Below, piece after piece: positions 1 through 64,000 of a stretch of DNA of 64,000 nt. Position numbers and translations under genes: made by a program. Source of the DNA: Squalus acanthias (Eukaryota). The stretch spans positions 158,350,001-158,414,000 of the forward strand of contig CM059431.1 in assembly GCA_030390025.1 (NCBI GenBank). Direction: 5' to 3'. The notes beneath the pieces were generated by a model that was given only the letters and a program-made list of their open reading frames with translations, was not told where the DNA came from and searched no databases. Each line of letters begins with the position of its first letter. Position 1 is the first letter of the stretch.

Positions 1-662
1 TCAGCTTTATTCACCATACTTTATTAATATATGTGTTACATAACTTCAGGAAATATTCGAAAAGAGATCAGATAGACATCATGAATGAGACTCGGAATTG
101 TATTTTTAATAGGACATGATGGCTGTCATGACAGGAGATGCCGATAATGTTGATGTCCCTGAGGATTGGGCAGCAGAATGAACGTGAAGGTTTAAAGTTG
201 CGTAACCCCTGGACTGGATGAATTTTTCGAGTGCTTGGTGAGACGTAGAATAATGCAGATTTTTTGAGGTTGTTAATTATAAGTAATAACTGTGGCAAGG
301 AACTTGGTAGATAGGCAGGTAGAATCAGCCATGCAGTGAAGCTGGAATGAGAAAAGAAAAGGAAGCAACGACTTGGATATGTTCAGTAGAAAGTTCTAGA
401 AATTGGTGCCACCGGCAGTGACTCACACGAATCGTCTCGTTTAATTAAAATGCACGTCTGCTTTGCTAAAGAACGGACAGAATTTCTCGGCCGTGAGCGA
501 CAGCTTATTTTAAATATGTCAGTTAATTTATTTTCCTGAGATTGGATATATGTGGCTATTAGTTGTTCTATCTAGCTCCAGGATATCCATTGGGACTTTG
601 CTGAGGACGCGTGATGCTTGTGCTGCTAGTGGTATCTTATTCAAATATTCATTACAATATTT

Positions 663-1417
663 AGCACGTAATTTCAGTTAGGAGGATTCCTGCGTGCGGA
701 TGCCTCCTATCGGGAAGAAATCTACGCCCTAACCTGAGGGCTCCCGAGGAGGAGACATTTCCGATCCTGGGCCTGTCCACAGTAGAAATGCGCAGGGCCC
801 ACCTGATCCCAGGGACGCTTGCGAAGCTCGTGAGCCCCTGAGATATGTGGACAGGCGGGGGAATAGAAGGGAATCTCACTTCATACCTTTGACAGATAGA
901 CCTGTCAAAGGTATGAATGGAGATCACCCCAAAAACAAATCAAAACAATAAATACATTTTTAAAAAGCATCGCCCTTTTAAAATTAGAAACATTTAGATT
1001 AATTTAAATAATTTAAACAAAAATGTAATGTTTTGAAAAAAAATTAAAGAAATTTACGGAGCTAAAATTAAACTTACCTTATTTAGAAGTACCTTTTAAT
1101 TATAAATGAGTGAAAAAATATATATATTTTTACTTTTTTAAACTCCTGTGCTGGGAAAAGCAGGCCTTACGCCTGCTTTTACCAGGAGTACGATTTTTAA
1201 GTGTTTTCAAGAGCGGATGTCGTGCAGCAAGCGGAAATCTCCACCCGCAGAGTCCCTTCTCTGGGGCAAGCGTCCGATCTGTCAAGATGATTTTTGACAG
1301 AGCGGAAATGCCGGTTTTCAGCGCATGCGCTTCGCATGCCTGAAACCGGCATTACCGATGACCCTACGGGTGTGTACACAGCGCGTACTCACACGTAGGC
1401 ATCGGAAAATACGAGCC
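663..1417. mobile_element. MITE A, a non-autonomous TIR element, probably PIF/Harbinger-like; other copies at 7596-8350, ~16013-16742 (5' end deleted) and 36410-37086
   Basis: Imperfect TIRs ggcccgtaatttccg...cggaaaatacgagcc (clearest in units 2 and 4), AT-rich core, internal palindromes (tttgacag...ctgtcaaa), no coding capacity. Confidence 0.7.
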
Positions 1418-2163
1418 ATTGTGTCTTGGCGTGTTCCTTGCAATCCTGAAATTTGAATTAATTGCTCCTTGGATAGCATTGCATTTATGTCCGATTACAG
1501 AAACAACAGTAACCCGAATCCCTGCAGATATACGGCCAAGGTAAATAGCTTAACTGCAAGACGTTTTCCAGTGAATTATCAGTTGATTAGAGAGTCTCTT
1601 TTTGCAGATGGTTTTTGCCTGTCACTTATGCGGCACAAATGTAATCTGCTAATTATCCACCAAAACTGGCATTTTGACCAGATCTATTAGCATACGGGCA
1701 GGGACTGTTTAGTTACCTGAGGAATTGGGAATGGAATTGAACACTGCAATCATCAGTGTACAGCCCAAATTATGACCGTATGACAGAAAAAAATTAATTG
1801 ATGATGCAGCTGACGATATTTGGGTCGAGTATTCTTCCACGATGAACTCATGGTTATAACATGAGATGCAGTTCTCTTCTTATTTAACGCATTAAAAACG
1901 ACAAGTTCTGCTTCCTTTGAGGCAATATTAGCTGTAATCTAAGAGCACGTAAAAGGGTGGGCCGTGAGATGGCTGTTATCATTCACCACATGGCTATTAA
2001 GTCATCGCACCACCACACCTACGCCGCGAACATAAAGTCGACAGAGAATACAACCTTTAAACAAGCAAAGCCATGCCGTTCCAGACCGACTTGAACAATC
2101 TCCCAAAAACCCTTCTCAAATTTCTGAGGCCATTTAGACAATTCCAACATATATGTAGCATAC

Positions 2164-2333
2164 CTTATGAATTGTTTCAGTAAACACGTTTGCATCTAAG
2201 AGCGATTGACTAACAGCTTCCACGAATTCTTCAATGGACGATTCTAGTCTCTGACGGTAGCAGCCGATAATTCTTCCAAGCTGGATATCCGTGTAGATCG
2301 CCAACATTAGTAACATTTTAGTCTCTGAATGTT
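2164..2333 (-). CDS. Exon B copy 1 (170 nt, phase 1 to 0): first half of an NLR-type N-terminal death-fold-like domain, EHSETKMLLMLAIYTDIQLGRIIGCYRQRLESSIEEFVEAVSQSLLDANVFTETIHK
   Basis: Acceptor tttacacttttacag|, donor AAG|gtatgc, open frame. The YRQRLESSIEE.VE motif resembles the YRDRLEQAIEEGVE-type N-terminus of shark NLRP3-like proteins (from recall, not a search). Confidence 0.8.
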
Positions 2334-4357
2334 CTGTAAAAGTGTAAATGAGAACAGGTTACAATACTATGTTTGCTTTGAAGCAATGAATAATTTGAAC
2401 TAACTTTTAGAGCAGCAGCTTTTCTTTAGAGCCTTTCAAACAGTGAGACGGCCAATGGCGCCTCACAGAGCAGGAATTTAGAGTTAAAGCTGCCTCTTTT
2501 TCGTAGAGTTAAGAGAAACGACCTAGATCTTGCAACATGTGGAGGTTGTTTGAAGTAAGTAGGAAGTAAAGAGTGAAAGCCCAAGGGAACGGATTCCAGA
2601 CAGTGGTGCTAACGACTTTGTTGGAGTCTGGAGCAGAGGAACCAATAATCTGGGGACCACAGCAAAGGGAGAGGATGGACCAGAAATAAAAGAGGGTTTC
2701 TGAAGAAGACTGCAAAATTAAGACGCTCGAGACCGTTAAGGGAATTGTAGATGATTAGGAGTCTTTCACAAATTGTCTGGGATAGGAAGTGAATGTAGGT
2801 CACCGACGAATGGGATTATGGATAAGTGGTACTGAGGGTGAATTGATGAATTTAAGCAGTCGAGCCCTGGAGATTCTATCTGGCCGTGCCCAAAAGTCGT
2901 TTAAGGAATTGAGTCTAAACCTCACAAAAGCGTATCTAAATCACGAGAAAATGTTCATATGTTATCATATATGCAGAAAATTAAAATATGATGGTTGCGG
3001 ACGGTGATCTCAGAATCCATTCGAAATTTATTGCTTGGAATCACTAGATGCTGCTGAGCAATTAGAAATAGTCGTGACTGTCGCTTGTTAGCCTAAAGAG
3101 CTAATAAATAATGCACAGATAGTTAAAGAAAGTAACAGTAAATGCAAGCTCATTCCTTCTTTCTTGGGAAAACTAAACTGCGATACAGACCGGTGAAATT
3201 GAAATACTGTGAATCTAAATGTACTCAAAATAATTTGATAGATATCAATACAACAATTACAAGAACACACCATTGGGATAAAGTTATTGATATCAAATTG
3301 AAATAATAATTAAATCTCAAATACCACATCTGAAACATGACAATAGCTGGTAGGAATCATAATTGAATGTACCTGATTCTAAAATGCCTATCGATGGAAG
3401 TAGAAAGACCTGCGAGATACTAAATAAAGAACGGCCCGGAAATAGTGGTCAGCGCGAAGCAAAGGCATTTGCTGCGGCCACAAAGTAAGCTTGACACAAA
3501 GATCTCGCAATCAGGTTTTCCGAATTGTAATTCAAATCAACGGAGCATCATTGGGAATCCCGAGTGCAAGCTGCTGTGAAGTCAACAGGCTGTCTAAGCA
3601 TCCAACCAAAACGCAGAATTCTCACAGACAGCGAACAAGGAAGTGAATAAGCTGTTAAACTTCTAACATTTAAAACAATGATTGGGCGAACGAAACAAAT
3701 ATTGGGGCTCTAACATGGGGAAAATGCAAAGCAGAAATAAGGAGGAAAAATCCTTTAAAATAATTACATTTTCATAATAATGTTAATTTTTATTGAATTG
3801 AATAAAGTTGTCTCTGCACAAAATTTAAATTAGATTTTCTGGCCATCACATTTGTTTAGAATTCAATACGCTGTTGCAATCCAGTTACACCCTTCCCTTT
3901 CAGTCAAACTTTTAGTGGGGAATTCAAGAGCACAATTAATGTGAAAGAGCCGAAGATTACATCACTTTCAATGATTTGAGAGATTTCCCTGATTACCAGC
4001 TTTGGGTGGGCACAGCGCAGCCTCTGCCATTTTATTGGAGTCAAAGGATGGGAACATAGGACCGAGCGAACAACGGGCAGCAGATGCAATACCGGCCGTT
4101 TTTCGGCGAGGCCAAAACACAGGCCGTATCGCATCCATCGACTGTTATACGCTGCGTCCGAATAAACTTGAATTGAGCTGAATATCGGGCGTGTGTGTAA
4201 CTATCGGCAAATGTTAACCGGCCATTGTGTGTCCCCGACAATTAGAATTTCATCCTCCTGGACATTAACTTAAAATAAGTTCCTCGACATAAATAATGAA
4301 CTCTCTTACTCTGAAAGTAAACGAGATCTTTTGCAATTAGATTTTGACATCGCCTAC

Positions 4358-4556
4358 CTTCTTGATCATGTTTTGTCCCTGTATCTCTGTTCAGTATCTC
4401 TGACAATGTCGCTTTCAGTTTGGGTTTTGTACTCTGCAGTTGAAGAAATATGTTCCACATTGTTCTTTCTCCCCGAGCTCCCTTTTCCAGCACGGTATCG
4501 AAAATGCGTTGGGAAGCATCGTTTCTGCGCGAACTTTCAGCAAGTGTACTGATTTC
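4358..4556 (-). CDS. Exon A copy 1 (199 nt, phase 0 to 1): second half of the domain plus linker, EISTLAESSRRNDASQRIFDTVLEKGARGERTMWNIFLQLQSTKPKLKATLSEILNRDTGTKHDQEG
   Basis: Acceptor atgtttttag|GAA, donor GAAG|gtaggc conserved in all three copies, open frame. Resembles the VMEKGSRARRVMWESF...PKLDKILKEI motif of shark NLRs (from recall). Confidence 0.8.
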
Positions 4557-6023
4557 CTAAAAACATATTGCAATCATATTGAAAAAAAGTATTTTACAAA
4601 ATCAGCTAAGAAACGTCGGTTTTGTTTCTCCCTCTCTTTATGGGAGGAATGAATAGCCAAACTCACAATCAGGTGACCAAAATCTATGTCAGCGAGATAA
4701 GTTATAATAAGCGTCACTAAAGAGCAGGGAATGCCAGACGGCCGGTGAGGATTACAGAGTTCATTCCACAGTTTAGGACCGAGGCAGCACAACGCACGGC
4801 TACCAATGGTGGCGTGAAGAGAATCGGGGTTGCGCAATGGTGCAGAATTTGACGAGCACCGGGATCACGGAGGACTGTAGGGCTGGAGGATGTTGCAGAG
4901 ATAGAGAGGACCAGCGTTGAGTCACCGAGGGTAGCTGAATTTTCTCAACTGATATGAAAAAATGTTAAGTGCCAAATAAAAGTGGAAAGGTCAGATTTCA
5001 AGAAAATGGTTCGTGCAAAATGAAGCATTATTTGTTGTTAGTAACAGCAATGTTCTGGAAAGTTCACAACGTGCTTTTAGAAACTCAAACTGCACAGATC
5101 GTAAAACAATGCGGGTGAAATTGGAATCGGCCAGTCGCATGACAGGTGCTGATAGCGAATGGGCGGCTCGTGTTACACGCATCCGTATTTCTTTACCATT
5201 GATTGCAATTAGAATTCCGTTCATTTCAAGTATCATTCACCGAAACAGCAGCACAAGCTTTTCAGTCAATCCTTCATCTTCTATATGAACAATTTGCTTT
5301 GAATACCTGAAGAGTTCTGTCTTATGAGTAACTATTTTATTTGAAGTGTTTATGAAATGTGATCATTGTCCCGAATTCTGTCTCATGCCAATCACCAAAT
5401 CCTTAAACTGTTAACGTGTTACCATCTGCTCGTTAACCTCTATGTTTCTTTGATTTGATTTATATAATCAACCCCCTACATTCAATTTGTAAATCTCCAT
5501 GTCATTTCCTTTTCTATGCACATCCAAGTAATTCTTGTATGTGCTCCACCCGTTTTATTATCGTGTAATTCCTATATATCGTATCGCAATCATTTCCTTC
5601 TTGGTACCTTCGTATTGCTTCCCGACGGAATTATCTGATCCATTCCGTCCCAATATATCTGGGCTAGTGTGTTCTTGATTTGTTGAAATTTGTTATCCTG
5701 TACATATATATTGCTTTGATTTACTGTTCTTCTGAATTCTAATGATATCATTGCTTCTTAGATATCCGTTATCCGTTTGCAGTTATGGATCCAATACTCA
5801 TTCCTTCCCTGTTGTTCTGGAAACGTACCCATCTATCTCACGTCCTGGATACGTGGCAGATAGCACACTCCCTCTTCCACCCGTACATCACTTCTATACT
5901 TTAGATAATTTAAGTCCCCCATATCTCTGATACGCTCGCTAAAATGTCTCCATTTTTTAATATATCGCTTCCTCAATTCGTGACCCACCACATGTGAATG
6001 AAAATGAACCCCTCATAGTTAAT

Positions 6024-6841
6024 GGCCAGGTTTTTCGATCGCAGGAATCCCGGGTGCGCAGGTTTGCAATCTAGAAAAATCTACGCCCTTATCTTCGGGT
6101 TCCGGGGACGCACACGATTCCTATCCTGGGCCTCTCCAATCTCCACTTGCGCAGGGCCCTAATATCCCAGAGGCACAGGCAGATTACAGGGAGCATGGGT
6201 TCATGTTGGCCATGCGGAGCTAATCAAAGTAGGGAAACTGCATTCATACACTTGACAGGAAGACCTTTCAAATATATGAATGGAGATCACCCCAAAAACA
6301 TAGTGGCCCAGAAATTCCTTTCGCAGGCCGTCCGCGGGCGGAGGACTGCGATCTGGAAAAATCTGTGCCTGTACCGGAGGGGTCCCGGGAGGCGCAGAGT
6401 TCCGTTGCTTGGTCTCTCCAAACTTCCGGTGCGCAGGGCCCACGTATCCCAGAGGCGCAGGCGGTTCGCAGCGTCCCTGGGATCACGTAGGGAGCCAATC
6501 AGAGAAGGGATTCTCCCTTCATACATTTGACAGGAAGACCTGTCAAATATATGAATGGAATTCACCCCCAAACATAGTAAAAGCACGCCTTAGCCCTGCT
6601 TTTACCAGGCATACGATTTCTAATGGTTTTCTGCAGGCGTGGGTTCTCCAGACAGCGGAACTATCCGTCCGCAGAGGACCTTCTCCAGGCTAGGCGTCCA
6701 ATCTGTCAAGAGCATTCTTGACAGATCGGAAATTACGGATTTCAGCGCATGCGCTCGGCATTCCAAAAACCGGCATTTCCGATGTCCCTGCGGTTGTGTA
6801 CACAGCGCGTACACACCCGTAAGGATCGGAATATCCGGCCC
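6024..6841. mobile_element. MITE C, related to MITE A, with an internal ~280-bp duplication; other copies at 13693-14510 and 34835-35653
   Basis: Imperfect TIRs ggccaggtttttcgatc...gatcggaatatccggcc(c) flanked by ttaat/attaa. Shares internal motifs with MITE A (cgcagggccc, tatgaatggagatcacccc, cagcgcatgcgc). Confidence 0.65.
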
Positions 6842-8353
6842 ATTAACGCCAGCTCCCAGCCGTGCGCTTACATTAACCATGTCTTCATATCATAACTTCC
6901 TAGAGCATCATCAGACAATCGCTTCATTCAACTAATCAGCTTTATTCACCATGCTTTATTAATATATGTGTTACATAACTTCAGAAAATATTCGAAAAGG
7001 GATCAGATAGACATCATGGATGAGACTCGGAATTTTATTTTAAATAGGACATGATGGCTGTCATGACTGGAGATGCGGGAATGTTATGTCCCAGAGTATT
7101 GGGGAGAAGAATGAAGGTGAAGTCTTAAATTTGCATAACCCATGGACTGGATGAATTTTGCGAGTGCTTGGTGAGACGTAGAATAATGCAGATATTTGGA
7201 GGTTGTTAATTATAAATAATAACTGTGGCAGGGAAGTTGGTAGATAGGCAGGTAGAATCAGCCATGCAGTGAAGTTGGAAGGAGAAAAGAAATGGAAGCA
7301 ACGACTTGGATATGTTCAGTAGAAAGTTCTAGAAATTGGTGCCACCAGCAGTGACTCACACGACTCGTCTCGTTTAATTAAAATGCTCGTCTGCTTTGCT
7401 AAAAAACGGACAGAATTTCTCGGCCCTGAGCGACAGCTTATTTTAAATATGTCAGTTAATTTCTCTTCCTGAGATTAGATATATGTGGCTATTAGATGTT
7501 CTATATAGCTCCAGGATATCCATTGGGTCTTTGCTGAGGACGCGTGATGCTTGTGATGCTAGTGGTATCTTATTCAAATATTCATTACAATATTTGGCCC
7601 GTAATTTCCGTTAGGAGGCTTCCTGCGTGCGCATGCCTCCTATCGGGAAGAAATCTGCGCCCTTACCTGAGGGCTCCCGAGGAGGAGCCATTTCCGATCC
7701 TGGGCCTGTCCACAGTAGAAATGCGCAAGGCCCACCTGAACCCAGGGACGCTTGCGAAGCTCGTGAGCCCCTGAGGTAGGTGGACAGGCGAGAGAATAGA
7801 AGGGAATCTCCCTTCATACCTTTGAAGATAGACCTGTCAAAGGTATGAATGGAGATCACCCCAAAAACAAATCAAAACAATAAATACATTATTAAAAAGC
7901 ATCGCGTTTTTAAAATGAGTAACATTTATATTAATTTAAATATTTTAAACAAAAATGTAATGTTTTGAAAAAGAAATTAAAGATTTTAACGGATCTAAAA
8001 TTATATTTACCGTATTTAGAAGTACTTTAACATTATAATTGAGTGAAAAAATGTATATTTTTTTACTTTTTTAAACTCTTGTGCTGGGAAAAGCAGGCCT
8101 TACGTCTGCTTTTACCAGGAGTACGATTTTTAAGTGTTTTCAAGAGCGGATGTCCTGCAGCAAGCGGAAATCTCCACCCGCAGAGGCCCTTCTCTGGGGC
8201 AAGCGTCCGATCTGTCAAGATGATTCTTGACAGATCGGAAATGCCAGTTTTCAGCGCATGCACTTCGCATGCCTGAAACCGGCATTACCGATGTCCCAAC
8301 GGGTGTGTACACAGCGCGTACTCAAACGTAGGCATCGGAAAATACGAGCCATT

Positions 8354-9085
8354 TTCCCAGAAATTAAACATCGATGGTTACCGCGGGGGTAAGGATTCCC
8401 CGCAATATCGCAATCCTCGCCTACCTTTTTGTTTCGGGCCCACAGGAAGTTCAGTTTCAGCGACTCTCCCTGTTGCAACCGAGCAGTGCTTGCGTGTCCC
8501 TGAGGCGCAATTAGTTCGTACGAGCTCTGGAATCACGTGATTCAGTTACAGCCAATGGCAGCACACCATCTTTCATTCATAGTTTTGACAGCAAGGGCTG
8601 TCAAAGCTATGAATACTACAAGACCCCAAAATAACAGCTAAACCTCAATTAAATTTTAAAAAAGCCATCACTTTAATACAATAACTATAGTTAAATAAAT
8701 TAAACATCTTAAAAAAAAATTAAATTTTGAAAAAATTTAAAATCTTTTTAAAAGTTATAAAAATAAACTTACCTTTCTTTAAATTCTCGAAAAAAGATAA
8801 ACCTGTTGAAAAAAATTTAAAATAACACTTAATGTACTACTTACCTTTTTAAAAGGGGGTCTTGCGCCTGCTTTATTTATGTGTAAAATCTTCACCACTT
8901 ACCTGCGCGTTCAAACCGGAAAAAAAAACTAAGTGCACTGTTCACTTACGAACCGCCCCCTTTGCAATACACGAAGTGCCGTTTTCCCGCGCATGCGCAG
9001 TGCATACAGGAAACCGGTAATTCGGGACCGAATACGCGAGAGTGCACAGTGCGTACTCTCGCGTATTCGGTCTAACTTTCTTGCC
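8354..9085. mobile_element. MITE B, directly after MITE A; other copies at 16746-17479 and 37090-37795; absent from unit 1
   Basis: TIRs ggcccagaaatta...taattttcgggcc flanked by ATT on both sides (units 3 and 4). Unit 1 shows the empty site cgagcc-ATT-gtgtcttgg at 1418-1420. Confidence 0.8.
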
Positions 9086-9831
9086 AATGTGTCTTGGCGT
9101 GTTCCTTGCAATCCTGAAATTTGGATGAATTGCTCCTTGGATAGGATGCCATTTATGTCCGATTACAGAAACAACAGTAACCCGAATCCCTGCAGAAATA
9201 CGGCCAAGGTAAATAGCTTAACTGCAAGACGTTTTCCAGTGAATTATCAGTTGATTAGAGAGTCTCTTTCTGCAGATGGTTTTAGCATGTCACTTATGCG
9301 GCACAAAAATTATTTGCTAATTATCCACCAAAACTGGCATGTTGACCAGTTCTTGTTGCATACGGGCATGGAATGTTTAGTTACCTGAGGAATTGGGAAT
9401 GGAATTGAACACTGCAATCATCAGTGTACAACCCAAATGCTGACCGTATGACAGAAAAAAATGAATTGATGATGCAGCTGACGATATTTGGGTCGAGGAT
9501 TCTTCCACGATGAACTCATGGTTATAACATGAGATGCTGTTCTCTTGTTATTTAACGCATTAAAAACCTCAAGTTCAGTTTCCTTTGAGACGATATTAGC
9601 TGTAATCTAAGAGCACGTAAAAGGGTGGGCCGTGAGAAGGTTGTTATCATCCACCCCATGGCTATCAAGTCCTCGCACCACCACACCTTCGCCGCGAACA
9701 TAAAGGCGCCAGAGAATACAACCTTTACAGCAGCAAAGCCATGCCGTTCCAGACCGACTTGAACAATCTCCCACCAACCCGTCTCAAATTTCTGAGGCCA
9801 TTTAGACAATTCCAACATATATGTAGCATAC

Positions 9832-10001
9832 CTTATGAATTGTTTCAGTAAACACGTTTGCATCTAAGAGCAATTGACTAACAGCTTCCACGAATTCTTC
9901 AATTGACGATTCTAGTCTCTGACGGTAGCAGCCGATAATTCTTCGAAGCTGGATATCCGTGTAGCTCGCCAACATTAGTAACATTTTAGTATCTGAATTT
10001 T
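9832..10001 (-). CDS. Exon B copy 2 (170 nt, intact)
   Basis: Same AG/GT sites as copy 1; open frame MLLMLASYTDIQLRRIIGCYRQRLESSIEEFVEAVSQLLLDANVFTETIHK. Confidence 0.8.
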
Positions 10002-12026
10002 CTGTAAAAGTGTAAATGAGAACAGATTACAATACTATGTTTGCTTTGAAGCAATGCACAATTTGAACTAACTATTATAGCAGCAGCATTTCTTTAGAGC
10101 CTTTCAAACAGTGAGACGGCCAATGGCGCCTCACAGAGCAGGAATTTAGAGTTAAACTGCCTCTTTTTCGTAGAGTTAAGAGAAACGACCTAGTACTTGC
10201 AAAATGCGGAGGTTGTTTAAAGTAAGTAGGAAATAAAGAGAGGAAGCCTAAGGCAACGGATTCTAACCAGTGGTGCTGACGACTTTGTTGGAGTCCGGAG
10301 CAGAGGAACCAATAATCTGGGGACCACAGCAAAGGGAGAGGATGGACCAGAAAGAAAAGAGGGTTTCTGAAGAAGACTGTAGAATTAAGACGCTCGAGAC
10401 CGTAAAGGGATTTGTAGATGAGTAGGAGTCTTTCACAAATTGTCTGGGATAGCAAGTGAATGTCGGTCACCGACGAATGGGATTATGGATTAGTGGAAAT
10501 GAGAGTGAACTGATGAATTGAAGCAGTCGAGCTCTGGAGATTCTATCTGGAAGTGCCCTTAAGTCGTTTAAGGAATCGAGTCTCAACGTCACAAAAGCGT
10601 ATGTAAATCAGGAGCAAATATTCATATGTTATCATATATCCAGAAAATTAAAATATGATGGTTGCGGACGGTGATCTGAGAATCCATTCGAAATTTATTG
10701 CTTGGAATCACCAGATGCTGCTGATCAATTAGAAATAGTCGTGACTGTCGCTTGTTAGCCTAAAGAGCTAATAAATAATGCACAGATAGTTAAAGAAAGT
10801 AACAGTAAATGCAAGCTCATTCATTCTTTCTTGGGAAAACTAATCTGCGATACGGACCGGAGAAATTGAAATACTGTTAATCTAATTGTACTCAAAATAA
10901 ATTTGATAGATATCAATACAACAATTACAAGAACACAACATTGGGAAAAAGTAATTGATATCAAATTGAAATAATAACTAAATCTCAAATACCACATCTG
11001 AAACATGACAATAGCTGGTAGGAATTATAATTGAAAGTAACTGATTCTAAAATGCCAATCGATGGAAGTAGAAAGACCTGAGAGATACTACATAAAGAAC
11101 GGCCCGGAATCAGCGGTCAGCGCGAAGCAAAGTCATTTGCTGCGGACACAAAGTAAGCTTGACACAAAGATCTCGCAATCAGGTTTTCCGAAGTGTAATT
11201 CAAATCAACCGAGCATCATTGGGAATCCCGAGTGCAAGCTGCTGTGAAGTCAACAGGCTGTCTAAGCATCCAACCAAACCGCAGAATTCTCACAGACAGC
11301 GAACAAGGAAATGAATAAGCTGTTAAACTTCTAACATTTAAAAAAAATGATTCAGCGAACGAAACAAATATTGGGGCTCTAACATGGGGAAAATGCAAAG
11401 CAGAAATAAGTAGGAAAAAGCTTTTAAAATAATTACATTTTCAGAATAATTTTAATTTTTATTTAAATGAATAAAGTTGTCTCTGCACAAAATTTAAATT
11501 AGATTTTCTGGCCATCACATTTGTTTAGAATTCAATACGCTGTTGCAATCCAGTTACACCCTTCCCTCTCAGTCAAACTTTTAGTGGGGAATTCAAGAGC
11601 GCAATTATTGTGAAATTGCCGAATATTACATCAGTTTCCCTGATTTGAGAGATTTCCCTGATTACCGGCTCTGGGTGGGCACAGCGCAGCCTCTGAAATT
11701 TTATTGGAGTCAAAGGAAGGGAACATAGGACCGAGCGAAGAACAGGCAGCAAATGCAATACCTGCCTATTTTCGCCGAGGACAAAACACAGGCCTTATCA
11801 CATCCATCGCCTATTATATGTTGCGCGCGAATAAACTTGAATTGAACTGAATATCGTGCGTGTGTGTAACTTTCGGCAAATGTGACCCGGCCATTGTGTG
11901 TCCCCGACAATTAGAATTTCATTCTCCTGGACATTAACTTAAAATATGTTCCTCGACATAAATAATTAATTCTCTTACTCTGAAAGTAAACGAGATCTTT
12001 TGCAAATAGATTTTGACTTCGCCTAC

Positions 12027-12225
12027 CTTCTAGATCAAGTTTTGTCCCTGTACCTGTCTTCTGTATCTCTGATAATGTCGCTTTCAGTTTGGGTTTTGTA
12101 TTCTGCAGTTGAAGAAATATGTTCCACATTGTTCTTTCTCCCCGAGCTCCCTTTTCCAGCGCGGTATCGAAAATGCGTTGGGAAGCATAGTTTCTGCGCT
12201 GACTTTCAGCAAGTGTACTGATTTC
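12027..12225 (-). CDS. Exon A copy 2 (199 nt, intact)
   Basis: Conserved splice sites; open frame EISTLAESQRRNYASQRIFDTALEKGARGERTMWNIFLQLQNTKPKLKATLSEIQKTGTGTKLDLEG. Confidence 0.8.
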
Positions 12226-14771
12226 CTAAAAAAATATTGCAATCATATTGAACAGAGTATTTTACAAAATCAGCGAAGAAACGTCGTTTTTCTTTCTCCC
12301 TCTCTTTATGGGAGGAATGAATAGAAAAGCTCACAATCAGGTGACCAAAATCTATGTCAACGAGATAAGTTATAAGGAGCGTCTCTGAAAAGCAGAGAAT
12401 GGCAGACGGCCGGAGAGAATTACAGAGTTAATTCCAGAGTTTACGACCGAGGCAGCACAACGCACGGCTACCTATGGTGGCCTGAAGAGAATCGGGGTTG
12501 CGCAATGGTTCAGAATTTGATGAGAGCAGAGATCACGGAGGATTGTAGGGCTGGAGGATATTGCAGAGATAGAGAGTACCAGCGTTGAGTCACCGATGGA
12601 AGCTGAATTTTCTCAACTGATATGAAAAAATGTTAAGTGCCAAATAAAAGGGGAAAAGTCAGATTTCAGGAACATGCTTCGTGCAAAATGAAGCATTATT
12701 TGTTGTTAGTAACAGCAATGTTCTGGAAAGGTCACAACGTGCTTTTTGAAACACAAACTGCACAGATTGTAAAACAATGCGGGTGAAATTAGAATCGGCC
12801 AGTCGCATGACAGGTGCTGATGGCGAATGGTCGGCTCGTGTTACACGCATCCGTATTTCTTTACCAGTGATTGCAATTAGAATTCCGTTCATTTCAAGTA
12901 TCATTCATCGAAACAGCAGCACAAGCTTATCAGTCAATCCTTCATCTTCTATATGAACCATTTGCTTTGAATACCTGAAGAGTCCTGTCTTGTGAGTAAC
13001 TATTTTATTTGAAGTGTTTATGAAATGTGATCATTGTCCCGAATTCTGTCACCTGCCAATCACCAAATTCTTAAACTGTCAACGTTTTACCTTCTGCTCG
13101 TTAACCTCTATGTTTCTTTAATTTGATTTATATAATCAACCCCCTACATTCAATTTGTAAATCTACTTTTAACTTACTTTTCTATGCACATCCAAGTAAT
13201 TCTTGTATGTGCTCCACTCGTTTTATAATCGTGTAATTCCTATATATCGTATCGCAATCATTTCCTACTCGGTTCCTTCGTATTGATTCCCGACGGAATT
13301 ATCTGATCCATTCCGTCCCAATATATCTGGGCTAGTGTGTTCTTGATTTGTTGAAATTGCTTATCCTGTACATATATATTGTTTTGATTTACTGTTCTTC
13401 TGAATTCTAATTATATCATTGCTTCTTAGATATCCGTTATCCGTTTGCAGAAATGGATCCAATACTCATTCCTTCCCTGTTGTTCTGGAAACGTACCCAT
13501 CTGTCTCACGTCCTGGATCCGTGGCAGATAGCACACTCCCTCTTCCACCCGTACATCACTTCTATACTGTAGATATTTAAAGTCATCCATATCTCTGATA
13601 CCCTCGCTAAAATGTCTCCATTTTTTCAATATATCGCTTCCTCAATTCGTGACCCACCACTTGTGCATGATAATGAACTCCTCATAGTTAATGGCCAGTT
13701 TTTTCCATCGCAGGAATCCTGGGTGCGCAGGTCTGCAATCTGGAAAAATCTACGCCCTTAACTTAGGGATCCCGGGACGCACACGATTCCGATCCTGGGC
13801 CTCTCCAATCTCCACTTGCGCATGGCCCTATTATCCCAGCGGCACAGGCAGATTACAGGTTGCCTGGGATCATGTGGGCCATGGGGTCCAATCAAAGTAG
13901 GAAAACTACATTCATATACTTAAGAGGAAGACCTGTCAAATATATGAATGGTGATCACCCCAAAAACATAGTGGCCCAGAAATTCCTTTCACAGGCCGCC
14001 CGCGGGCGGAGGACTGCGATCTGGAAAAATCTGTGCCTGGACTGGAGGGCTCCCGGCGGGCGCAGAGTTCCGTTGCTTGGTTTCTCCAAACTTCCGGTGC
14101 GCAGGGCCCACGTATCCCAGAGGCGCAGGCGGTTCGCAGCGTCCCTGGTATCACGTAGGGAGCCAATCAGAGAAGGGAATCTCCCTTCGTACATTTGACA
14201 GGAAGACCTGCCAAATATATGAATGGAATTCACCCCCAAAACATAGTAAAAGCACGCCTTAGACCTGCTTTTAGCAGGCAAAACATTTCTAAGGGTTTTC
14301 TGCAGGCGGGGGTTCTCCAGAAAGCGGAACTGTCCGTCCGCAGAGGACCTTCTCCAGGCTCGGCGTCCAATCTGTCAAGAGCATTCTTGACAGATCGGAA
14401 ATTACGGATTTCAGCGCATGCACTTGGCATGCCTGAAACCGGCATTTCCGATGTCCCTACGGTTGTGTACACAGCGCGTACACACCCGTAAGGATCGGAA
14501 TATCCGGCCCATTAACGCCAAGTTCCCAGACGTGCGCTAACATTAACACGTAGGTGTTAATGTCTTCATATCATAACTTCCTAGAGCATCATCAGACAAT
14601 CGCTACATTCAAGTAACCAGCTTTATTCACCATGCTTTATTAATATATGTGTTACGTAACTTCAGGAAATATTCGAAAAGAAATCAGATTGACATCATGG
14701 ATGAGACTCGGAATTTTATTTTTAATAGGACATGATTGCTGTCATGACAGGAGATGCCGGTAATGTTGATT

Positions 14772-15508
14772 ATTGGTTATTGCTAGGGGGATAGAATATA
14801 AAAACAGGGAGGTATTGCTGCAGTTGTATAGGGTATTGGTGAGACCGCACCTGGAGTACTGCATACAGTTTTGGTGTCCATACTTAAGAAAAGACATACT
14901 TGCTCCCGAGGCAGTACAAAGAAGGTTCACTCGGTTAATTCCTGGGATGAGGGGGTGGACATACGAGGAGAGGTTGAGTAGATTGGGACTCTTCTCATTG
15001 GAGTTCAGAAGAATGAGAGGCGATCTTATTGAAACATATAAGATTGTGAAGGGGCTGTATTGGGTGGACGCGGTGAGGATGTTCCCAATGATGGGTGAAA
15101 CTAGAACTAGGGGACATAAACTTAGAATAAGGGGATGCTCTTTCAAAACTGACATGAGGAGAAACCTTTTCACTCAGAGGGTGGTGGGTCTGTCGAATTT
15201 GCTACCCCAGGAAGCTGTGGAAGCTACTTCATTAAATAAATTTAAAACAGAAATAGACCGTTTCCTAGAAGTAAAGGGAATTAGGAGTTACGGTGAGCGG
15301 ACTGGAAATTGGACATGAGTGAGTTCGGATCGGTCAAGGCCCTGTGGATGGCGGAGCGGGCCCAGGGGCCGAGTGGCCGGATCCTGCTCCTACTTCTTGT
15401 GTTCTTTAGAGATGAGGTTGGATCAGATAAGCCATGATCTCATTGAATGGTGGAGCAGGCACGAGAGGGCCGATTGGTCTACTCCTGCTCCTATTTCTTA
15501 TGTTATTA
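14772..15508 (+). mobile_element. 5'-truncated CR1 LINE (RT C-terminus and 3' UTR), present only in unit 3
   Basis: ORF 14773-15318 has LYRVLVRPHLEYCIQFWCP...RRMRGDLIETYKI...TRGH motifs; CR1-type 3' ends; candidate TGATT duplication at 14767-14771 and 15509-15513. Confidence 0.92.
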
Positions 15509-18225
15509 TGATTTCCCTGAGCATTGGGCAGAAGAATGAACGGGAAGGCTTAAACATGCGTAACTCATGGACTGGATGAATTTTGTGAGTGCTTGGTGAG
15601 ACGTAGAATAATGCAGATTTTATGAGGTTGTTAATTATAAGTAATCACTGTGGCAGGGAAGTTAGTATATAGGCAGGTAGAATCAGCCATGCAGTGAAGT
15701 TGGAAGGAGAAAATAAATGGAAGCAACGACTTGGATGTGTTCAGTAGAAAGTTCTAGAAATTGGTGCCACCGGCAGTGACTCACACGAATCGTCTCGATA
15801 AATTAAAATGCACGTCTGCTTTGCTAAAGAACGGACAGAATTTCTCGGCCGTGAGCGACAGTCTATTTTAAATATGTCAGTTAATATATTTTCCTGAGAT
15901 TAGATATAAGTGGCTATTAGTTGCTCTATCTAGCTCCAGGATATCCATTGGGTCTTTGCTGAGGACGCGTGATGCTTGTGCTACCAGTGGTTTCTTATTC
16001 AAATATTCATTACCGTTAGGACGCTTCCTGCGTGCGGATGCCTCAATCGGGAACAAATCTACGCCCTTACCTGAGGGCTCCCGAGGAGGAGCCATTTCCG
16101 ATCCTGGGCCTGTCCACAGTAGAAATGCGTAGGGCCCACCTGATCCCAGGGACGCTTGCGAAGCTCGTGAGCCCCTGAGATCGGTGGACAGGCGAGAGAA
16201 TAGAAGGGAATCTCCCTTCATACCTTTGAAGATAGACCTGTCAAAGGTATGAATGGAGATCACCCCAAAAACAAATCAAAACAATAAATACATTTTTACA
16301 AAGTATCGCGTTTTTATATTGAGTAACATTTATATTAATTTAAATATTTTAAACAAAAATTTAATGCTCTGAAAAAATATTTAATGATTTTTTTCCGAGC
16401 TAAAATTAAACATACTTTATATAGAAGTACTTTAAAATTATAAGTGAGTGAAAAAATAAATATTTTTTTAGTTTTTTAAGCTCTTGTGCTGGGAACGCCT
16501 CCTTTTACCAGGAGTACGATTTTTAAGTGTTTTCAAGAGCGGATGTCCTGCAGCAAGCGGAAATCTCCACCCGCAGAGGCCCTTCTCTGGGGCAAGCGTC
16601 CGATCTTCAAGATGATTCTTGACAGATCGGAAATGCCGGTTTTCAGCGCATGCGCTTCGCATGCCTGAAACCGGCATTACCGATGTCCCAACGGGTGTGT
16701 ACACAGCGCGTACTCACACGTTGGCATCGGAAAATACGAGCCATTGTCCCAGAAATTAAACATCGATGGTTTCCGCGGGGGTAAGGATTCCCCGCGTAAT
16801 CGCACTCCGCCCCGACCTTTTTGTTTCAGGCCCACACGAACTTGAGTTTCAGGGCCTCTCCCTGTTGGAACCGTACAGTGCTTGCGTGTCCCTGAGGTGC
16901 AATTAGTTCGTGCGAGGTCTGGGATCACGTGATTCAGTTATAGACAATGGCAGCACTCAATCTTTCATTAATATTTTTGACAGCAAGCGCTGTCAAAGCT
17001 ATGAATATTACAAGCCCCCAAAAGAACAGCTAAACCTCAATTACTTTTTTTAAAAATGCCATCACATTAATAAAATAACTATAGTTAAATAAATTAACCA
17101 CTTTAAAAAAAAGTTAAATTTTGAAAAAATTTAAAATCTTTTTAAAAGATATAAAAATAAATTTACCTTTCTTTAAAGTCTCGAAAAAAGATAAACCTGT
17201 TGATTTTTTTTTAAATTAACACTTAATTAACTACTTACCTTGTTAAAAGGGGGTCCTGCGCCTGCTTTCTTTATGTGTAAAATCTTCACAACTAAACTGC
17301 GCGTTCAAACCTGAAAAAAAAACTTAGTGCACTGTTCACTTAGGAACCGCCCCCTTTGCAATACACGAAGTGCCGGTTTCCCGCGCATGCGCAGTGCATA
17401 CAGGAAACTGGAAATTCAGGACCTATTCCGCGAGAGTGCACAGTGCGTACGCTCGCGTATTAGGTCTAATTTTCGGGCCATTGCGTCTTGGCGTGTTCCT
17501 TGTAATCCTGAAATTTGGATTAATTGCTCCTTGGATAGCATGCCATTTATTTCCGATTACAGAAACAACAGTAACCTGAATCCCTGCAGAAATACGGCCA
17601 AGGTAAATAGCTTAACTGCAAGACGTTTTCCAGTGAATTATCAGTTGATTAGAGAGTCTCTTTCTGCAGATGGTTTTTGCCTGTCACTTATGCGGCACAA
17701 ATGTTACTTTCTAATTATCCATCAAAACTGGCATGTTGTCCAGATCTAGTTGCATACGGGCATGGACTGTTTAGTTACCTGAGGAATTGGGAATGGAATT
17801 GAACACTGCAATCAGCAGCGTACAGCCCAAATTCTGACCGTATGACAGAAAAAAAATTATTGATGAAGCAGCTGACGGTATTTGGGTCGAGAATTCTTCG
17901 ACGTTGAACTCATGGTTATAACATGAGATGCTGTTCTCTTGTTATTTAACACATTAAAAACGACAAGTTCTGTTTCCTTTGAGACGATATTAGCTGTAAT
18001 CTAAGAGCACGTGAAAGGGTGGGCCGTGAGAAGGTTGTTATCATTCACCCCATGGCTTTCAAGTCCTCGCACCACCACACCTACCCCACGAACATAAAGT
18101 CGCCAGAGAATACAACCGTTAAACCAGCAAAGCCATGCCATTCCAGACCGACTTGAACAATCTCCCACCAACCCGTCTCATATTTAGGAGGCCATTTAGA
18201 CAATTCCAACATATATGTAGCATAC

Positions 18226-18396
18226 CTTATGAATTGTTTCAGTAAACACGTTTGCATCTAAGAGCGATTGACTAACAGCTTCCACGAATTCTTCAATCTG
18301 ACGATTCTAGTCTCTGACGATTGCAGCCGATAATTCTTCCAAGCTGGATATCCGTGTAGCTCGCCAACATTAGTAACATTTTAGTATCTGAGTTTT
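18226..18396 (-). pseudogene. Exon B copy 3 (171 nt) with a +1 frameshift
   Basis: cttcaatctgacg at ~18291-18303 versus cttcaat(g/t)gacg in copies 1 and 2; splice sites retained. Confidence 0.75.
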
Positions 18397-20423
18397 CTGT
18401 AAAAGTGTAAATTTGAACAGGTTACAATACTATGTTTGCTTTGAAGCAATGAATAATTTGAACTAACTTTTAGAGCAGCAGCTTTTCTTTAGAGCCTTTC
18501 AAACAGTGAGGCGGCCATTGGCGCCTCACAGAGCAGGAATTTAGAGTTAAAGCTGCCTCTTTTTCATAGAGATAAGAGAAACGACCTAGTACTTGCAACT
18601 TGTGGAGGTTGGTTAAATTAAGTAGGAAGTAAAGAGTGGAAGCCCAAGGCAACGGATTCCAGCCAGTGGTGCTGACGACTTTGTTGGAGTCCGGAGCAGA
18701 GGAACCAATAATCTGGGGACCACAGCAAAGGGAGAGGATGGACCAGAAATAAAAGAGGGTTTCTGAAGAAGACTGAAAAATTAAGACGCTCGAGACCGTA
18801 AAGGGAATTGTAGATGAGCAGGAGTCTTTCTCAAATTGTCTGGGATAGCAAGTGAATGTAGGTCACTGACGAATGGGATTATGGATAAGTGGAAATGAGG
18901 GTAAATTGATGAATTGAAGCAGTCGAGATCTGGAGATTCTATCTGACAGTGCCCAAAAGTCGTTTAAGGAATCGAGTCTAAACCTCACAAAAGCGTATCT
19001 AAATCACGAGAAAATATTCATATGTTATCATATATCCAGAAAATTAAAATATGATGGTTGCGGACGGTGATCTGAGAATACATTAGAAATGTATTGCTTG
19101 GAATCACCAGATGCTGCTGAGCAATTAGAAATAGTCGTGACTGTCGCTTGTTAGCCTAATGAGCTAATAGATAATGCACAGATAGTTAAAAAAAGTAACA
19201 GTAAATGCAAGCTCATTCCTTCTTTCTTGGGAAAATTAAACTGTGATACGGACCGGAGAAATTGAAATACTGTGAATCTAAATGTACTCAAAACAAATTT
19301 GATCGATATCAATACAACAATTACAAGAACACACCATTGGGAAAAAAGTTATTGATATCAAATTGAAATAATAATCAACTCTCAAATACCACATCTGAAA
19401 CATGGCAATAGCTGTTAGGAATTATAATTGAATGTACCTGATTCTAAAATGCCTATCGATGGAAGTAGAAAGACCTGAGAGATACTAAATAAAGAACGGC
19501 CCGGAATTAGCGGTCAGCGCGAAGCAAAGGCATTGGCTGCGGCCACAAAGTAAGCTTGACACAAAGATCTCGCAATCAGGTTTTCCGAAGTGTAATTCAA
19601 ATCAATGGAGCACCATTGGGAATCCCGAGTGCAAGCTGCTGTGAAGTCAACAGGCAGTCTAAGCATCCAACCAAAACGCAGAATTCTCACAGACAGCGAA
19701 CAAGGAAGTGAATAAGCTGTTAAACTTCTAACATTTAAAAAAAATGATTGGATGAACGAAACAAATATTGGGGCTCTAACATGGGGAAAATTCAAAGCAG
19801 AAATAAGGAGGAAAAATCCTTTAAATTAATTACACTTACAGAATAATGTTAATCTTTATTTAAATGAATAAAGTTGTCTCTGCACAAAATTTAAATAAGA
19901 TTTCCTGGCCATCACATTTGTTTAGAATTCAATACGCTGTTGCAATCCAGTTACACCCTTCCCTTTCAGTCAAACTTTTAGTGGGGAATTCAAGAGCACA
20001 ATTACTGTGAAAGAGTCGAAGATTACATCAGTTTCGCTGATTTGAGAGATTTCCCTGATTACCGGCTCTGGGTGGGCACAGCGCAGCCTCTGCAATTTTA
20101 TTGGAGTCAAAGGAAGGGAACATAGGACCGAGCGAACAGTGGGCAGCAGATGCAATACCAGCCGTTTTTCGGCGAGGACAGAACACAGGCCGTATCGCAT
20201 CCATCGCCTATTATATGTTGCGCGCGAATAAACTTGAATTGAGCTGAATATCGGGCGTGTGTGTAACTATCGGCAAATGTGACCCAGCCATTGTGTGTCC
20301 CCGACAATTAGAATTTCAACCTCCTGGACATTAACTTAAAATAAGTTCCTCGACATAAATAATGAACTCTCTTACTCTGAAAGTAAACGAGATCTTTTGC
20401 AATTAGATTTTGACATCGCCTAC

Positions 20424-20622
20424 CTTCTAGATCAAGTTTTGTCGCTGTATCTCTGTTCTGTATCTCTGACAATGTCGCTTTCAGTTTGGGTTTTGTATTC
20501 TGCAGTTGAAGAAATATGTTCCACATTGTTCTTTCTCCCCGAGCTCCCATTTCCAGCAAGGTATCGAAAATGCGTTGGGAAGCATCGTTTCTGCGCTGAC
20601 TTTCAGCAAGTGTACTGATTTC
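20424..20622 (-). CDS. Exon A copy 3 (199 nt, open); its upstream partner exon B is missing because unit 4 is truncated
   Basis: Conserved splice sites; EISTLAESQRRNDASQRIFDTLLEMGARGERTMWNIFLQLQNTKPKLKATLSEIQNRDTATKLDLEG. Confidence 0.75.
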
Positions 20623-21480
20623 CTAAAAAAATATTGCAATCATATTGAACAAAGTATTTTACAAAATCAGCTAAGAAACGTCGGTTTTGTTTCTCCCTCT
20701 CTTTATGGGAGGAATGAATAGAAAAGCTCACAATCAGGTGACCAAAATCTATGTCAAAGAGATAAGTTATAAGGAGCGTCACTAAGGAGCAGGGAATGGC
20801 AGACGGCCGGAGAGGATTACAGAGTTCATTCCACAGTTTAGGACCGAGGCAGCACAACGCACGGCTACCAATGGTGGCGTGAAGAGAATCGGGGTTGCGC
20901 AATGGTTCAGAATTTGATGAGCACAGAGATCACGGAGGATTGTAGGGCTGTTGCAGAGATAGAGAGGACCAGCGTTGAGTCACCGAGGGAAGCTGAATTT
21001 TCTCAACTGAAAGGAAAAATGTTAAGTGCCAAATAAAAGGGGAAAAGTTAGATTTCAGGAATATGGTTCGTGCAAAATGAAGCATTAATTGTTGTTAGTA
21101 ACAGCAATGCTCTGGAAAGCTCACAACGTGCTTTTAGAAACTCGAACTGCACAGATTGTAAAACAATGCGGGTGAAAATGGAATCGGCCATTCGCATGAC
21201 AGGTGCTGATGGCGAATGGTAGGCTCGTGTTACAGGCGCCAGTATTTATTCCCATTGATTGCAATTAGAATTCCGTTCATTTCAAGTATCATTCATCGAA
21301 ACAGCAGCACAAGCTTATCAGTCATTCCTTCATCTTCTATATGAAACATTTGCTTTGAATAACTGTATAGTCCTGTCTTATGAGTAACTATTTTATTTGA
21401 AGTGTTTATGAAATGTGATCATTGTCCCGAATTCTGTCTCATGCCAATCACCACATTCTTAAACTGTCAACGTTTTACCT

Positions 21481-23122
21481 TGTAGAATTCGCAATATATC
21501 GCGATTTTATAATAAGGAGAAAACACAGAGTTTCGTTCAAACAGCTTTTATTTCAGCAGAATGCTGTCAGGTTTTTCAAAGTGGACACAAGCAGCCTGTA
21601 AAATGGCCGCCGCACCTCGTGGCAGAACATTCTAGACTTTTCGACAGGCAGACAAGATGGCGTTCCAATAAACATTTGTGCAAGATCGATTAAGATTCAG
21701 CACATTGAAGATAATACACGAGACATTGTGGGTTTGCAGTATACACATAAATACTGAAATCGGTCTCCCAGGTACGAATGAAAGCTATTGTACCAAGTAA
21801 TCAAGGGCCCATCCAAAGACATTAATATGTAAAATCCCAATGACTCTACGATGAGAGAGCCGTTAGCGGGTAGTTATACAAAACACTTGGAAGCCCCAAA
21901 ACCCCTCCAGGGAGAACACCGACCGATTTAGCAATGAGAGAAATATTAACAGGTACTCAGGCATTTACGAGTAGCACCGAAACCCATTAAGAACGGAGAT
22001 CACCCATACAAGACATTTGAGCGCCAAACCCAAACAAAAGAAAGGCATTAAGGTTGGGCGGGAAACGGAAGATTTTGTACTATAATTACAAGCTCCAACC
22101 GTCCATTTTTCTCTTATCCGATCGACTCGTATCCTCGTGGCTGCTCCTGTGTTTTGACTCGCCGTCTTGTTCCTGCTTGCTTGGTGTCTCTTTTAAAAAG
22201 ACTGTTGAACTTTGTGATCCGTTCGGATCCACCTCGTGTCGTGTAACGAAGACCTATGTTGGTAACTGGCATCGGAACCGAAGGCCCGAGATGAGATGAG
22301 ATGAGATGAGATGAGATGAGAAGAGAGGAAGACCATACTTATCGCCATGGTCAGTAAGCCCCGACCGCGCCAGTAGGTCGAATAGCCAAGTTTCCTTGCC
22401 AGGGAGACTTCTTTGAACTTGCAAGAACGGACCTCGGAAGATCCTCCAAGAAGATATTGACTGGTCTGTGAAACCCATCAGGATAGTGCCTGCTAAACCA
22501 ACCAACACAGATCTTCATCACAGCAGACGTTCCAGCCTGCTAGCCGGAGCAGAAGCAAGTAAACAAGTGGGACCAGGAGACCCCCTGATCGACACGTGGG
22601 TGCTGCGGTAAAACCATCCGATCAGCTACTCGGAATTTCTCCGAGTTATCACGAGTGGTGAGCATGAGTCTCGAATCCTACGAATCTAGCTAGGACAGAT
22701 ATTGATAGGGGAGGGTTTAAGTATTAAGGATACTTGTAATGTGTGCCCCTATTTACGGTGTGTCGTTCGTTCCTCGTTTCCCTAGAATTAGCTATATAAC
22801 TGCGTGTAAGATTGTACTGTCATTAATCTGTGCTTATGACATGTATTTCGTAATCTTAAATATCATGCAATAAAGATTTTCCATTTCGTACCATTCAACC
22901 GAGTCTACATGAGTTTCATCTCCATTACTGCTCTCGCATCTAAGTCCAGTGTCTCGAACCGTAAGGGCGAGTGATTCGAACCACTCACAGGTGTGTCTAG
23001 TGCTCCCAGACTGGTTGGAGACCAGAACAGGCAACAAGGCCTAAACCCGCACTGACATACAGGCTGCACAGAGCCGCGCGAATCTCACAGGCTGAGAGAC
23101 ACGCACGCCAAAATCCCTTACA
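21481..23122 (+). repeat. 5' LTR (1642 bp)
   Basis: tgtagaattc...cccttaca. GC box ~22056, TATA-like tataatta ~22081, (ATGAG)6 at 22291-22320, AATAAA at 22869-22874. Confidence 0.97.
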
Positions 23123-23126
23123 GAAA

Positions 23127-24935
23127 ATGGCGACCGCGGCAGGACACTGGCAGCGAGAGGGTAGTGTGTTAGACTTTGGAATGACTGTACGAAATGTTAT
23201 GCAGGAAAAGATAGCAGATTATGTGTTCGGAAAGGTTAATCTAACTAAGAAATGGATAAGTGAATTGTTAGCGGATAAAAGTCCACTAGAGGCAGCCGAA
23301 AGGTGGACGGATAGTAAAGAACATAAAAAGACACTCGAGAAAGCAGTCTGGCTAATGTGTTACAAAAGGCAGGTCCAGATTTCAAACCAGACCATTACAG
23401 CGCTAACAGCTCGAATCAGGCATTTAGAGGGAGAAATGGATGAGAAGGTTTCTGGAGGGGAATTGCTCATTAGGAATTTAAGTGCGGTGCACCAAGAACG
23501 CCAGGAAATCTCCAGTCACCATAAAACAAGGATAGATTACCTCGAGTGCCAGGTCACTGAGGCAAAGTTAAATGAGGGCAGGTTAAAGGAACGATGTGCC
23601 CGCCAAGCTGCCCAGATAAGAACTCAGGAAGAGAGCTTAACGGGGGTTCGGGCGGAATATAAGTTGGCCCTTGAGGATAAGTTTCAGGGAGCCGATCATA
23701 GCGCCTGCCAAAGGGAGATAGAGCACCTCAAAAGGGCCGTGAACAAAGCGCACGGCATGGTGTGCCTTATCAGTCCGTCAGCACACCAGCCGCTAGTAAA
23801 TGAGGAGTTTGACAAATCCCCACCAAGTAAAGCAGAGGAAGTATTAGCCACTGCGCCCTCCGCGCCACCCAGCTATTCGGAAACCTGGGTAAGGGAGGAA
23901 GCAATGGAAGAAACGAAAGAGCCCATTGAGAAAGAAATGGAAAAGGGACCGTTGTATCCAGTAACGGGTATAAAAAGGGGCCCAAACAGAAACGGTGGGG
24001 AGGAACCAGGGGATCTCCTCGGCCAGCTTGTGTTGCCTCACAGCTCACACCAGCTGAGAGTTAAGATAAATCACGTACGGAAGCTAACCGAGTCAGACGA
24101 CCCTTCCGTACATTTCAGAGAAGTTGAGCAAACCGCAGCCATCAACGGCTGCGACGATGGGGAAACAGCAAAAATGCTGTTATTTTCGTTAGGCAGTTCA
24201 ATCCTTCAGTGTCTCTCGGGTGAGAGCAAGAGGGGAACCAAGACTTATGAGGCATTAAAGAATGAGGTCCTGGAAGTGTTGGGGGCGGACGATGAAGGTC
24301 CGTTTGCTAGAGTGGGACAGACAGTGCAGATGGAGGGAGAACCCCCGAAGGTTTTTGCCGACAGGCTGTGGCCAGTATATCAGCGCAGCTGTCTAGGTGC
24401 GCCAGAGCGCGACGATGTGGAGGGCGCCAGTTTAGCTCATTGGCTTAGGTGCATAATAGCTAACAGTTTACCAGCCGTCAGAGAGCAGGCAAAAGCATGG
24501 TTTGATCCCAATGACCCCAACATTACGGAAGAGTCGGTCTTGAATCGACTCACGTTAGGATATCGCAATATAAGGGGTATGGCAACACGTCCCCTTAAGG
24601 GAAAAGTACATGAGGTACGACCCGCAGCCCCATATCAAAGAGAGTGGCATCAGGAGGGTAATCGCGCTCCACAGGCAAGTAATGCTTGTTACGGGTGTGG
24701 GAAGACAGGGCACTGGCGCAAGCATTGCAGGAACCCTTGGAAGGATTCCAAGGATAAAAATCCCGCAGCCCGAGCCCAGACGCCTGTCCCAGCTAGGGAA
24801 GCTGGTGCACCCACCCCTCCCGACGACATCGAAGTAGTGTTAGGAGCCATGCGCAGTTTATTGAGTGCACATGGAAAGGTGGCGGTTGCAACCGGCCCCG
24901 TAGGTGCCGCAGGACCGTCTAATAGAGCCCCATGA
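23127..24935 (+). CDS. gag: Gag (602 aa): coiled-coil N-terminal half, PSAPPSY late domain, capsid-like region, one CCHC zinc knuckle
   Basis: CYGCGKTGHWRKHC knuckle; position after the PBS; heptad-rich region at about aa 85-210. The true start may be a later Met. Confidence 0.92.
   Translation: MATAAGHWQREGSVLDFGMTVRNVMQEKIADYVFGKVNLTKKWISELLADKSPLEAAERWTDSKEHKKTLEKAVWLMCYKRQVQISNQTITALTARIRHLEGEMDEKVSGGELLIRNLSAVHQERQEISSHHKTRIDYLECQVTEAKLNEGRLKERCARQAAQIRTQEESLTGVRAEYKLALEDKFQGADHSACQREIEHLKRAVNKAHGMVCLISPSAHQPLVNEEFDKSPPSKAEEVLATAPSAPPSYSETWVREEAMEETKEPIEKEMEKGPLYPVTGIKRGPNRNGGEEPGDLLGQLVLPHSSHQLRVKINHVRKLTESDDPSVHFREVEQTAAINGCDDGETAKMLLFSLGSSILQCLSGESKRGTKTYEALKNEVLEVLGADDEGPFARVGQTVQMEGEPPKVFADRLWPVYQRSCLGAPERDDVEGASLAHWLRCIIANSLPAVREQAKAWFDPNDPNITEESVLNRLTLGYRNIRGMATRPLKGKVHEVRPAAPYQREWHQEGNRAPQASNACYGCGKTGHWRKHCRNPWKDSKDKNPAARAQTPVPAREAGAPTPPDDIEVVLGAMRSLLSAHGKVAVATGPVGAAGPSNRAP
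23128..23145 (+). promoter_or_regulatory. Primer-binding site, tRNA-Arg(TCG)
   Basis: TGGCGACCGCGGCAGGAC lies 5 nt after the LTR and is the 18-nt complement of the vertebrate tRNA-Arg(TCG) 3' end (...GTCCTGCCGCGGTCG-CCA) as I recall it. Confidence 0.85.
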
Positions 24936-27900
24936 CTAGAACCCGCGCAGCCCGTCTACCTGTGTCCGCTCAGCTATGATGCGTGGAAGCGACCTTTGCT
25001 GGAGATGGAGGTAGAGAAACAGAGGGGTAGTTATTTGTTGGACACGGGAGCTTCTTGCACCATAATCCATACAGATAGCCCTTTTGACTCGCCGCTATCT
25101 ACCAGGGTCCCATTCACGTTAGCGGGGTTCACAGGAAAAGAACAGGCTGGCGCGTTCTCCCTTCCGCTATCCATTCGTTTGGGAGCACTTCACCTTAAGT
25201 GGAAGTGCATACTGATGGAATGGCAGGAGGGGGGTGGAAGAGGTATCCTCGGGTCCGATCTTCTATCAGGACACGGGATCCTCGTGGACCTCAGAAATCA
25301 CTGTCTCTGGGGGGCTAAGGGTGAAAAAGGCGAGGTAGTAGTGATTCCGGGGGAGGAAGAAACAGCGGTCCTGTGTACCGTGCAGCCATCCGGAGGCTAC
25401 GACCTCGGGCTTATGGTCGCAGATGTCCCAACGGACATGCAAACGTACGTGTCAGATAATATGCACGCGTTTGCAACCCACAAGCACGATTGTGGGAGGG
25501 TTACCGGGTTTGAGGTCAGCGTAGATGGGGACCCCATGACCCGGCCCCAAAAACAGTATAACTTCCCCAAAGAAGCAGAACCCGATATGGAGACAGCAAT
25601 GTCCTCCTTGGTGCAGCAGGGCGTGTTGAGGCCGATAGCCACACACGTGAACTCCCCATTATGGCCGGTTAGGAAGCCGGATAATTCGTGGAGAGCCACG
25701 GTGGACTACAGAGTCCTTAACAGTAACATTCCCGCCTGCGCGCCCACGGTAGCAGCAGTTGCTGACCTAATAGGGAGCATCCCAGCGTCCGCGACCACGT
25801 TCACGGTGCTGGATATTTCGAACGGTTTTTGGTCCATCCCGCTGAGGCGAGAGGACCAGTACAAGTTTGCCTTTACTTTCAAAGGGCAACAGTACACATG
25901 GAACTGTCTGCCACAGGGTTTCCACAATAGCCCCAGTATTTTCCATCAGTGTATGGCAGGAAGTTTAAGGGAGTTTAGTCAGCCCAATCAGATAGTGCAG
26001 TACGTGGATGATTTGCTCCTATTTACGGACTCAAGGGAGGAGCATGGACCACTGCTGGACGAGTTATTGGAGCTGCTAGCGAGAAAGGGTTTTAAAATAA
26101 ATACTAAGAAAGCACGTATCGGTCAGCAGGAAGTAAAATTCCTGGGACTGACCATTCGCGCTGGGGAAAGAGCCATAGACAAAGCTAGGAGGGAGTCGGT
26201 GCAAGAGTTACCGATTCCCAACAACATAAGGGGTGTGAGGTCCTTCTTGGGACTGACCGGTTACTGCAGGGATTTTATCGAAGACTATGCGGCCACAGCG
26301 GCGCCGCTCCTCCGACTCCTCCATAAGGGAGTGGAGTGGTCTTGGGACGAGGGCTGCCAAGCAGCCTTCGAGAAGTTAAAAAGGGATCTGCAGACCGCGC
26401 CAGCCTTAGGGGCCATAGATGGGGGGAAGGAGTTTTTCCTGGAGGTAGCTGCCAGCGGAGACAGCTTGAGCGCTGTGCTGCTCCAAGAGCGTTACGGCAA
26501 GCTGAGGCCGGTTGTCTATTCATCCAGGGTGTTAACGGATGTGGAGAGAAGTTTCTCCAATTGCGAAAGGCACCTTTTAGCCACGCATTGGGCTGTGAAA
26601 AGATCAGCGATCTTCACAGGGCTCTCTCCTATCACTCTCCTCACACATCACACACCAACTAAGATGCTTCTAGATGGGAGGATTAAAGATGGGACCGTAA
26701 GCAGCGTGCGTATTGCGCGTTGGACCCTTCTTCATTCCCAGATGGATCTTAAAGTAAAATGTCTTTGCGAACCCAGGCTTGCGGCCAATTTGGTATACCC
26801 CGGTACAGCCCACCGGTGTTCGGTGGAAGGGGTGTGGGATGTCAACATAGGTTTACGGGCCGGGATACATCCCACAGGGTGCGAGATTTATGTTGATGGG
26901 TCTAGCACAGTATCTGCTGGCGAACGACTCACAGGGTGTGGAGTTTATGACCCTGCGGCAGACCTTGCCCTGGCGATCAAGCTCCCTAGCACCATGAGCG
27001 CACAGCAGGCTGAGCTGTCTGCCGTGGTGTACGTTGTTACCCACCCAGACATTTTCCCAACCCCATACACGATTTGCTCGGACAGTATGTTCACCTGCAA
27101 TTCGTGTACGGAATACCTGGCCATTTGGTCCCGCAGTGGATACACCTCCGCGGACGGGCGACCTTTAACGGTGAAGCCCTTGCTGGAAAAGATCTTAGCA
27201 GCAGCAGTAGGGGAGGAAGGAGAGATTTTCATCCATAAGGTGAAAGCTCACTCCTCCACAGAGCCCCGTGGGGAGGGCAACCAGCAGGCGGATGCGCTAG
27301 CCAGGGAAGGTGCCCGCAACGGCATTTTCTGGGACCCCTATGGGACCAGACCCATAGCAGCGATCCAAGGCAGGGACGGGAATCCCGGGAACACCAGGGT
27401 AGCATTGCCCCTAGACCTTAAGACCGTCCAAACCCAGGATCCCGCCCTAAAAGCAGTCCTAAAAACCATTGCTGAGGGGAGGCAGGTAGAAGGTCCGTAC
27501 AGTACGGCAACCCTCTCAGTTAAGGAAGGCATGCTGTTCCGCGAGGAGCAGTGGGTTGTGCCGCAGCAGCACAGGAGGGAATTCCTCCAGTTGGCTCACG
27601 AGGGACCAGGGGCAGGGCACCCCGGGCCCGAGGTTACCTGGCAACGGGTAGAGCAAGCGGAATGGTGGCCAGGGCTCAGGGAACAAGTCTGCGAGTTCTG
27701 TGCAAACTGTCTTGTGTGCGCTGCAAACAACCCAGACCCCCAGAAAAGGAAGGTGCCCATGGGACACGTAAGAAGGGTAGAGTGACCATGGCAGTCGATA
27801 CAGATCGACTATATAGGACCCCTGCCCACCACCCAGGGAGGCTATAAATACTGCCTCGTCTTAGTGGATGTGTTTTCCAAATGGGTGGAAGCCTTCCCCT

Positions 27901-29444
27901 GTCGAACAGCTACGGCACTGGGTACTGCAAAAATCTTGGTCCGGGAAGTGTTCTCGCGGTGGGGACTCCCCCGTTTTGTGGAGTCAGACCAAGGGAGTCA
28001 TTTCACCGGCCAGGTGATGCAGAACACCCTCATGCTTTTGGGCATTGAAGGGAAGTGGCACGTAGCACACAATCCCCAGTCATCCGGGATTGTTGAACGT
28101 ATGAACCGGACCCTGAAGGAGAAATTGAGGAAAGAGACTAGGAACTCGCCCCAAAAATGGGCGGAAGTTCTGCCTTTAGTCCTCATGGGGGTCCGATGCA
28201 GTCAGTCAAAAAGTACGGGGTACTCCCCGCATGAGGTGATGACTGGGAGGATCATGCGAACCCCCACCCATGTGCTAGCGCCGGTGCTCACTGAGGGTCA
28301 GCTCCAAGAGATAAGCAGGGACAAGTTCGCCCAGACCCTCTTGGAGCGCCTAAAACAGGTTTATGAGCAGGCGGCTGGGAACATGGGAAGGCAGCATCAG
28401 GGCAATCGCTTGTTGCTGGAACCCCGCAAAACGCGGGAGTGGGAAGTAGGAGACCAGGTCATGGTCAGAAACTACGCCAGAGTAGGGAGTCTGGAACCAC
28501 TGTATATGGGACCCTACAACATTGTAGATAAGGTGAGTCCCATGGTATACGCCGTAAAAGTACCTCGGCGCACTAAGTGGTTCCATGTAAACCAGTGCAA
28601 ACTGTACAAGCCAGGTGCGCAAGGGAAAACCACAGGGGTAAACCCCGCGAGTGGGGAAGCACAGCCCCAGGTAGGACCACAAGGCACACAGGCAGGCAAA
28701 GCAGCTTGCATCAGGGGAGGAGACATCCTGGAAGATCACGAAGCATTTTTGTGGGGATGGGAGTCAGATGAGGATAGTGATGAAGGCGAGTGGTTTTTGG
28801 GAAACGTAAGGAACGTTCCCATTTTAGGTATAGGGAGGACACGGGCTGCAGATAGAGATCCACACAGGGTGGACACACAAGCTGCAGGTCCCGAAGACAG
28901 GAGGGAGGAGCTAGGGGAAGCGGAGCCAGCCGCTGTGGGAACACAGGGAGTGACGGTGAGGACCCCCGAGCCCGAACCGCCCGCTTTGAACGTCCCGCCC
29001 TCGGGGGAGGCAGAGATCGCGAGTGAAGGCCCGCCTACTGGGCCGAGCAGGGCGGAGCCACAAACTGCGAGCCCCGAGTTAGGGAGGCGGAGTCAGCGGA
29101 GGCGGAGCCAGCGACTGTGGTGGAACCACAGGTCGTCCCGATGGAAGTCTCGGAACCCGGTCCGTCGGTCATGGGATCCCTGCCCCTGGCAACTCCCCGT
29201 AGGTCAAGTAAAGAACCCCAGCCCAAGAAGATGTGGGTATGGCCCCAGACTGTCCCAAGGCGTAGACTCAAGGTTAAGGCAGCCCAGATACAGCCCGGCC
29301 CCATCGCAGCAGCAACAGGCTGCGGCAGATCAGAGGAAGGGGTCAGTGCAGAAACAGGCTGCGGCAGATCAGAGGGAGGGGTCAGTGCAGAAACAGGCTG
29401 CGGCAGATCAGAGGAAAAGGTCAGAGCCCTCCCACAGTCGGTAA
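24936..29444 (+). CDS. pol: Pol (protease-RT-tether-RNase H-integrase), in frame with gag; internal TGA at 27783-27785 and probable 1-bp deletion at ~29083 (restored end 29473)
   Basis: LLDTGAS protease; LPQGFHNSP and YVDDLL RT; degenerate RNase H (FFLEVAASGDSLSAVLLQ); second RNase H (IYVDGSS, AQQAELSA, CSDS, VKAH, GNQQADALA); HHCC; IDYIGP, SDQGSHF and GIVERMNRTLK integrase core; GPY module. Confidence 0.95.
29313..29419 (+). repeat. 39-bp tandem repeat (~2.7 copies) in the integrase C-terminal extension
   Basis: aacaggctgcggcagatcagagg(a/g)aggggtcagtgcaga repeated; encodes TGCGRSEEGVSAE in the restored frame. Confidence 0.9.
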
Positions 29445-29771
29445 GAGCTCGCAGCAGTTTTCTCAGAATTTAAAGGGGCCGCCCTGAGAACGGGCGGCAC
29501 TGTACAGTTATAAGTTTTAAGTTTTAAGTTCATAGTTCAAGTTTAAGTTTATAGTTTAAGGTTATAAGTTTATAGTTTTAAATAAGGTTAAGTTTGTAGT
29601 TTTAATTTTAACAGAAAATGATAAAATGATGGGAGCTTTAAAGATAGGTTTAGTTAAAGTTTATTTAGTGAACATTGAAGATTACGTGAGGCGAGGTCAG
29701 GGGACCCGCTCACCCTTCACAAAAGCCAGAGACTCTTGCGAGGCTGGCTACCTCATTCTATCTGATCACAG

Positions 29772-32135
29772 GAACCAAGGAAGGATGGAACGAATCTAGT
29801 ATTGCTCGCGGCAATCGGATGTGGATTGGCCTATCGAGGCCGCACCAAGGATGTCGTGGTGTTCGGATGCTCCGGGGACACGGCCCCCATCGCGGTGGAT
29901 GGGACCAGAAGACGGGAGGCAGAGGAGACCACCACCTATTTCCACAAGGGAAGGTGGCCAGGATGGCTGGGAACGAACTCGACGGAGTATTCCAGCACAT
30001 CGGGGTTTGCCTACCAAGAGACTTCTTTAATGTGCCCCAAAGTAAGGATCATCGCACCCAGGATCAGCGTCACCGTCGGCAAACGGATTTGTTTGACTTG
30101 TAGTGGGAATGTCCCATTGAGCCGATGGTGGTGGCTGCGAAAGCTGAGCAAAACTATGAGGAACTCTTCGGTCGAGTGGGAACGACTGGGTAATAATACC
30201 CATCGGACAATTATGGGGACAAACGGACAAGTGAGAGTCTGTTGGGACAAATGGTGGGAACCGGATGAGGGAATTTATGTATGTATGTGGGGGTCAAAGT
30301 ACCCTTGCCCCAAAGGCATATCCATATTTTTCATTAATCAGTGGCAGGATAACGGACAGGGGATGAGGTGGGATGCGAGCACCAGGGGGTGCGGAGCCCC
30401 ATACTCTTCGATCCCGGTAAATGCCACTGAGCTCATTATGCGCCCACGCAAAGCCCCGCCCACGATTCCGGTGGTTCTAGCTGAGGAGGAAGGGTGCCCT
30501 AAAACTAGTAAGGGACCCGGGAATGGTTTGGTACTGGTCCCCACAGACCAGATACTATTTCAGGGGGTACATTACGCGGTGGCCTCGGTGATTTTAAATC
30601 TCACCGAGGTGCGGTTACCAGAGTGGTGCCCCAAAAAGACGGAACAGTTGTATCAGGTCCTGTTGACCAAGATGTTCAGACAATTTTACGAATTCCATTT
30701 CGCGGAAATTGATAAAACAAGTTTGTACACCGCACCACATGAAGTTTTGAATCAAGTAGGGAGGCAAAGAAGGGGTTTAGTGAAAGACACGTTCAGTGCT
30801 TTTAACACGGGTACATCTGTGGTCAACGCTCTAGACAGTGTGGAGCTGCAGACCCAGATTAATGGTTTAAAGACACAATTAAAAGACATTCTAACAGATG
30901 AGAATAAAGTGGTAGGGTCGGGTTTACACGAGGACCAATCCATGACTCTCCATCTAAAGGAAATTATAGCAGAGTTAGAGAAACATGCAAAGACGGTAAA
31001 TGCCCTGATTAGGGAAGATCGGAATGCATCCGATCAAGCTGCGCAGAACGAGGTGTGCGTGCTTTACGGGGCGTGGTTACTCGGCGAGGGCCGCAGTAAT
31101 TTGGAGGATTTAAAACAAGGTTTGGTCCCGTCCTGGATAAGTAACAAACACCTGCGGGCGCTCCACCCTTTTCAGAACGCATTAAGTCCGTGCCAGCTTA
31201 GGCTAGCTTCAGAAGCTTACCCAGTCCCCGTGGACTGCGGACGATCAAACCATACTATCATGGGTATAGTTTTATGTATGCCGGTTTTGGGCGACACAGC
31301 AAAGCCCGCCCCGGTGTATCGGGTAGAGAACATTGGTGTCATTCAGGGGGGAGCCCACATTCGCTATGCAGCGGTTCCACCTTACGTCATCCGCTGGGAG
31401 CAAACGATGACAGGTACAGATCTCTCTGGTTGTCGTGGCAGGGGAGCACACATAATACTGTGTCCCCAGCACTTGAATGCCTTTTTAACACCACAGTGCG
31501 GGTTCAGAACGGCTGGCGCCAAGTCCATGAATTGCACCATGGAGGCAATGGCACAAGATCATGTGCCTCCGCAGGTAGCATACATCGGGGGTGGAACATA
31601 TTGTGTTACCACTGCAGCGCAACACTACCAGCATGGAAACCGTAGCCGGTGTCCGGTGAGTGACAGCAGTTTCTGTTTCAGACCCAGGGCGGAAGTTCAA
31701 GTAGCACAACAGCGAATTGTCCCAATCCCTGAACCATCCACTGTTCATCTTACAGTAAAAGAGAACTTCACCGACTTGCAGCGATTCGTCGCGCATTTTG
31801 GATACCTCATTCCCCCTCTCCCTGAACACCTCACCAAGCTTTTAAAAGCCGTCGCGGTGTCACAGAAACATTTTTACACATTAGAACAGAAAACTGTCGA
31901 AATAGGGACAGACATTCTGGATATAGTAGTTCCACCATGGTGGAATCTGTTCACCAATATTGATATGCCTTCATGGATCAGAATAGCCTCCCACATTTTA
32001 GTCGTATGCCAAGTTTTTATTGTAGTGTACCTATTGGTCGTACATTGTAAAAGAGACAAACGCCTCACTAAGCATGAAAACACGGGAGAGTGGCGAGAAC
32101 GTTACGTACGCGTGCACGATGAAAGCACCGTGTAA
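29772..32135 (+). CDS. env: Env: signal-like N-terminus, Ig-like domain, furin site RQRR (30762-30773), fusion peptide and heptad region, Cys-rich F-protein-like region, transmembrane helix, short tail
   Basis: Frame open from 29766; NLVLLAAIGCGLA; CLTC...WWW...DEGIYVC; RQRR|GLVKDTFSAFNTGTSVVNALD; TDLSGC...IILCP...C...NCT...YIGGGTYCV...C...FCF; ILVVCQVFIVVYLLVV. Confidence 0.88.
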   Translation, partial: EPRKDGTNLVLLAAIGCGLAYRGRTKDVVVFGCSGDTAPIAVDGTRRREAEETTTYFHKGRWPGWLGTNSTEYSSTSGFAYQETSLMCPKVRIIAPRISVTVGKRICLTCSGNVPLSRWWWLRKLSKTMRNSSVEWERLGNNTHRTIMGTNGQVRVCWDKWWEPDEGIYVCMWGSKYPCPKGISIFFINQWQDNGQGMRWDASTRGCGAPYSSIPVNATELIMRPRKAPPTIPVVLAEEEGCPKTSKGPGNGLVLVPTDQILFQGVHYAVASVILNLTEVRLPEWCPKKTEQLYQVLLTKMFRQFYEFHFAEIDKTSLYTAPHEVLNQVGRQRRGLVKDTFSAFNTGTSVVNALDSVELQTQINGLKTQLKDILTDENKVVGSGLHEDQSMTLHLKEIIAELEKHAKTVNALIREDRNASDQAAQNEVCVLYGAWLLGEGRSNLEDLKQGLVPSWISNKHLRALHPFQNALSPCQLRLASEAYPVPVDCGRSNHTIMGIVLCMPVLGDTAKPAPVYRVENIGVIQGGAHIRYAAVPPYVIRWEQTMTGTDLSGCRGRGAHIILCPQHLNAFLTPQCGFRTAGAKSMNCTMEAMAQDHVPPQVAYIGGGTYCVTTAAQHYQHGNRSRCPVSDSSFCFRPRAEVQVAQQRIVPIPEPSTVHLTVKENFTDLQRFVAHFGYLIPPLPEHLTKLLKAVAVSQKHFYTLEQKTVEIGTDILDIVVPPWWNLFTNIDMPSWIRIASHILVVCQVFIVVYLLVVHCKRDKRLTKHENTGEWRERYVRVHDESTV

Positions 32136-32571
32136 TCGGAAAATGGCGTCACTCCCGCTCGCCACGTGCGCCGCGGAAGTTTGTACTCGATCATGATTTT
32201 CAAAGATTGTAAATACGTTGGGAACTCGACATGTTTTAAGAGTTGGTGTTGATTATTTTGGTGATGGTGTTATAGTTAAAAATGATTGTTTGGTTTTGGG
32301 TTTTGTTTTTCCTTTCCCTGAATAAAAGATGAATATACAGGTGATACGAGAGGCATCGGCCTAGTTACGCCGGGAAAGAAAACAAGTAGTGTAAGTTTAA
32401 AGGCAAATAATGCCTACGGTGATATAAAATGTAATTTTCTTGGGAAATAAGGACGACACAGAGACCCTGGCTAGGTTAAAGTTATGGGATTAATTTGCTG
32501 GATTCGGAGAAAATCGAGATAATATTGCTCACCACTATTATTTTTGATACGATAAGCGGAGTTATTCGCAT

Positions 32572-32584
32572 CAACAGGAGGGAC
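32572..32584 (+). promoter_or_regulatory. Short polypurine tract
   Basis: caacaggagggac directly before the 3' LTR TG. Confidence 0.55.
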
Positions 32585-34226
32585 TGTAGAATTCGCAATA
32601 TATCGCGATTTTATAATAAGGAGAAAACACAGAGTTTCGTTCAAACAGCTTTTCTTTCAGCAGAATGCTGTCAGGTTTTTCAAAGTGGACACAAGCAGCC
32701 TGTAAAATGGCCGCCGCACCTCGTGGCAGAACATTCTAGACTTTTCGACAGGCAGACAAGATGGCGTTCCAATAAACATTTGTGCAAGATCGATTAAGAT
32801 TCAGCACATTGAAGATAATACACGAGACATTGTGGGTTTGCAGTATACACATAAATACTGAAATCGGTCTCCCAGGTACGAATGAAAGCTATTGTACCAA
32901 GTAATCAAGGGCCCATCCAAAGACATTAATATGTAAAATCCCAACGACTCTACGATGAGAGAGCCGTTAGCGGGTAGTTATACAAAACACTTGGAAGCCC
33001 CAAAACCCCTCCAGGGAGAACACCGACCGATTTAACAATGAGAGAAATATTAACAGGTACTCAGGCATTTACGAGTAGCCCCGAAACCCATTAAGAACGG
33101 AGATCACCCATACAAGACATTTGAGCGCCAAACCCAAACAAAGGAAAGGCATTAAGGTTGGGCGGGAAACGGAAGATTTTGTACTATAATTACAAGCTCC
33201 AACCGTCCATTTTTCTCTTATCCGATCGACTCGTATCCTCGTGGCTGCTCCTGTGTTTTGACTCGCCGTCTTGTTCCTGCTTGCTTGGTGTCTCTTTTAA
33301 AAAGACTGTTGAACATTGTGATCCGTTCGGATCCACCTCGTGTCGTGTAACGAAGACCTATGTTGGTAACTGGCATCGGAACCGAAGGCCCGAGATGAGA
33401 TGAGATGAGATGAGATGAGATGAGAAGAGAGGAAGACCATACTTATCGCCACGGTCAGTAAGCCCCGACCGCGCCTGTAGGTCGAATAGCCAAGTTTCCT
33501 TGCCAGGGAGACTTCTTTGAACTTGCAAGAACGGACCTCGGAAGATCCTCCAAGAAGATATTGACTGGTCTGTGAAACCCATCAGGACAGAGCCTGTTAA
33601 ACCAACCAACACAGATCTTCATCACAGCAGACGTTCCAGCCTGCTAGCCGGAGCAGAAGCAAGTAAACAAGTGGGACCAGGAGACCCCCTGATCGACACG
33701 TGGGTGCTGCGGTAAAACCATCCGATCAGCTACTCGGAATTTCTCCGAGTTATCACGAGTGGTGAGCATGAGTCTCGAATCCTACGAATCTAGCTAGGAC
33801 AGATATTGATAGGGGAGGGTTTAAGTATTAAGGATACTTGTAATGTGTGCCCCTATTTACGGTGTGTCGTTCGTTCCTCGTTTCCCTAGAATTAGCTATA
33901 TAACTGCGTGTAAGATTGTACTGTCATTAATCTGTGCTTATGACATGTATTTCGTAATCTTAAATATCATGCAATAAAGATTTTCCATTTCGTACCATTC
34001 AACCGAGTCTACATGAGTTTCATTTCCATTACTGCTCTCGCATCTAAGTCCAGTGTCTAGAACCGTAAGGGCGAGTGATTCGAACCACTCACAGGTGTGT
34101 CTAGTGCTCCCAGACTGGCTGGAGACCAGAACAGGCAACAAGGCCTAAACCCGCACTGACATACAGGCTGCACAGAGCCGCGCGAATCTCACAGGCTGAG
34201 AGACACGCACGCCAAAATCCCTTACA
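32585..34226 (+). repeat. 3' LTR (1642 bp)
   Basis: Same length as the 5' LTR; about 14 substitutions counted by eye and no indels seen. Confidence 0.97.
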
Positions 34227-37200
34227 ACCTTCTGCTCGTTAACCTCTATGTTTCTTTGATTTGATTTATATAATCAACCCCCTACATTCAATTTGTAAAT
34301 CTACATTTCATTTCCTTTTCTGTGCACATCCAAGTAATTCTTGTATGTGCTCCACCCGTTTTATTATCGTGTAATTCCTATAAATCGTATCGCAATCATT
34401 TCCTACTTGGTACCTTCGTATTGCTTCCCGACGGAATTATCTGATCCATTCCGTCCCAATATGACTGGGCTCGTGTGTTCTTGATTTGTTGAAATTGGTT
34501 ATCCTGTACATATATATTGCTTTGATTTACTGTTCTTCTGAATTCTAATGATATCATTGCTTCTTAGATGTCAGTTATCCGTTTGCAGAAATTGATACAA
34601 TACTCATTCCTTCCCTGTTGTTCTGGAAACGTACCCATCTATCTCACGTCCTGGATACGTGGCAGATAGCACACTCCCTCTTCCACCCGTACATCACTTC
34701 TATACTTTAGTTATTTTAAGTCCCCCATTATCTCTGATAGCCTCGCCGCTAAAATGTCTCCATTTTTTCAATATATCGCTTCCTCAATTCGTGACCCACC
34801 ACTTGTGAATGAAAATGAACTCCTCATAGTTAATGGCTAGGTTTTTCGATCGCAGGAATCCCGGGTGCGCAGGTCTGCAATCTAGAAGAATCTACGCCCT
34901 TACCTTCGGGTTCCCGGGACGCACACGATTCAGATCCTGGGCCTCTCCAATCTCGATTTGCGCAGGGCCCTATTATCCCAGAGGCACAGGCAGATTACAG
35001 GGAGCATGGGATCATGTGGGCCATGGGGAGCCAATCAAAGTAGGGAAACTGCATTCATACACGTGACAGGAAGACCTTTCAAATATATGAATGGAGATCA
35101 CCCCAAAAACATATTGGCGAAGAAATTCCTTTCGCAGGCCGCCCGCGGGCGGAGGACTGCGATCTGGAAAAATCTGTGCCTGGACCGGAGGGGTCCCGGG
35201 AGGCGCAGAGTTCCGTTGCTTGGTCTCTCCAAACTTCCGGTGCGCAGGGCCCACGTATCCCAGAGGCGCAGGCGGTTTGCAGCGTCCCTGGGATCACGTA
35301 GGGAGCCAATCAGAGAAGGGAGTCTCCCTTCACACATTTGACAGGTAGACCTGACAAATACATGAATGGAATTCACCCCCAAAACATAGTAAAAACAAGC
35401 CTTAGCCCTGCTTTTACCAGGCATACGATTTCTAATGGTTTTCTGCAGGAGGAGGTTCTCCAGAAAGCGGAACTATCCGTCCGCAGAGGACCTTCTCCAG
35501 GCTCGGCGTCCAATCTGTCAAGAGTATTCTTGACATATCGGAAATTACGTATTTCAGCGCATGCGCTTGGCATGACTGATAACGGCATTTCCGATGTCCC
35601 TGCGGTTGTGTACACAGCGCGAACACACCCGTAAGGATCGGAATATCCGGCCCATTAACGCCAAGCTCCCAGCCGTGCACTTACATTAACCATATCTTCA
35701 TATAATAATTTCCTAGAGCATCATCAGAAAATCGCTACCTTCAACTAATCAGCTTTATTCACCATGCTTTATTAATATATGTGTTACATAACTTCAGGAA
35801 ATATTCGAAAAGAGATCAGATAGACATCATGGATGAGACTCGGAATTTGATTTTAAATAGGACATGATGGCTGTCATGACTGGAGATGCCGGGAATGTTA
35901 TGTCTCTGAGTAATGGGCAGAAGAATGAACGTGAAGGCTTAGAGTTGCGTAACCCATGGACTGGATGAATTTTGCGAGTGCTTGGTGAGACGTAGAATAA
36001 TGCAGATATTTTGAGGTTGTTAATTATAAATAATAACTGTGGCAGGGAAGTTGGTAGATAGGCAGGTAGAATCAGTCATGCAGAGAAGTTGGAAGGAGAA
36101 AATTAATGGAAGCAACGACTTGGATATGTTCAGGAGAAAGTTCTAGAAATTGGTGCCACCGGCAGTGACTCAAATGAATCGTCTCGTTTAATTAAAATGC
36201 ACGTCACCTTTGCTAAAGAACGGACAGAATTTTGCGGCCGTGAACGACAGCTTATTTTAAATATGTCAGTTAATTTCTTTTCCTGAGATTAGATATATGT
36301 GGCTTTTAGATATTCTATCTAGCTCCAGGATATCCATTGGGTATTTGCTGAGTAGGCGTGATGCTTGTGCTGCTAGTGGTATCTTATTCAAATATTAATT
36401 ACAATATTTGGCCCGTCATTTCCGTTAGGAGGCTTCCTGCGTCCGCATGCCTCCTATCGGGAAGAAATCTACGCCCTTCCCTGAGGGCTCCCGAGGAGGA
36501 GCCATTTCCGATCCTGCGCCTGTCCACAGTAGAAATGCGCAGGGCCCACCTGATCCCAGGGACGCTTGCGGAGATCGTGAGCCCCGGAGATAGGTGGACA
36601 GGCGAGAGAATAGAAGGGAATCTCCGTTCATACCTTTGACAGATAGACCTGTCAAAGGTATGAATGGAGATCACCCCCAAAACAAATCAAAACAATAAAT
36701 ACATTTTTACAAAGTATCGCGTTTTTATAATGAGTAACATTTATATTAATTTAAATATTTTAAACAAAAGTTTCATGCTTTGAAAAAGTATTTAAAGATT
36801 TTTAACGAGCTAAAATTAAACTTACCTTATTTAGAATTACTTTCAAATTATAAGTGAGTGAAAAAAATTAATATTTTTTTTACTTTTTTAAGCTCTTGTG
36901 CTGGGAAAAGCAGGCCTTACGCCTGCTTTTACCAGGAGTACGATTTTTAAGTGTTTTCAAGAGCGGATGTCCTGCAGCAAGCGGAAATCTCCACCCGCAG
37001 AGGCCCTTCTGAAACCGGCATTACCGATGTCCCTACGGGTGTGTACACAGCGCGTACTCACACGTAGGCATCGGAAAATACGAGCCATTGGCCCAGAAAT
37101 TAAACATCGATGGTTCCCGCGGGGGTAAGGATTCCCCGCGTAATCGCACTCCGCCCCGACCTTTTGTTTCGGGCCCACACGAACTTGAGTTTCAGGGCCT

Positions 37201-38522
37201 CTCCCTGTTGCAAGCGTGCAGTGCTTGCGTGTCCCTGATGCGCAATTAGTTCGTGCGAGCTCTGGGATCACGTGATTCAGTTAGAGCCAATGGCAGCACA
37301 ACATCTTTCATTCATAGTTTTGACAGCAAGGGCTGTTAAAGCTATGAATACTACAAGACAGCAAAAGAACAGCTAAACCTCAATTAAATTTTAAAAAAGC
37401 CATCACATTAATAAAATAACTACTTTAAAAAAAAATTTGAAAAAATTTAAAACCTTTTTAAAAGTTATAAAAATAAACTTACCTTTCTTTAAAGTCTCGA
37501 AAAAAGATAAACCTGTTGAATTTTTTTTTGAATAACACTTAATTAACTACTTACCTTGTTAAAAGGGGGTCCTGCGGCTGCTTTCTTTATGTGTAAAAAC
37601 TTCACCACTTACCTGCGCGTTCAAACCTGAAAGAAAAACTCAGTGCACTGTTCACTTAGGCACCGCCACCTTTGCAAAACACCAAGTGCCAGATTCCCGC
37701 GCATGCGCAGTGCATACAGGGAACCAGCAATTCGGGACCGAATACGCGAGAGTACACAGTGCGTACTCTCGCGTATTAGGTCTAATTTTCGGGCCATTGT
37801 GTCTTGGCGTGTTCCTTGCAATCCTGAAATTTGGATTAATTGCTCCTTGGATAGGATGCCATTTATGTCCGATTACAGAAACAACAGTAACCCGAATCCC
37901 TGCAGAAATACGGCCAAGGTAAATAGCTTAACTGCAAGACGTTTTCCAGTGAATTATCAGTTAATTAGAGAGTCTCTTTCTGCAGATGGTTTCTGCCTGG
38001 CACTTATGCGGCACAAATGATACTTGCTAATTATCCACCAAAACTGGCAAGTTGACCAGATCTTGTTGCATACGGGATGGACTGTTTAGTTACCTGAGGA
38101 ATTGGGAATGGAATTGAACACTGCAATCATCAGCATACAGCACAAATTCTGACCGAAGTACAGAAACATTTTCATTGATGAAGCAGCTGACGGTATTTGG
38201 GTCGAGGATTCTTCCACGATGAACTCATGGTTATAACATGAGATGCTGCTCTCTTATTATTCGTGAAAACACGGGGCTGATCTCACCTGTCATGACCTAC
38301 TCCCTTAATTACATTAAAAATGTATTCAATAACCCAGTTACAGATATACTCTAGGGCACTTTATTTACCAAATGTCCCCACTACACCACAGAGACCCTAG
38401 AAATTTAACACCACAGAATTTAAGCTTAAAAAGAGAGAAATACTCACCAACCAATCACTTACCTGTTTTTTGGTGACGTCACACTTCGATTATTTTGCCC
38501 CTCCGAGTTCGGAGACTGGTAC

Positions 38523-38800
38523 GCCTTACCTGGTCTCTGGAGCCTTTTATAGGACCACTGCCGCCGCTGAAACTCCCGCCGACGCTCTGAGGCCTTACCT
38601 GGTCTCTGAAGCCTTTTATAGGCCCACTGCCGCCGCTGAAACTCTCGCCGACGCTCTGAGGCCTTACCTAGTCTCTGGAGTTTTTTTATAGGCCCACTGC
38701 CGCCGGTGAAACTCCCGCCGACGCTCTGAGGCCTTACCTGGTCTCTGGAGCCTTTTATAGGCCCACTGCCGCCTTTGAAACTCCCGCCGACGCTCTGAGC
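38523..38800 (-). repeat. ~69-70-bp tandem monomers (4 copies), probably the 5' UTR of a minus-strand CR1 (38262-38800)
   Basis: gccttacctggtctctggagccttttataggcccactgccgccgctgaaactcccgccgacgctctga starts at ~38523, 38592, 38661 and 38731. Confidence 0.8.
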
Positions 38801-39040
38801 GTCCCTGGAATCATTCTCGTAAATCTTTTCTGCACCCTCTCTAAGGCCATCACATCCTTCCTAAAGTACGGTGCCCAGAACTGGACACAATACCGCAGTT
38901 GAGGCCGAACCAGTGTTTTATTCAGGTTCATCATAAATTCCATGCTTTTGTACTCGATACCTCAATTCATGAAGCCCAGGATCCGGTAAGCATTTTAACT
39001 GCTTTCTCAACCTGTTCTGCCACCTTCAACGATTGGTGCC
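38801..39040 (-). mobile_element. CR1 RT C-terminal fragment
   Basis: KTLVRPQLRYCVQFWAPYFRKDVMALERVQKRFTRMIPG. Confidence 0.88.
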
Positions 39041-40065
39041 AGGATACCCATCCATGACCCCACTACCAAACATCAAGCCACCGTTTCCAAGACTGTCACT
39101 GACCACATCTCCTCTGGAGATCTTCCCTCCATGGCCGCCAACATCATAGTTCCCCAACCCCGCACAGCACGTTTCTACCTCCTTCCTAATATCCACAACC
39201 CATCGTTACAGCCTGTTTTTGTCCCACGGAACTTATCTCTTCCTATCTCGACTCTATTTTTTCTCCCCTTGTCCAGTCTCTTCCCACCTCTATCCGCAAC
39301 TCTTCCGACGCCCTCCACCACTTTAGCTGTTTCCAGTTTCGTGGCCCCAACCGTCTCCATTTCATTATGGACGTCCAATCCCTCTACACCTCCATCTCCC
39401 ACAAGGATGGCCTGAGGGCGCTCTGCTTCTTCCTTGAACAAAAGCCGAACCAGTCCCCTTCCACCAACACCCTCCTTCGCCTGGCTGAACGTGTTCTCGA
39501 ATTGAAAACCTTCTCCTTTGACTCCACTCACTTCCTCCAAATTAAAGTTGATGCGATAGGAACCCGCATTGTTCCTGGCTATTCCTGCCTTTTCGTTGGG
39601 TATGTGGAACATTCGTTGTTCCAGTCCTACACAGGTCTCTTCCCTCACCTCTTTTTCTGGTACATTGATGACTGTATTGGTGCTGTTTCCTGCTCTCGCC
39701 CTGAACTAGAACATTTCACTCACTTTGCTACCAATTTCCACCCTTACCTCATCTTCACATGCTCCATCTCCGACTCCTCCCTTCCCTTCCTCGACTTCGC
39801 TGTATTCATCTATGGGGATAAGCTTTCGACAAACATTCACTATAAGCCCACTGACTCCCACCCCGCTTCCTGTAAGTACTCTATTCTATTCTCCCAGTTT
39901 CTCCGTCTCCACCGCATCCGCTCTAACGATGCCACCTTCTAAAGAAATGTTTCCGACATGTCGTCCTTTTTCCTCAACCGAGGATTCCCCTCTACTGTAG
40001 TTGACACAGCTCTTGACTGTGTCCGTTCTATTTCTCGCACTTCTGCTCTCACCCGTTCCCCTCCA
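39041..40065 (+). mobile_element. Decayed Penelope-like retroelement RT fragment
   Basis: PRTARFYLLP.IH, MDVQSLYTSI.H, WYIDDCIG, LPFLD, HYKPTD and YSILFSQFLRLHRI motifs, with frameshifts. Confidence 0.88.
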
Positions 40066-42006
40066 GATACAAAGGACTAAAAACAGTGGAAGCCCTAGAG
40101 GAGTACAGAAAGTGCAGGGGGGTACATTAAAAAGAAATTAGGAGAGCGAAGAGGGGGCATGAAAAAACACTGGCAGGCAAAAAAAGTGAAAAGTCGAAGT
40201 TGTTTTGATAGTACATTAAGGGCAAGAGGATAACCAGGGAAAGAGTAGGGCCAATTAGGGACGAAAGTGGCAATCTGTGCGTAGAGCCGGGAGATGTAGG
40301 TGAATTTTTAAATGAATATTTTGCAGCTGTGTTCACTATGGAGAAGGACGATGTAGGCATAGAGATCAGGAAGGCGGATTGGGATATACTTGAACACATT
40401 AGCATTGAGAGGGTGGAGGTACGAGCGGTTTTAGCTGACATAAAAGTGGATAAATCCCCAGGGCCAAGACGAAATGTATCCGAGGCTGCTGTGTGAGGAA
40501 AGGGAGGAGATTGCAGGGGCTATGACACAAATTTTCTGAACCTCTCTGGCCACAGAGGACGTGACAGAGGACTGGATGACAGCTAACGTAGTATCATTAT
40601 TCAAGAAGGGTACTAAGGATAAACCAGGGAATTACAGGCCATTGTGCCTAACATCAGTCATAGGGAAATTATTGGAAACAATTCTGAGGGACAGAATTAG
40701 TATCCACTTGGAGAGGCAAGGTTTAGTCAAGGATAGTCTGCATGGCTTTTCAGGGAGAGATCATGTCTGACCAATTTGTTTGAACTTTTCGAGGTTGCGA
40801 TTAGGTGTGTGGATGAGGGTAGTGCAGTTGATGTCGTCTACATGTACTTCGGTAAGGCTTTTGACAAGGTCCCGCATGGGAGATGGGTCAAGAAGGTGAT
40901 AACCCATGAGATCCAGGGCAATTTGGCACATTGGATCCAAAATTGGCTTAATGGCAGAAGGCAGAGGGTGATGGTCGAAGATTGTTTTTGTGACTGGATA
41001 CGCGTGTCCAGTGGTGTACCGCGGGTGATCGGTGCTGGGTCTCTTGCTGTTTGTAGTGTACATTGATGATTTAGATATGAATGTAGGAGGTATGATCAGT
41101 AAGTTCGCAGATGACACGAACATTGGTGGAGTGGTAAATAGCGCGAGGGAAGCCTCAGGCTACCGGACGATATAGACAGGTTGCTCAGATGGGCAGAACA
41201 GTGGCAAATGGAATTTAACACTGAACAGTGTGAGGTGATGCATTTTGGGAGGTCTAACAAGGCAAGGGAATACACAATGAATGGTAGGACCTTTGGAAGG
41301 ACAGAGCATCAGAGGGACCTTGGTGTGCATGTACATAGATCCCTGAAGGCAGCAGGACAGGTAGATAAGGAGGTTACGAAGGCATATGGGATACTTGCCT
41401 TCATTAGCCGAGGCATAGAATATAAGAGCAGGGAAGTTATGATGGAGCTGTACAAAATGCTAATTCGTCCACAGCTGGAATACTGAGTGCAGTTCTGGTC
41501 GCCACACTATAGAAATGATGTGATTGCATTGTAGAGGGTGCAGAGGAGATTCACCAGGATGTCACCTGGGCTTGAGCGCTTCAGCTATGAAGAGAGACTG
41601 GACAGGCTGGGGTTGTTTTCCTTAGAGCAGAGAAGGCTGAGTGGGGACCAGATTGAGGTGTACAACATTATGAGGGGCATAGATATGGTCGATGGAAATG
41701 AACTTTTCCCCTTAGTAGAGCGTTCAATCACCAGGGACATAGTTTCAAGCTAAGGGGCAGGAGGTTTAGAGAGGATTTGAGGAAAAACCTTTTCACGCAG
41801 AGCGTTGTTGGAATCTGGAACTCACTCCCTGAAAGGGTGGCAGATGCAGGAACCCTCACAACATTCAAGTAGCATTTAGATGAGCATTTGAAACGCCATA
41901 GCACACAATGCTACGGACCAAGTCTTGGAAAATGGGATTAGAACAGACAGGGCTTGATGGCCGGCCTCTTTCTGTGCTGTATAACTCTATGACTCTATGA
42001 CTATGA
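40066..42006 (+). mobile_element. Decayed CR1 LINE ORF2 (RT) with 3' tail
   Basis: DWMTANVVSLFKKG..NYRP, KAFDKVPH, KFADDT, QRDLGV and LIRPQLEY motifs; (ctatga)n tail at ~41986-42006. Confidence 0.93.
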
Positions 42007-42408
42007 CACGCCCACAAAATTTGTCACATCTAAGCCACACCCACAGAAACTTCCTGCAGATCCTTCCATTGAAATTATAATTTAAAACTTTTAATTAAAC
42101 TGGTACTTGGACATATTTAATATATCAGCATTTTGGTACGATTATGTAACAAAATACCAATAATATTTTGGCATCTGATTTCCACTTGAATGAAACAAAT
42201 TATAATTTGAGGTCAATCGAAACATTTTCGTCCTTTGACCGTCAGGGGGTAATAATAATTTAAATATTTACTAAATTGAAATAGATAGTTTATCTGTTCA
42301 AACTTCTATTGAGTTTATAACAGTGTCTATCACTTGGGATTTTTATTAAACTTTAAGTTATTTATATTTTATACTAAGAATCTTGTTCCTTTTCTTATTT
42401 GCTCTGAG

Positions 42409-42519
42409 GAACATTGAAGAGCGTTGCAGAGTGTTTTGCCAGCCCAAAGAATTGCTGGTGCTGTACTTCACCATCCCGGCTTTCAAATTCCGGATGTGTA
42501 AATAGTTTATGTAAATCAG
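42409..42519 (+). CDS. Candidate Cys-rich exon (111 nt, phase 1-1): GTLKSVAECFASPKNCWCCTSPSRLSNSGCVNSLCKS
   Basis: Polypyrimidine tract ending ctgag|, donor TCAG|gtaatt, open symmetric frame in non-repeat DNA. Confidence 0.35.
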
Positions 42520-43900
42520 GTAATTTTTTTTTTATTCTTCTAAGGCTAGCATTTAATATCCTGTCAAATGTCCATTAGTGAAAAAAATATTAAAATGTCG
42601 CAGTAACTTTCCGATGGATTGGGATTCAGCAGCACAAAAAGGCGTTGGCAATGCACCTTTTGATTTACTATACACCATGCACCTAGCACACCAGCTGTGG
42701 GGCAGCTTTAAATGTATTATATAAAATAATTAAATAGGAAAATGGTTTTATTTCATACATTTGGAGGAAGTATAAATGATCTTTGTCAGATGCCCAGTTC
42801 TTGATCATACATTTGGAGTGCAGAAAACATTGATCATTTTAAATATTAACTGTCATATTTTTTTTATTATTAATATTTCTAAATGTTGCCACTAGAGACA
42901 TGTATTTTATTGTAAAGTTATACCAGAACGATTACCAATCATTTCAGAGGCACTGTGATATCGGTGGAGCGACCACATTCAGCCTACTTCTCTGCAGAAA
43001 AAAAAACCTTTAATTCTTAGGTTATTTCAAGTGGTATGTGTTCGGTACATGTTGTTTGTTTCTGTGGGTGGTATTTTGGTAACAGTTTCACTTCAATTTT
43101 ATTTGAACTCACGGAACAATTTGAATATTGTGCACGTTTTAGGGTTAAAGTTTTATTGCTTGCAACTATATCCGCTGATTGTTCTCAATATTCAACACAA
43201 CTGGATCCCTTTCACAGTGAAACAGGCTCCTGCAACTGCTTACACCAACAGTAAAATCTTCATACGTAATTGCCGGGCAGTTAGTGGCAATTAGCCCAAC
43301 ACTATTCCAGTATGAGTATTTCCGCGTTGGTGCAAATCATCTGTTAAGGCATCACAAGTTCGGTATTTAGCGCCTATTGAAGCGCATGCGGAAAACGCGA
43401 ACTTGTGGTCATTTTCAAAGGCGGTATGACAGTGTACTCTCAGTGTACCCCGTCATGCCCACCGATAAATTTGGCCCGTCAATTGGGAAAAAGCAGCTTC
43501 TGGTGCTAAGCAGCGCCGCCTGGTGGCACAAGTAAGCAAATACATCAGCCAATTTGTTCAGATTAGCATTAGAATAGGAAAATCGTAACGAATCAAAGCC
43601 CAGAAGCAGGATAAATGGCGATGTCGGAACATGTATAGACTTGAATATATTACAGGTTGTCCAGTGTTATGTGTCGCGGTCATTTGGTGAACTAACAGAA
43701 GATCACCCAATGCACAGTCAGCCCAACCGTGGCACACATTCTTCTCTGATAAATCTCTTGTGCATACTTTATATGCACGTTATTCAGGCAAAGTGCAGAA
43801 ATCCACAATGTTAAGGTCACCTGACAAAGAAAAACGGTGAAAACAGCAGAGGAGATCAAAATGTAAACTGAATAATGAGGTAGACAAACGATAAACGGAA

Positions 43901-45885
43901 GAACATAACATATGTACATAAGACGTCGGAGCAGGAGTAGCTCATTTGGCCCCTCGAGCCTGCACCGATATTCAATAAGATCATGGCTAATCTCATCTTG
44001 GCATCACTTCCCTGCCCGCTCCCCATAACCATCGACTCCCTTACCTTTCAAAAATCTGTCTGTCTCCACCTTAAATATTGTCATTAACAGCTCTCTGGGG
44101 CAGAGAATTCCAAAGATTCACGACTCTCTGAAAGAAGAAATTCCTCCTCATTTCCGTTTTAAAAGGGTGCCCCCTTAGTCTGAAATTATGTCCCTCGTTC
44201 TAGATTCCCCCTTCAGAATTGTTATATGTTTCAATGAGTCCGCTCTCATTATTCTAAACTCCAATGAGCATAGGCCCAACCTGCTGAACCTTTTTTTCAT
44301 AAGACAACCACTTCCTCTCCGGAATCAGCCTCGTGAACCTTCTCTGAACTGCTTCCAATGCAAGTATATCCTTCCTTAAATAAGGAGACCAAGACTGTAC
44401 ACAGTACTCCAGGTGTGGTCTCACCAACGCCCTCTACAGTTGTAAAAGGACTTCCCTACTTTTATACTCCATTCCCTTTGCAATAAAGTCCAACATTCCA
44501 TTTTCCTTCCTAATTACTTGCTGTACCTGCATGATAACATTTTGTGATTCATGTACAAGGACCCCCAGATACCTCTGCACCTCAGCATTTTGTAATCTCT
44601 CCCCATTTAAATATTTTTTTTTTTAAATGTCCTACCAAAGTGGATAACCTCGCATTTTCCCACATTATACTCCATCTGCCAGATTCCTGCCCACTCACTT
44701 AGCCTATCTATACCCCTTTGGAAATTCTTTGCCTCCTCCACACAACTTGCTTTCCCACCTATCATTGTATCATCAGCAAATTTGGTTGCATTACACTCAG
44801 ACCCATCATCCAAGTCATTAATATAGATTGTAAATAGTTCAGGCCCAAGCACTGATCCCTGCGGCACCCCACTAGTTACAGTTTGCCAACCTGAAAATGA
44901 CCCATTTATCCCGACTCTCTTTTTTCTGTTTTTTAGCCAATCATCTATCCATGCTAATTTATTACCTCCAACCCCGTGAGCTCTTATCTTGTGTAGGAAC
45001 CTTTTATGTGGTACCTTATCGAATGCCTTATGAAAATCCAAATACACATCTGCTGGTTCCCCTTTATCCACCTTGCTCATTATATCCTCAAAGAACTCCA
45101 GCAAATTTGTCAAAAATAATTTCCCTTTCATAAAACCATGCTGACTCTGCTTGACTATATTGCGATTTTCTAAATTTCCTGCTACCACTTCCTTAATGAT
45201 GGACTCCAGCATTTTCACAATGACAGATATTAACTAACTGGTCGATAGTTGCCTGCTTTCTGGCTCCTTCCTTCTTAAAAAGGGCGTTACATTTGCGGTT
45301 TTCCAGTCCGCTGTGACCTCTCCAGAACCAAGGGAATGTTGGTAGATTACAACCAATGCATCCACTATGTCTGCAGCCACCTCTTTTAAGACTCTAGCAT
45401 GCGGGCTATCGGGACCAGGGGGGCTGTCCACATTTAGTTCCATTAATTTGCCTAGTAATTTCTAGTGACATTGATTGTTTGAAGTCCCCCCTAACCCAAT
45501 TGCCCCTTGATTATCCATTATTGGAAAGCTTTTAGTGTCTTGTACCGTGAAGACCGATACAAAATATTTGTTCAATATTTCTGCCATTCATCTGTTTCCC
45601 ATTATTAATTCCCCAGACTCTTCCTCTGGGGGACTAACGTTACTTTAGGTACACTCTTCCTTTTTATATACCTGTAGAAGTTCTTACTGTCTGTTTTTAT
45701 ATTTCTTGCTAGCTTACTCTCATAAGCTATCTTCTCTCTCTTTATCATTTTTTAGTCATCCTTTGCTGGTTTTTAAACATTTCCAATCCTTGTCTTTCCT
45801 CTATTCTTCGCAACATTATATGCTTTTATTCTCAAGTTGACACCATCCTTTACTTTCTTACATATTCACGTATGGTTCATCTTTC
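43901..45885 (-). mobile_element. Decayed CR1 LINE ORF2 with 3' end
   Basis: ORFs 44607-45218 and 45234-45443 (QHGFMKGK, DFHKAFDKVPH, GVPQGSVLGP, KFADDT); tail at ~43901. Confidence 0.93.
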
Positions 45886-46008
45886 TCTTAGAGTCTTTTT
45901 TTCTCTGAGTGTTATGAAATAACAGCAGCTTTCCGAATTGTTTGAGACTATTTGGACTGTCAATGAATATTTGAAAAATAAATCTCAAACATATTCTATC
46001 ATTTACAG

Positions 46009-46137
46009 AGATTGACGATACTGCAATAATGGACGAACAAGGCAAGATAATCGTCACGGTTGCAGTCTCAGTTGCAATACTGCTGGGAGCAGTAGGAGTT
46101 CTGGTGACGTGTTGTTGGCCAAACCAGAAAAATCGCG
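46009..46137 (+). CDS. Transmembrane exon (129 nt, phase 1-1): EIDDTAIMDEQGKIIVTVAVSVAILLGAVGVLVTCCWPNQKNR
   Basis: Strong acceptor ttctatcatttacag| and donor CGCG|gtaaga; ~22-aa hydrophobic helix followed by CC and basic residues. Confidence 0.7.
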
Positions 46138-48451
46138 GTAAGATTGCACCGCCGACAGTAATGATGCAGGAAATACAAATACTGAAATAACCAGTTGCAT
46201 TTTTGGTGGAGTAAAAGAAATACACTACTCACTTTGTTATTCTCTCCCTAAACTATCCACCTCTACGTCCCCTGGCAATCATTAAACTTATGCTCAAAAA
46301 CCTACTTTTTTGACTGCAATTCATCTACATCTTCTTGAACCCTTATTATCATTTTCGTTGTCCCGGATGTGTGCGTTCTTGCTTCAGTAAAACTCCTTTA
46401 TTTTCCACTTTAAAGACGTCGTACAAATGCAAGTTGTTGATGATGAGGTTTTGTCTTTATTAATAGAGATACCTCTCACGCCTTTCTCCGACCCGACTCC
46501 CGCAAATCCCTCTGAGTTTTATAGTGATGTACTAATAGTTCTTTAATTATACCAGCTACAGTCATGCATTGGCTAAATTATTGATGACTGCGTGATTATT
46601 TTCTATTCATATCGCAAACAGTTTTCCCAAAATTATTTCCTTATTACTCGGTGTAATGATATCCACAAAAATTAGTGTGATTGCAATTGAGTTCACAATA
46701 TTTCCAATTCACTTGTTAACCCGATCATCGTTTCCTTTCGCTGTTCAGTGGTATGTCTTGTACTTTTGAGCACCCGCTTGATCTTGGAGTTAAGGGAAAT
46801 AAATGAATGTAACATTCATCAATCGATGGGTTTCGAGTCGGACGCCCCCGTAAACTGACAACGCAACATCCCTGCCAATAAAGGGAAGATAACTATTTTA
46901 TTATCTGATAAATTAATTTCAGGTAAATCACAGCAGGATGCCGGTTAAGTGAGCAACGTCAAGAGGAAGTATCTTTGTCGGCGGGGGGAATAGAGGGAAT
47001 AACGAAATACATGTGAACCATAAGGAGTTAGTGAAGCATGGGGAGGCAGAATTAACAAAAAATGAAGTAGGCAGATGCCCGGATGAAGTAGGGTACGATG
47101 CGGGAAAAGTATGTAGAGCGAAATGTGAATTACATGCGGTTACGTAGGAGATACCTCAAAGAACAGGCGATTCCGCCCAACCAGACCATGCCGGCGTTTG
47201 TGCTCCACTCAAGCTGTGGAAATGCAAGTTGTTGTTGTGACTTATGTGGCTTATGTCTTTATTATACTAGGTATGAAACAGCAGATAACTGAGTTTTACA
47301 ATGACTCAAACTTAGTTCTAAATTAATTTCGCAAAATAACTTCAACTATATTTTGGAGAAATTACTGATCCGAGACTGAAACTAGATTTCCCCAGTGGGG
47401 AAAGGAAAGGACGCTGACTGAGAGTTTGATTGGACGCGCGTGTGTGAACACTCACAGCGAGACACGCGCACAAGTGGAGAGTTGTGATTGTAAAACAGCA
47501 GTTAAATCTACCACTTGTATATTAATGGCCAATTCTGAGATTGTCAGACCCCTAATTATATTCCAGAAATCAATGTTGTGCATCATCTCACTGTTTAAAG
47601 TTACATGATTCATAATATTATTCATAAGTGTTAATATTAGTGGAACAGTGGTAAGTGACCTCACCTGCTACAGTGCTGATTCCTCAGGTGCTGACACCAT
47701 GAGAGATATGGTCAATATATTCAAATAGAAGCACCAAACAGGACACATCACCAGTAACACACGGACAATGTCACAGCCCATAGAGACCAGCGGGATCACA
47801 TCCAGACATATATTGTGTGTGGATAGATATCATAGTCACAAACTACCAGAATTTAATAACAAATCTGAGCAAATCCAAAATATTAAACAAAAATCGGTGA
47901 ATAAATATAATATTATACCGCCAGAGTGTAAAACCTACTGAAGGATCATTTCATTCATCAACGATCACAAGCTCCATATTTCGCTGCAGAATATTCTCTA
48001 CCTCAGGAATAAGGCTTGTTTTGGCGTGCACCGTGAGTAAAGCATACAAACGGGCACTCTCAGTCCGGAATCCCGGCCGACGGGAGCCCATCTGGAACTC
48101 GGTTGTGGAGATCAACAACAAATTGTATTTATATAGCCCTTCGAACGGAGTAAAACGTCCCAAAAGCGCTTCACATGTATATTATAAGACAAAAACTTGA
48201 TACCGAGCCACGTAAGGAGAAAATAGGTTAGATAACTAAAAGCTTCGTCAAATAGGTTGGTTTTATGGAGCGACTTAAAGAAGGAAAGTGAAGTAGAGAG
48301 TCGGAGAGGTTTAGGGAAGGATTTCCAGAGCTTAGGGCCTAGGCAACAGATGGCACGGCCACCAATGCTTGAGCGATTATTATCAGGGATGCTCAAGAGG
48401 GCAGAAATATAGGAGCGCATTTATCTCACGGGGGCGGGGGGCGGGTGGATT

Positions 48452-49981
48452 TTTTATTCGTTTACGTGATGTGGGCGTCGCTGGAAAGGCTAGCATTTAT
48501 TGCCCATCCCTAATTGCCCTTGAGAAGGTGCTGGTGAGCTGCCTTCTTGAAAAGCTGCAGTCCGTATGGTGAAAATACTCCCATAGTGCTGTTATTTAGA
48601 GAGTTCCAGGATTTTGACCCAGCGACGATGACGTATCGGCGATATACTTCTAAGTCAGGATGGTGTGTGACTTGAAGGGGAAACCTGGCGGTGGTGGTGT
48701 TCCCATGCGCCTGCTTCCCTTGTCCTTCTAGGTGGTAGAGGTCGCTGGTTTGGTAGGTGCTGCCAAAGTATCCTTGGCGAGTTGCTGCAGTGCATCGTGT
48801 TGAAAGTACACACTGCAGCCACAGTACGCCGGTGGCGGAGGGAGTGGATGTTTAACGTGGTGGATGGGGTGCCAACAAGCGGGCTGCTTTGACCTGGATT
48901 GTGTCGATGTTCTTGAGTGTTGCTGGAGTTGCACTCATCAAGGCAAGTGGAGAGTATTCCATCGCACTCCTTACTTGTGATTTGCAGATGATGGAACGAC
49001 GTTGGGGAGTCAGGAGTTGATACACTCGCCGCAGAATACCTAGCCTCTGATCTGCTCTTGTTGCCACAGTTTTTATGTGGCTGATCTAGTTAAGTTTCAG
49101 GAAAACGGTGACCCCCAGGGTGTTGATGGTTGGGGATTCGGCGATGGTAATGCCGTTGAATGTCAAGCGGAGGTGGTTAGACTCTCGCTTGTTGGAGATA
49201 GTCATTGCCGGGTACTTCTGTGGCGCGAATGTTACCTGACAATTATCAGCAAAAGCCTGAACGTCGTCCAGGTCTTGTTGCATGCGGGCATGGACAGCTT
49301 CATTATCTGAGGAGATGTGAATGTCGCTGAACACTGTGCAGTCATCAGCGAACATCCCCTTTTCTGACCTTATGTTGGAGGGAAGGTCATTGATGAAGCA
49401 GCTGAAGATGGTTGGGTCTAGGACACTGCCCTGAGGAACTCCTGCAGCGATGTCCTGGGGCTGTGTTGATTGAGATTCAAAAACCAGAACCATCTTCCTT
49501 TGTGCTGGATATGTCTCCAACAATGGAGCGTTTCGCCCCCCCCCCCCCCGATTCCCATATGACTTCAGTCTTACTAGGGCTCCTTGATGCCACACGCAGT
49601 CAAATGCTGCCTTGATGTCAAGAACAGTTACTCTCACCTCCTGTGTCCATGTTTGAAACAAAGCTGTGATTCGGTCGGGAGCTGAGTGGACTTGGTGGAA
49701 CCCAAACTGGGCAACAGTGAGCCGGTTATTTGTGAGTTAGTGCCGCTAGATAGCACTATCGATGACACATTCAATCACATGGCTGATGATTGAGATCAGA
49801 CTAATCGGGTTGGATTTGTTAGTCTTTTTGTGGAAAGGACATACCTGGGCAGTTTACCAGTCGGATAGATGCCAGTGTTGTAGCTGTACTGGAACAGCTT
49901 GGCTTGAGGCGCGGCTATTTCTGGAGCACAAGTCTTCAGCAAGATAGCCGGGATGTTGTCGGGGCACATAGCCTTTGCTGG
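48452..49981 (-). mobile_element. CR1-group LINE fragment nested in the L2
   Basis: LDIKAAFDCVWHQG, GVPQGSVLDP, MFADDCT and QVRSAMEYSP motifs; has its own 3' end at ~48452. Confidence 0.85.
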
Positions 49982-51068
49982 AAGACATTAGAGGTAGGGA
50001 GGGTCGAGGCCATGGAGGGAATTGAAAACAAGGGTGAGAATTTTGAAATCGAGGCGTTGCTTAAACAGGAGCCAATGTAGTTCAGCGAGCACAGAGGTGA
50101 TGGGTGAACGGGTCTTGGTGTGAGTTAGGACACGTGCATCCGAGATATAGATGACGTCAGGATTACGTAGGGTAGATTGTGGGAGGCCAGCCAGGAGTGC
50201 GTTGGAATTTTCAAGTCTAGAGGTAACAAAGGCATGAATGAGGGTTCCAGCAGCAGATGTGCTGAGGCAGAGGCGGAGACGGACGATGTTACAGAGGTGG
50301 AAATAGGCGGTCTTAGTTATGCCGCAGATAGGTGGTCAAAAGCTCAGTTCAGTGTCAAAAATGACTATATGTTTGCCAAGAGTGTGGTTCGGCCTCAGGC
50401 AGATCTTAAGGAGAGGGATGGAGTCGGTGGCGGGAATGAAAACAATATCTTAGCAGTATTTGACTGGAGAACATTTCTGATCATTCACAACTGGATGTCG
50501 GACAAGAAGTCTGACAATTTAGAGACCGTGGAGGGGTCAAGAGAAGTGGCGGTGAGGTAGAGCTGGATGTCGTCAGCGTACATGTGGGAACTGACGCTGT
50601 GTTTTCCGATGATGTCGTCAAGGGGCAGCATGTAGATGAGGAATCGCAGGGGGCCAAGGATAGATTATTGTGAGACACCAGACGTAACCTTGTGGGAGCG
50701 GGAAGAGAAGTCATTCCAGGTGTGTCTCCGGCTACAACAGATAAGAATGGAACCAGACGAGTGCAGCCCCACCCACCCCCCACCCCCCAGCTGTACGACG
50801 CTGGAAAGGCGCTGGAGGACTGTGGAGTGGTCAACCGTGTCAAAGGCTGCTGAGAAGTTGGGAAGGACGAGGAGGGATATTTTGTCTTTGACAAAGTCGC
50901 AAACGGTGTCAATTGTGACTTAGATGAGAGCCGTTTCGGTACCGTGGCAATAGCGGAAACCTGATTGGTGGGATTCAAACATGGAGTTCCGGGAAAGATG
51001 GGCATGGATTTGGGAGGTGACAACATATTCAAGGATTTTGGAGCGGAAAGGGAGGTAGGAAATGGGGC

Positions 51069-51619
51069 ATAAATAACAACAGAAAACGCTGGAAAAACTC
51101 AGCAGGCCAGGCAGCATCCGTGGAGAGAGAAAGAGAGTTGACGTTTCAGGTCGATGACCTTTCATCAGAACTGGGAAGAGCTGGAAATCAAATAGATTTA
51201 AGGCCAGGGTAAAGCTGGGAAAAGGGGGAGGGGATAAAGGAACAAAGGAGGAGATGAAGAGACATTAAGAGACATTAAGAGATATGCAAGGCTAGAGGTG
51301 GTGTTAATGTGACAGATTAAGGCTGAATGAAGTGTGAAATCTACTGGCAGAATGAAGGACAGCTGCCAGCTTCTAGGAGGAAAAAAAAGGTGGGGGGGAC
51401 AAATAAAAGGGTGGATAAAATAAAATATAAATGTGATTGGAGCTGAGGTTATGATCTAAAATTGTTGAACTCGATATTGAGTCCAGAGGGCTGTAGCGTG
51501 CCTAAACGAAAGATGAGGTGCTGTTCCTCGAGCTTACGCTGAGCTTCCGTGGAACAGTGTATTAGGCCGAGGACGGTGAGGTCAGAGTGGGAGTGAAGCG
51601 GTGAATTAAAGTGAATTAA
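51069..51619 (-). mobile_element. Penelope-like 3' fragment nested in the L2, with a 12-bp direct repeat
   Basis: QRKLEEQHLIFRLGTLQPSGLNIEFNNF (GIY-YIG C-terminus); aggaaatggggc at 51057-51068 and 51620-51631. Confidence 0.85.
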
Positions 51620-53999
51620 AGGAAATGGGGCGATAGATTGCAAGAACGGAGGAGTCGAGGGTTGTTTTTTTGAGGAGAGTGGTGATGAAGGCAGGTTTGA
51701 AGGAGAGGGGCTCAGTACCTGAGGAGAGAGAACCGTTAACAATGTCAGCTAAGAAAGGAGCCAGACAAGGAATTTGAGTGTTCAGCAGTTTGCTGGGAAT
51801 AGGGTCGAGGGAGCAGGACCTGGGTCTCATATGAGCACGGCGAAGTCAGGAGCGGAGATCGGAGAGAAACTGGAGAAAAATGCCAGTTCAGGGGTGGGGC
51901 AGGGGGTAGAGTTTGGGGAAGTTTGGCCTGGTGGGCTAAGGGAAGGAAGAGAAGTGGCAGAGGCAGCTGATAGTAGGGTGTCAATCTTAGAAACAAAGAA
52001 GTTCATGAGCTCCACGCTCTTGTTATTTGAGGTGAGAGTGGAGGAGACAGGGAATAGGGGTATAAGAATTAGGTTAGCCGTGGAGAATAGAAGCCAGGGT
52101 TTAGCTTTGCATTCCAATAATGATTCTGGAATAGTGAGCATTTTTGGCAGACGAGAGCAAGAACCTTTAATGCTTTATGTGGTCCAGCCAGATGTGATGA
52201 CGAAAGACTAAATCAGTTGTCCGCCATATCTGTTCAAGTCTGCGTCTCTTGGAATTAAGGGAGCTAAGATCAGACCCATACCTGTTGGAACAGCCAGGGT
52301 GAGACAGTGTAATTGATTTAATAGGGTCTACGGCATCGAAGGTGGTGGTGAGGGTGTGGTTGAAAAGATCAGTAGCTGCAGAAATGTTGTGGTGAATGGA
52401 GGGCCAAAGGCTGTTTTTTGGGATTTCATAAGTTCAGTTGTAAGAGAGTTGGGAGAGAGTTTTTTTTTCCAGGGGAGGAAACAGAATGTAGTAGGGTTTG
52501 GGGAGAAAGTGGAGGTGGGTGGAGAGTGACAGAAGCAAATGGTCAGAGAAGGCTTTATTTGCGATTGACACGATGGGTGTAGCGAGGCCACGAGAGATGG
52601 TAAGGTCGAGGGTGTGGCCCTTAATATGGGTTTGGGCGTTTACATGGAAGGAGAGATTAAGGGAGTTTGAAGGGCAGTGAACTCAGAGGAGAGAGAGCAT
52701 CACAATTTGAGATGAAGGTTGAAATCACCGAGGATGAGAAGTCGCTCGGTGCAGAGGCTGAGGGACGAGATCAGTGAAGCTATCTCGGTGATAAAATTAT
52801 AATGTTATTTGGGTGGGGGATAGAGAACGAGAATTTTAAATGTGGTGAGAGTTGTGGAATAATGTGTGATGCTCAAAGGAGGATAAAGTGGTGGAGGAGT
52901 AGGGAGACAGACCAAGGTGAGATTTGGTGATAAGAGCCACACTGCCGCCATGGTTGTCTTGGCTGGGCAAGTGGTGGAAGGTATAGCCAGGTGGGGATGC
53001 TTCATTTTAGGGTAAGGTGTCATCACCCCTTGCCAAGTTTCCATCAGGGCCATGATGTCGATGCAATCATCCATGATAAGCTCATGGATGGCAAGGACCT
53101 TGTTCGATGGCGAATGGACAATCTGGAGAGAAATGGGGAGAGGTTCGGTGATGGCTAACGCATTGCCAGTGTCCACAGGTTTATCGCTGGGAGTGGTGAG
53201 TTAGACGGGAAGGAGATTGGCAAGATTAGCAATCAGCGTGTCGACTGGGAGGGAAGGTCCGCGAAAGAGTAGGATAATACATTTGGGGTTGCTGCTCGTG
53301 AGGAGGAAGCAACAAATGCCACCGTAGGCCGTTCGGAGAATGCAAAGACAGGCACAGAGGAAAGCTGTAGACTTATCTAAGAGGGTTTCAAGGCTGGGAC
53401 GTCACCAGGAGATTAGGAAGGTCGAAGAGTAATGAAGGGTTGGTGTAGGGATTTGGAAGAGCAGTGTATCCGAGAGAGGAGAGATGAAAGGAGACATAAT
53501 GAGAGCAGAGAGCAATCAGGGAGGGATAGAGAGTTAAGGTAAAGGAGAGAAAAGAGTGAAAATAGAAGTGAACAGCTCGTATCCGCAGCGCCAGCCAACA
53601 TGCACACGAAAGATCAGCAGAACTCACTGGCTTTCATTGGGCAGCTGTCTTTGTCACACCTGAAGTGACATGTTGATCATAACACTCGGGAAATGTTCAC
53701 ACCCAGAGCTAACAGCTGTTGTACTGATGGGGGAGGAGTGACTTGATATCATGTTTAACAAGGCAGCGTTCTCCTTCTCATTTTAATACTCCCATCTAAC
53801 ACTCCTGTTAATATTATACTGTTTACAGAGCATCAGAATATTGGGACGCCTGTCCCGACCATGGCTGAAGGTCCAAACAGGGGAGAAGATCGTGCATCTT
53901 CAAAAAGGATAAGGAAAGACACAGGTATGTTCAGAAAATGCTTTAACATATAATTCCTGTCCTTACAAATGGTCCAGATCACGTGCAAGAACCTGTAGC

Positions 54000-54460
54000 T
54001 CACACAGGAAGAGGGAACAGGACAGGGGCTGAGTAGAAAAAGCGATGTGAGTGACCATCTGGAGGGGCATCACAGTCAGAGGTGGAGTGAGGCACTGAGT
54101 ACTGGAACTGTTCATTAGATACCTGGTATTGTGGACTGTAAGATGGATAGAGACAGTGACTCAGAGGAGAGTCTTCCTGTGCAACAATGTGGTACCAGGG
54201 AGCAGGATGCCACCCAAAGTGGGGTGAGAGACATATGATGCATTGGAAAAGTAGATCAATAGTGGTGGGACTTTTAATATTCAGGGGAATAGACAGACTC
54301 CTATGCAGCCCAGAGCAGGTGCCGAATGTTAAGATGCCTCCCTCGTGCCAGAGGGAAGAACATCCTGGAACAGGTGGGAACATCTCTGGGAAGGAAAGGA
54401 GAGCAGAAATTACCCATGGTCGGAATCAGTAACACGGATAGAAAAACATTTATAGAGGGA
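54000..54460 (+). mobile_element. Decayed CR1 ORF1 (SGNH esterase-like) fragment
   Basis: IVVG...FRGIDR..C and RCLPRARGKNILEQ resemble CR1 ORF1 VVGDSIIRG.DR and CCLPGARVKDI. Confidence 0.6.
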
Positions 54461-54464
54461 ATAT

Positions 54465-57400
54465 GTTGGGCTGGGTCAGTGTGGTGTCGATGTTGGATCA
54501 GTGAGGGTGTCTTTTTTGGGCTCTGTCAGTAAGGTGTCGGTGTTGGACTGTTTCATTGCGGTGTCGGTGTTGTGCTGGGTCAGCGAGGTGTTGGTGTGTG
54601 GCTGGGTCAGTGTGGTGTCGGTGATGGACTGTTTCATTGCAGTGTCGGTGTTGTGCTGGGTCAGCGAGGTGCCGGTGTGTGGCTGGGTCAGTGAGGTGTC
54701 GGTGATGTGCTGGGTCTTTGGGCTGTCGGGGTTGTTCTAGGTCAGTGGGGTGTCGGTGTTGGCTGTGTCAGTGGGGTGTCGGAGTTGGGCTGTGTCAGTG
54801 GGGTGTCGGAGTTGGGCTGTGTCAGTGGGGTGTCGGTGTTGGGCTGTGTTAGTGGGGTGTCGGTATTGGAGAGAGAGAGAGTGAGAGGGTCAGTGGGGTG
54901 TCGAGGTAGGGTGCATCAGTGCAGGTCGGTTTCGCTCTAGGTCAGTGGGATGTCAGTGTAGAGCTATGTCAGTGGGGTGTCGGTGTTGGGCTGTGTAAGT
55001 GAGATATCGGTGTTGGGTTGCGTCTGTGGCGTGTAGGTATTGACTGTATCAGTTGGGGTGCCGTTGTTTGGCTGGATCAGTGGGGTGTCGGTGTTGAGCT
55101 GGGTGAGTGGGGTGGCAGTTTTGGGCTTGGTTAGTTGGGTGCCGCTGTTTGGCTGGATCAGTTTGGTGTCGATGTTGAGCTGGGTCATTGCGGTGTCGGT
55201 ATTTGATTGGGTCAGTGGAGTGAGGGTGTTGGGCTCGGTCATTGGGGTTTGTGTATTGATCTGGGTCAGTGTTTTGGTCGTTTAGGGCTGGGTCAGCGGG
55301 TTGTCGTTGTATGGCTGGCTCTGTGGAGTTTCGGTGTAGGGCTGGGTCAGTGAGGTGTTGGTGTTGCGCTGGGTCAGTGGCTTGTCGGTGTTGCGCTGTG
55401 TCAGTGGGGTGTCGCTGACGGGCCAGTGAGGAATTCGATGTTGAGCTGTGTCATAGGGGTGTCAGTTTTGGGATCGGTCAATGCGGTGTCTGTTTAGGGC
55501 TGGCTCAGTGGACTGCCGTTGTAGGGTTGGGTCAGTGGTGTGTCGGTCTTGAGCAAGGTCAGTGCGGTGTCGGTGTTGGGCTGGGTCAGTATGGTGTCGG
55601 TGTTAGATCAGTGAGGGTGTCTTTATTGGGCTCTGTCAGTGGGGTGTCGGTGTTGGACTGTTTCATTGCGGTGTCGGTGTTGTGCTGGGTCAGCGAGGTG
55701 CCGGTGTGTGGCTGGGTCAGTGGGGTGTCGGTGTTCGGCTGCGTCAGTGGGGTGTCGGAGTTGGGTGGTGTCAGTGGGGCATCGGTGTTGTGCTGTTTCA
55801 GTGGGGTGTCGGAGTTGGGTGGTGTCAGTGGGGTGTCGGTGTTGGGCTGTTTCAGTGGGGTATCGGTGTTGGGCTGTGTCAGTGGGGTTTCGGAGTTGGG
55901 CTGTGTCAGTGGTGTGTCGGTGTTGGGCTGTGTTAGTGGGATGTCAGTGTTGGACTGTGTCAGTCGGGCTTCGGTATTGGACTGTATCAGTTGGAGTGTC
56001 GTTGTTTTGCTGGATCAGTGGGGTGTCGGTTTTGGGCTGTGTCAGTGGGGTGTCGGTTTTGGGCTGTTTCAGTGGGGTGTCGGTGTTGGGCTGTGTCAGT
56101 GGGGTGTCGGTGTTGTGCTTGGTGAATGGGGTGGCAGGTTTGGGCTGGGTCAGTGGGGTGACGGTGTTGGGCTGGGTCAGTGGTGTTTGGGTGTAGGGCT
56201 GGTTCAGTGTGGTTTCGTTTAGGGATGGGTCAGCGTGTTGTCGTTGTATGTCTGTGTCCGTGGGGGTTCGGTGTAGGTCTGGGTCAGTGGTGTATCTGTG
56301 TTGGTCTGGGTCAGTGTGGTGTCGCAGTCGAGCCAGTGAGAGTTTCCGTGTTGGGCTGGGTCAGAGGGGTATCGGTGTTGTGCTGTTTTAGGTGGGTTTT
56401 TGGTGTAGGGCTTGCAAAGTGTGGTGACGTTGTAGGTCTGGGTAAGTGGGGTCTCGGTCTTTGTGCAAGGTGAGTGGGGTGTCACTATTGTGTCAGAGAG
56501 GGTGTCGGTGTTGAATGGTGTCAATCGGCTGCCGGTGTAAGAGTTGTCCAGTGGAGAGTCGGTGTAGGGCTGGGTCAGTGGGGTGTCGGTGTTGTGTCAG
56601 TTAGGTTGTCGGTGTTTTGCTGGGACAGTGGGGTGTTTGTGTATGGCAGTGTCAGTGTGTTGTCGGTGTTGTGCTGGGTGAGTGGGGTTTCGGTGTTGGG
56701 CTGTGTGAGTGGGGTGTCGGTGCTGTGCTGATCAGTAGGGTGTCTGTGTTGTGTTGCTCAGTTGGGTTTCGGTGTTGGGCTGTGTCAGTGGGGTGTCGTT
56801 TTGGGCTGGGTCAGTGGATTCTCGTTCTATGTCTGTGTCGGTGGGGTTTCGGAGTAGAGCTGTGTCAGTGGGGTATCTGTGTTAGCCTGGGTCAGTGGAG
56901 TGTCGCTGTCCGGCTAGTGAGGGATTTGGTGTCGGGCTGGGTCATTGGGCTATCGGGTTTGGGCTGTGTTAGTGAGGTTTCGGTGTACGGCTGTCTCAGT
57001 GGGCTGCCGTCGTAGGTCTGTGTCAGTGGGCTGTCGGTCTTTTGGTAAGGTGAGTGGGGTATCGCTGGTGGGTCAGTGAGGGTCTCGGTGTTGGGCTGGG
57101 TAAGTGGGGTGTCGGTCTTGGCCTAGGCCAGTGGGATGATCGGTGTAGGACTGGGTCAGTGGGGTGTCGGTGTTGTGTCAGTTAGGTTGTCGGTGTTTTG
57201 CTGGGACAGTGGGGTGTTTGTGTATGGCAGTGTCAGTGTGTTGTCGGTGTTGTGCTGGGTGAGTGGGGTTTCGGTGTTGGGCTCTGTGAGTGGGGTGTCG
57301 GTGTTGTGCTGATCGGTGGGGTGTCTGTGTTGTGTTGCTCAGTTGGGTTTCGGTGTTGGGCTGTGTCAGTGGGGTGTCGTTTTGGGCTGGGTCAGTGGGT

Positions 57401-60400
57401 TCTTGTTCTTTGTCTGTGTCGGTGGGGTTTCGGTGTAGAGCTGTTTCAGTGGGGTATCTGTGTTAGCCTGGGTCAGTGGAGTGTCGCTGTCCGGCTAGTG
57501 AGGGATTTGGTGTCGGGCTGGGTCATTGGGCTATCGGGTGTGGGCTGTGTTAGTGAGGTTTCGGTGTACGGCTGTCTCAGCGGGCTGCCGTTGTAGGTCT
57601 GTGTCAGTGGGCTGTCGGTCTTTGGGTAAGGTGAGTGGGATATCGCTGGTGGGTCAGTGAGGGTCTCGGTGTTGGGCTTGCTAAGTGGGGTGCCGCTGTC
57701 GGGCTTGGTCAGAGAGGATGTCGGTTTTGGCCTGGGTAAGTGGTGTGTCTGTGTAGGCCTGGGTCAGTGCGTTTTCGGGTTGTTGCCGGGGCAGTGGATT
57801 TCGGTGTTTTGCTGGGTCAGTGAGGTTGTCGGTGTTGGGCTGGTTCAGTGGGGTGTCGGGGTTGTGCTGGGTCAGTGGGGTGTCGGTGTTGGGCTGGTTC
57901 AGTGGGGTGTCGGTGTTGGGCTGGTTCAGTGGGTGTGGGTGGTGGGCTGGGACAGTGGGGTGTCGGTGTTGTGCTGGGTCAGTGGGGTGTCGGTGTTGGG
58001 CTGTGTCTGTGGGGTGTCGGTGTTGGGCTGTGTTAGTGGGGTGTCAGTGTTGGGCTGTGTCAGTGGGGTGTCGGTATTGGAGAGAGAAAGAGTGAGAGGG
58101 TAAGTGGGGTGTCGGGGTAGGGTGCATCAGTGGAGGTCAGTTTCGGTCTAGGTCAGTGGTGTTTCAGTGTAGGGCTGGCTCAGTGGTGTATCGGTCTTGG
58201 TCAATGTCAGTGGGGTGTCGATGTTGTGTCAGTGAGGGTGTCAGTCTTGGGCTATGTCAGTAGGGTGTCGGTGTTGGGCTGTGTAAGTGGGATGTCGGTG
58301 TTGGGTTGCGTCTGTGGCGTGTAGGTATTGACTGCATCAGTTGGGGTGCCGTTATTTGGCTGGATCAGTGGGGTGTCGGTGTTGAGCTGGGTGAGTGGGG
58401 TGGCAGTTTTGGGCTGGGTTAGTTGGGTGCCGCTGTTTGGCTGGATCAGTTTGGTGTCGGTGTTGAGCTGGGTCATTGCGGTGTCGGTATTTGATTGGGT
58501 CAGTAGAGTGAGGGTGTTGGGCTCGGTCATTGGGGTTTGGGTATTGATCTGGGTCAGTGTGGGGCCGTTTAGGGCTGGGTCAGTGTTGTGTCGGTCTTGA
58601 GCAAGGTCAGTGCGGTGTCGCTGTTGGGTCAGTGAGGTGTCGGTGTTGGGCTGGGTCAGTATGGTGTCGCTGTTGGATCAGTGATGGTGTCTGTGTTGGG
58701 CTCTGTCACTGGGGTGTCGGTGTAGGACTGTTTCATTGAGGTGTCGGTGTTGTGCTGGCTCAGCGAGGTGCCGGAGTGTGGCTGGGTCAGTGGGGTGTCG
58801 GAGTTGGGTGGTTTCAGTGGGGTATCGGTGTTGGGCTGTGTCAGTGGGGTATCGGTGTTGGGCTGTGACAGTGGGGTGTCGGAGTTGGGCTGTGTCAGTG
58901 GGGTGTCGGTGTTGGGCTGTGTTAGTTGGGTGTCAGTGTTGGACTGTGTCAGTGGGGCTTCGGTATTGGACTGTATCAGTGGGGGTGTCGTTGCTTGGCT
59001 GGATCAGTGGGGTGTCGGTTTCGGGCTGTGTCAGTGGGGTGTCGGTGTTGGGATGGGTCAGTGGGGTGTCGGTGTTGTGCTGGGTGAATGGGGTGGAAAG
59101 TTTGGGCTTGTTCAGTGCGGTGACGGTGTTGGGATGGGTCATTGGTGTTTGGGTGTAGGGCTGGTTCAGTGTGGTTTCGTTTATGGATGGGTCACGCGTG
59201 TTGTCGTTGTATGCCTCTGTCCGTGGGGGTTCAGTGTAGGACTGGGTCAGTGGTGTATCTGTGTTGGGCTGGGTAAGAGGGGTGTCTCTGTCAGGCCAGT
59301 GAGAGTTTCCATGTTGGGCTGGGTCAGAGGGGTGTCGGTGTTGTGCTGTTTTAGGTGGGTTTTTGGTGTAGGGCTGGCAAAGTGTGGTGACGTTGTAGGC
59401 CTGGGTAAGTGGGGTCTCGGTCTTTTGGCAAGGTAAGTGGGGTGTCACTATTGTGTCAGAGAGGGTGTCGGTGTTGAATGGGGGCAATCGGCTGCCGGGG
59501 TAAGACTTGTCCAGTGGAGTGTCGGTGTAAGGCTGGGTCAGTGGGGTGTCGGTGTTGTGTCAGTTAGGTTGTCGGTGTTTTGCTGGGACAGTGGGGTGTT
59601 TGTGTATGGCAGTGTCAGTATGTTGTCGGTGTTGTGCTGGGTCAGTGGGGTGTCGGTGCTGGTCTGGGTGAGTGGGGTGTCGCTGTTGTGCTGGTCAGTG
59701 GGGTGTCGGTGTTGTGTTTGTGTTGCTCAGTTGGGTTTCAGTGTTGGGCTGTGTCAGTGGGGTGTCGTTTTGGGCTGGCTCACTGGGTTCTCGTTCTATG
59801 TCTGCGTCGGTGGGGTTTCGGTGTAGAGCTGGGTCAGTGGGGTATCAGTGTTAGCCTGGGTCAGTGGAGTGTCGCTGTCCGGCTAGTGAGGGATTCGGTG
59901 TCGGGCTGGGTCATTGGGCTATCGGTTTTGCGCTGTGTTAGTGAGGTTTCGGTGTACGGCTGTCTCAGTGGGCTGCCGTTGTAGGTCTGTGTCACTGGGC
60001 TGTCGGTCTTTGGGTAAGGTGAGTGGGGTATCGCTGGTGGGTCAGTGAGGTTCTCGGTGTTGGGCTTGGTCAGTGGGGTGTCAGTGTAGCGCTGGGTCAG
60101 TGTGCTGTCGGCTGGTTGCCGGTTCAGTGAATGTCGGTGTTTTGCTGGATCAGTGTGGTGTCGAAGTTTGGCTGGGTCAGTGTGCTGTCGGTGTTGGGCT
60201 GGGTAGGTGCGGTGCCGGTGTCGGGTTGGGTCAGAGAGCATGTCGGTTTTGGCCTGGGTAAGTGGTGTGTCTGTGTAAGCCTGGGTCAGTGTGTTTTCGG
60301 GTTGTTGCCGGGTCAGTGGATTTTGGTGTTTTGCTGGGTCAGTGAGGTTGTCGGTGTTGGGCTGGGTCAGTCAGTTGTCGGTGTTGGGCTGGGTCAGTGG

Positions 60401-63400
60401 GGTGTCGGTGTTGGCTGGGTCAGTGGGGTGTCGGTGTTGTGCTGGGTCAGTATGGTGTCGGTGTGGGGCTCGGTAAGTGAGTTGTCGGTGTTGGGCTGGT
60501 TCAGTGGGGTGTCGGTGTTGGACTGGGTCAGTGTGGTGTCGGTGTTGGGCTGGGTCAGTGTGGTGTCGGTGTTGGTCTGGGTCAGTGGGTTGTCGGTGTA
60601 GGGCTGGGTCAATATGGTATCGCTGTTGGTCTGTGTCAGTGTGGTGTCGGTGTTGGTCTGTGTCAGTGTGGTGTCGGTGTTGGTCTGGGTCAGTGGGTTG
60701 CCGGTGTACGGCTGGGTCAATGTGGTGTCGGTGTTGGTCTGGGTCAGTGGGGTGTCGGTGTTCGGCTGGGTCAGTGGATTTTCAGTGTTGGGCTGGGTCA
60801 GTGGGGTGTCGGTGTTGGGCTGGGTCAGTGGGTTGTCGGTGTTGGGACAGTGTGGTGTCGTTGTTGGGTCAGTGGGTTGTCGGTGATGGTCTGGGTCAGT
60901 GAGGGTGTCGGTGTTCGGCTGGGTCAGTGGGGTTTCAGTGTTGGGCTGGGTCAGTGGTGTGTCGTTGTTGGGCTGTGTCAGTGGGGTTCGGTGTAGCGCT
61001 GGGTCAGTGTGTTGTCGGTGTTGGGCTGGGTCAGTGGGGTGTAGGTGTTGGTCTGGTTCAGTGAGGGTGTCGGTGTTTGGTCAGTGGGGTGTCGGTGTAG
61101 GACTGGGTCAGTAGGGTGTCGGTGTTCGGTCAGCGGGGTACCGGGTTTGGGTCATTGGGGTGTCGATGTTGGGCTGGGCCAGTGGGGTGCCTGTTTAGGG
61201 CTGGGTCAGTTGGGTGTCGGCGTTTGGCTGGGTCAGTTGGTGTCGGTGTCGGGCTTGTTCTGAGAGGATGTCGGATTTGGCCTTGGTAACTCGAGTTTCA
61301 GTGTATGGCTGTGTCAATGGGTTTTGGTGTTGGGCTGGGTCAGTGTGGTGTCGGTGTCGGACTGGATCAGAGATGATGTCGGTTTCGTTCTCGGTAAGTG
61401 GATTGTCTGTGTTGGGCTCGGTCAGTTGTGTGTCGGGTTGGCGCCGAGTCAGTGGGTGTCGGTGTTGGGATTTGTCAGTGTGGTGTCGGTGTTGGGTCAA
61501 TGAGGCTGATGATGTTGGGACTGGGTCAGTGGGGTGTCGCTGTTGAGCTGGGACAGTGGGGTGTCGGTATAGGACTGAGTCAGTGGGGTGTCGGTGTAAG
61601 ACTGCGTCAGTGTGGTGTCGGTGTTGGGCTGGGTCAGTGGGGTGTCGGTGTTGTGTTTGTGTTGCTCAGTTGGGTTTCAGTGTTGGGCTGTGTCAGTGGG
61701 GTGTCGTTTTGGGCTGGCTCAGTGGGTTCTCGTTCTATGTCTGCGTCGGTGGGGTTTCGGTGTAGAGCTGGGTCAGTGGGGTATCTGTGTTAGCCTGGGT
61801 AAGTGGAGTGTCGCTGTCCGGCTAGTGAGGGATTCGGTGTCGGGCTGGGTCATTGGGCTATCGGTTTTGCTCTGTGTTAGTGATGTTTCGGTGTACGGCT
61901 GTCTCAGTGGGCTGCCGTTGTAGGTCTGTGTCACTGGGCTGTCGGTCTTTGGGTAAGGTGAGTGGGGTATCGCTGGTGGGTCAGTGAGGTTCTCGGTGTT
62001 GGGCTTGGTCAGTGGGGTGTCAGTGTAGGGCTGGGTCAGTGTGCTGTCGGCTGGTTGCCGGTTCAGTGAATGTCGGTGTTTTGCTGGATCAGTGTGGTGT
62101 CGGAGTTTGGCTGGGTCAGTGTGCTGTCGGTGTTGGGCTGGGTAGGTGGGGTGCCGGTGTCGGGTTGGGTCAGAGAGGATGTCGGTTTTGGCCTGGGTAA
62201 GTGGTGTGTCTGTGTAAGCCTGGGTCAGTGTGTTTTCGGGTTGTTGCCGGGTCAGTGGATTTCGGTGTTTTGCTGGGTCAGTGAAGTTGTCGGTGTTGGG
62301 CTGGGTCAGTCAGTTGTCGGTGTTGGGCTGGGTCAGTGGGGTGTCGGTGTTGGCTGGGTCAGTGGGGTGTCGGTGTTGTGCTGGGTCAGTATGGTGTCGG
62401 TGTGGGGCTCGGTAAGTGAGTTGTCGGTGTTGGGCTGGGTCAGTGGGGTGTCGGTGTTGGACTGGGTCAGTGTGGTGTCGGTGTTGGGCTTGGTCAGTGT
62501 GGTGTCGGTGTTGGTCTGGGTCAGTGGGTTGTCGGTGTAGGGCTGGGTCAATGTGGTGTCGCTTTTGGTCTGTGTCAGTGTGGTGTCGGTGTTGGTCTGT
62601 GTCAGTGTGGTGTCGGTGTTGGTCTGGGTCAGTGGGTTGCCGGTGTACGGCTGGGTCAATGTGGTGTCGGTGTTGGTCTGGGTCAGTGGGGTGTCGGTGT
62701 TCGGCTGGGTCAGTGGATTTTCAGTGTTGGGCTGGGTCAGTGGGGTGTCGGTGTTGGGCTGGGTCAGTGGGTTGTCGGTGTTGGGACAGTGTGGTGACGT
62801 TGTTGGGTCAGTGGGTTGTCGGTGATGGTCTGGGTCAGTGAGGGTGTCGGTGTTGGGCTGGGTCAGTGGGGTTTCGGTGTTGGGCTGGGTCAGTGGTGTG
62901 TCGTTGTAGGGCTGTGTCAGTGGGGTTCGGTGTAGCGCTGGGTCAGTGTGGTGTCGGTGTTGGGCTGGGTCAGTGGGGTGTAGGTGTTGGTCTGGTTCAG
63001 TGAGGGTGTCGGTGTTTGGTCAGTGGGGTGTCGGTGTAGGACTGGGTCAGTGGGGTGTCGGTGTTGGGTCAGCGGGGTATCGGGTTTGGGTCATTGGGGT
63101 GTCGATGTTGGGCTGGGCCAGTGGGGTGCCTGTGTAGGGCTGGGTCAGTTGGGTGTCGGCGTTTGGCTGGGTCAGTTGGAGTCGGTGTCGGGCTTGGTCA
63201 GAGAGGTTGTCGGATTTGGCCTGGGTAACTCGAGTTTCGGTGTATTGCTGTGTCAATGGGTTTTGGTGTTGGGCTGGGTCAGTGTGGTGTCGGTGTCGGA
63301 CTGGATCAGAGAAGATGTCGGTTTGGTTCTCGGTAAGTGGATTGTCTGTGTTGGGCTCGGTCAGTTGTGTGTCGGGTTGGCGCCGAGTCAGTGGGTGTCG

Positions 63401-64000
63401 GTGTTGGGCTGGGTCAGTGTGGTGTCGGTGTTGGGTCAATGAGGCTGATGATGTTGGGACTGGGTCAGTGGGGTGTCGCTGTTGAGCTGGGACAGTGGGG
63501 TGTCGGTATAGGACTGAGTCAGTGGGGTGTCGGTGTAAGACTGCGTCAGTGTGGTGTCGGTGTTGGGCTGGGTCAGTGGGGTTTCGGTGTTGGGCTGGGT
63601 GAGTGGGGTGTCGGTGTTGGGCTGGGTCTGTATGGTTTCGGTATTGGGCTGCGTCAGTGGGTTTTCGGTTTTGGGCTGGGTGAGTAGGGCTTCGGTGTTG
63701 GGCTGGGTGAGTAGGGTTTCGGTTTTGGGCTGGGTGAGTGGGGTGTCGGTGTTTGGCTGTGTGAGTGGTGTTTCGGTGTTGCGCTCGATCAGTGGGGTTT
63801 CGTTATATGTCTGTGCCTGTGGGATTTCGGTGTGAGGCTGGGTAAGTGGGGTGTTTGTGTTGGACTGGGTCAGTGGGGTGTCGCTGTCTGGCCAGTGAGG
63901 GATGCAGTGTCGGGCTGGGTCATTGGGGTGTCGGTTTTGGGCTGTGTTAGTGCTATTTCTGTGTTCGGGTGTCTCAGTGGGGTGCCGTTGTAGGTTTGTG
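54465..64000. repeat. G/T-rich 27-bp satellite, consensus GGGCTGGGTCAGTGGGGTGTCGGTGTT, with higher-order duplications; runs off the window end
   Basis: Hundreds of diverged 27-mers. The VSGVSVLGW, GQWGVGVGL and TQPNTDTPL ORFs are reading frames of this repeat. Confidence 0.98.

Follow-up and report, generated by a model that had tools for sequence, protein, structure and literature searches.

A probable pseudogene array of predicted CARD units in Squalus acanthias, derived from a putative membrane-anchored NLR subfamily of sharks and rays

Vertebrate NLRs are viewed as cytosolic sensors carrying one or two effector domains. The exposed CARDs of NOD1 and NOD2 recruit an adaptor into CARD filaments (PMC13249360), and in NOD2 and RIG-I/MDA5 tandem CARDs precede the ATPase sensor, as in the family considered here (PMC13249360; RIG-I from PMC8455134). 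NACHT proteins with transmembrane segments, likewise predicted here, are described for anthozoans (PMC5094078) and for the sea cucumber, i.e., AjNLRC4 and AjNLR-new (PMC13133943), and the anthozoan paper calls all other metazoan NLRs cytosolic. A large NLR expansion with repeated and shuffled N-terminal units, again as here, is known from the zebrafish NLR-B30.2 family (bioRxiv 10.1101/022061). Primate CARD16, CARD17 and CARD18 are possible decoys whose CARD exons were duplicated from a parent in the same cluster, with the effector part absent, a history that the present array resembles (PMC7555848). The accessible text on the whale shark's NLRP-related expansion mentions neither a membrane helix nor CARD arrays for its NLRs (PMC8455134), and our literature search, conducted largely outside subscription journals and supplements, returned no report of either in shark NLRs.

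Closest to the present locus are elasmobranch gene models named "NACHT, LRR and PYD domains-containing protein 3-like", such as XP_078087540.1 and XP_072354261.1, which share the same two-exon N-terminal module (3 and 5 copies, respectively), the same NACHT clade, a Walker B Asp in place of Gly, and a helix before NACHT. While these models are named as PYD-containing, the fold of the module, as predicted for a homolog, is that of a CARD. Here we describe a 64,000-nt stretch of Squalus acanthias DNA (the window; GCA_030390025.1, contig CM059431.1, positions 158,350,001 to 158,414,000), which contains part of a tandem array of two-exon predicted CARD units. We consider it likely that this array is a pseudogene from an NLR subfamily of sharks and rays, whose predicted layout is membrane helix, (CARD)n, NACHT, LRR. 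The features of the window are as follows.

2164-2333, minus strand: exon B1, 170 nt, open
4358-4556, minus strand: exon A1, 199 nt, open; B2+A1 form one whole predicted CARD module
9832-10001, minus strand: exon B2, 170 nt, open; 9832-9992 (161 nt) with the second in-frame acceptor
12027-12225, minus strand: exon A2, 199 nt, open
18226-18396, minus strand: exon B3, first half of a predicted CARD module, 171 nt, frameshifted
20424-20622, minus strand: exon A3, open, 199 nt (phase 0 to 1); encodes the second half of a predicted CARD module and is the earliest exon left in the array, its B partner being missing
21481-34226, plus strand: endogenous retrovirus in the intron upstream of A3
34227-38261, minus strand: remainder of the B-to-A intron, similar to sister arrays up to about 38261
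38523-64000, plus strand: 5' block of the gene, in the orientation opposite to the array
46009-46137, plus strand: hydrophobic exon H, 129 nt, phase 1 to 1, AG/GT, predicted membrane anchor

The first-pass annotation had proposed six minus-strand exons with AG/GT ends, five of them open, with A exons of 199 nt (phase 0 to 1) and B exons of 170 nt (phase 1 to 0). All six were found where it had placed them, the frameshifted B3 (171 nt) being the exception in both length and frame. The spliced order A2-B2-A1-B1 is free of stops, and A3-B3-A2 meets a stop at codon 101. The proposed unit of about 7.7 kb is indeed a tandem repeat, with 90-94% identity between DNA copies, but its length had to be revised: exon spacings in the window array are 8,397, 7,669 and 6,950 nt, and since seven of eight spacings in a sister array lie within 6.1-6.9 kb, the basic length is about 6.9 kb, the longer spacings containing insertions. 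The array also extends beyond the window, as anticipated, continuing leftward as A, B, A, B (with a stop codon), A, B, A to C7:158320810, for a total of seven A and six B exons (11/13 open). After the last A lies a transmembrane exon (C7:158318659-158318531), to which the last A could be spliced in frame, with read-through terminating shortly beyond it. Gain or loss of a unit was predicted to be frame-neutral, in agreement with the differing module counts among young sister arrays (A/B 7/6 in the window array, 9/9, 6/7 and 5/5).

Each unit contributes one module, as claimed, although not of the claimed 123 residues. Of 83 B exons, 78 have another in-frame AG 9 nt into the exon, among them every one of the 18 without the first AG; this inner AG is the acceptor used in RNA-like contigs, and it eliminates a junction stop in the 9-module sister array. 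The inner acceptor is thus better supported than the outer one and gives a module of 161+199 = 360 nt, i.e., 120 aa. Both acceptors may be in use, because all three window B exons carry both AGs and one B of a 17-module gene fails the inner-AG test and has the outer AG.

The resemblance of both halves to the N-terminal domain of shark NLRP3-like proteins was borne out, with A or B matching 105 of 120 such proteins. Spliced B2+A1 matched a profile of 25 shark NLR modules with E 9.4e-34, whereas the best of 200 shuffles reached E 0.17, showing that the match is not due to chance. The suspected death fold was approached through structure prediction of a homolog, in which AlphaFold2, using 25 aligned shark modules with P0005 as the first row, gave a six-helix death-fold bundle (pLDDT 93.3, pTM 0.86) with CARDs as its nearest relatives and an additional N-terminal helix. 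This fold is that of the homolog, which is 60% and 48% identical to B2 and A1, respectively, rather than of the window module, and the profile provides the link to the window. In VIA-align, the best match of the homolog fold was the NLRC4 CARD (Z 11.9, rmsd 3.0, 89 aligned), the ARC CARD scored Z 11.6 at rmsd 1.5, and the first death-domain entry appeared only at rank 34 (Z 8.3). The top Foldseek rows were CARDs as well, none at E <= 0.001. With Pfam CARD (PF00619), 10 of the 25 homolog modules matched at E <= 1 (best 1e-4), and the first homolog row scored 21.2 bits, relative to a curated cut-off of 23.9. Single window exons gave no Pfam match, a PDB sequence search with the module profile gave nothing better than E 0.2, and exon A alone, too short a query, matched no homolog among longer proteins; the atlas clusters nearest to exon A were CARD clusters at weak scores of 0.81-0.85. 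A single-sequence fold of P0171 (pLDDT 41) was set aside. The module of the window array is predicted, on this modelling, to be a CARD.

In the stretches covered, a minor part of the 6-Mb cluster outside C7 158.474-158.550 Mb and the arrays at 153.7, 155.0 and 155.45-155.85 Mb, the family census amounts to 80 A and 83 B exons. The largest member, at C7:154.573-154.716 Mb, has 17 open modules (34/34 exons), an open 614-aa NACHT frame (Pfam 113 bits, WH and HD2 matches, intact Walker A) and two LRR exons 1.5-2 kb after NACHT. Neighbouring single-module NLR genes are built of the same B, A and NACHT exons with the same phases, and several other paralogs have broken NACHT exons. Sister arrays carry 5-9 modules in mosaic order, and the window exons match exons of different sisters in turn, several being 97-99% like exons of two sister arrays. 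The window exons group with three other NACHT-less arrays and with an H-(BA)3-NACHT-LRR gene at 154.01-154.06 Mb, a layout also seen in the Mustelus model XP_078087540.1. Among public models the count goes up to 4-5 modules, and this genome has arrays of 9 and 17.

In the NACHT tree, these genes fall into one shark-and-ray clade of 22 rows (a quick tree, with P0197 left out; support 1.0, and SH-aLRT 100 in a smaller tree), which nests among shark NLRs in a tree without any anthozoan row. Walker B reads DDLDQ in the 17-module gene and DGLDE in 144 of 162 rows outside the clade. A helix-like stretch precedes NACHT in 8 of 16 public clade members vs. 1 of 159 outside; the other eight have no helix, three of them beginning at the NACHT exon.

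In Squalus acanthias, the predicted helix corresponds to exon H, which encodes an ATG, 27 uncharged residues with a terminal Cys-Cys-Trp motif, and then basic residues. H precedes the first B in sister genes, with copies upstream of arrays in matching orientation. Six window-type copies have 26-27 uncharged residues with a mean hydropathy of 2.7-3.1, similar to public models, and charges of -2 to -3 in the flank ahead of them and +3 to +4 in the flank behind, a pattern that favours a cytosolic C-side. Intact paralogs are predicted from these features to be single-pass membrane proteins with one long helix, a basic C-side flank, and CARD and NACHT downstream, a layout that rests on genome order and automatic gene models. 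The 73 kb upstream of the 17-module gene yielded no H exon, nor was any exon for a signal peptide or ectodomain found upstream of window-type H. Besides the one helix, the models contain no more than a single short hydrophobic stretch, N-terminal in position, their N-termini being judged by eye for signal peptides. XP_078087540.1 (Mustelus asterias, P0125) reads as a signal-peptide-like stretch, a short ectodomain, the helix, three modules, NACHT and LRR. The catshark model XP_072354261.1 (Scyliorhinus torazame, P0270), with 5 modules, has four CARDs between a signal-peptide-like start and the helix, and the exon order of this CARD-ectodomain type recurs at C7:157.34-157.36 Mb.

The window array's 5' block is on the other strand; it is 98% similar to DNA upstream of the 9-module sister array and reaches about window position 92,383, where it ends without a B exon. 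The breakpoint, at about 38261, leaves some 450 nt to the expected place of the first B exon, and no H or CARD exon in the array's own orientation occurs within 103 kb upstream. The retrovirus LTRs (21481-23122 and 32585-34226) show 14 differences in 1,642 nt and are bounded by a 4-nt target duplication, and four sister arrays have no insertion at the corresponding place. On the other side, sequence following the last A runs colinear with that preceding the first B in sister genes, and the idea that the downstream H is a C-terminal anchor specific to NACHT-less arrays was rejected, this H being a copy of the gene's 5' block. A block common upstream of several arrays was rejected as a first exon because it is a repeat, and another conserved block upstream of H has no common frame. 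A 25-codon frame about 480 nt after H borders DNA like the A-to-B intron and was not counted as a tail exon.

Disablements were compared with rough expectations, obtained by multiplying distinct alleles by stop and indel rates. The 17-module gene has none vs. 23.1 expected (P about 1e-10), the 9-module gene none vs. 10.2, and the sister NACHT-less arrays none vs. 3.4 and 3.9 (P 0.034 and 0.019), whereas the window array has 2 vs. 4.7 (P 0.16), which cannot be told apart from neutral decay. At only 0.62-0.96 within the intact arrays and 0.64-0.83 between families, pooled dN/dS shows weak constraint on the amino acids even with an intact frame. Exons turned out less diverged than flanks in 5/5 sets (0.050 vs. 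0.076 in the window array). Spliced junctions were seen in part: RNA-like contigs from three contig-level runs of one study in the same species contain exact A-B-A joints of a paralog, but not of the window copy. The exon-bearing contigs derive from paralogs about 83-87% alike to the window in B, and the exact pattern of the contig-borne paralog has no genome match, the nearest A exon end differing by one base. The longest contig has 920 nt upstream of B. No H-to-B, A-to-H or A-to-NACHT joint occurs among the contigs, which, covering neither the H exon nor the short frame after it, are silent on expression.

The window array is probably a pseudogene, because B3 is frameshifted, one of the B exons to the left of the window contains a stop, the first B is missing, and the 5' block is on the opposite strand. 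The copy may have become inactive recently, or may still be active, since 11/13 exons are open and exons are less diverged than flanks. Its history might be read as follows. B+A, H and the NACHT start are all in phase 1, so that unequal crossover would add, drop or swap units without a frameshift. A duplication may have placed a second copy of the 5' block (H and about 45 kb of intron) where NACHT had stood, yielding the four NACHT-less sister arrays, and in the window copy the 5' block would afterwards have been inverted, the first B lost, the retrovirus inserted into the intron, and two exons disabled.

A functional window array is unlikely, although less so than the other alternatives. It would encode a NACHT-less, membrane-tethered CARD chain, a decoy or scaffold comparable to the primate CARD-only proteins, with an unfound promoter, broken modules skipped in frame, and the downstream H as C-terminal anchor. 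The possible in-frame splice from the last A, the early end of read-through, the clean sister NACHT-less arrays, and the 9-module sister array, which is open to its helix using the inner acceptor, would fit such a protein, and the basking-shark model P0171 has two modules and then a helix without NACHT. However, A3 requires a phase-0 donor that is now gone along with the first B, no H or CARD exon in the required orientation lies within 103 kb upstream, and dN/dS within the array is 1.47 (31 non-independent pairs). The clean sisters may be just young copies of an intact gene, and P0171 may be incomplete, as its catshark counterpart continues to CARD and NACHT. It is still less probable that the inversion, or the entire extra array, is an assembly artefact, arising from a second haplotype or from wrongly joined, nearly identical duplicates, the real locus being intact. 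The 98% likeness of the inverted block to a region 0.5 Mb away, and the near-identity of several exons to those of two sisters, would be expected of such an error, but the 473 kb around the window has no assembly gap, the copy has private features (the retrovirus with its clean target duplication, the frameshift and the stop), and its exons never match one sister throughout.

The first-pass annotation had seen the array as the 5' part of a working receptor, with NACHT encoded left of the window. In its favour, NACHT does terminate the paralogs with 3 to 17 modules, and a two-module NLR gene lies 134-157 kb leftward on the same strand, its first B-like exon being phase-compatible with the last A if phased like the single-module gene. 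Against this, that gene belongs to another NACHT clade and has its own modules, and the 133 kb left of the last A contains the transmembrane exon instead of NACHT: at E 0.05, C7:158,187,000-158,320,000 gave no NACHT or module match save one weak B-like match (E 0.05) at the far edge. With the first B gone, the 5' block reversed, and a frameshift and a stop disabling two exons upstream, this reading is very improbable and largely refuted. It is scarcely credible that, throughout the family, the units are ordinary segmental duplications of DNA that is non-coding or died long ago. Such a view could draw on some arrays in which dN/dS approaches or exceeds 1 (0.96, 1.47 and 1.69) and on the broken NACHT exons of several paralogs, but it is refuted for the family by the 34/34 open exons of the 17-module gene, where about 23 disablements are expected, by the lower divergence of exons than of flanks, by the exact exon-to-exon joints in contigs, and by multi-module models in other sharks and rays.

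Returning to the preferred reading, in intact members the helix would tether the sensor to the membrane with CARDs and NACHT in the cytosol, by analogy with NOD1/NOD2 and other CARD proteins. The covalent chain, with its CARDs at high local concentration, might nucleate filaments of adaptor or caspase CARDs, and the unit number might tune signal strength or partner range. A bolder and tentative proposal, which we think is more probably wrong than right, is that sharks and rays have single-pass membrane NLRs in which unequal crossover has set a CARD cassette at 1-17 copies on either side of the membrane. Cytosolic chains (helix, CARDn, NACHT, LRR) would pre-assemble a filament, CARD ectodomains (signal, CARD x2-4, helix, CARD, NACHT, LRR) might bind extracellular CARD filaments from dying cells, and NACHT-less arrays, including that of the window before its breakage, would be membrane-tethered decoys or scaffolds.

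Compared with known systems, several differences stand out. Unlike XP_078087540.1 and XP_072354261.1, the window copy is without NACHT and broken. NOD2 and RIG-I/MDA5 have two CARDs, fixed in number and cytosolic, whereas the shark family has 1-17, varying among young duplicates, behind a predicted helix (PMC13249360; PMC8455134). Anthozoan NLRs have 3-5 clustered N-terminal helices, in contrast to one predicted helix with CARDs and LRRs in a jawed vertebrate (PMC5094078), and the sea-cucumber proteins pair NACHT with Ig domains rather than with CARDs and LRRs (PMC13133943). The zebrafish NLR-B30.2 repeats are peptides of about 30 aa, at most of PYD-type death fold, whereas the shark repeat is a whole two-exon predicted CARD (bioRxiv 10.1101/022061). 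CARD16, CARD17 and CARD18 are single soluble CARDs derived from caspase-1, whereas the window type would be a chain of NLR CARDs between hydrophobic exons (PMC7555848). The window copy, itself probably non-functional, illustrates the turnover of the family through module gain and loss, NACHT loss, inversion and retroviral insertion. If the reading is true, a clade with a membrane helix, a changed Walker B and 1 to 17 CARDs would represent a different NLR architecture, and its series of CARD counts would suit testing how CARD number sets the threshold of filament nucleation; extracellular CARDs would be stranger still.

The six minus-strand exons that the first-pass annotation placed in the window (A, 199 nt, phase 0 to 1, and B, 170 nt, phase 1 to 0, in each unit) are borne out in position, and their canonical ends and complementary phases hold up as well. 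One surplus base leaves B3 frameshifted. Tandem repetition is confirmed as an observation, with 90-94% identity between the DNA repeats around the exons and with small corrections to unit length and acceptor. The unit, earlier put at ~7.7 kb, recurs at intervals of 8.4, 7.7 and 6.95 kb, with a base length of ~6.9 kb. A second AG lies 9 nt inside B in 78 of 83 B exons, including each of the 18 in which the outer AG is missing; it is the acceptor used at the exon joints of sequenced contigs, and in one sister array (the sister arrays being three close NACHT-less relatives) a junction stop is avoided only with this acceptor. The inner AG is the better-supported acceptor of B, and thus the module formed by B and the following A comprises 120 aa rather than the proposed 123 aa. 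Tandem A-B-A splicing occurs in one paralog, as seen in contigs of three same-study runs, which we guess to be RNA: two of the three contain a 383-nt contig in which A, B and A are joined precisely at the exon ends, and B is joined to A in all three. The B parts of these contigs are only 83-87% like the copies compared, so that this splicing belongs to a paralog and says nothing about the window copy.

The suggested likeness to the N-terminal domain of shark NLRP3-like proteins proved correct. Spliced B2+A1 matches a profile of 25 shark NLR modules with E 9.4e-34 (best of 200 shuffles, 0.17), and A or B matches 105 of 120 'NLRP3-like' models among the matches listed. An NLR gene with a single module, at 159.46 Mb, combines exons resembling B (52% identical) and A (41%) with a NACHT exon, all in the phases of the window units, and its NACHT matches shark, ray and chimaera 'NLRP3-like' models. 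AlphaFold2 on the 25-module alignment predicted a confident helical bundle (pLDDT 93), the best structural matches of which are CARDs (NLRC4, Z 11.9), with the first death-domain entry only at rank 34; the Pfam CARD match is weak and under cut-off. Together, the profile match, the predicted fold and the structural matches indicate that the modelled fold is a CARD, not a PYD.

A genome search with B2, in which 150 of 260 candidates were scored, gave at least 110 matches with E no higher than 4.4e-10, of which 108 fall at 153.7-159.3 Mb on C7, the contig on which the window occupies 158,350,001-158,414,000. The stretches examined contain 80 A and 83 B exons. The three sister arrays with the same NACHT-less ending (9A/9B, 6A/7B and 5A/5B) are matched by the window exons in mosaic order, a pattern expected from unequal crossover or gene conversion. 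The cassettes are symmetric in phase 1, and module counts vary among young duplicates. Other arrays end in one NACHT subtype; H below is a 129-nt hydrophobic exon with a predicted membrane helix.

154.03 Mb: 3-module array, H upstream, NACHT broken
154.57-154.71 Mb: 17-module gene, NACHT frame open (614 aa), two LRR exons
158.03 Mb: 9-module array, NACHT broken
158.57 Mb: 5-module array, NACHT broken

The modules of the 17-module gene (C7:154.61-154.71 Mb) are rich in Cys (45 residues in 34 exons vs 8 in 13 of the window array), a feature that may be relevant to their location. All 18 exons are open in the 9-module plus-strand array, which is followed by two broken NACHT copies, 92% alike and facing each other (C7:158,125,866, plus; 158,104,532, minus). 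Left of the window array lies an NLR with two modules, whose NACHT belongs to the ordinary DGL-type clade (G000:C7:158,186,531-158,162,248, minus; G000 is the assembly). Genome-wide, the NLR family is very large, with 481 first-look NACHT candidates, many on C7, contig C29 and small contigs; 95 of 95 scored exceed the Pfam cut-off.

As had been expected, further A/B units lie left of the window, extending the window array as far as C7:158,320,810, for a total of 7 A and 6 B exons; one of these B exons contains a stop codon. An H exon (phase 1-1) follows 2.15 kb past the last A, and the 45 kb past that A are colinear with the DNA preceding the first B of sister genes. H as a special tail of the array was rejected, since H copies also lie upstream of arrays in the same orientation. 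None of the putative RNA contigs overlaps H. The opposite end of the array, itself on the minus strand, carries the following features.

21481-34226, plus strand: retrovirus in the intron before A3
38,523 to ~92,383 (past the window end), plus strand: the gene's 5' block, i.e., H and the ~45-kb intron that precede the first B in sister genes
46009-46137, plus strand: H within this inverted block

The likeness of the window intron to the sister arrays ends at ~38,261, a little before the place expected for the first B. This loss, together with a 5' block on the plus strand, indicates that the window array is cut off from its start.

The retrovirus is a young endogenous one, with LTRs differing at 14 of 1,642 nt and a 4-nt target duplication. 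A long gag-position frame is followed by a stop and a protease-RT-RNase H frame; a further in-frame stop separates the integrase zinc finger from the integrase core, and the 789-codon env-position frame is open. At 38523-38799, four copies of a 69-nt unit, shared with the upstream region of a sister array, read on the minus strand as a TATA-like box and then a splice-donor-like motif; we take them to be probably the 5' end of a LINE. A 27-nt G-rich satellite occupies 54464-63887 (~353 copies, 70% match, strong GC and AT skew), and a similar one is present in the 5' block of sister genes.

Frames are conserved in two arrays, whereas the window array bears lesions. The 17-module and 9-module genes show no disablements, vs ~23 and 10 expected, i.e., frames that should have decayed are kept; the window array shows 2 vs 4.7. 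Exon divergence is lower than flank divergence in five of five sets. Pooled dN/dS, calculated from sequence pairs that are not independent, is 0.64-0.83 between families and 0.62-0.96 in open arrays, and reaches 1.47 in the window array and 1.69 in one sister array.

We consider it likely that the window array is a dead copy of a putative membrane-NLR CARD-array family. A still-working, NACHT-less tethered chain is improbable, and an assembly artefact is less probable again. A NACHT to the left of the array is very unlikely, as none was found in the 133 kb beyond the last A. The NLR-type death-fold module of the first-pass interpretation stands, its NACHT to the left finds no support, and the window copy is probably broken.

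Searching 1.84 billion representatives with the module profile yielded 136 matches, including models from other sharks and rays with up to four modules each; the membrane layouts described here are based on automatic gene models and hydropathy. In Mustelus XP_078087540.1, a stretch resembling a signal peptide and a short ectodomain precede a helix that ends in Cys-Cys and basic residues; three modules, NACHT and LRRs follow. H finds its best, albeit weak, match in this helix (41% over 29 residues, E 0.58). Models from sawfish, devil ray and stingray show signal-like starts and low-complexity ectodomains, with a helix ahead of the NACHT. The NACHTs of such models and genomic copies form one clade (22 rows, support 1.0), which was also looked at in a smaller tree and in which Walker B mostly has Asp in place of Gly; a helix-like stretch precedes the NACHT in 8 of 16 public clade members vs 1 of 159 outside the clade. 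Catshark XP_072354261.1 shows a signal-like start, four modules, a helix, one module and NACHT; two modules precede the helix in a basking-shark model; and the exons at C7:157.34-157.36 Mb read short hydrophobic, B-A-B-A, long hydrophobic with internal charges, B. The helices of all three contain an internal acidic residue, and the CARDs before them would be extracellular if the N-termini are cleaved signal peptides.

Two hydrophobic exons from one ancestor, a short signal-peptide-like one and later a longer helix, occur in genes at C7:157,363,490-157,338,791 (loci L192-L194), C7:156,666,346-156,626,620 and contig C2044:261,784-286,650, the two being separated by 2, part of 1, or 0 CARD modules; CARD exons follow in all three, and NACHT too in the latter two. 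Among bony-fish models, P0246 (Polypterus; helix and weak module match) and P0316 and P0317 (Denticeps) join butyrophilin-like Ig domains to NACHT, possibly a second membrane NLR type or fused gene models. The 1,254-aa Arctogadus glacialis model P0219, which contains 2 death domains and 8 stretches matching Pfam CARD, is apparently a separate poly-CARD protein. The protein models P0230 (lamprey), P0240 and P0250 are TNF-receptor-like with a C-terminal CARD-like stretch and weak module-profile matches.

We propose that H splices to the first B, in which case intact members would be single-pass membrane NLRs. Their CARD chain may seed adaptor or caspase filaments, by analogy with the NOD1/NOD2 CARDs, modelled to seed filaments with RIP2 in the portion consulted of PMC13249360, and unit number might tune its output. 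The literature searched yielded no description of shark NLRs with CARD arrays or membrane helices, and such a family would surprise an NLR specialist. An NLRP-related expansion is described in whale shark, these architectures being absent from the available part of that description (PMC8455134). Membrane-bound NLR-like proteins have been described in anthozoans (PMC5094078), are marked in a gene table of a sponge (PMC3879445) and have been investigated in sea cucumber (PMC13133943), in the excerpts of these sources with layouts other than the helix-CARD-NACHT-LRR proposed for sharks. As far as the accessible text of each source goes, zebrafish NLRs (10.1101/022061) repeat short peptides, whereas the shark arrays repeat whole death folds, and CARD-only proteins (PMC7555848) also arise through duplicated exons, yet exist as single, soluble CARDs.

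Follow-up and report, generated by a model that had tools for sequence, protein, structure and literature searches.

A defective provirus from an amplified shark retrovirus family with a canonical reverse transcriptase and a predicted F-type envelope

The available text of Wang & Han 2021 (PMC7947760) describes lokiretroviruses as elements of the order gag-pol-env that have a dual RNase H, a Ty3-like capsid and an Env of the F type, cleaved at a basic site. Their RT is sister to that of the canonical retroviruses, their F-like Env is held to set them apart, and independent env origins are preferred for the two groups. In the available supplement rows of the same paper, five chondrichthyan genomes carry no positive mark and the Orectolobiformes entry reads three screened, none found, in agreement with the remark in a first-pass annotation of the present locus that lokiretroviruses are not known from this host class. 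The SnRV-like, or clade Huo, grade has already been reported from elephant shark, according to the available portions of PMC4422223, PMC6001957, PMC4977317 and PMC12193657. The foamy virus Env, as described by Fernandez et al. 2024 (PMC11468914), is built on the scaffold of paramyxo/pneumovirus F, and a receptor-binding module has been added between its subunits.

The window analyzed here, a stretch of 64,000 nucleotides from Squalus acanthias, contains a genuine provirus with gag, pol (with dual RNase H) and env. It has the general plan, the Ty3-like Gag features and the similar integrase of lokiretroviruses, but its host belongs to a class without a lokiretrovirus in the rows cited above and its RT lies inside the canonical retroviruses. 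We are confident in reading it as a defective member of a large endogenous retrovirus family that amplified recently. In this reading, the family combines a canonical RT of a deep class-III/SnRV-like grade, whose nearest relatives are 'NYNRIN-like' proteins of frog and coelacanth, with a predicted F-type Env bearing a probably Ig-like head, and it likely has a history of Env-dependent reinfection. The literature searched, with most subscription papers outside it, lists no paper on this family and none that describes an Env of the F type, or one with an Ig head, for SnRV-like or class III elements.

Organization of the provirus

The element lies on the plus strand between two LTRs of 1,642 bp each (5' LTR, 21481-23122, TG...CA; 3' LTR, 32585-34226), and the 4-bp target-site duplication noted at first pass is present as ACCT at both ends (21477-21480 and 34227-34230). 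Within the 5' LTR, TATAA lies at 22793 and AATAAA at 22869, positions from which a U3 of ~1.3 kb is suggested. The primer-binding site (23128-23145, plus strand) begins 5 nt past the 5' LTR, overlaps the gag start codon, and is complementary to the 3' end of tRNA-Arg(TCG), matching genes for which are present in the same host genome. A short polypurine tract (32573-32584, plus strand) adjoins the 3' LTR, and an identical 15-mer stands before the 3' LTR in 16 of 17 resolved copies. The canonical retroviral hallmarks are thus present: LTRs, tRNA primer-binding site, polypurine tract, target-site duplication and gag-pol-env order. An Rfam search of the window gave no match.

The two LTRs differ by 14 mismatches and no gaps over 1,642 bp (K2P 0.0086), which dates the insertion to 1.9 My at a rate of 2.2e-9 or to 19.5 My at 2.2e-10, the shark rate given as an assumption in the available text of Han 2015. 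Divergence is lower than this in 14 of 17 other resolvable copies (0.06-1.28%, median 0.36%). The earlier description of the provirus as young holds in a relative sense, its LTRs having diverged further than in most sampled copies.

The gag gene (23127-24935, plus strand) is open and encodes 602 aa with Ty3-like capsid features, a PSAP motif and one CCHC knuckle. A crude scan found residues ~70-170 in the N-terminal part to be heptad-rich, in keeping with the coiled-coil Gag of the first-pass annotation, and the protein resembles Ty3/retrotransposon Gag (ESM score 0.92). Its TGA stop is followed by CTAG (24933-24939, plus strand), in frame with pol, and forms a predicted type II readthrough site by the motif definition in the available text of PMC13517186. 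The junction is TGA-CTAG in 19 of 20 other copies and TAA-CTAG in the remaining one, and Gag-Pol is predicted to be likely produced through UGA-CUAG readthrough. The retroviral readthrough contexts given in the available part of the same 2026 review (PMC13517186) do not include UGA-CUAG. In the proposed cycle, the first AUG of the LTR-driven genomic RNA would sit inside the primer site, so that U5 would form the entire leader; readthrough would yield Gag-Pol, reverse transcription would be primed by host tRNA-Arg(TCG), and integrase would insert the DNA with a 4-bp duplication.

The first part of pol (24936-27785, plus strand) carries, by Pfam, a protease (~24984-25268), RT with YVDD at 26001-26012 (Pol residue 356), a tether (RT_RNaseH, ~26343-26729), a second RNase H (RNase_H, ~26880-27314) and the integrase zinc-binding domain (Integrase_H2C2, ~27558-27734). 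It ends at a premature in-frame stop (27783-27785) between that domain and the integrase core. The second part continues in the same frame (27786-29444, plus strand) with the core (rve), a C-terminal SH3/GPY module and an acidic, Pro-rich tail of ~270 aa that contains a 39-bp repeat in three copies (29309-29424). The YVDD motif, the tether with a second RNase H and the GPY-bearing integrase reported at first pass were all recovered. The provirus had also been called nearly intact. Its gag is open and its domains are present, but the integrase stop and a frame break near the 5' end of env interrupt it, and through these two lesions the window copy would have lost autonomy after insertion.

Placement of the polymerase

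In an RT plus tether tree (35 rows, LG+G4), the window fell within the canonical retroviruses with support of 100/99, and two lokiretroviral Pols fell outside. The references comprised these two lokiretroviruses and a single SnRV, all assigned by visual comparison with the published supplement, and included no foamy or Odin sequence. An RT-only tree under a mixture model (62 rows) gave 97 SH-aLRT for the canonical placement. Grouping of the window with lokiretroviruses was rejected twice by the AU test (p=0.001), and the lokiretroviral RT signature of the published alignment is missing from the window RT by eye. The dual RNase H is common to all retroviruses and is therefore not diagnostic for lokiretroviruses. 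By sequence, the RT is canonical retroviral, of a deep class-III/SnRV-like grade, with frog and coelacanth 'NYNRIN-like' Pols (database gene models P0002-P0007) nearest. These are 49-52% identical over RT plus tether, compared with 37% for SnRV and 35-37% for lokiretroviruses, and they join the window in a clade with support of 84/94, so the exact branch within the canonical retroviruses is weakly supported. Across the whole of Pol the identity is only ~40%, and the literature searched does not name these sequences as a viral lineage.

Two other assignments were considered and rejected. A gamma/epsilon (class I) element is not indicated, as the class-I-like rows form a separate clade without the window in the RT plus tether tree and the Env lacks the gamma-type TM motif CX6CC. 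An env-bearing, errantivirus-like Ty3/Gypsy element is not indicated either, the RT lying outside Metaviridae and the RNase H domains being two rather than one. Spumaretrovirinae have an RT in the foamy clade, express Pol separately from Gag, and have a Gag without a CCHC box. The in-frame gag-pol readthrough motif and the CCHC knuckle argue against this subfamily, the trees containing no foamy row.

The provirus could be a close member of the SnRV clade proper with the SnRV genome plan, a reading we hold to be rather unlikely. SnRV-like elements are reported from elephant shark, coelacanth and frogs, and the AU test did not reject a grouping of the window clade with SnRV (p=0.11). In the 1996 description by Hart and colleagues, SnRV reportedly has a primer site of the Arg type and a Gag with a coiled coil. 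The two also share a deep canonical grade, aquatic vertebrate hosts and in-frame gag and pol with stop readthrough, as far as the available accounts of SnRV go. However, a clade of window and SnRV was recovered in neither tree, the RT plus tether identity between them is low, and the genome plans differ. In those accounts SnRV has an LTR of 518 bp, threefold shorter than that of the window, a noncoding leader ahead of gag where the window has none, an Env tail of 136 aa rather than ~30 aa, accessory ORFs of which none was found here, and a UAG readthrough codon (UAG-GGC) in place of UGA-CUAG.

A predicted F-type envelope

The env region (29627-32135, plus strand) is frame-shifted near its 5' end in the window copy. 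The long open frame (29766-32135, plus strand; 789 aa) has no Met before a signal-like stretch, although all 20 other copies have one there; with that in-frame Met in 20 of 20, splicing of env as the cause of the missing start was dropped. CX6CC was not found in Env, and Pfam returned no family at E<=0.1 and thus no retroviral TM family, consistent with the earlier remark that the ordinary TM motifs are lacking. Downstream of env, no plus-strand ATG ORF of at least 60 aa was found. The structural model (mean pLDDT 60.8, pTM 0.45) places a paramyxo/pneumovirus F-like fusion core at residues 250-694 (30513-31847, plus strand), with a furin site RQRR at residue 333 (30762-30773) and a transmembrane helix (31983-32039, by hydropathy and model) followed by the ~30-aa tail. 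The model matched hPIV3 F by Foldseek (E 2.8e-11), paramyxo/pneumovirus F by VIA with Z 12.4 over 324 residues (rmsd 29.9) and Nipah F with Z 12.3 over 285 residues (rmsd 5.5). Among the matches listed in PDB fold searches, all were paramyxo/pneumovirus F. Sequence searches alone did not reveal this link: a 29-sequence Env profile found no match in the PDB, and the best ESM Atlas match scored 0.84. The prediction from the model is thus a fusogen of the paramyxovirus F type.

A head of ~230 aa precedes the core and is probably Ig-like. The candidate domain (residues ~93-175; 30042-30290, plus strand) has the pattern C...W...DxGxYxC, weak PDB phmmer matches to antibody light chains (E 0.6-1), and a Pfam Ig_3 match at E 0.26, against E 0.0085 in a homologue. 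It is all-beta in the Env model (pLDDT 54-78); folded alone, the segment did not reproduce an Ig fold (pLDDT 41.7, best Z 4.5), a result that is uninformative. Whereas the foamy module lies between subunits in the cited structure (PMC11468914), the head of the window Env, known here from the model, is N-terminal. Furin would cut at RQRR, the F core would fuse membranes and the Ig-like head would bind a receptor; we propose that particles would therefore leave cells and re-enter germ-line cells.

This type of Env extends beyond the host. Homologues were found in several shark orders, skate, coelacanth, eel and frogs. The frog gene model P0003 (Pyxicephalus), the closest named Pol, reads on into a signal peptide and an Ig-like domain (Pfam Ig_3 E 0.012). 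Over 98 aa this domain shares 51% identity (E 3e-29) with the head of one F-type Env homologue, linking the Pol lineage to such a head. Walleye epsilonretrovirus Envs were also F-like by fold search (E 8e-11 and 2e-8). A BFVD fold search listed no SnRV Env among 50 matches, which is evidence neither way. Fold predictions thus make it likely that the F-type Env is much commoner among retroviruses than published. A predicted F-type Env joined to a canonical RT, a linkage shared by a shark-type genome and a frog, would break the dichotomy between lokiretroviral and canonical Envs. Taken with the available description of the foamy Env structure (PMC11468914), this opens the origin of retroviral env to testing, through a comparison of the trees for Env and RT. 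A broader reading, which we advance tentatively, is that sharks, rays, coelacanth and frogs harbor an undescribed canonical lineage whose Env, with Ig head and F core, is self-sufficient, and that in the present host this virus has reinfected the germ line thousands of times recently. With the foamy, lokiretroviral and walleye Envs, the F-type fusogen would then be the ancestral retroviral envelope and the SU/TM type a later replacement.

Alternatively, a canonical RT may have been combined with an env, and perhaps an integrase, from a lokiretrovirus or other F-bearing element, in which case the F-type Env would not be ancestral here. This seems to us doubtful. The window integrase is nearer to that of lokiretroviruses (38% identity, 209 bits) than to that of SnRV (31%, 114 bits), with a frog relative at 43%. 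An integrase close to CGIN1/NYNRIN is a further lokiretroviral criterion, on which these pairwise identities and the 'NYNRIN-like' label of the closest Pols give no clear answer. Repeated RH and IN replacement is described in the available text of Wang & Han (PMC7947760), and a Ty3/gypsy preprint places F-type Envs across metazoan retroelements. Yet in a frog this Pol lineage is joined to an Env of the same type, and foamy and, by fold, walleye Envs are F-like as well. The frog linkage and the spread of Env homologues from sharks to frogs imply that any capture was ancient.

That the element is a lokiretrovirus of a new host class, as it was labelled at first pass, is very improbable. The dual RNase H, F-like Env, Ty3-like Gag and integrase identity fit, and the F core starts by eye like the mature Loki-Xtr Env. 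But the RT, the defining marker, sits with canonical retroviruses in a grade known from elephant shark, in substance the outcome that the first-pass annotation had named as refuting its reading; the AU test rejects the grouping, the lokiretroviral RT signature is absent, and in the available supplement the Loki-Xtr F core directly follows the signal peptide, by eye, with no head of ~230 aa.

Copy number, selection and spread

In the host genome, the LTR-PBS junction occurs at least 2,808 times, the RT motif at least 1,051 times and a pol-less junction at least 936 times, with reversed-pattern controls giving 0; the LTR-PBS junction pattern detected 17 of 20 copies. We roughly estimate ~3,000 proviruses, or ~0.8-1% of 3.7 Gb. 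Far fewer ERV insertions, 100-700, are reported from elephant shark, where the SnRV-like elements (CmiERV lineage I) are few and old in the available accounts, against thousands of young copies here. What stands of the original proposal is a genuine retroviral family of recent amplification, with an F-like Env and a chondrichthyan host. In 20 copies drawn from the 40 best env matches, and so biased to well-kept env, the target-site duplication was 4 bp in 10 of 13 resolved cases, 3 bp in 1 and tandem in 2. None of 17 LTR pairs was identical, giving no sign of present-day activity.

Pairwise pN/pS was 0.10 for env (210 pairs), 0.19 for pol and 0.42 for gag. Copy pairs share history, and these values therefore reflect selection in a few source lineages. 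The env value suggests Env-dependent spread. It is also possible, though unlikely, that amplification was mainly intracellular, through retrotransposition in cis and trans, with env carried along from a few recent sources. Copy number is very high, the pol-less copies (at least 936) show trans-mobilization, and short divergence can leave env passively open. Against this, constraint is stronger on env than on pol or gag, the env pN/pS is 0.09 among nine pol-less copies, and these nine of the 20 copies, sampled by env, lost pol and kept env. Under the favored Env-dependent reinfection, pol-less copies with gag and env would be mobilized in trans by pol-bearing copies.

The element is covered by contigs from two runs that are presumed to be RNA, although contigs cannot show transcription, splicing or level; a scan of viral contigs found no relative. 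A U5 motif matched 5,026 times (27 of 40 sampled LTRs detected), and set against the 2,808 junctions this rough count suggests that solo LTRs, which the first-pass annotation had proposed to look for, are a minority. The family offers thousands of datable copies in which env is subject to purifying selection, along with a satellite subfamily that lacks pol.

Provirus anatomy and cis signals

The provirus occupies 21481-34226, with LTRs, gag, pol and env all on the forward strand. Its LTRs are 1,642 bp each, start with TG, end with CA and differ by 14 mismatches and no gaps, and the target-site duplication (TSD) ACCT is found on both sides. The gag ORF runs from the ATG at 23127 to the TGA at 24935, pol continues in the gag frame (24936-29444), and env is a long open frame at 29766-32135. 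Pfam identified in Pol a protease, RT, tether-type RNase H, second RNase H, integrase zinc domain and core, and SH3/GPY module. A Pfam search and motif scan of Env found no Pfam family and no CX6CC motif. The anatomy described in the first-pass annotation is real. Its description of the provirus as nearly intact overlooks two breaks: the integrase carries an in-frame stop at 27783-27785, and the env frame is broken near its 5' end, leaving no in-frame Met before the signal-like stretch; this Met is present in all 20 other copies sampled. The window copy is defective through these two breaks, either of which may be an assembly error. Another copy on a different contig (L009/L010) has the same ACCT duplication and flanks similar to window 21475-21480/34227-34232, which may be a coincidence or reflect a preferred target or a repeat in which both copies inserted.

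The provirus is flanked by copies of one interspersed repeat (6075-6530 and 34850-36958) and by decayed RT fragments (14770-15318, 39190-39942, 44607-45233 and 49086-49736) that appear non-LTR-like by eye (CR1/L2, Penelope-type). A minisatellite of ~353 copies of a 27-bp unit (70% matches) with extreme GC/AT skew, at 54464-63887, reaches almost to the window end.

The 18-nt primer-binding site (PBS; 23128-23145, forward strand) is complementary to the 3' end of tRNA-Arg(TCG), and the gag ATG, 4 nt past the LTR end, overlaps this site. The tRNA-Arg(TCG) 3' motif occurs 433 times genome-wide in tRNA context, and 1,623-bp tandem arrays hold most of the occurrences among those listed; ARAGORN called Arg(TCG) in the three loci tested. 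These arrays represent a very large supply of predicted primer for this retrovirus. Long arrays lie on one contig (G000:C26, ~39.0-41.9 Mb; L048 and L049), and tRNA-Ser(GCT) adjoins tRNA-Arg(TCG) in both loci scanned. The gag stop is TGA-CTAG in the window copy and 19 of 20 other copies. A review describes UGA-CUAG as the type II readthrough motif, known from alphaviruses and from human genes, and the contexts it gives for retroviral readthrough are different ones (PMC13517186).

Placement of the RT among canonical retroviruses

The first-pass annotation identified the provirus as lokiretrovirus-like. We drew on 202 RT-bearing rows, with references labeled by eye against the RT alignment of Wang & Han (PMC7947760); the database protein P0016 matches snakehead retrovirus (SnRV) in a comparison of ~55 residues, and the loki signature is visible by eye in P0014 and P0190. 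An RT tree (62 rows, mixture model, quick search) and an RT+tether tree (35 rows, LG+G4, full search), both free of foamy and Odin sequences, recovered the published topology with lokiretroviruses outside the canonical retroviruses. The window RT falls within the canonical clade (97 SH-aLRT in the first tree, 100/99 in the second), and two AU tests each rejected a window+loki grouping at p=0.0011. The lokiretrovirus reading was dropped on these results, although the integrase is nearer to loki (38% identity) than to SnRV (31%), with 43% to the frog relative; this leaning fits the domain shuffling described by Wang & Han (PMC7947760). In the supplement of that study, five chondrichthyan genomes are without the mark given to loki-positive genomes.

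Frog and coelacanth 'NYNRIN-like' Pols lie nearest to the window Pol (49-52% identity, clade support 84/94). Identity to SnRV is 37%, and a sister relation to it is absent from the trees but was not rejected (AU p=0.11). Elephant shark, coelacanth and frogs are reported hosts of SnRV-like or clade Huo ERVs (PMC4422223, PMC6001957, PMC4977317, PMC12193657). ERVs of SnRV-like grade in cartilaginous fish were already known (PMC4422223), as was F-type Env in lokiretroviruses (PMC7947760) and foamy viruses (PMC11468914). In the literature searched we did not find a family that combines a canonical RT and UGA-CUAG with an F-type Env bearing a probably Ig-like head and with thousands of young copies.

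The predicted F-type Env and its head

AlphaFold2, given 29 homologues, modeled Env at a mean pLDDT of 60.8 (70-96 in the core blocks). Residues 250-694 match paramyxo-/pneumovirus F (Foldseek E 2.8e-11; VIA Z 12.4 and 12.3); the RQRR motif lies at residue 333 and the transmembrane helix at ~740. BFVD matches include the Envs of the walleye epsilonretroviruses WEHV-1 and WDSV (E 8e-11 and 2e-8), fold matches suggesting that F-type Env may also occur in exogenous fish retroviruses.

N-terminal to the F-like core is a head of ~230 residues, which the Loki-Xtr Env, by eye, lacks. The head is modular, since the core begins at residue ~28 in coelacanth and eel homologues. Residues 93-175 form an all-beta segment with a C..W..DxGxYxC pattern, for which an Ig-like identity is tentative; folded in isolation, the segment gave a model uninformative on the Ig fold. 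The closest named Pol, the Pyxicephalus gene model P0003, continues into a signal peptide followed by an Ig-like domain (Pfam E 0.012), and this domain shares 51% identity over 98 aa (E 3e-29) with the head of the F-type homologue P0152. From this one gene model, the window Pol lineage thus appears to bear an F-type Env with an Ig-like head in a frog too.

Among named Env relatives, those of a skate, Rhinoraja (74%), and a sawshark, Pristiophorus (56%), are the closest, and others occur in Mustelus, Chiloscyllium, Heptranchias, Heterodontus and Scyliorhinus. A host gene was compared with its Heterodontus counterpart as well: identity is 79-89% in the three stretches that match best and 59-63% in three more, and together with the Env relatives this points to a cartilaginous-fish host. 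Long Env-like ORFs annotated as genes, P0132 (Chiloscyllium punctatum), P0131 (Mustelus), P0138 (Pelodytes) and P0166 (Mantella, a 16-member cluster), are candidates for co-opted envs or for additional active families. Pieces of Env are fused to the shark gene models P0122, P0127, P0130 and P0158 (Niban, ZFP2, CDHR5 and fbxo15), which may reflect exonization or annotation artefacts.

Copies, selection and a proposed life cycle

Exact-motif searches of the 3.71-Gb genome counted at least 2,808 LTR-PBS junctions, 5,026 U5 motifs, at least 1,051 RT active-site motifs and at least 936 junctions of a pol-less form; reversed-motif controls gave none. With the window copy set aside, the best 40 of 2,666 env candidates are 98% identical. 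From the remaining 39 top env matches we took a sample of 20, on large contigs. Nine of these (loci within L007-L040) share a deletion replacing window 24968-~28585 with ~240 bp and keeping the frame into the integrase tail. This pol-less subfamily retains gag and env, and its ~240-bp insert after the readthrough site encodes a coiled-coil-like repeat. A 4-bp TSD flanks 10 of 13 resolved copies. LTR pairs diverge by 0.06-1.28%, with none of 17 resolved pairs identical, and between copies the LTRs match at only ~90-98%. The 0.86% divergence of the window LTRs corresponds to 1.9 My if a mammalian rate is applied, or to 19.5 My under the rate that Han 2015 assumed for sharks (PMC4422223). Near-identical DNA is present in sequencing runs of five organisms, and contigs from three of the five cover all 30 bins.

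Pairwise pN/pS was 0.10 for env, 0.19 for pol and 0.42 for gag; within env it was 0.09 in pol-less copies and 0.12 in the head. The strong constraint on env, in pol-less copies as well, suggests that spread of the family needed Env, through reinfection or cell-to-germ-line transfer. From the anatomy and standard retrovirology, genomic RNA would be transcribed from the LTR, Gag translated from the AUG inside the PBS, Gag-Pol produced by UGA-CUAG readthrough, reverse transcription primed by tRNA-Arg and integration accompanied by a 4-bp TSD. Pol-less copies would be complemented in trans, and we hypothesize that the Env head binds a receptor. Some copies are seemingly in tandem with a common LTR (L001/L002, L021/L022, and at 24.17-24.18 Mb of contig G000:C24).
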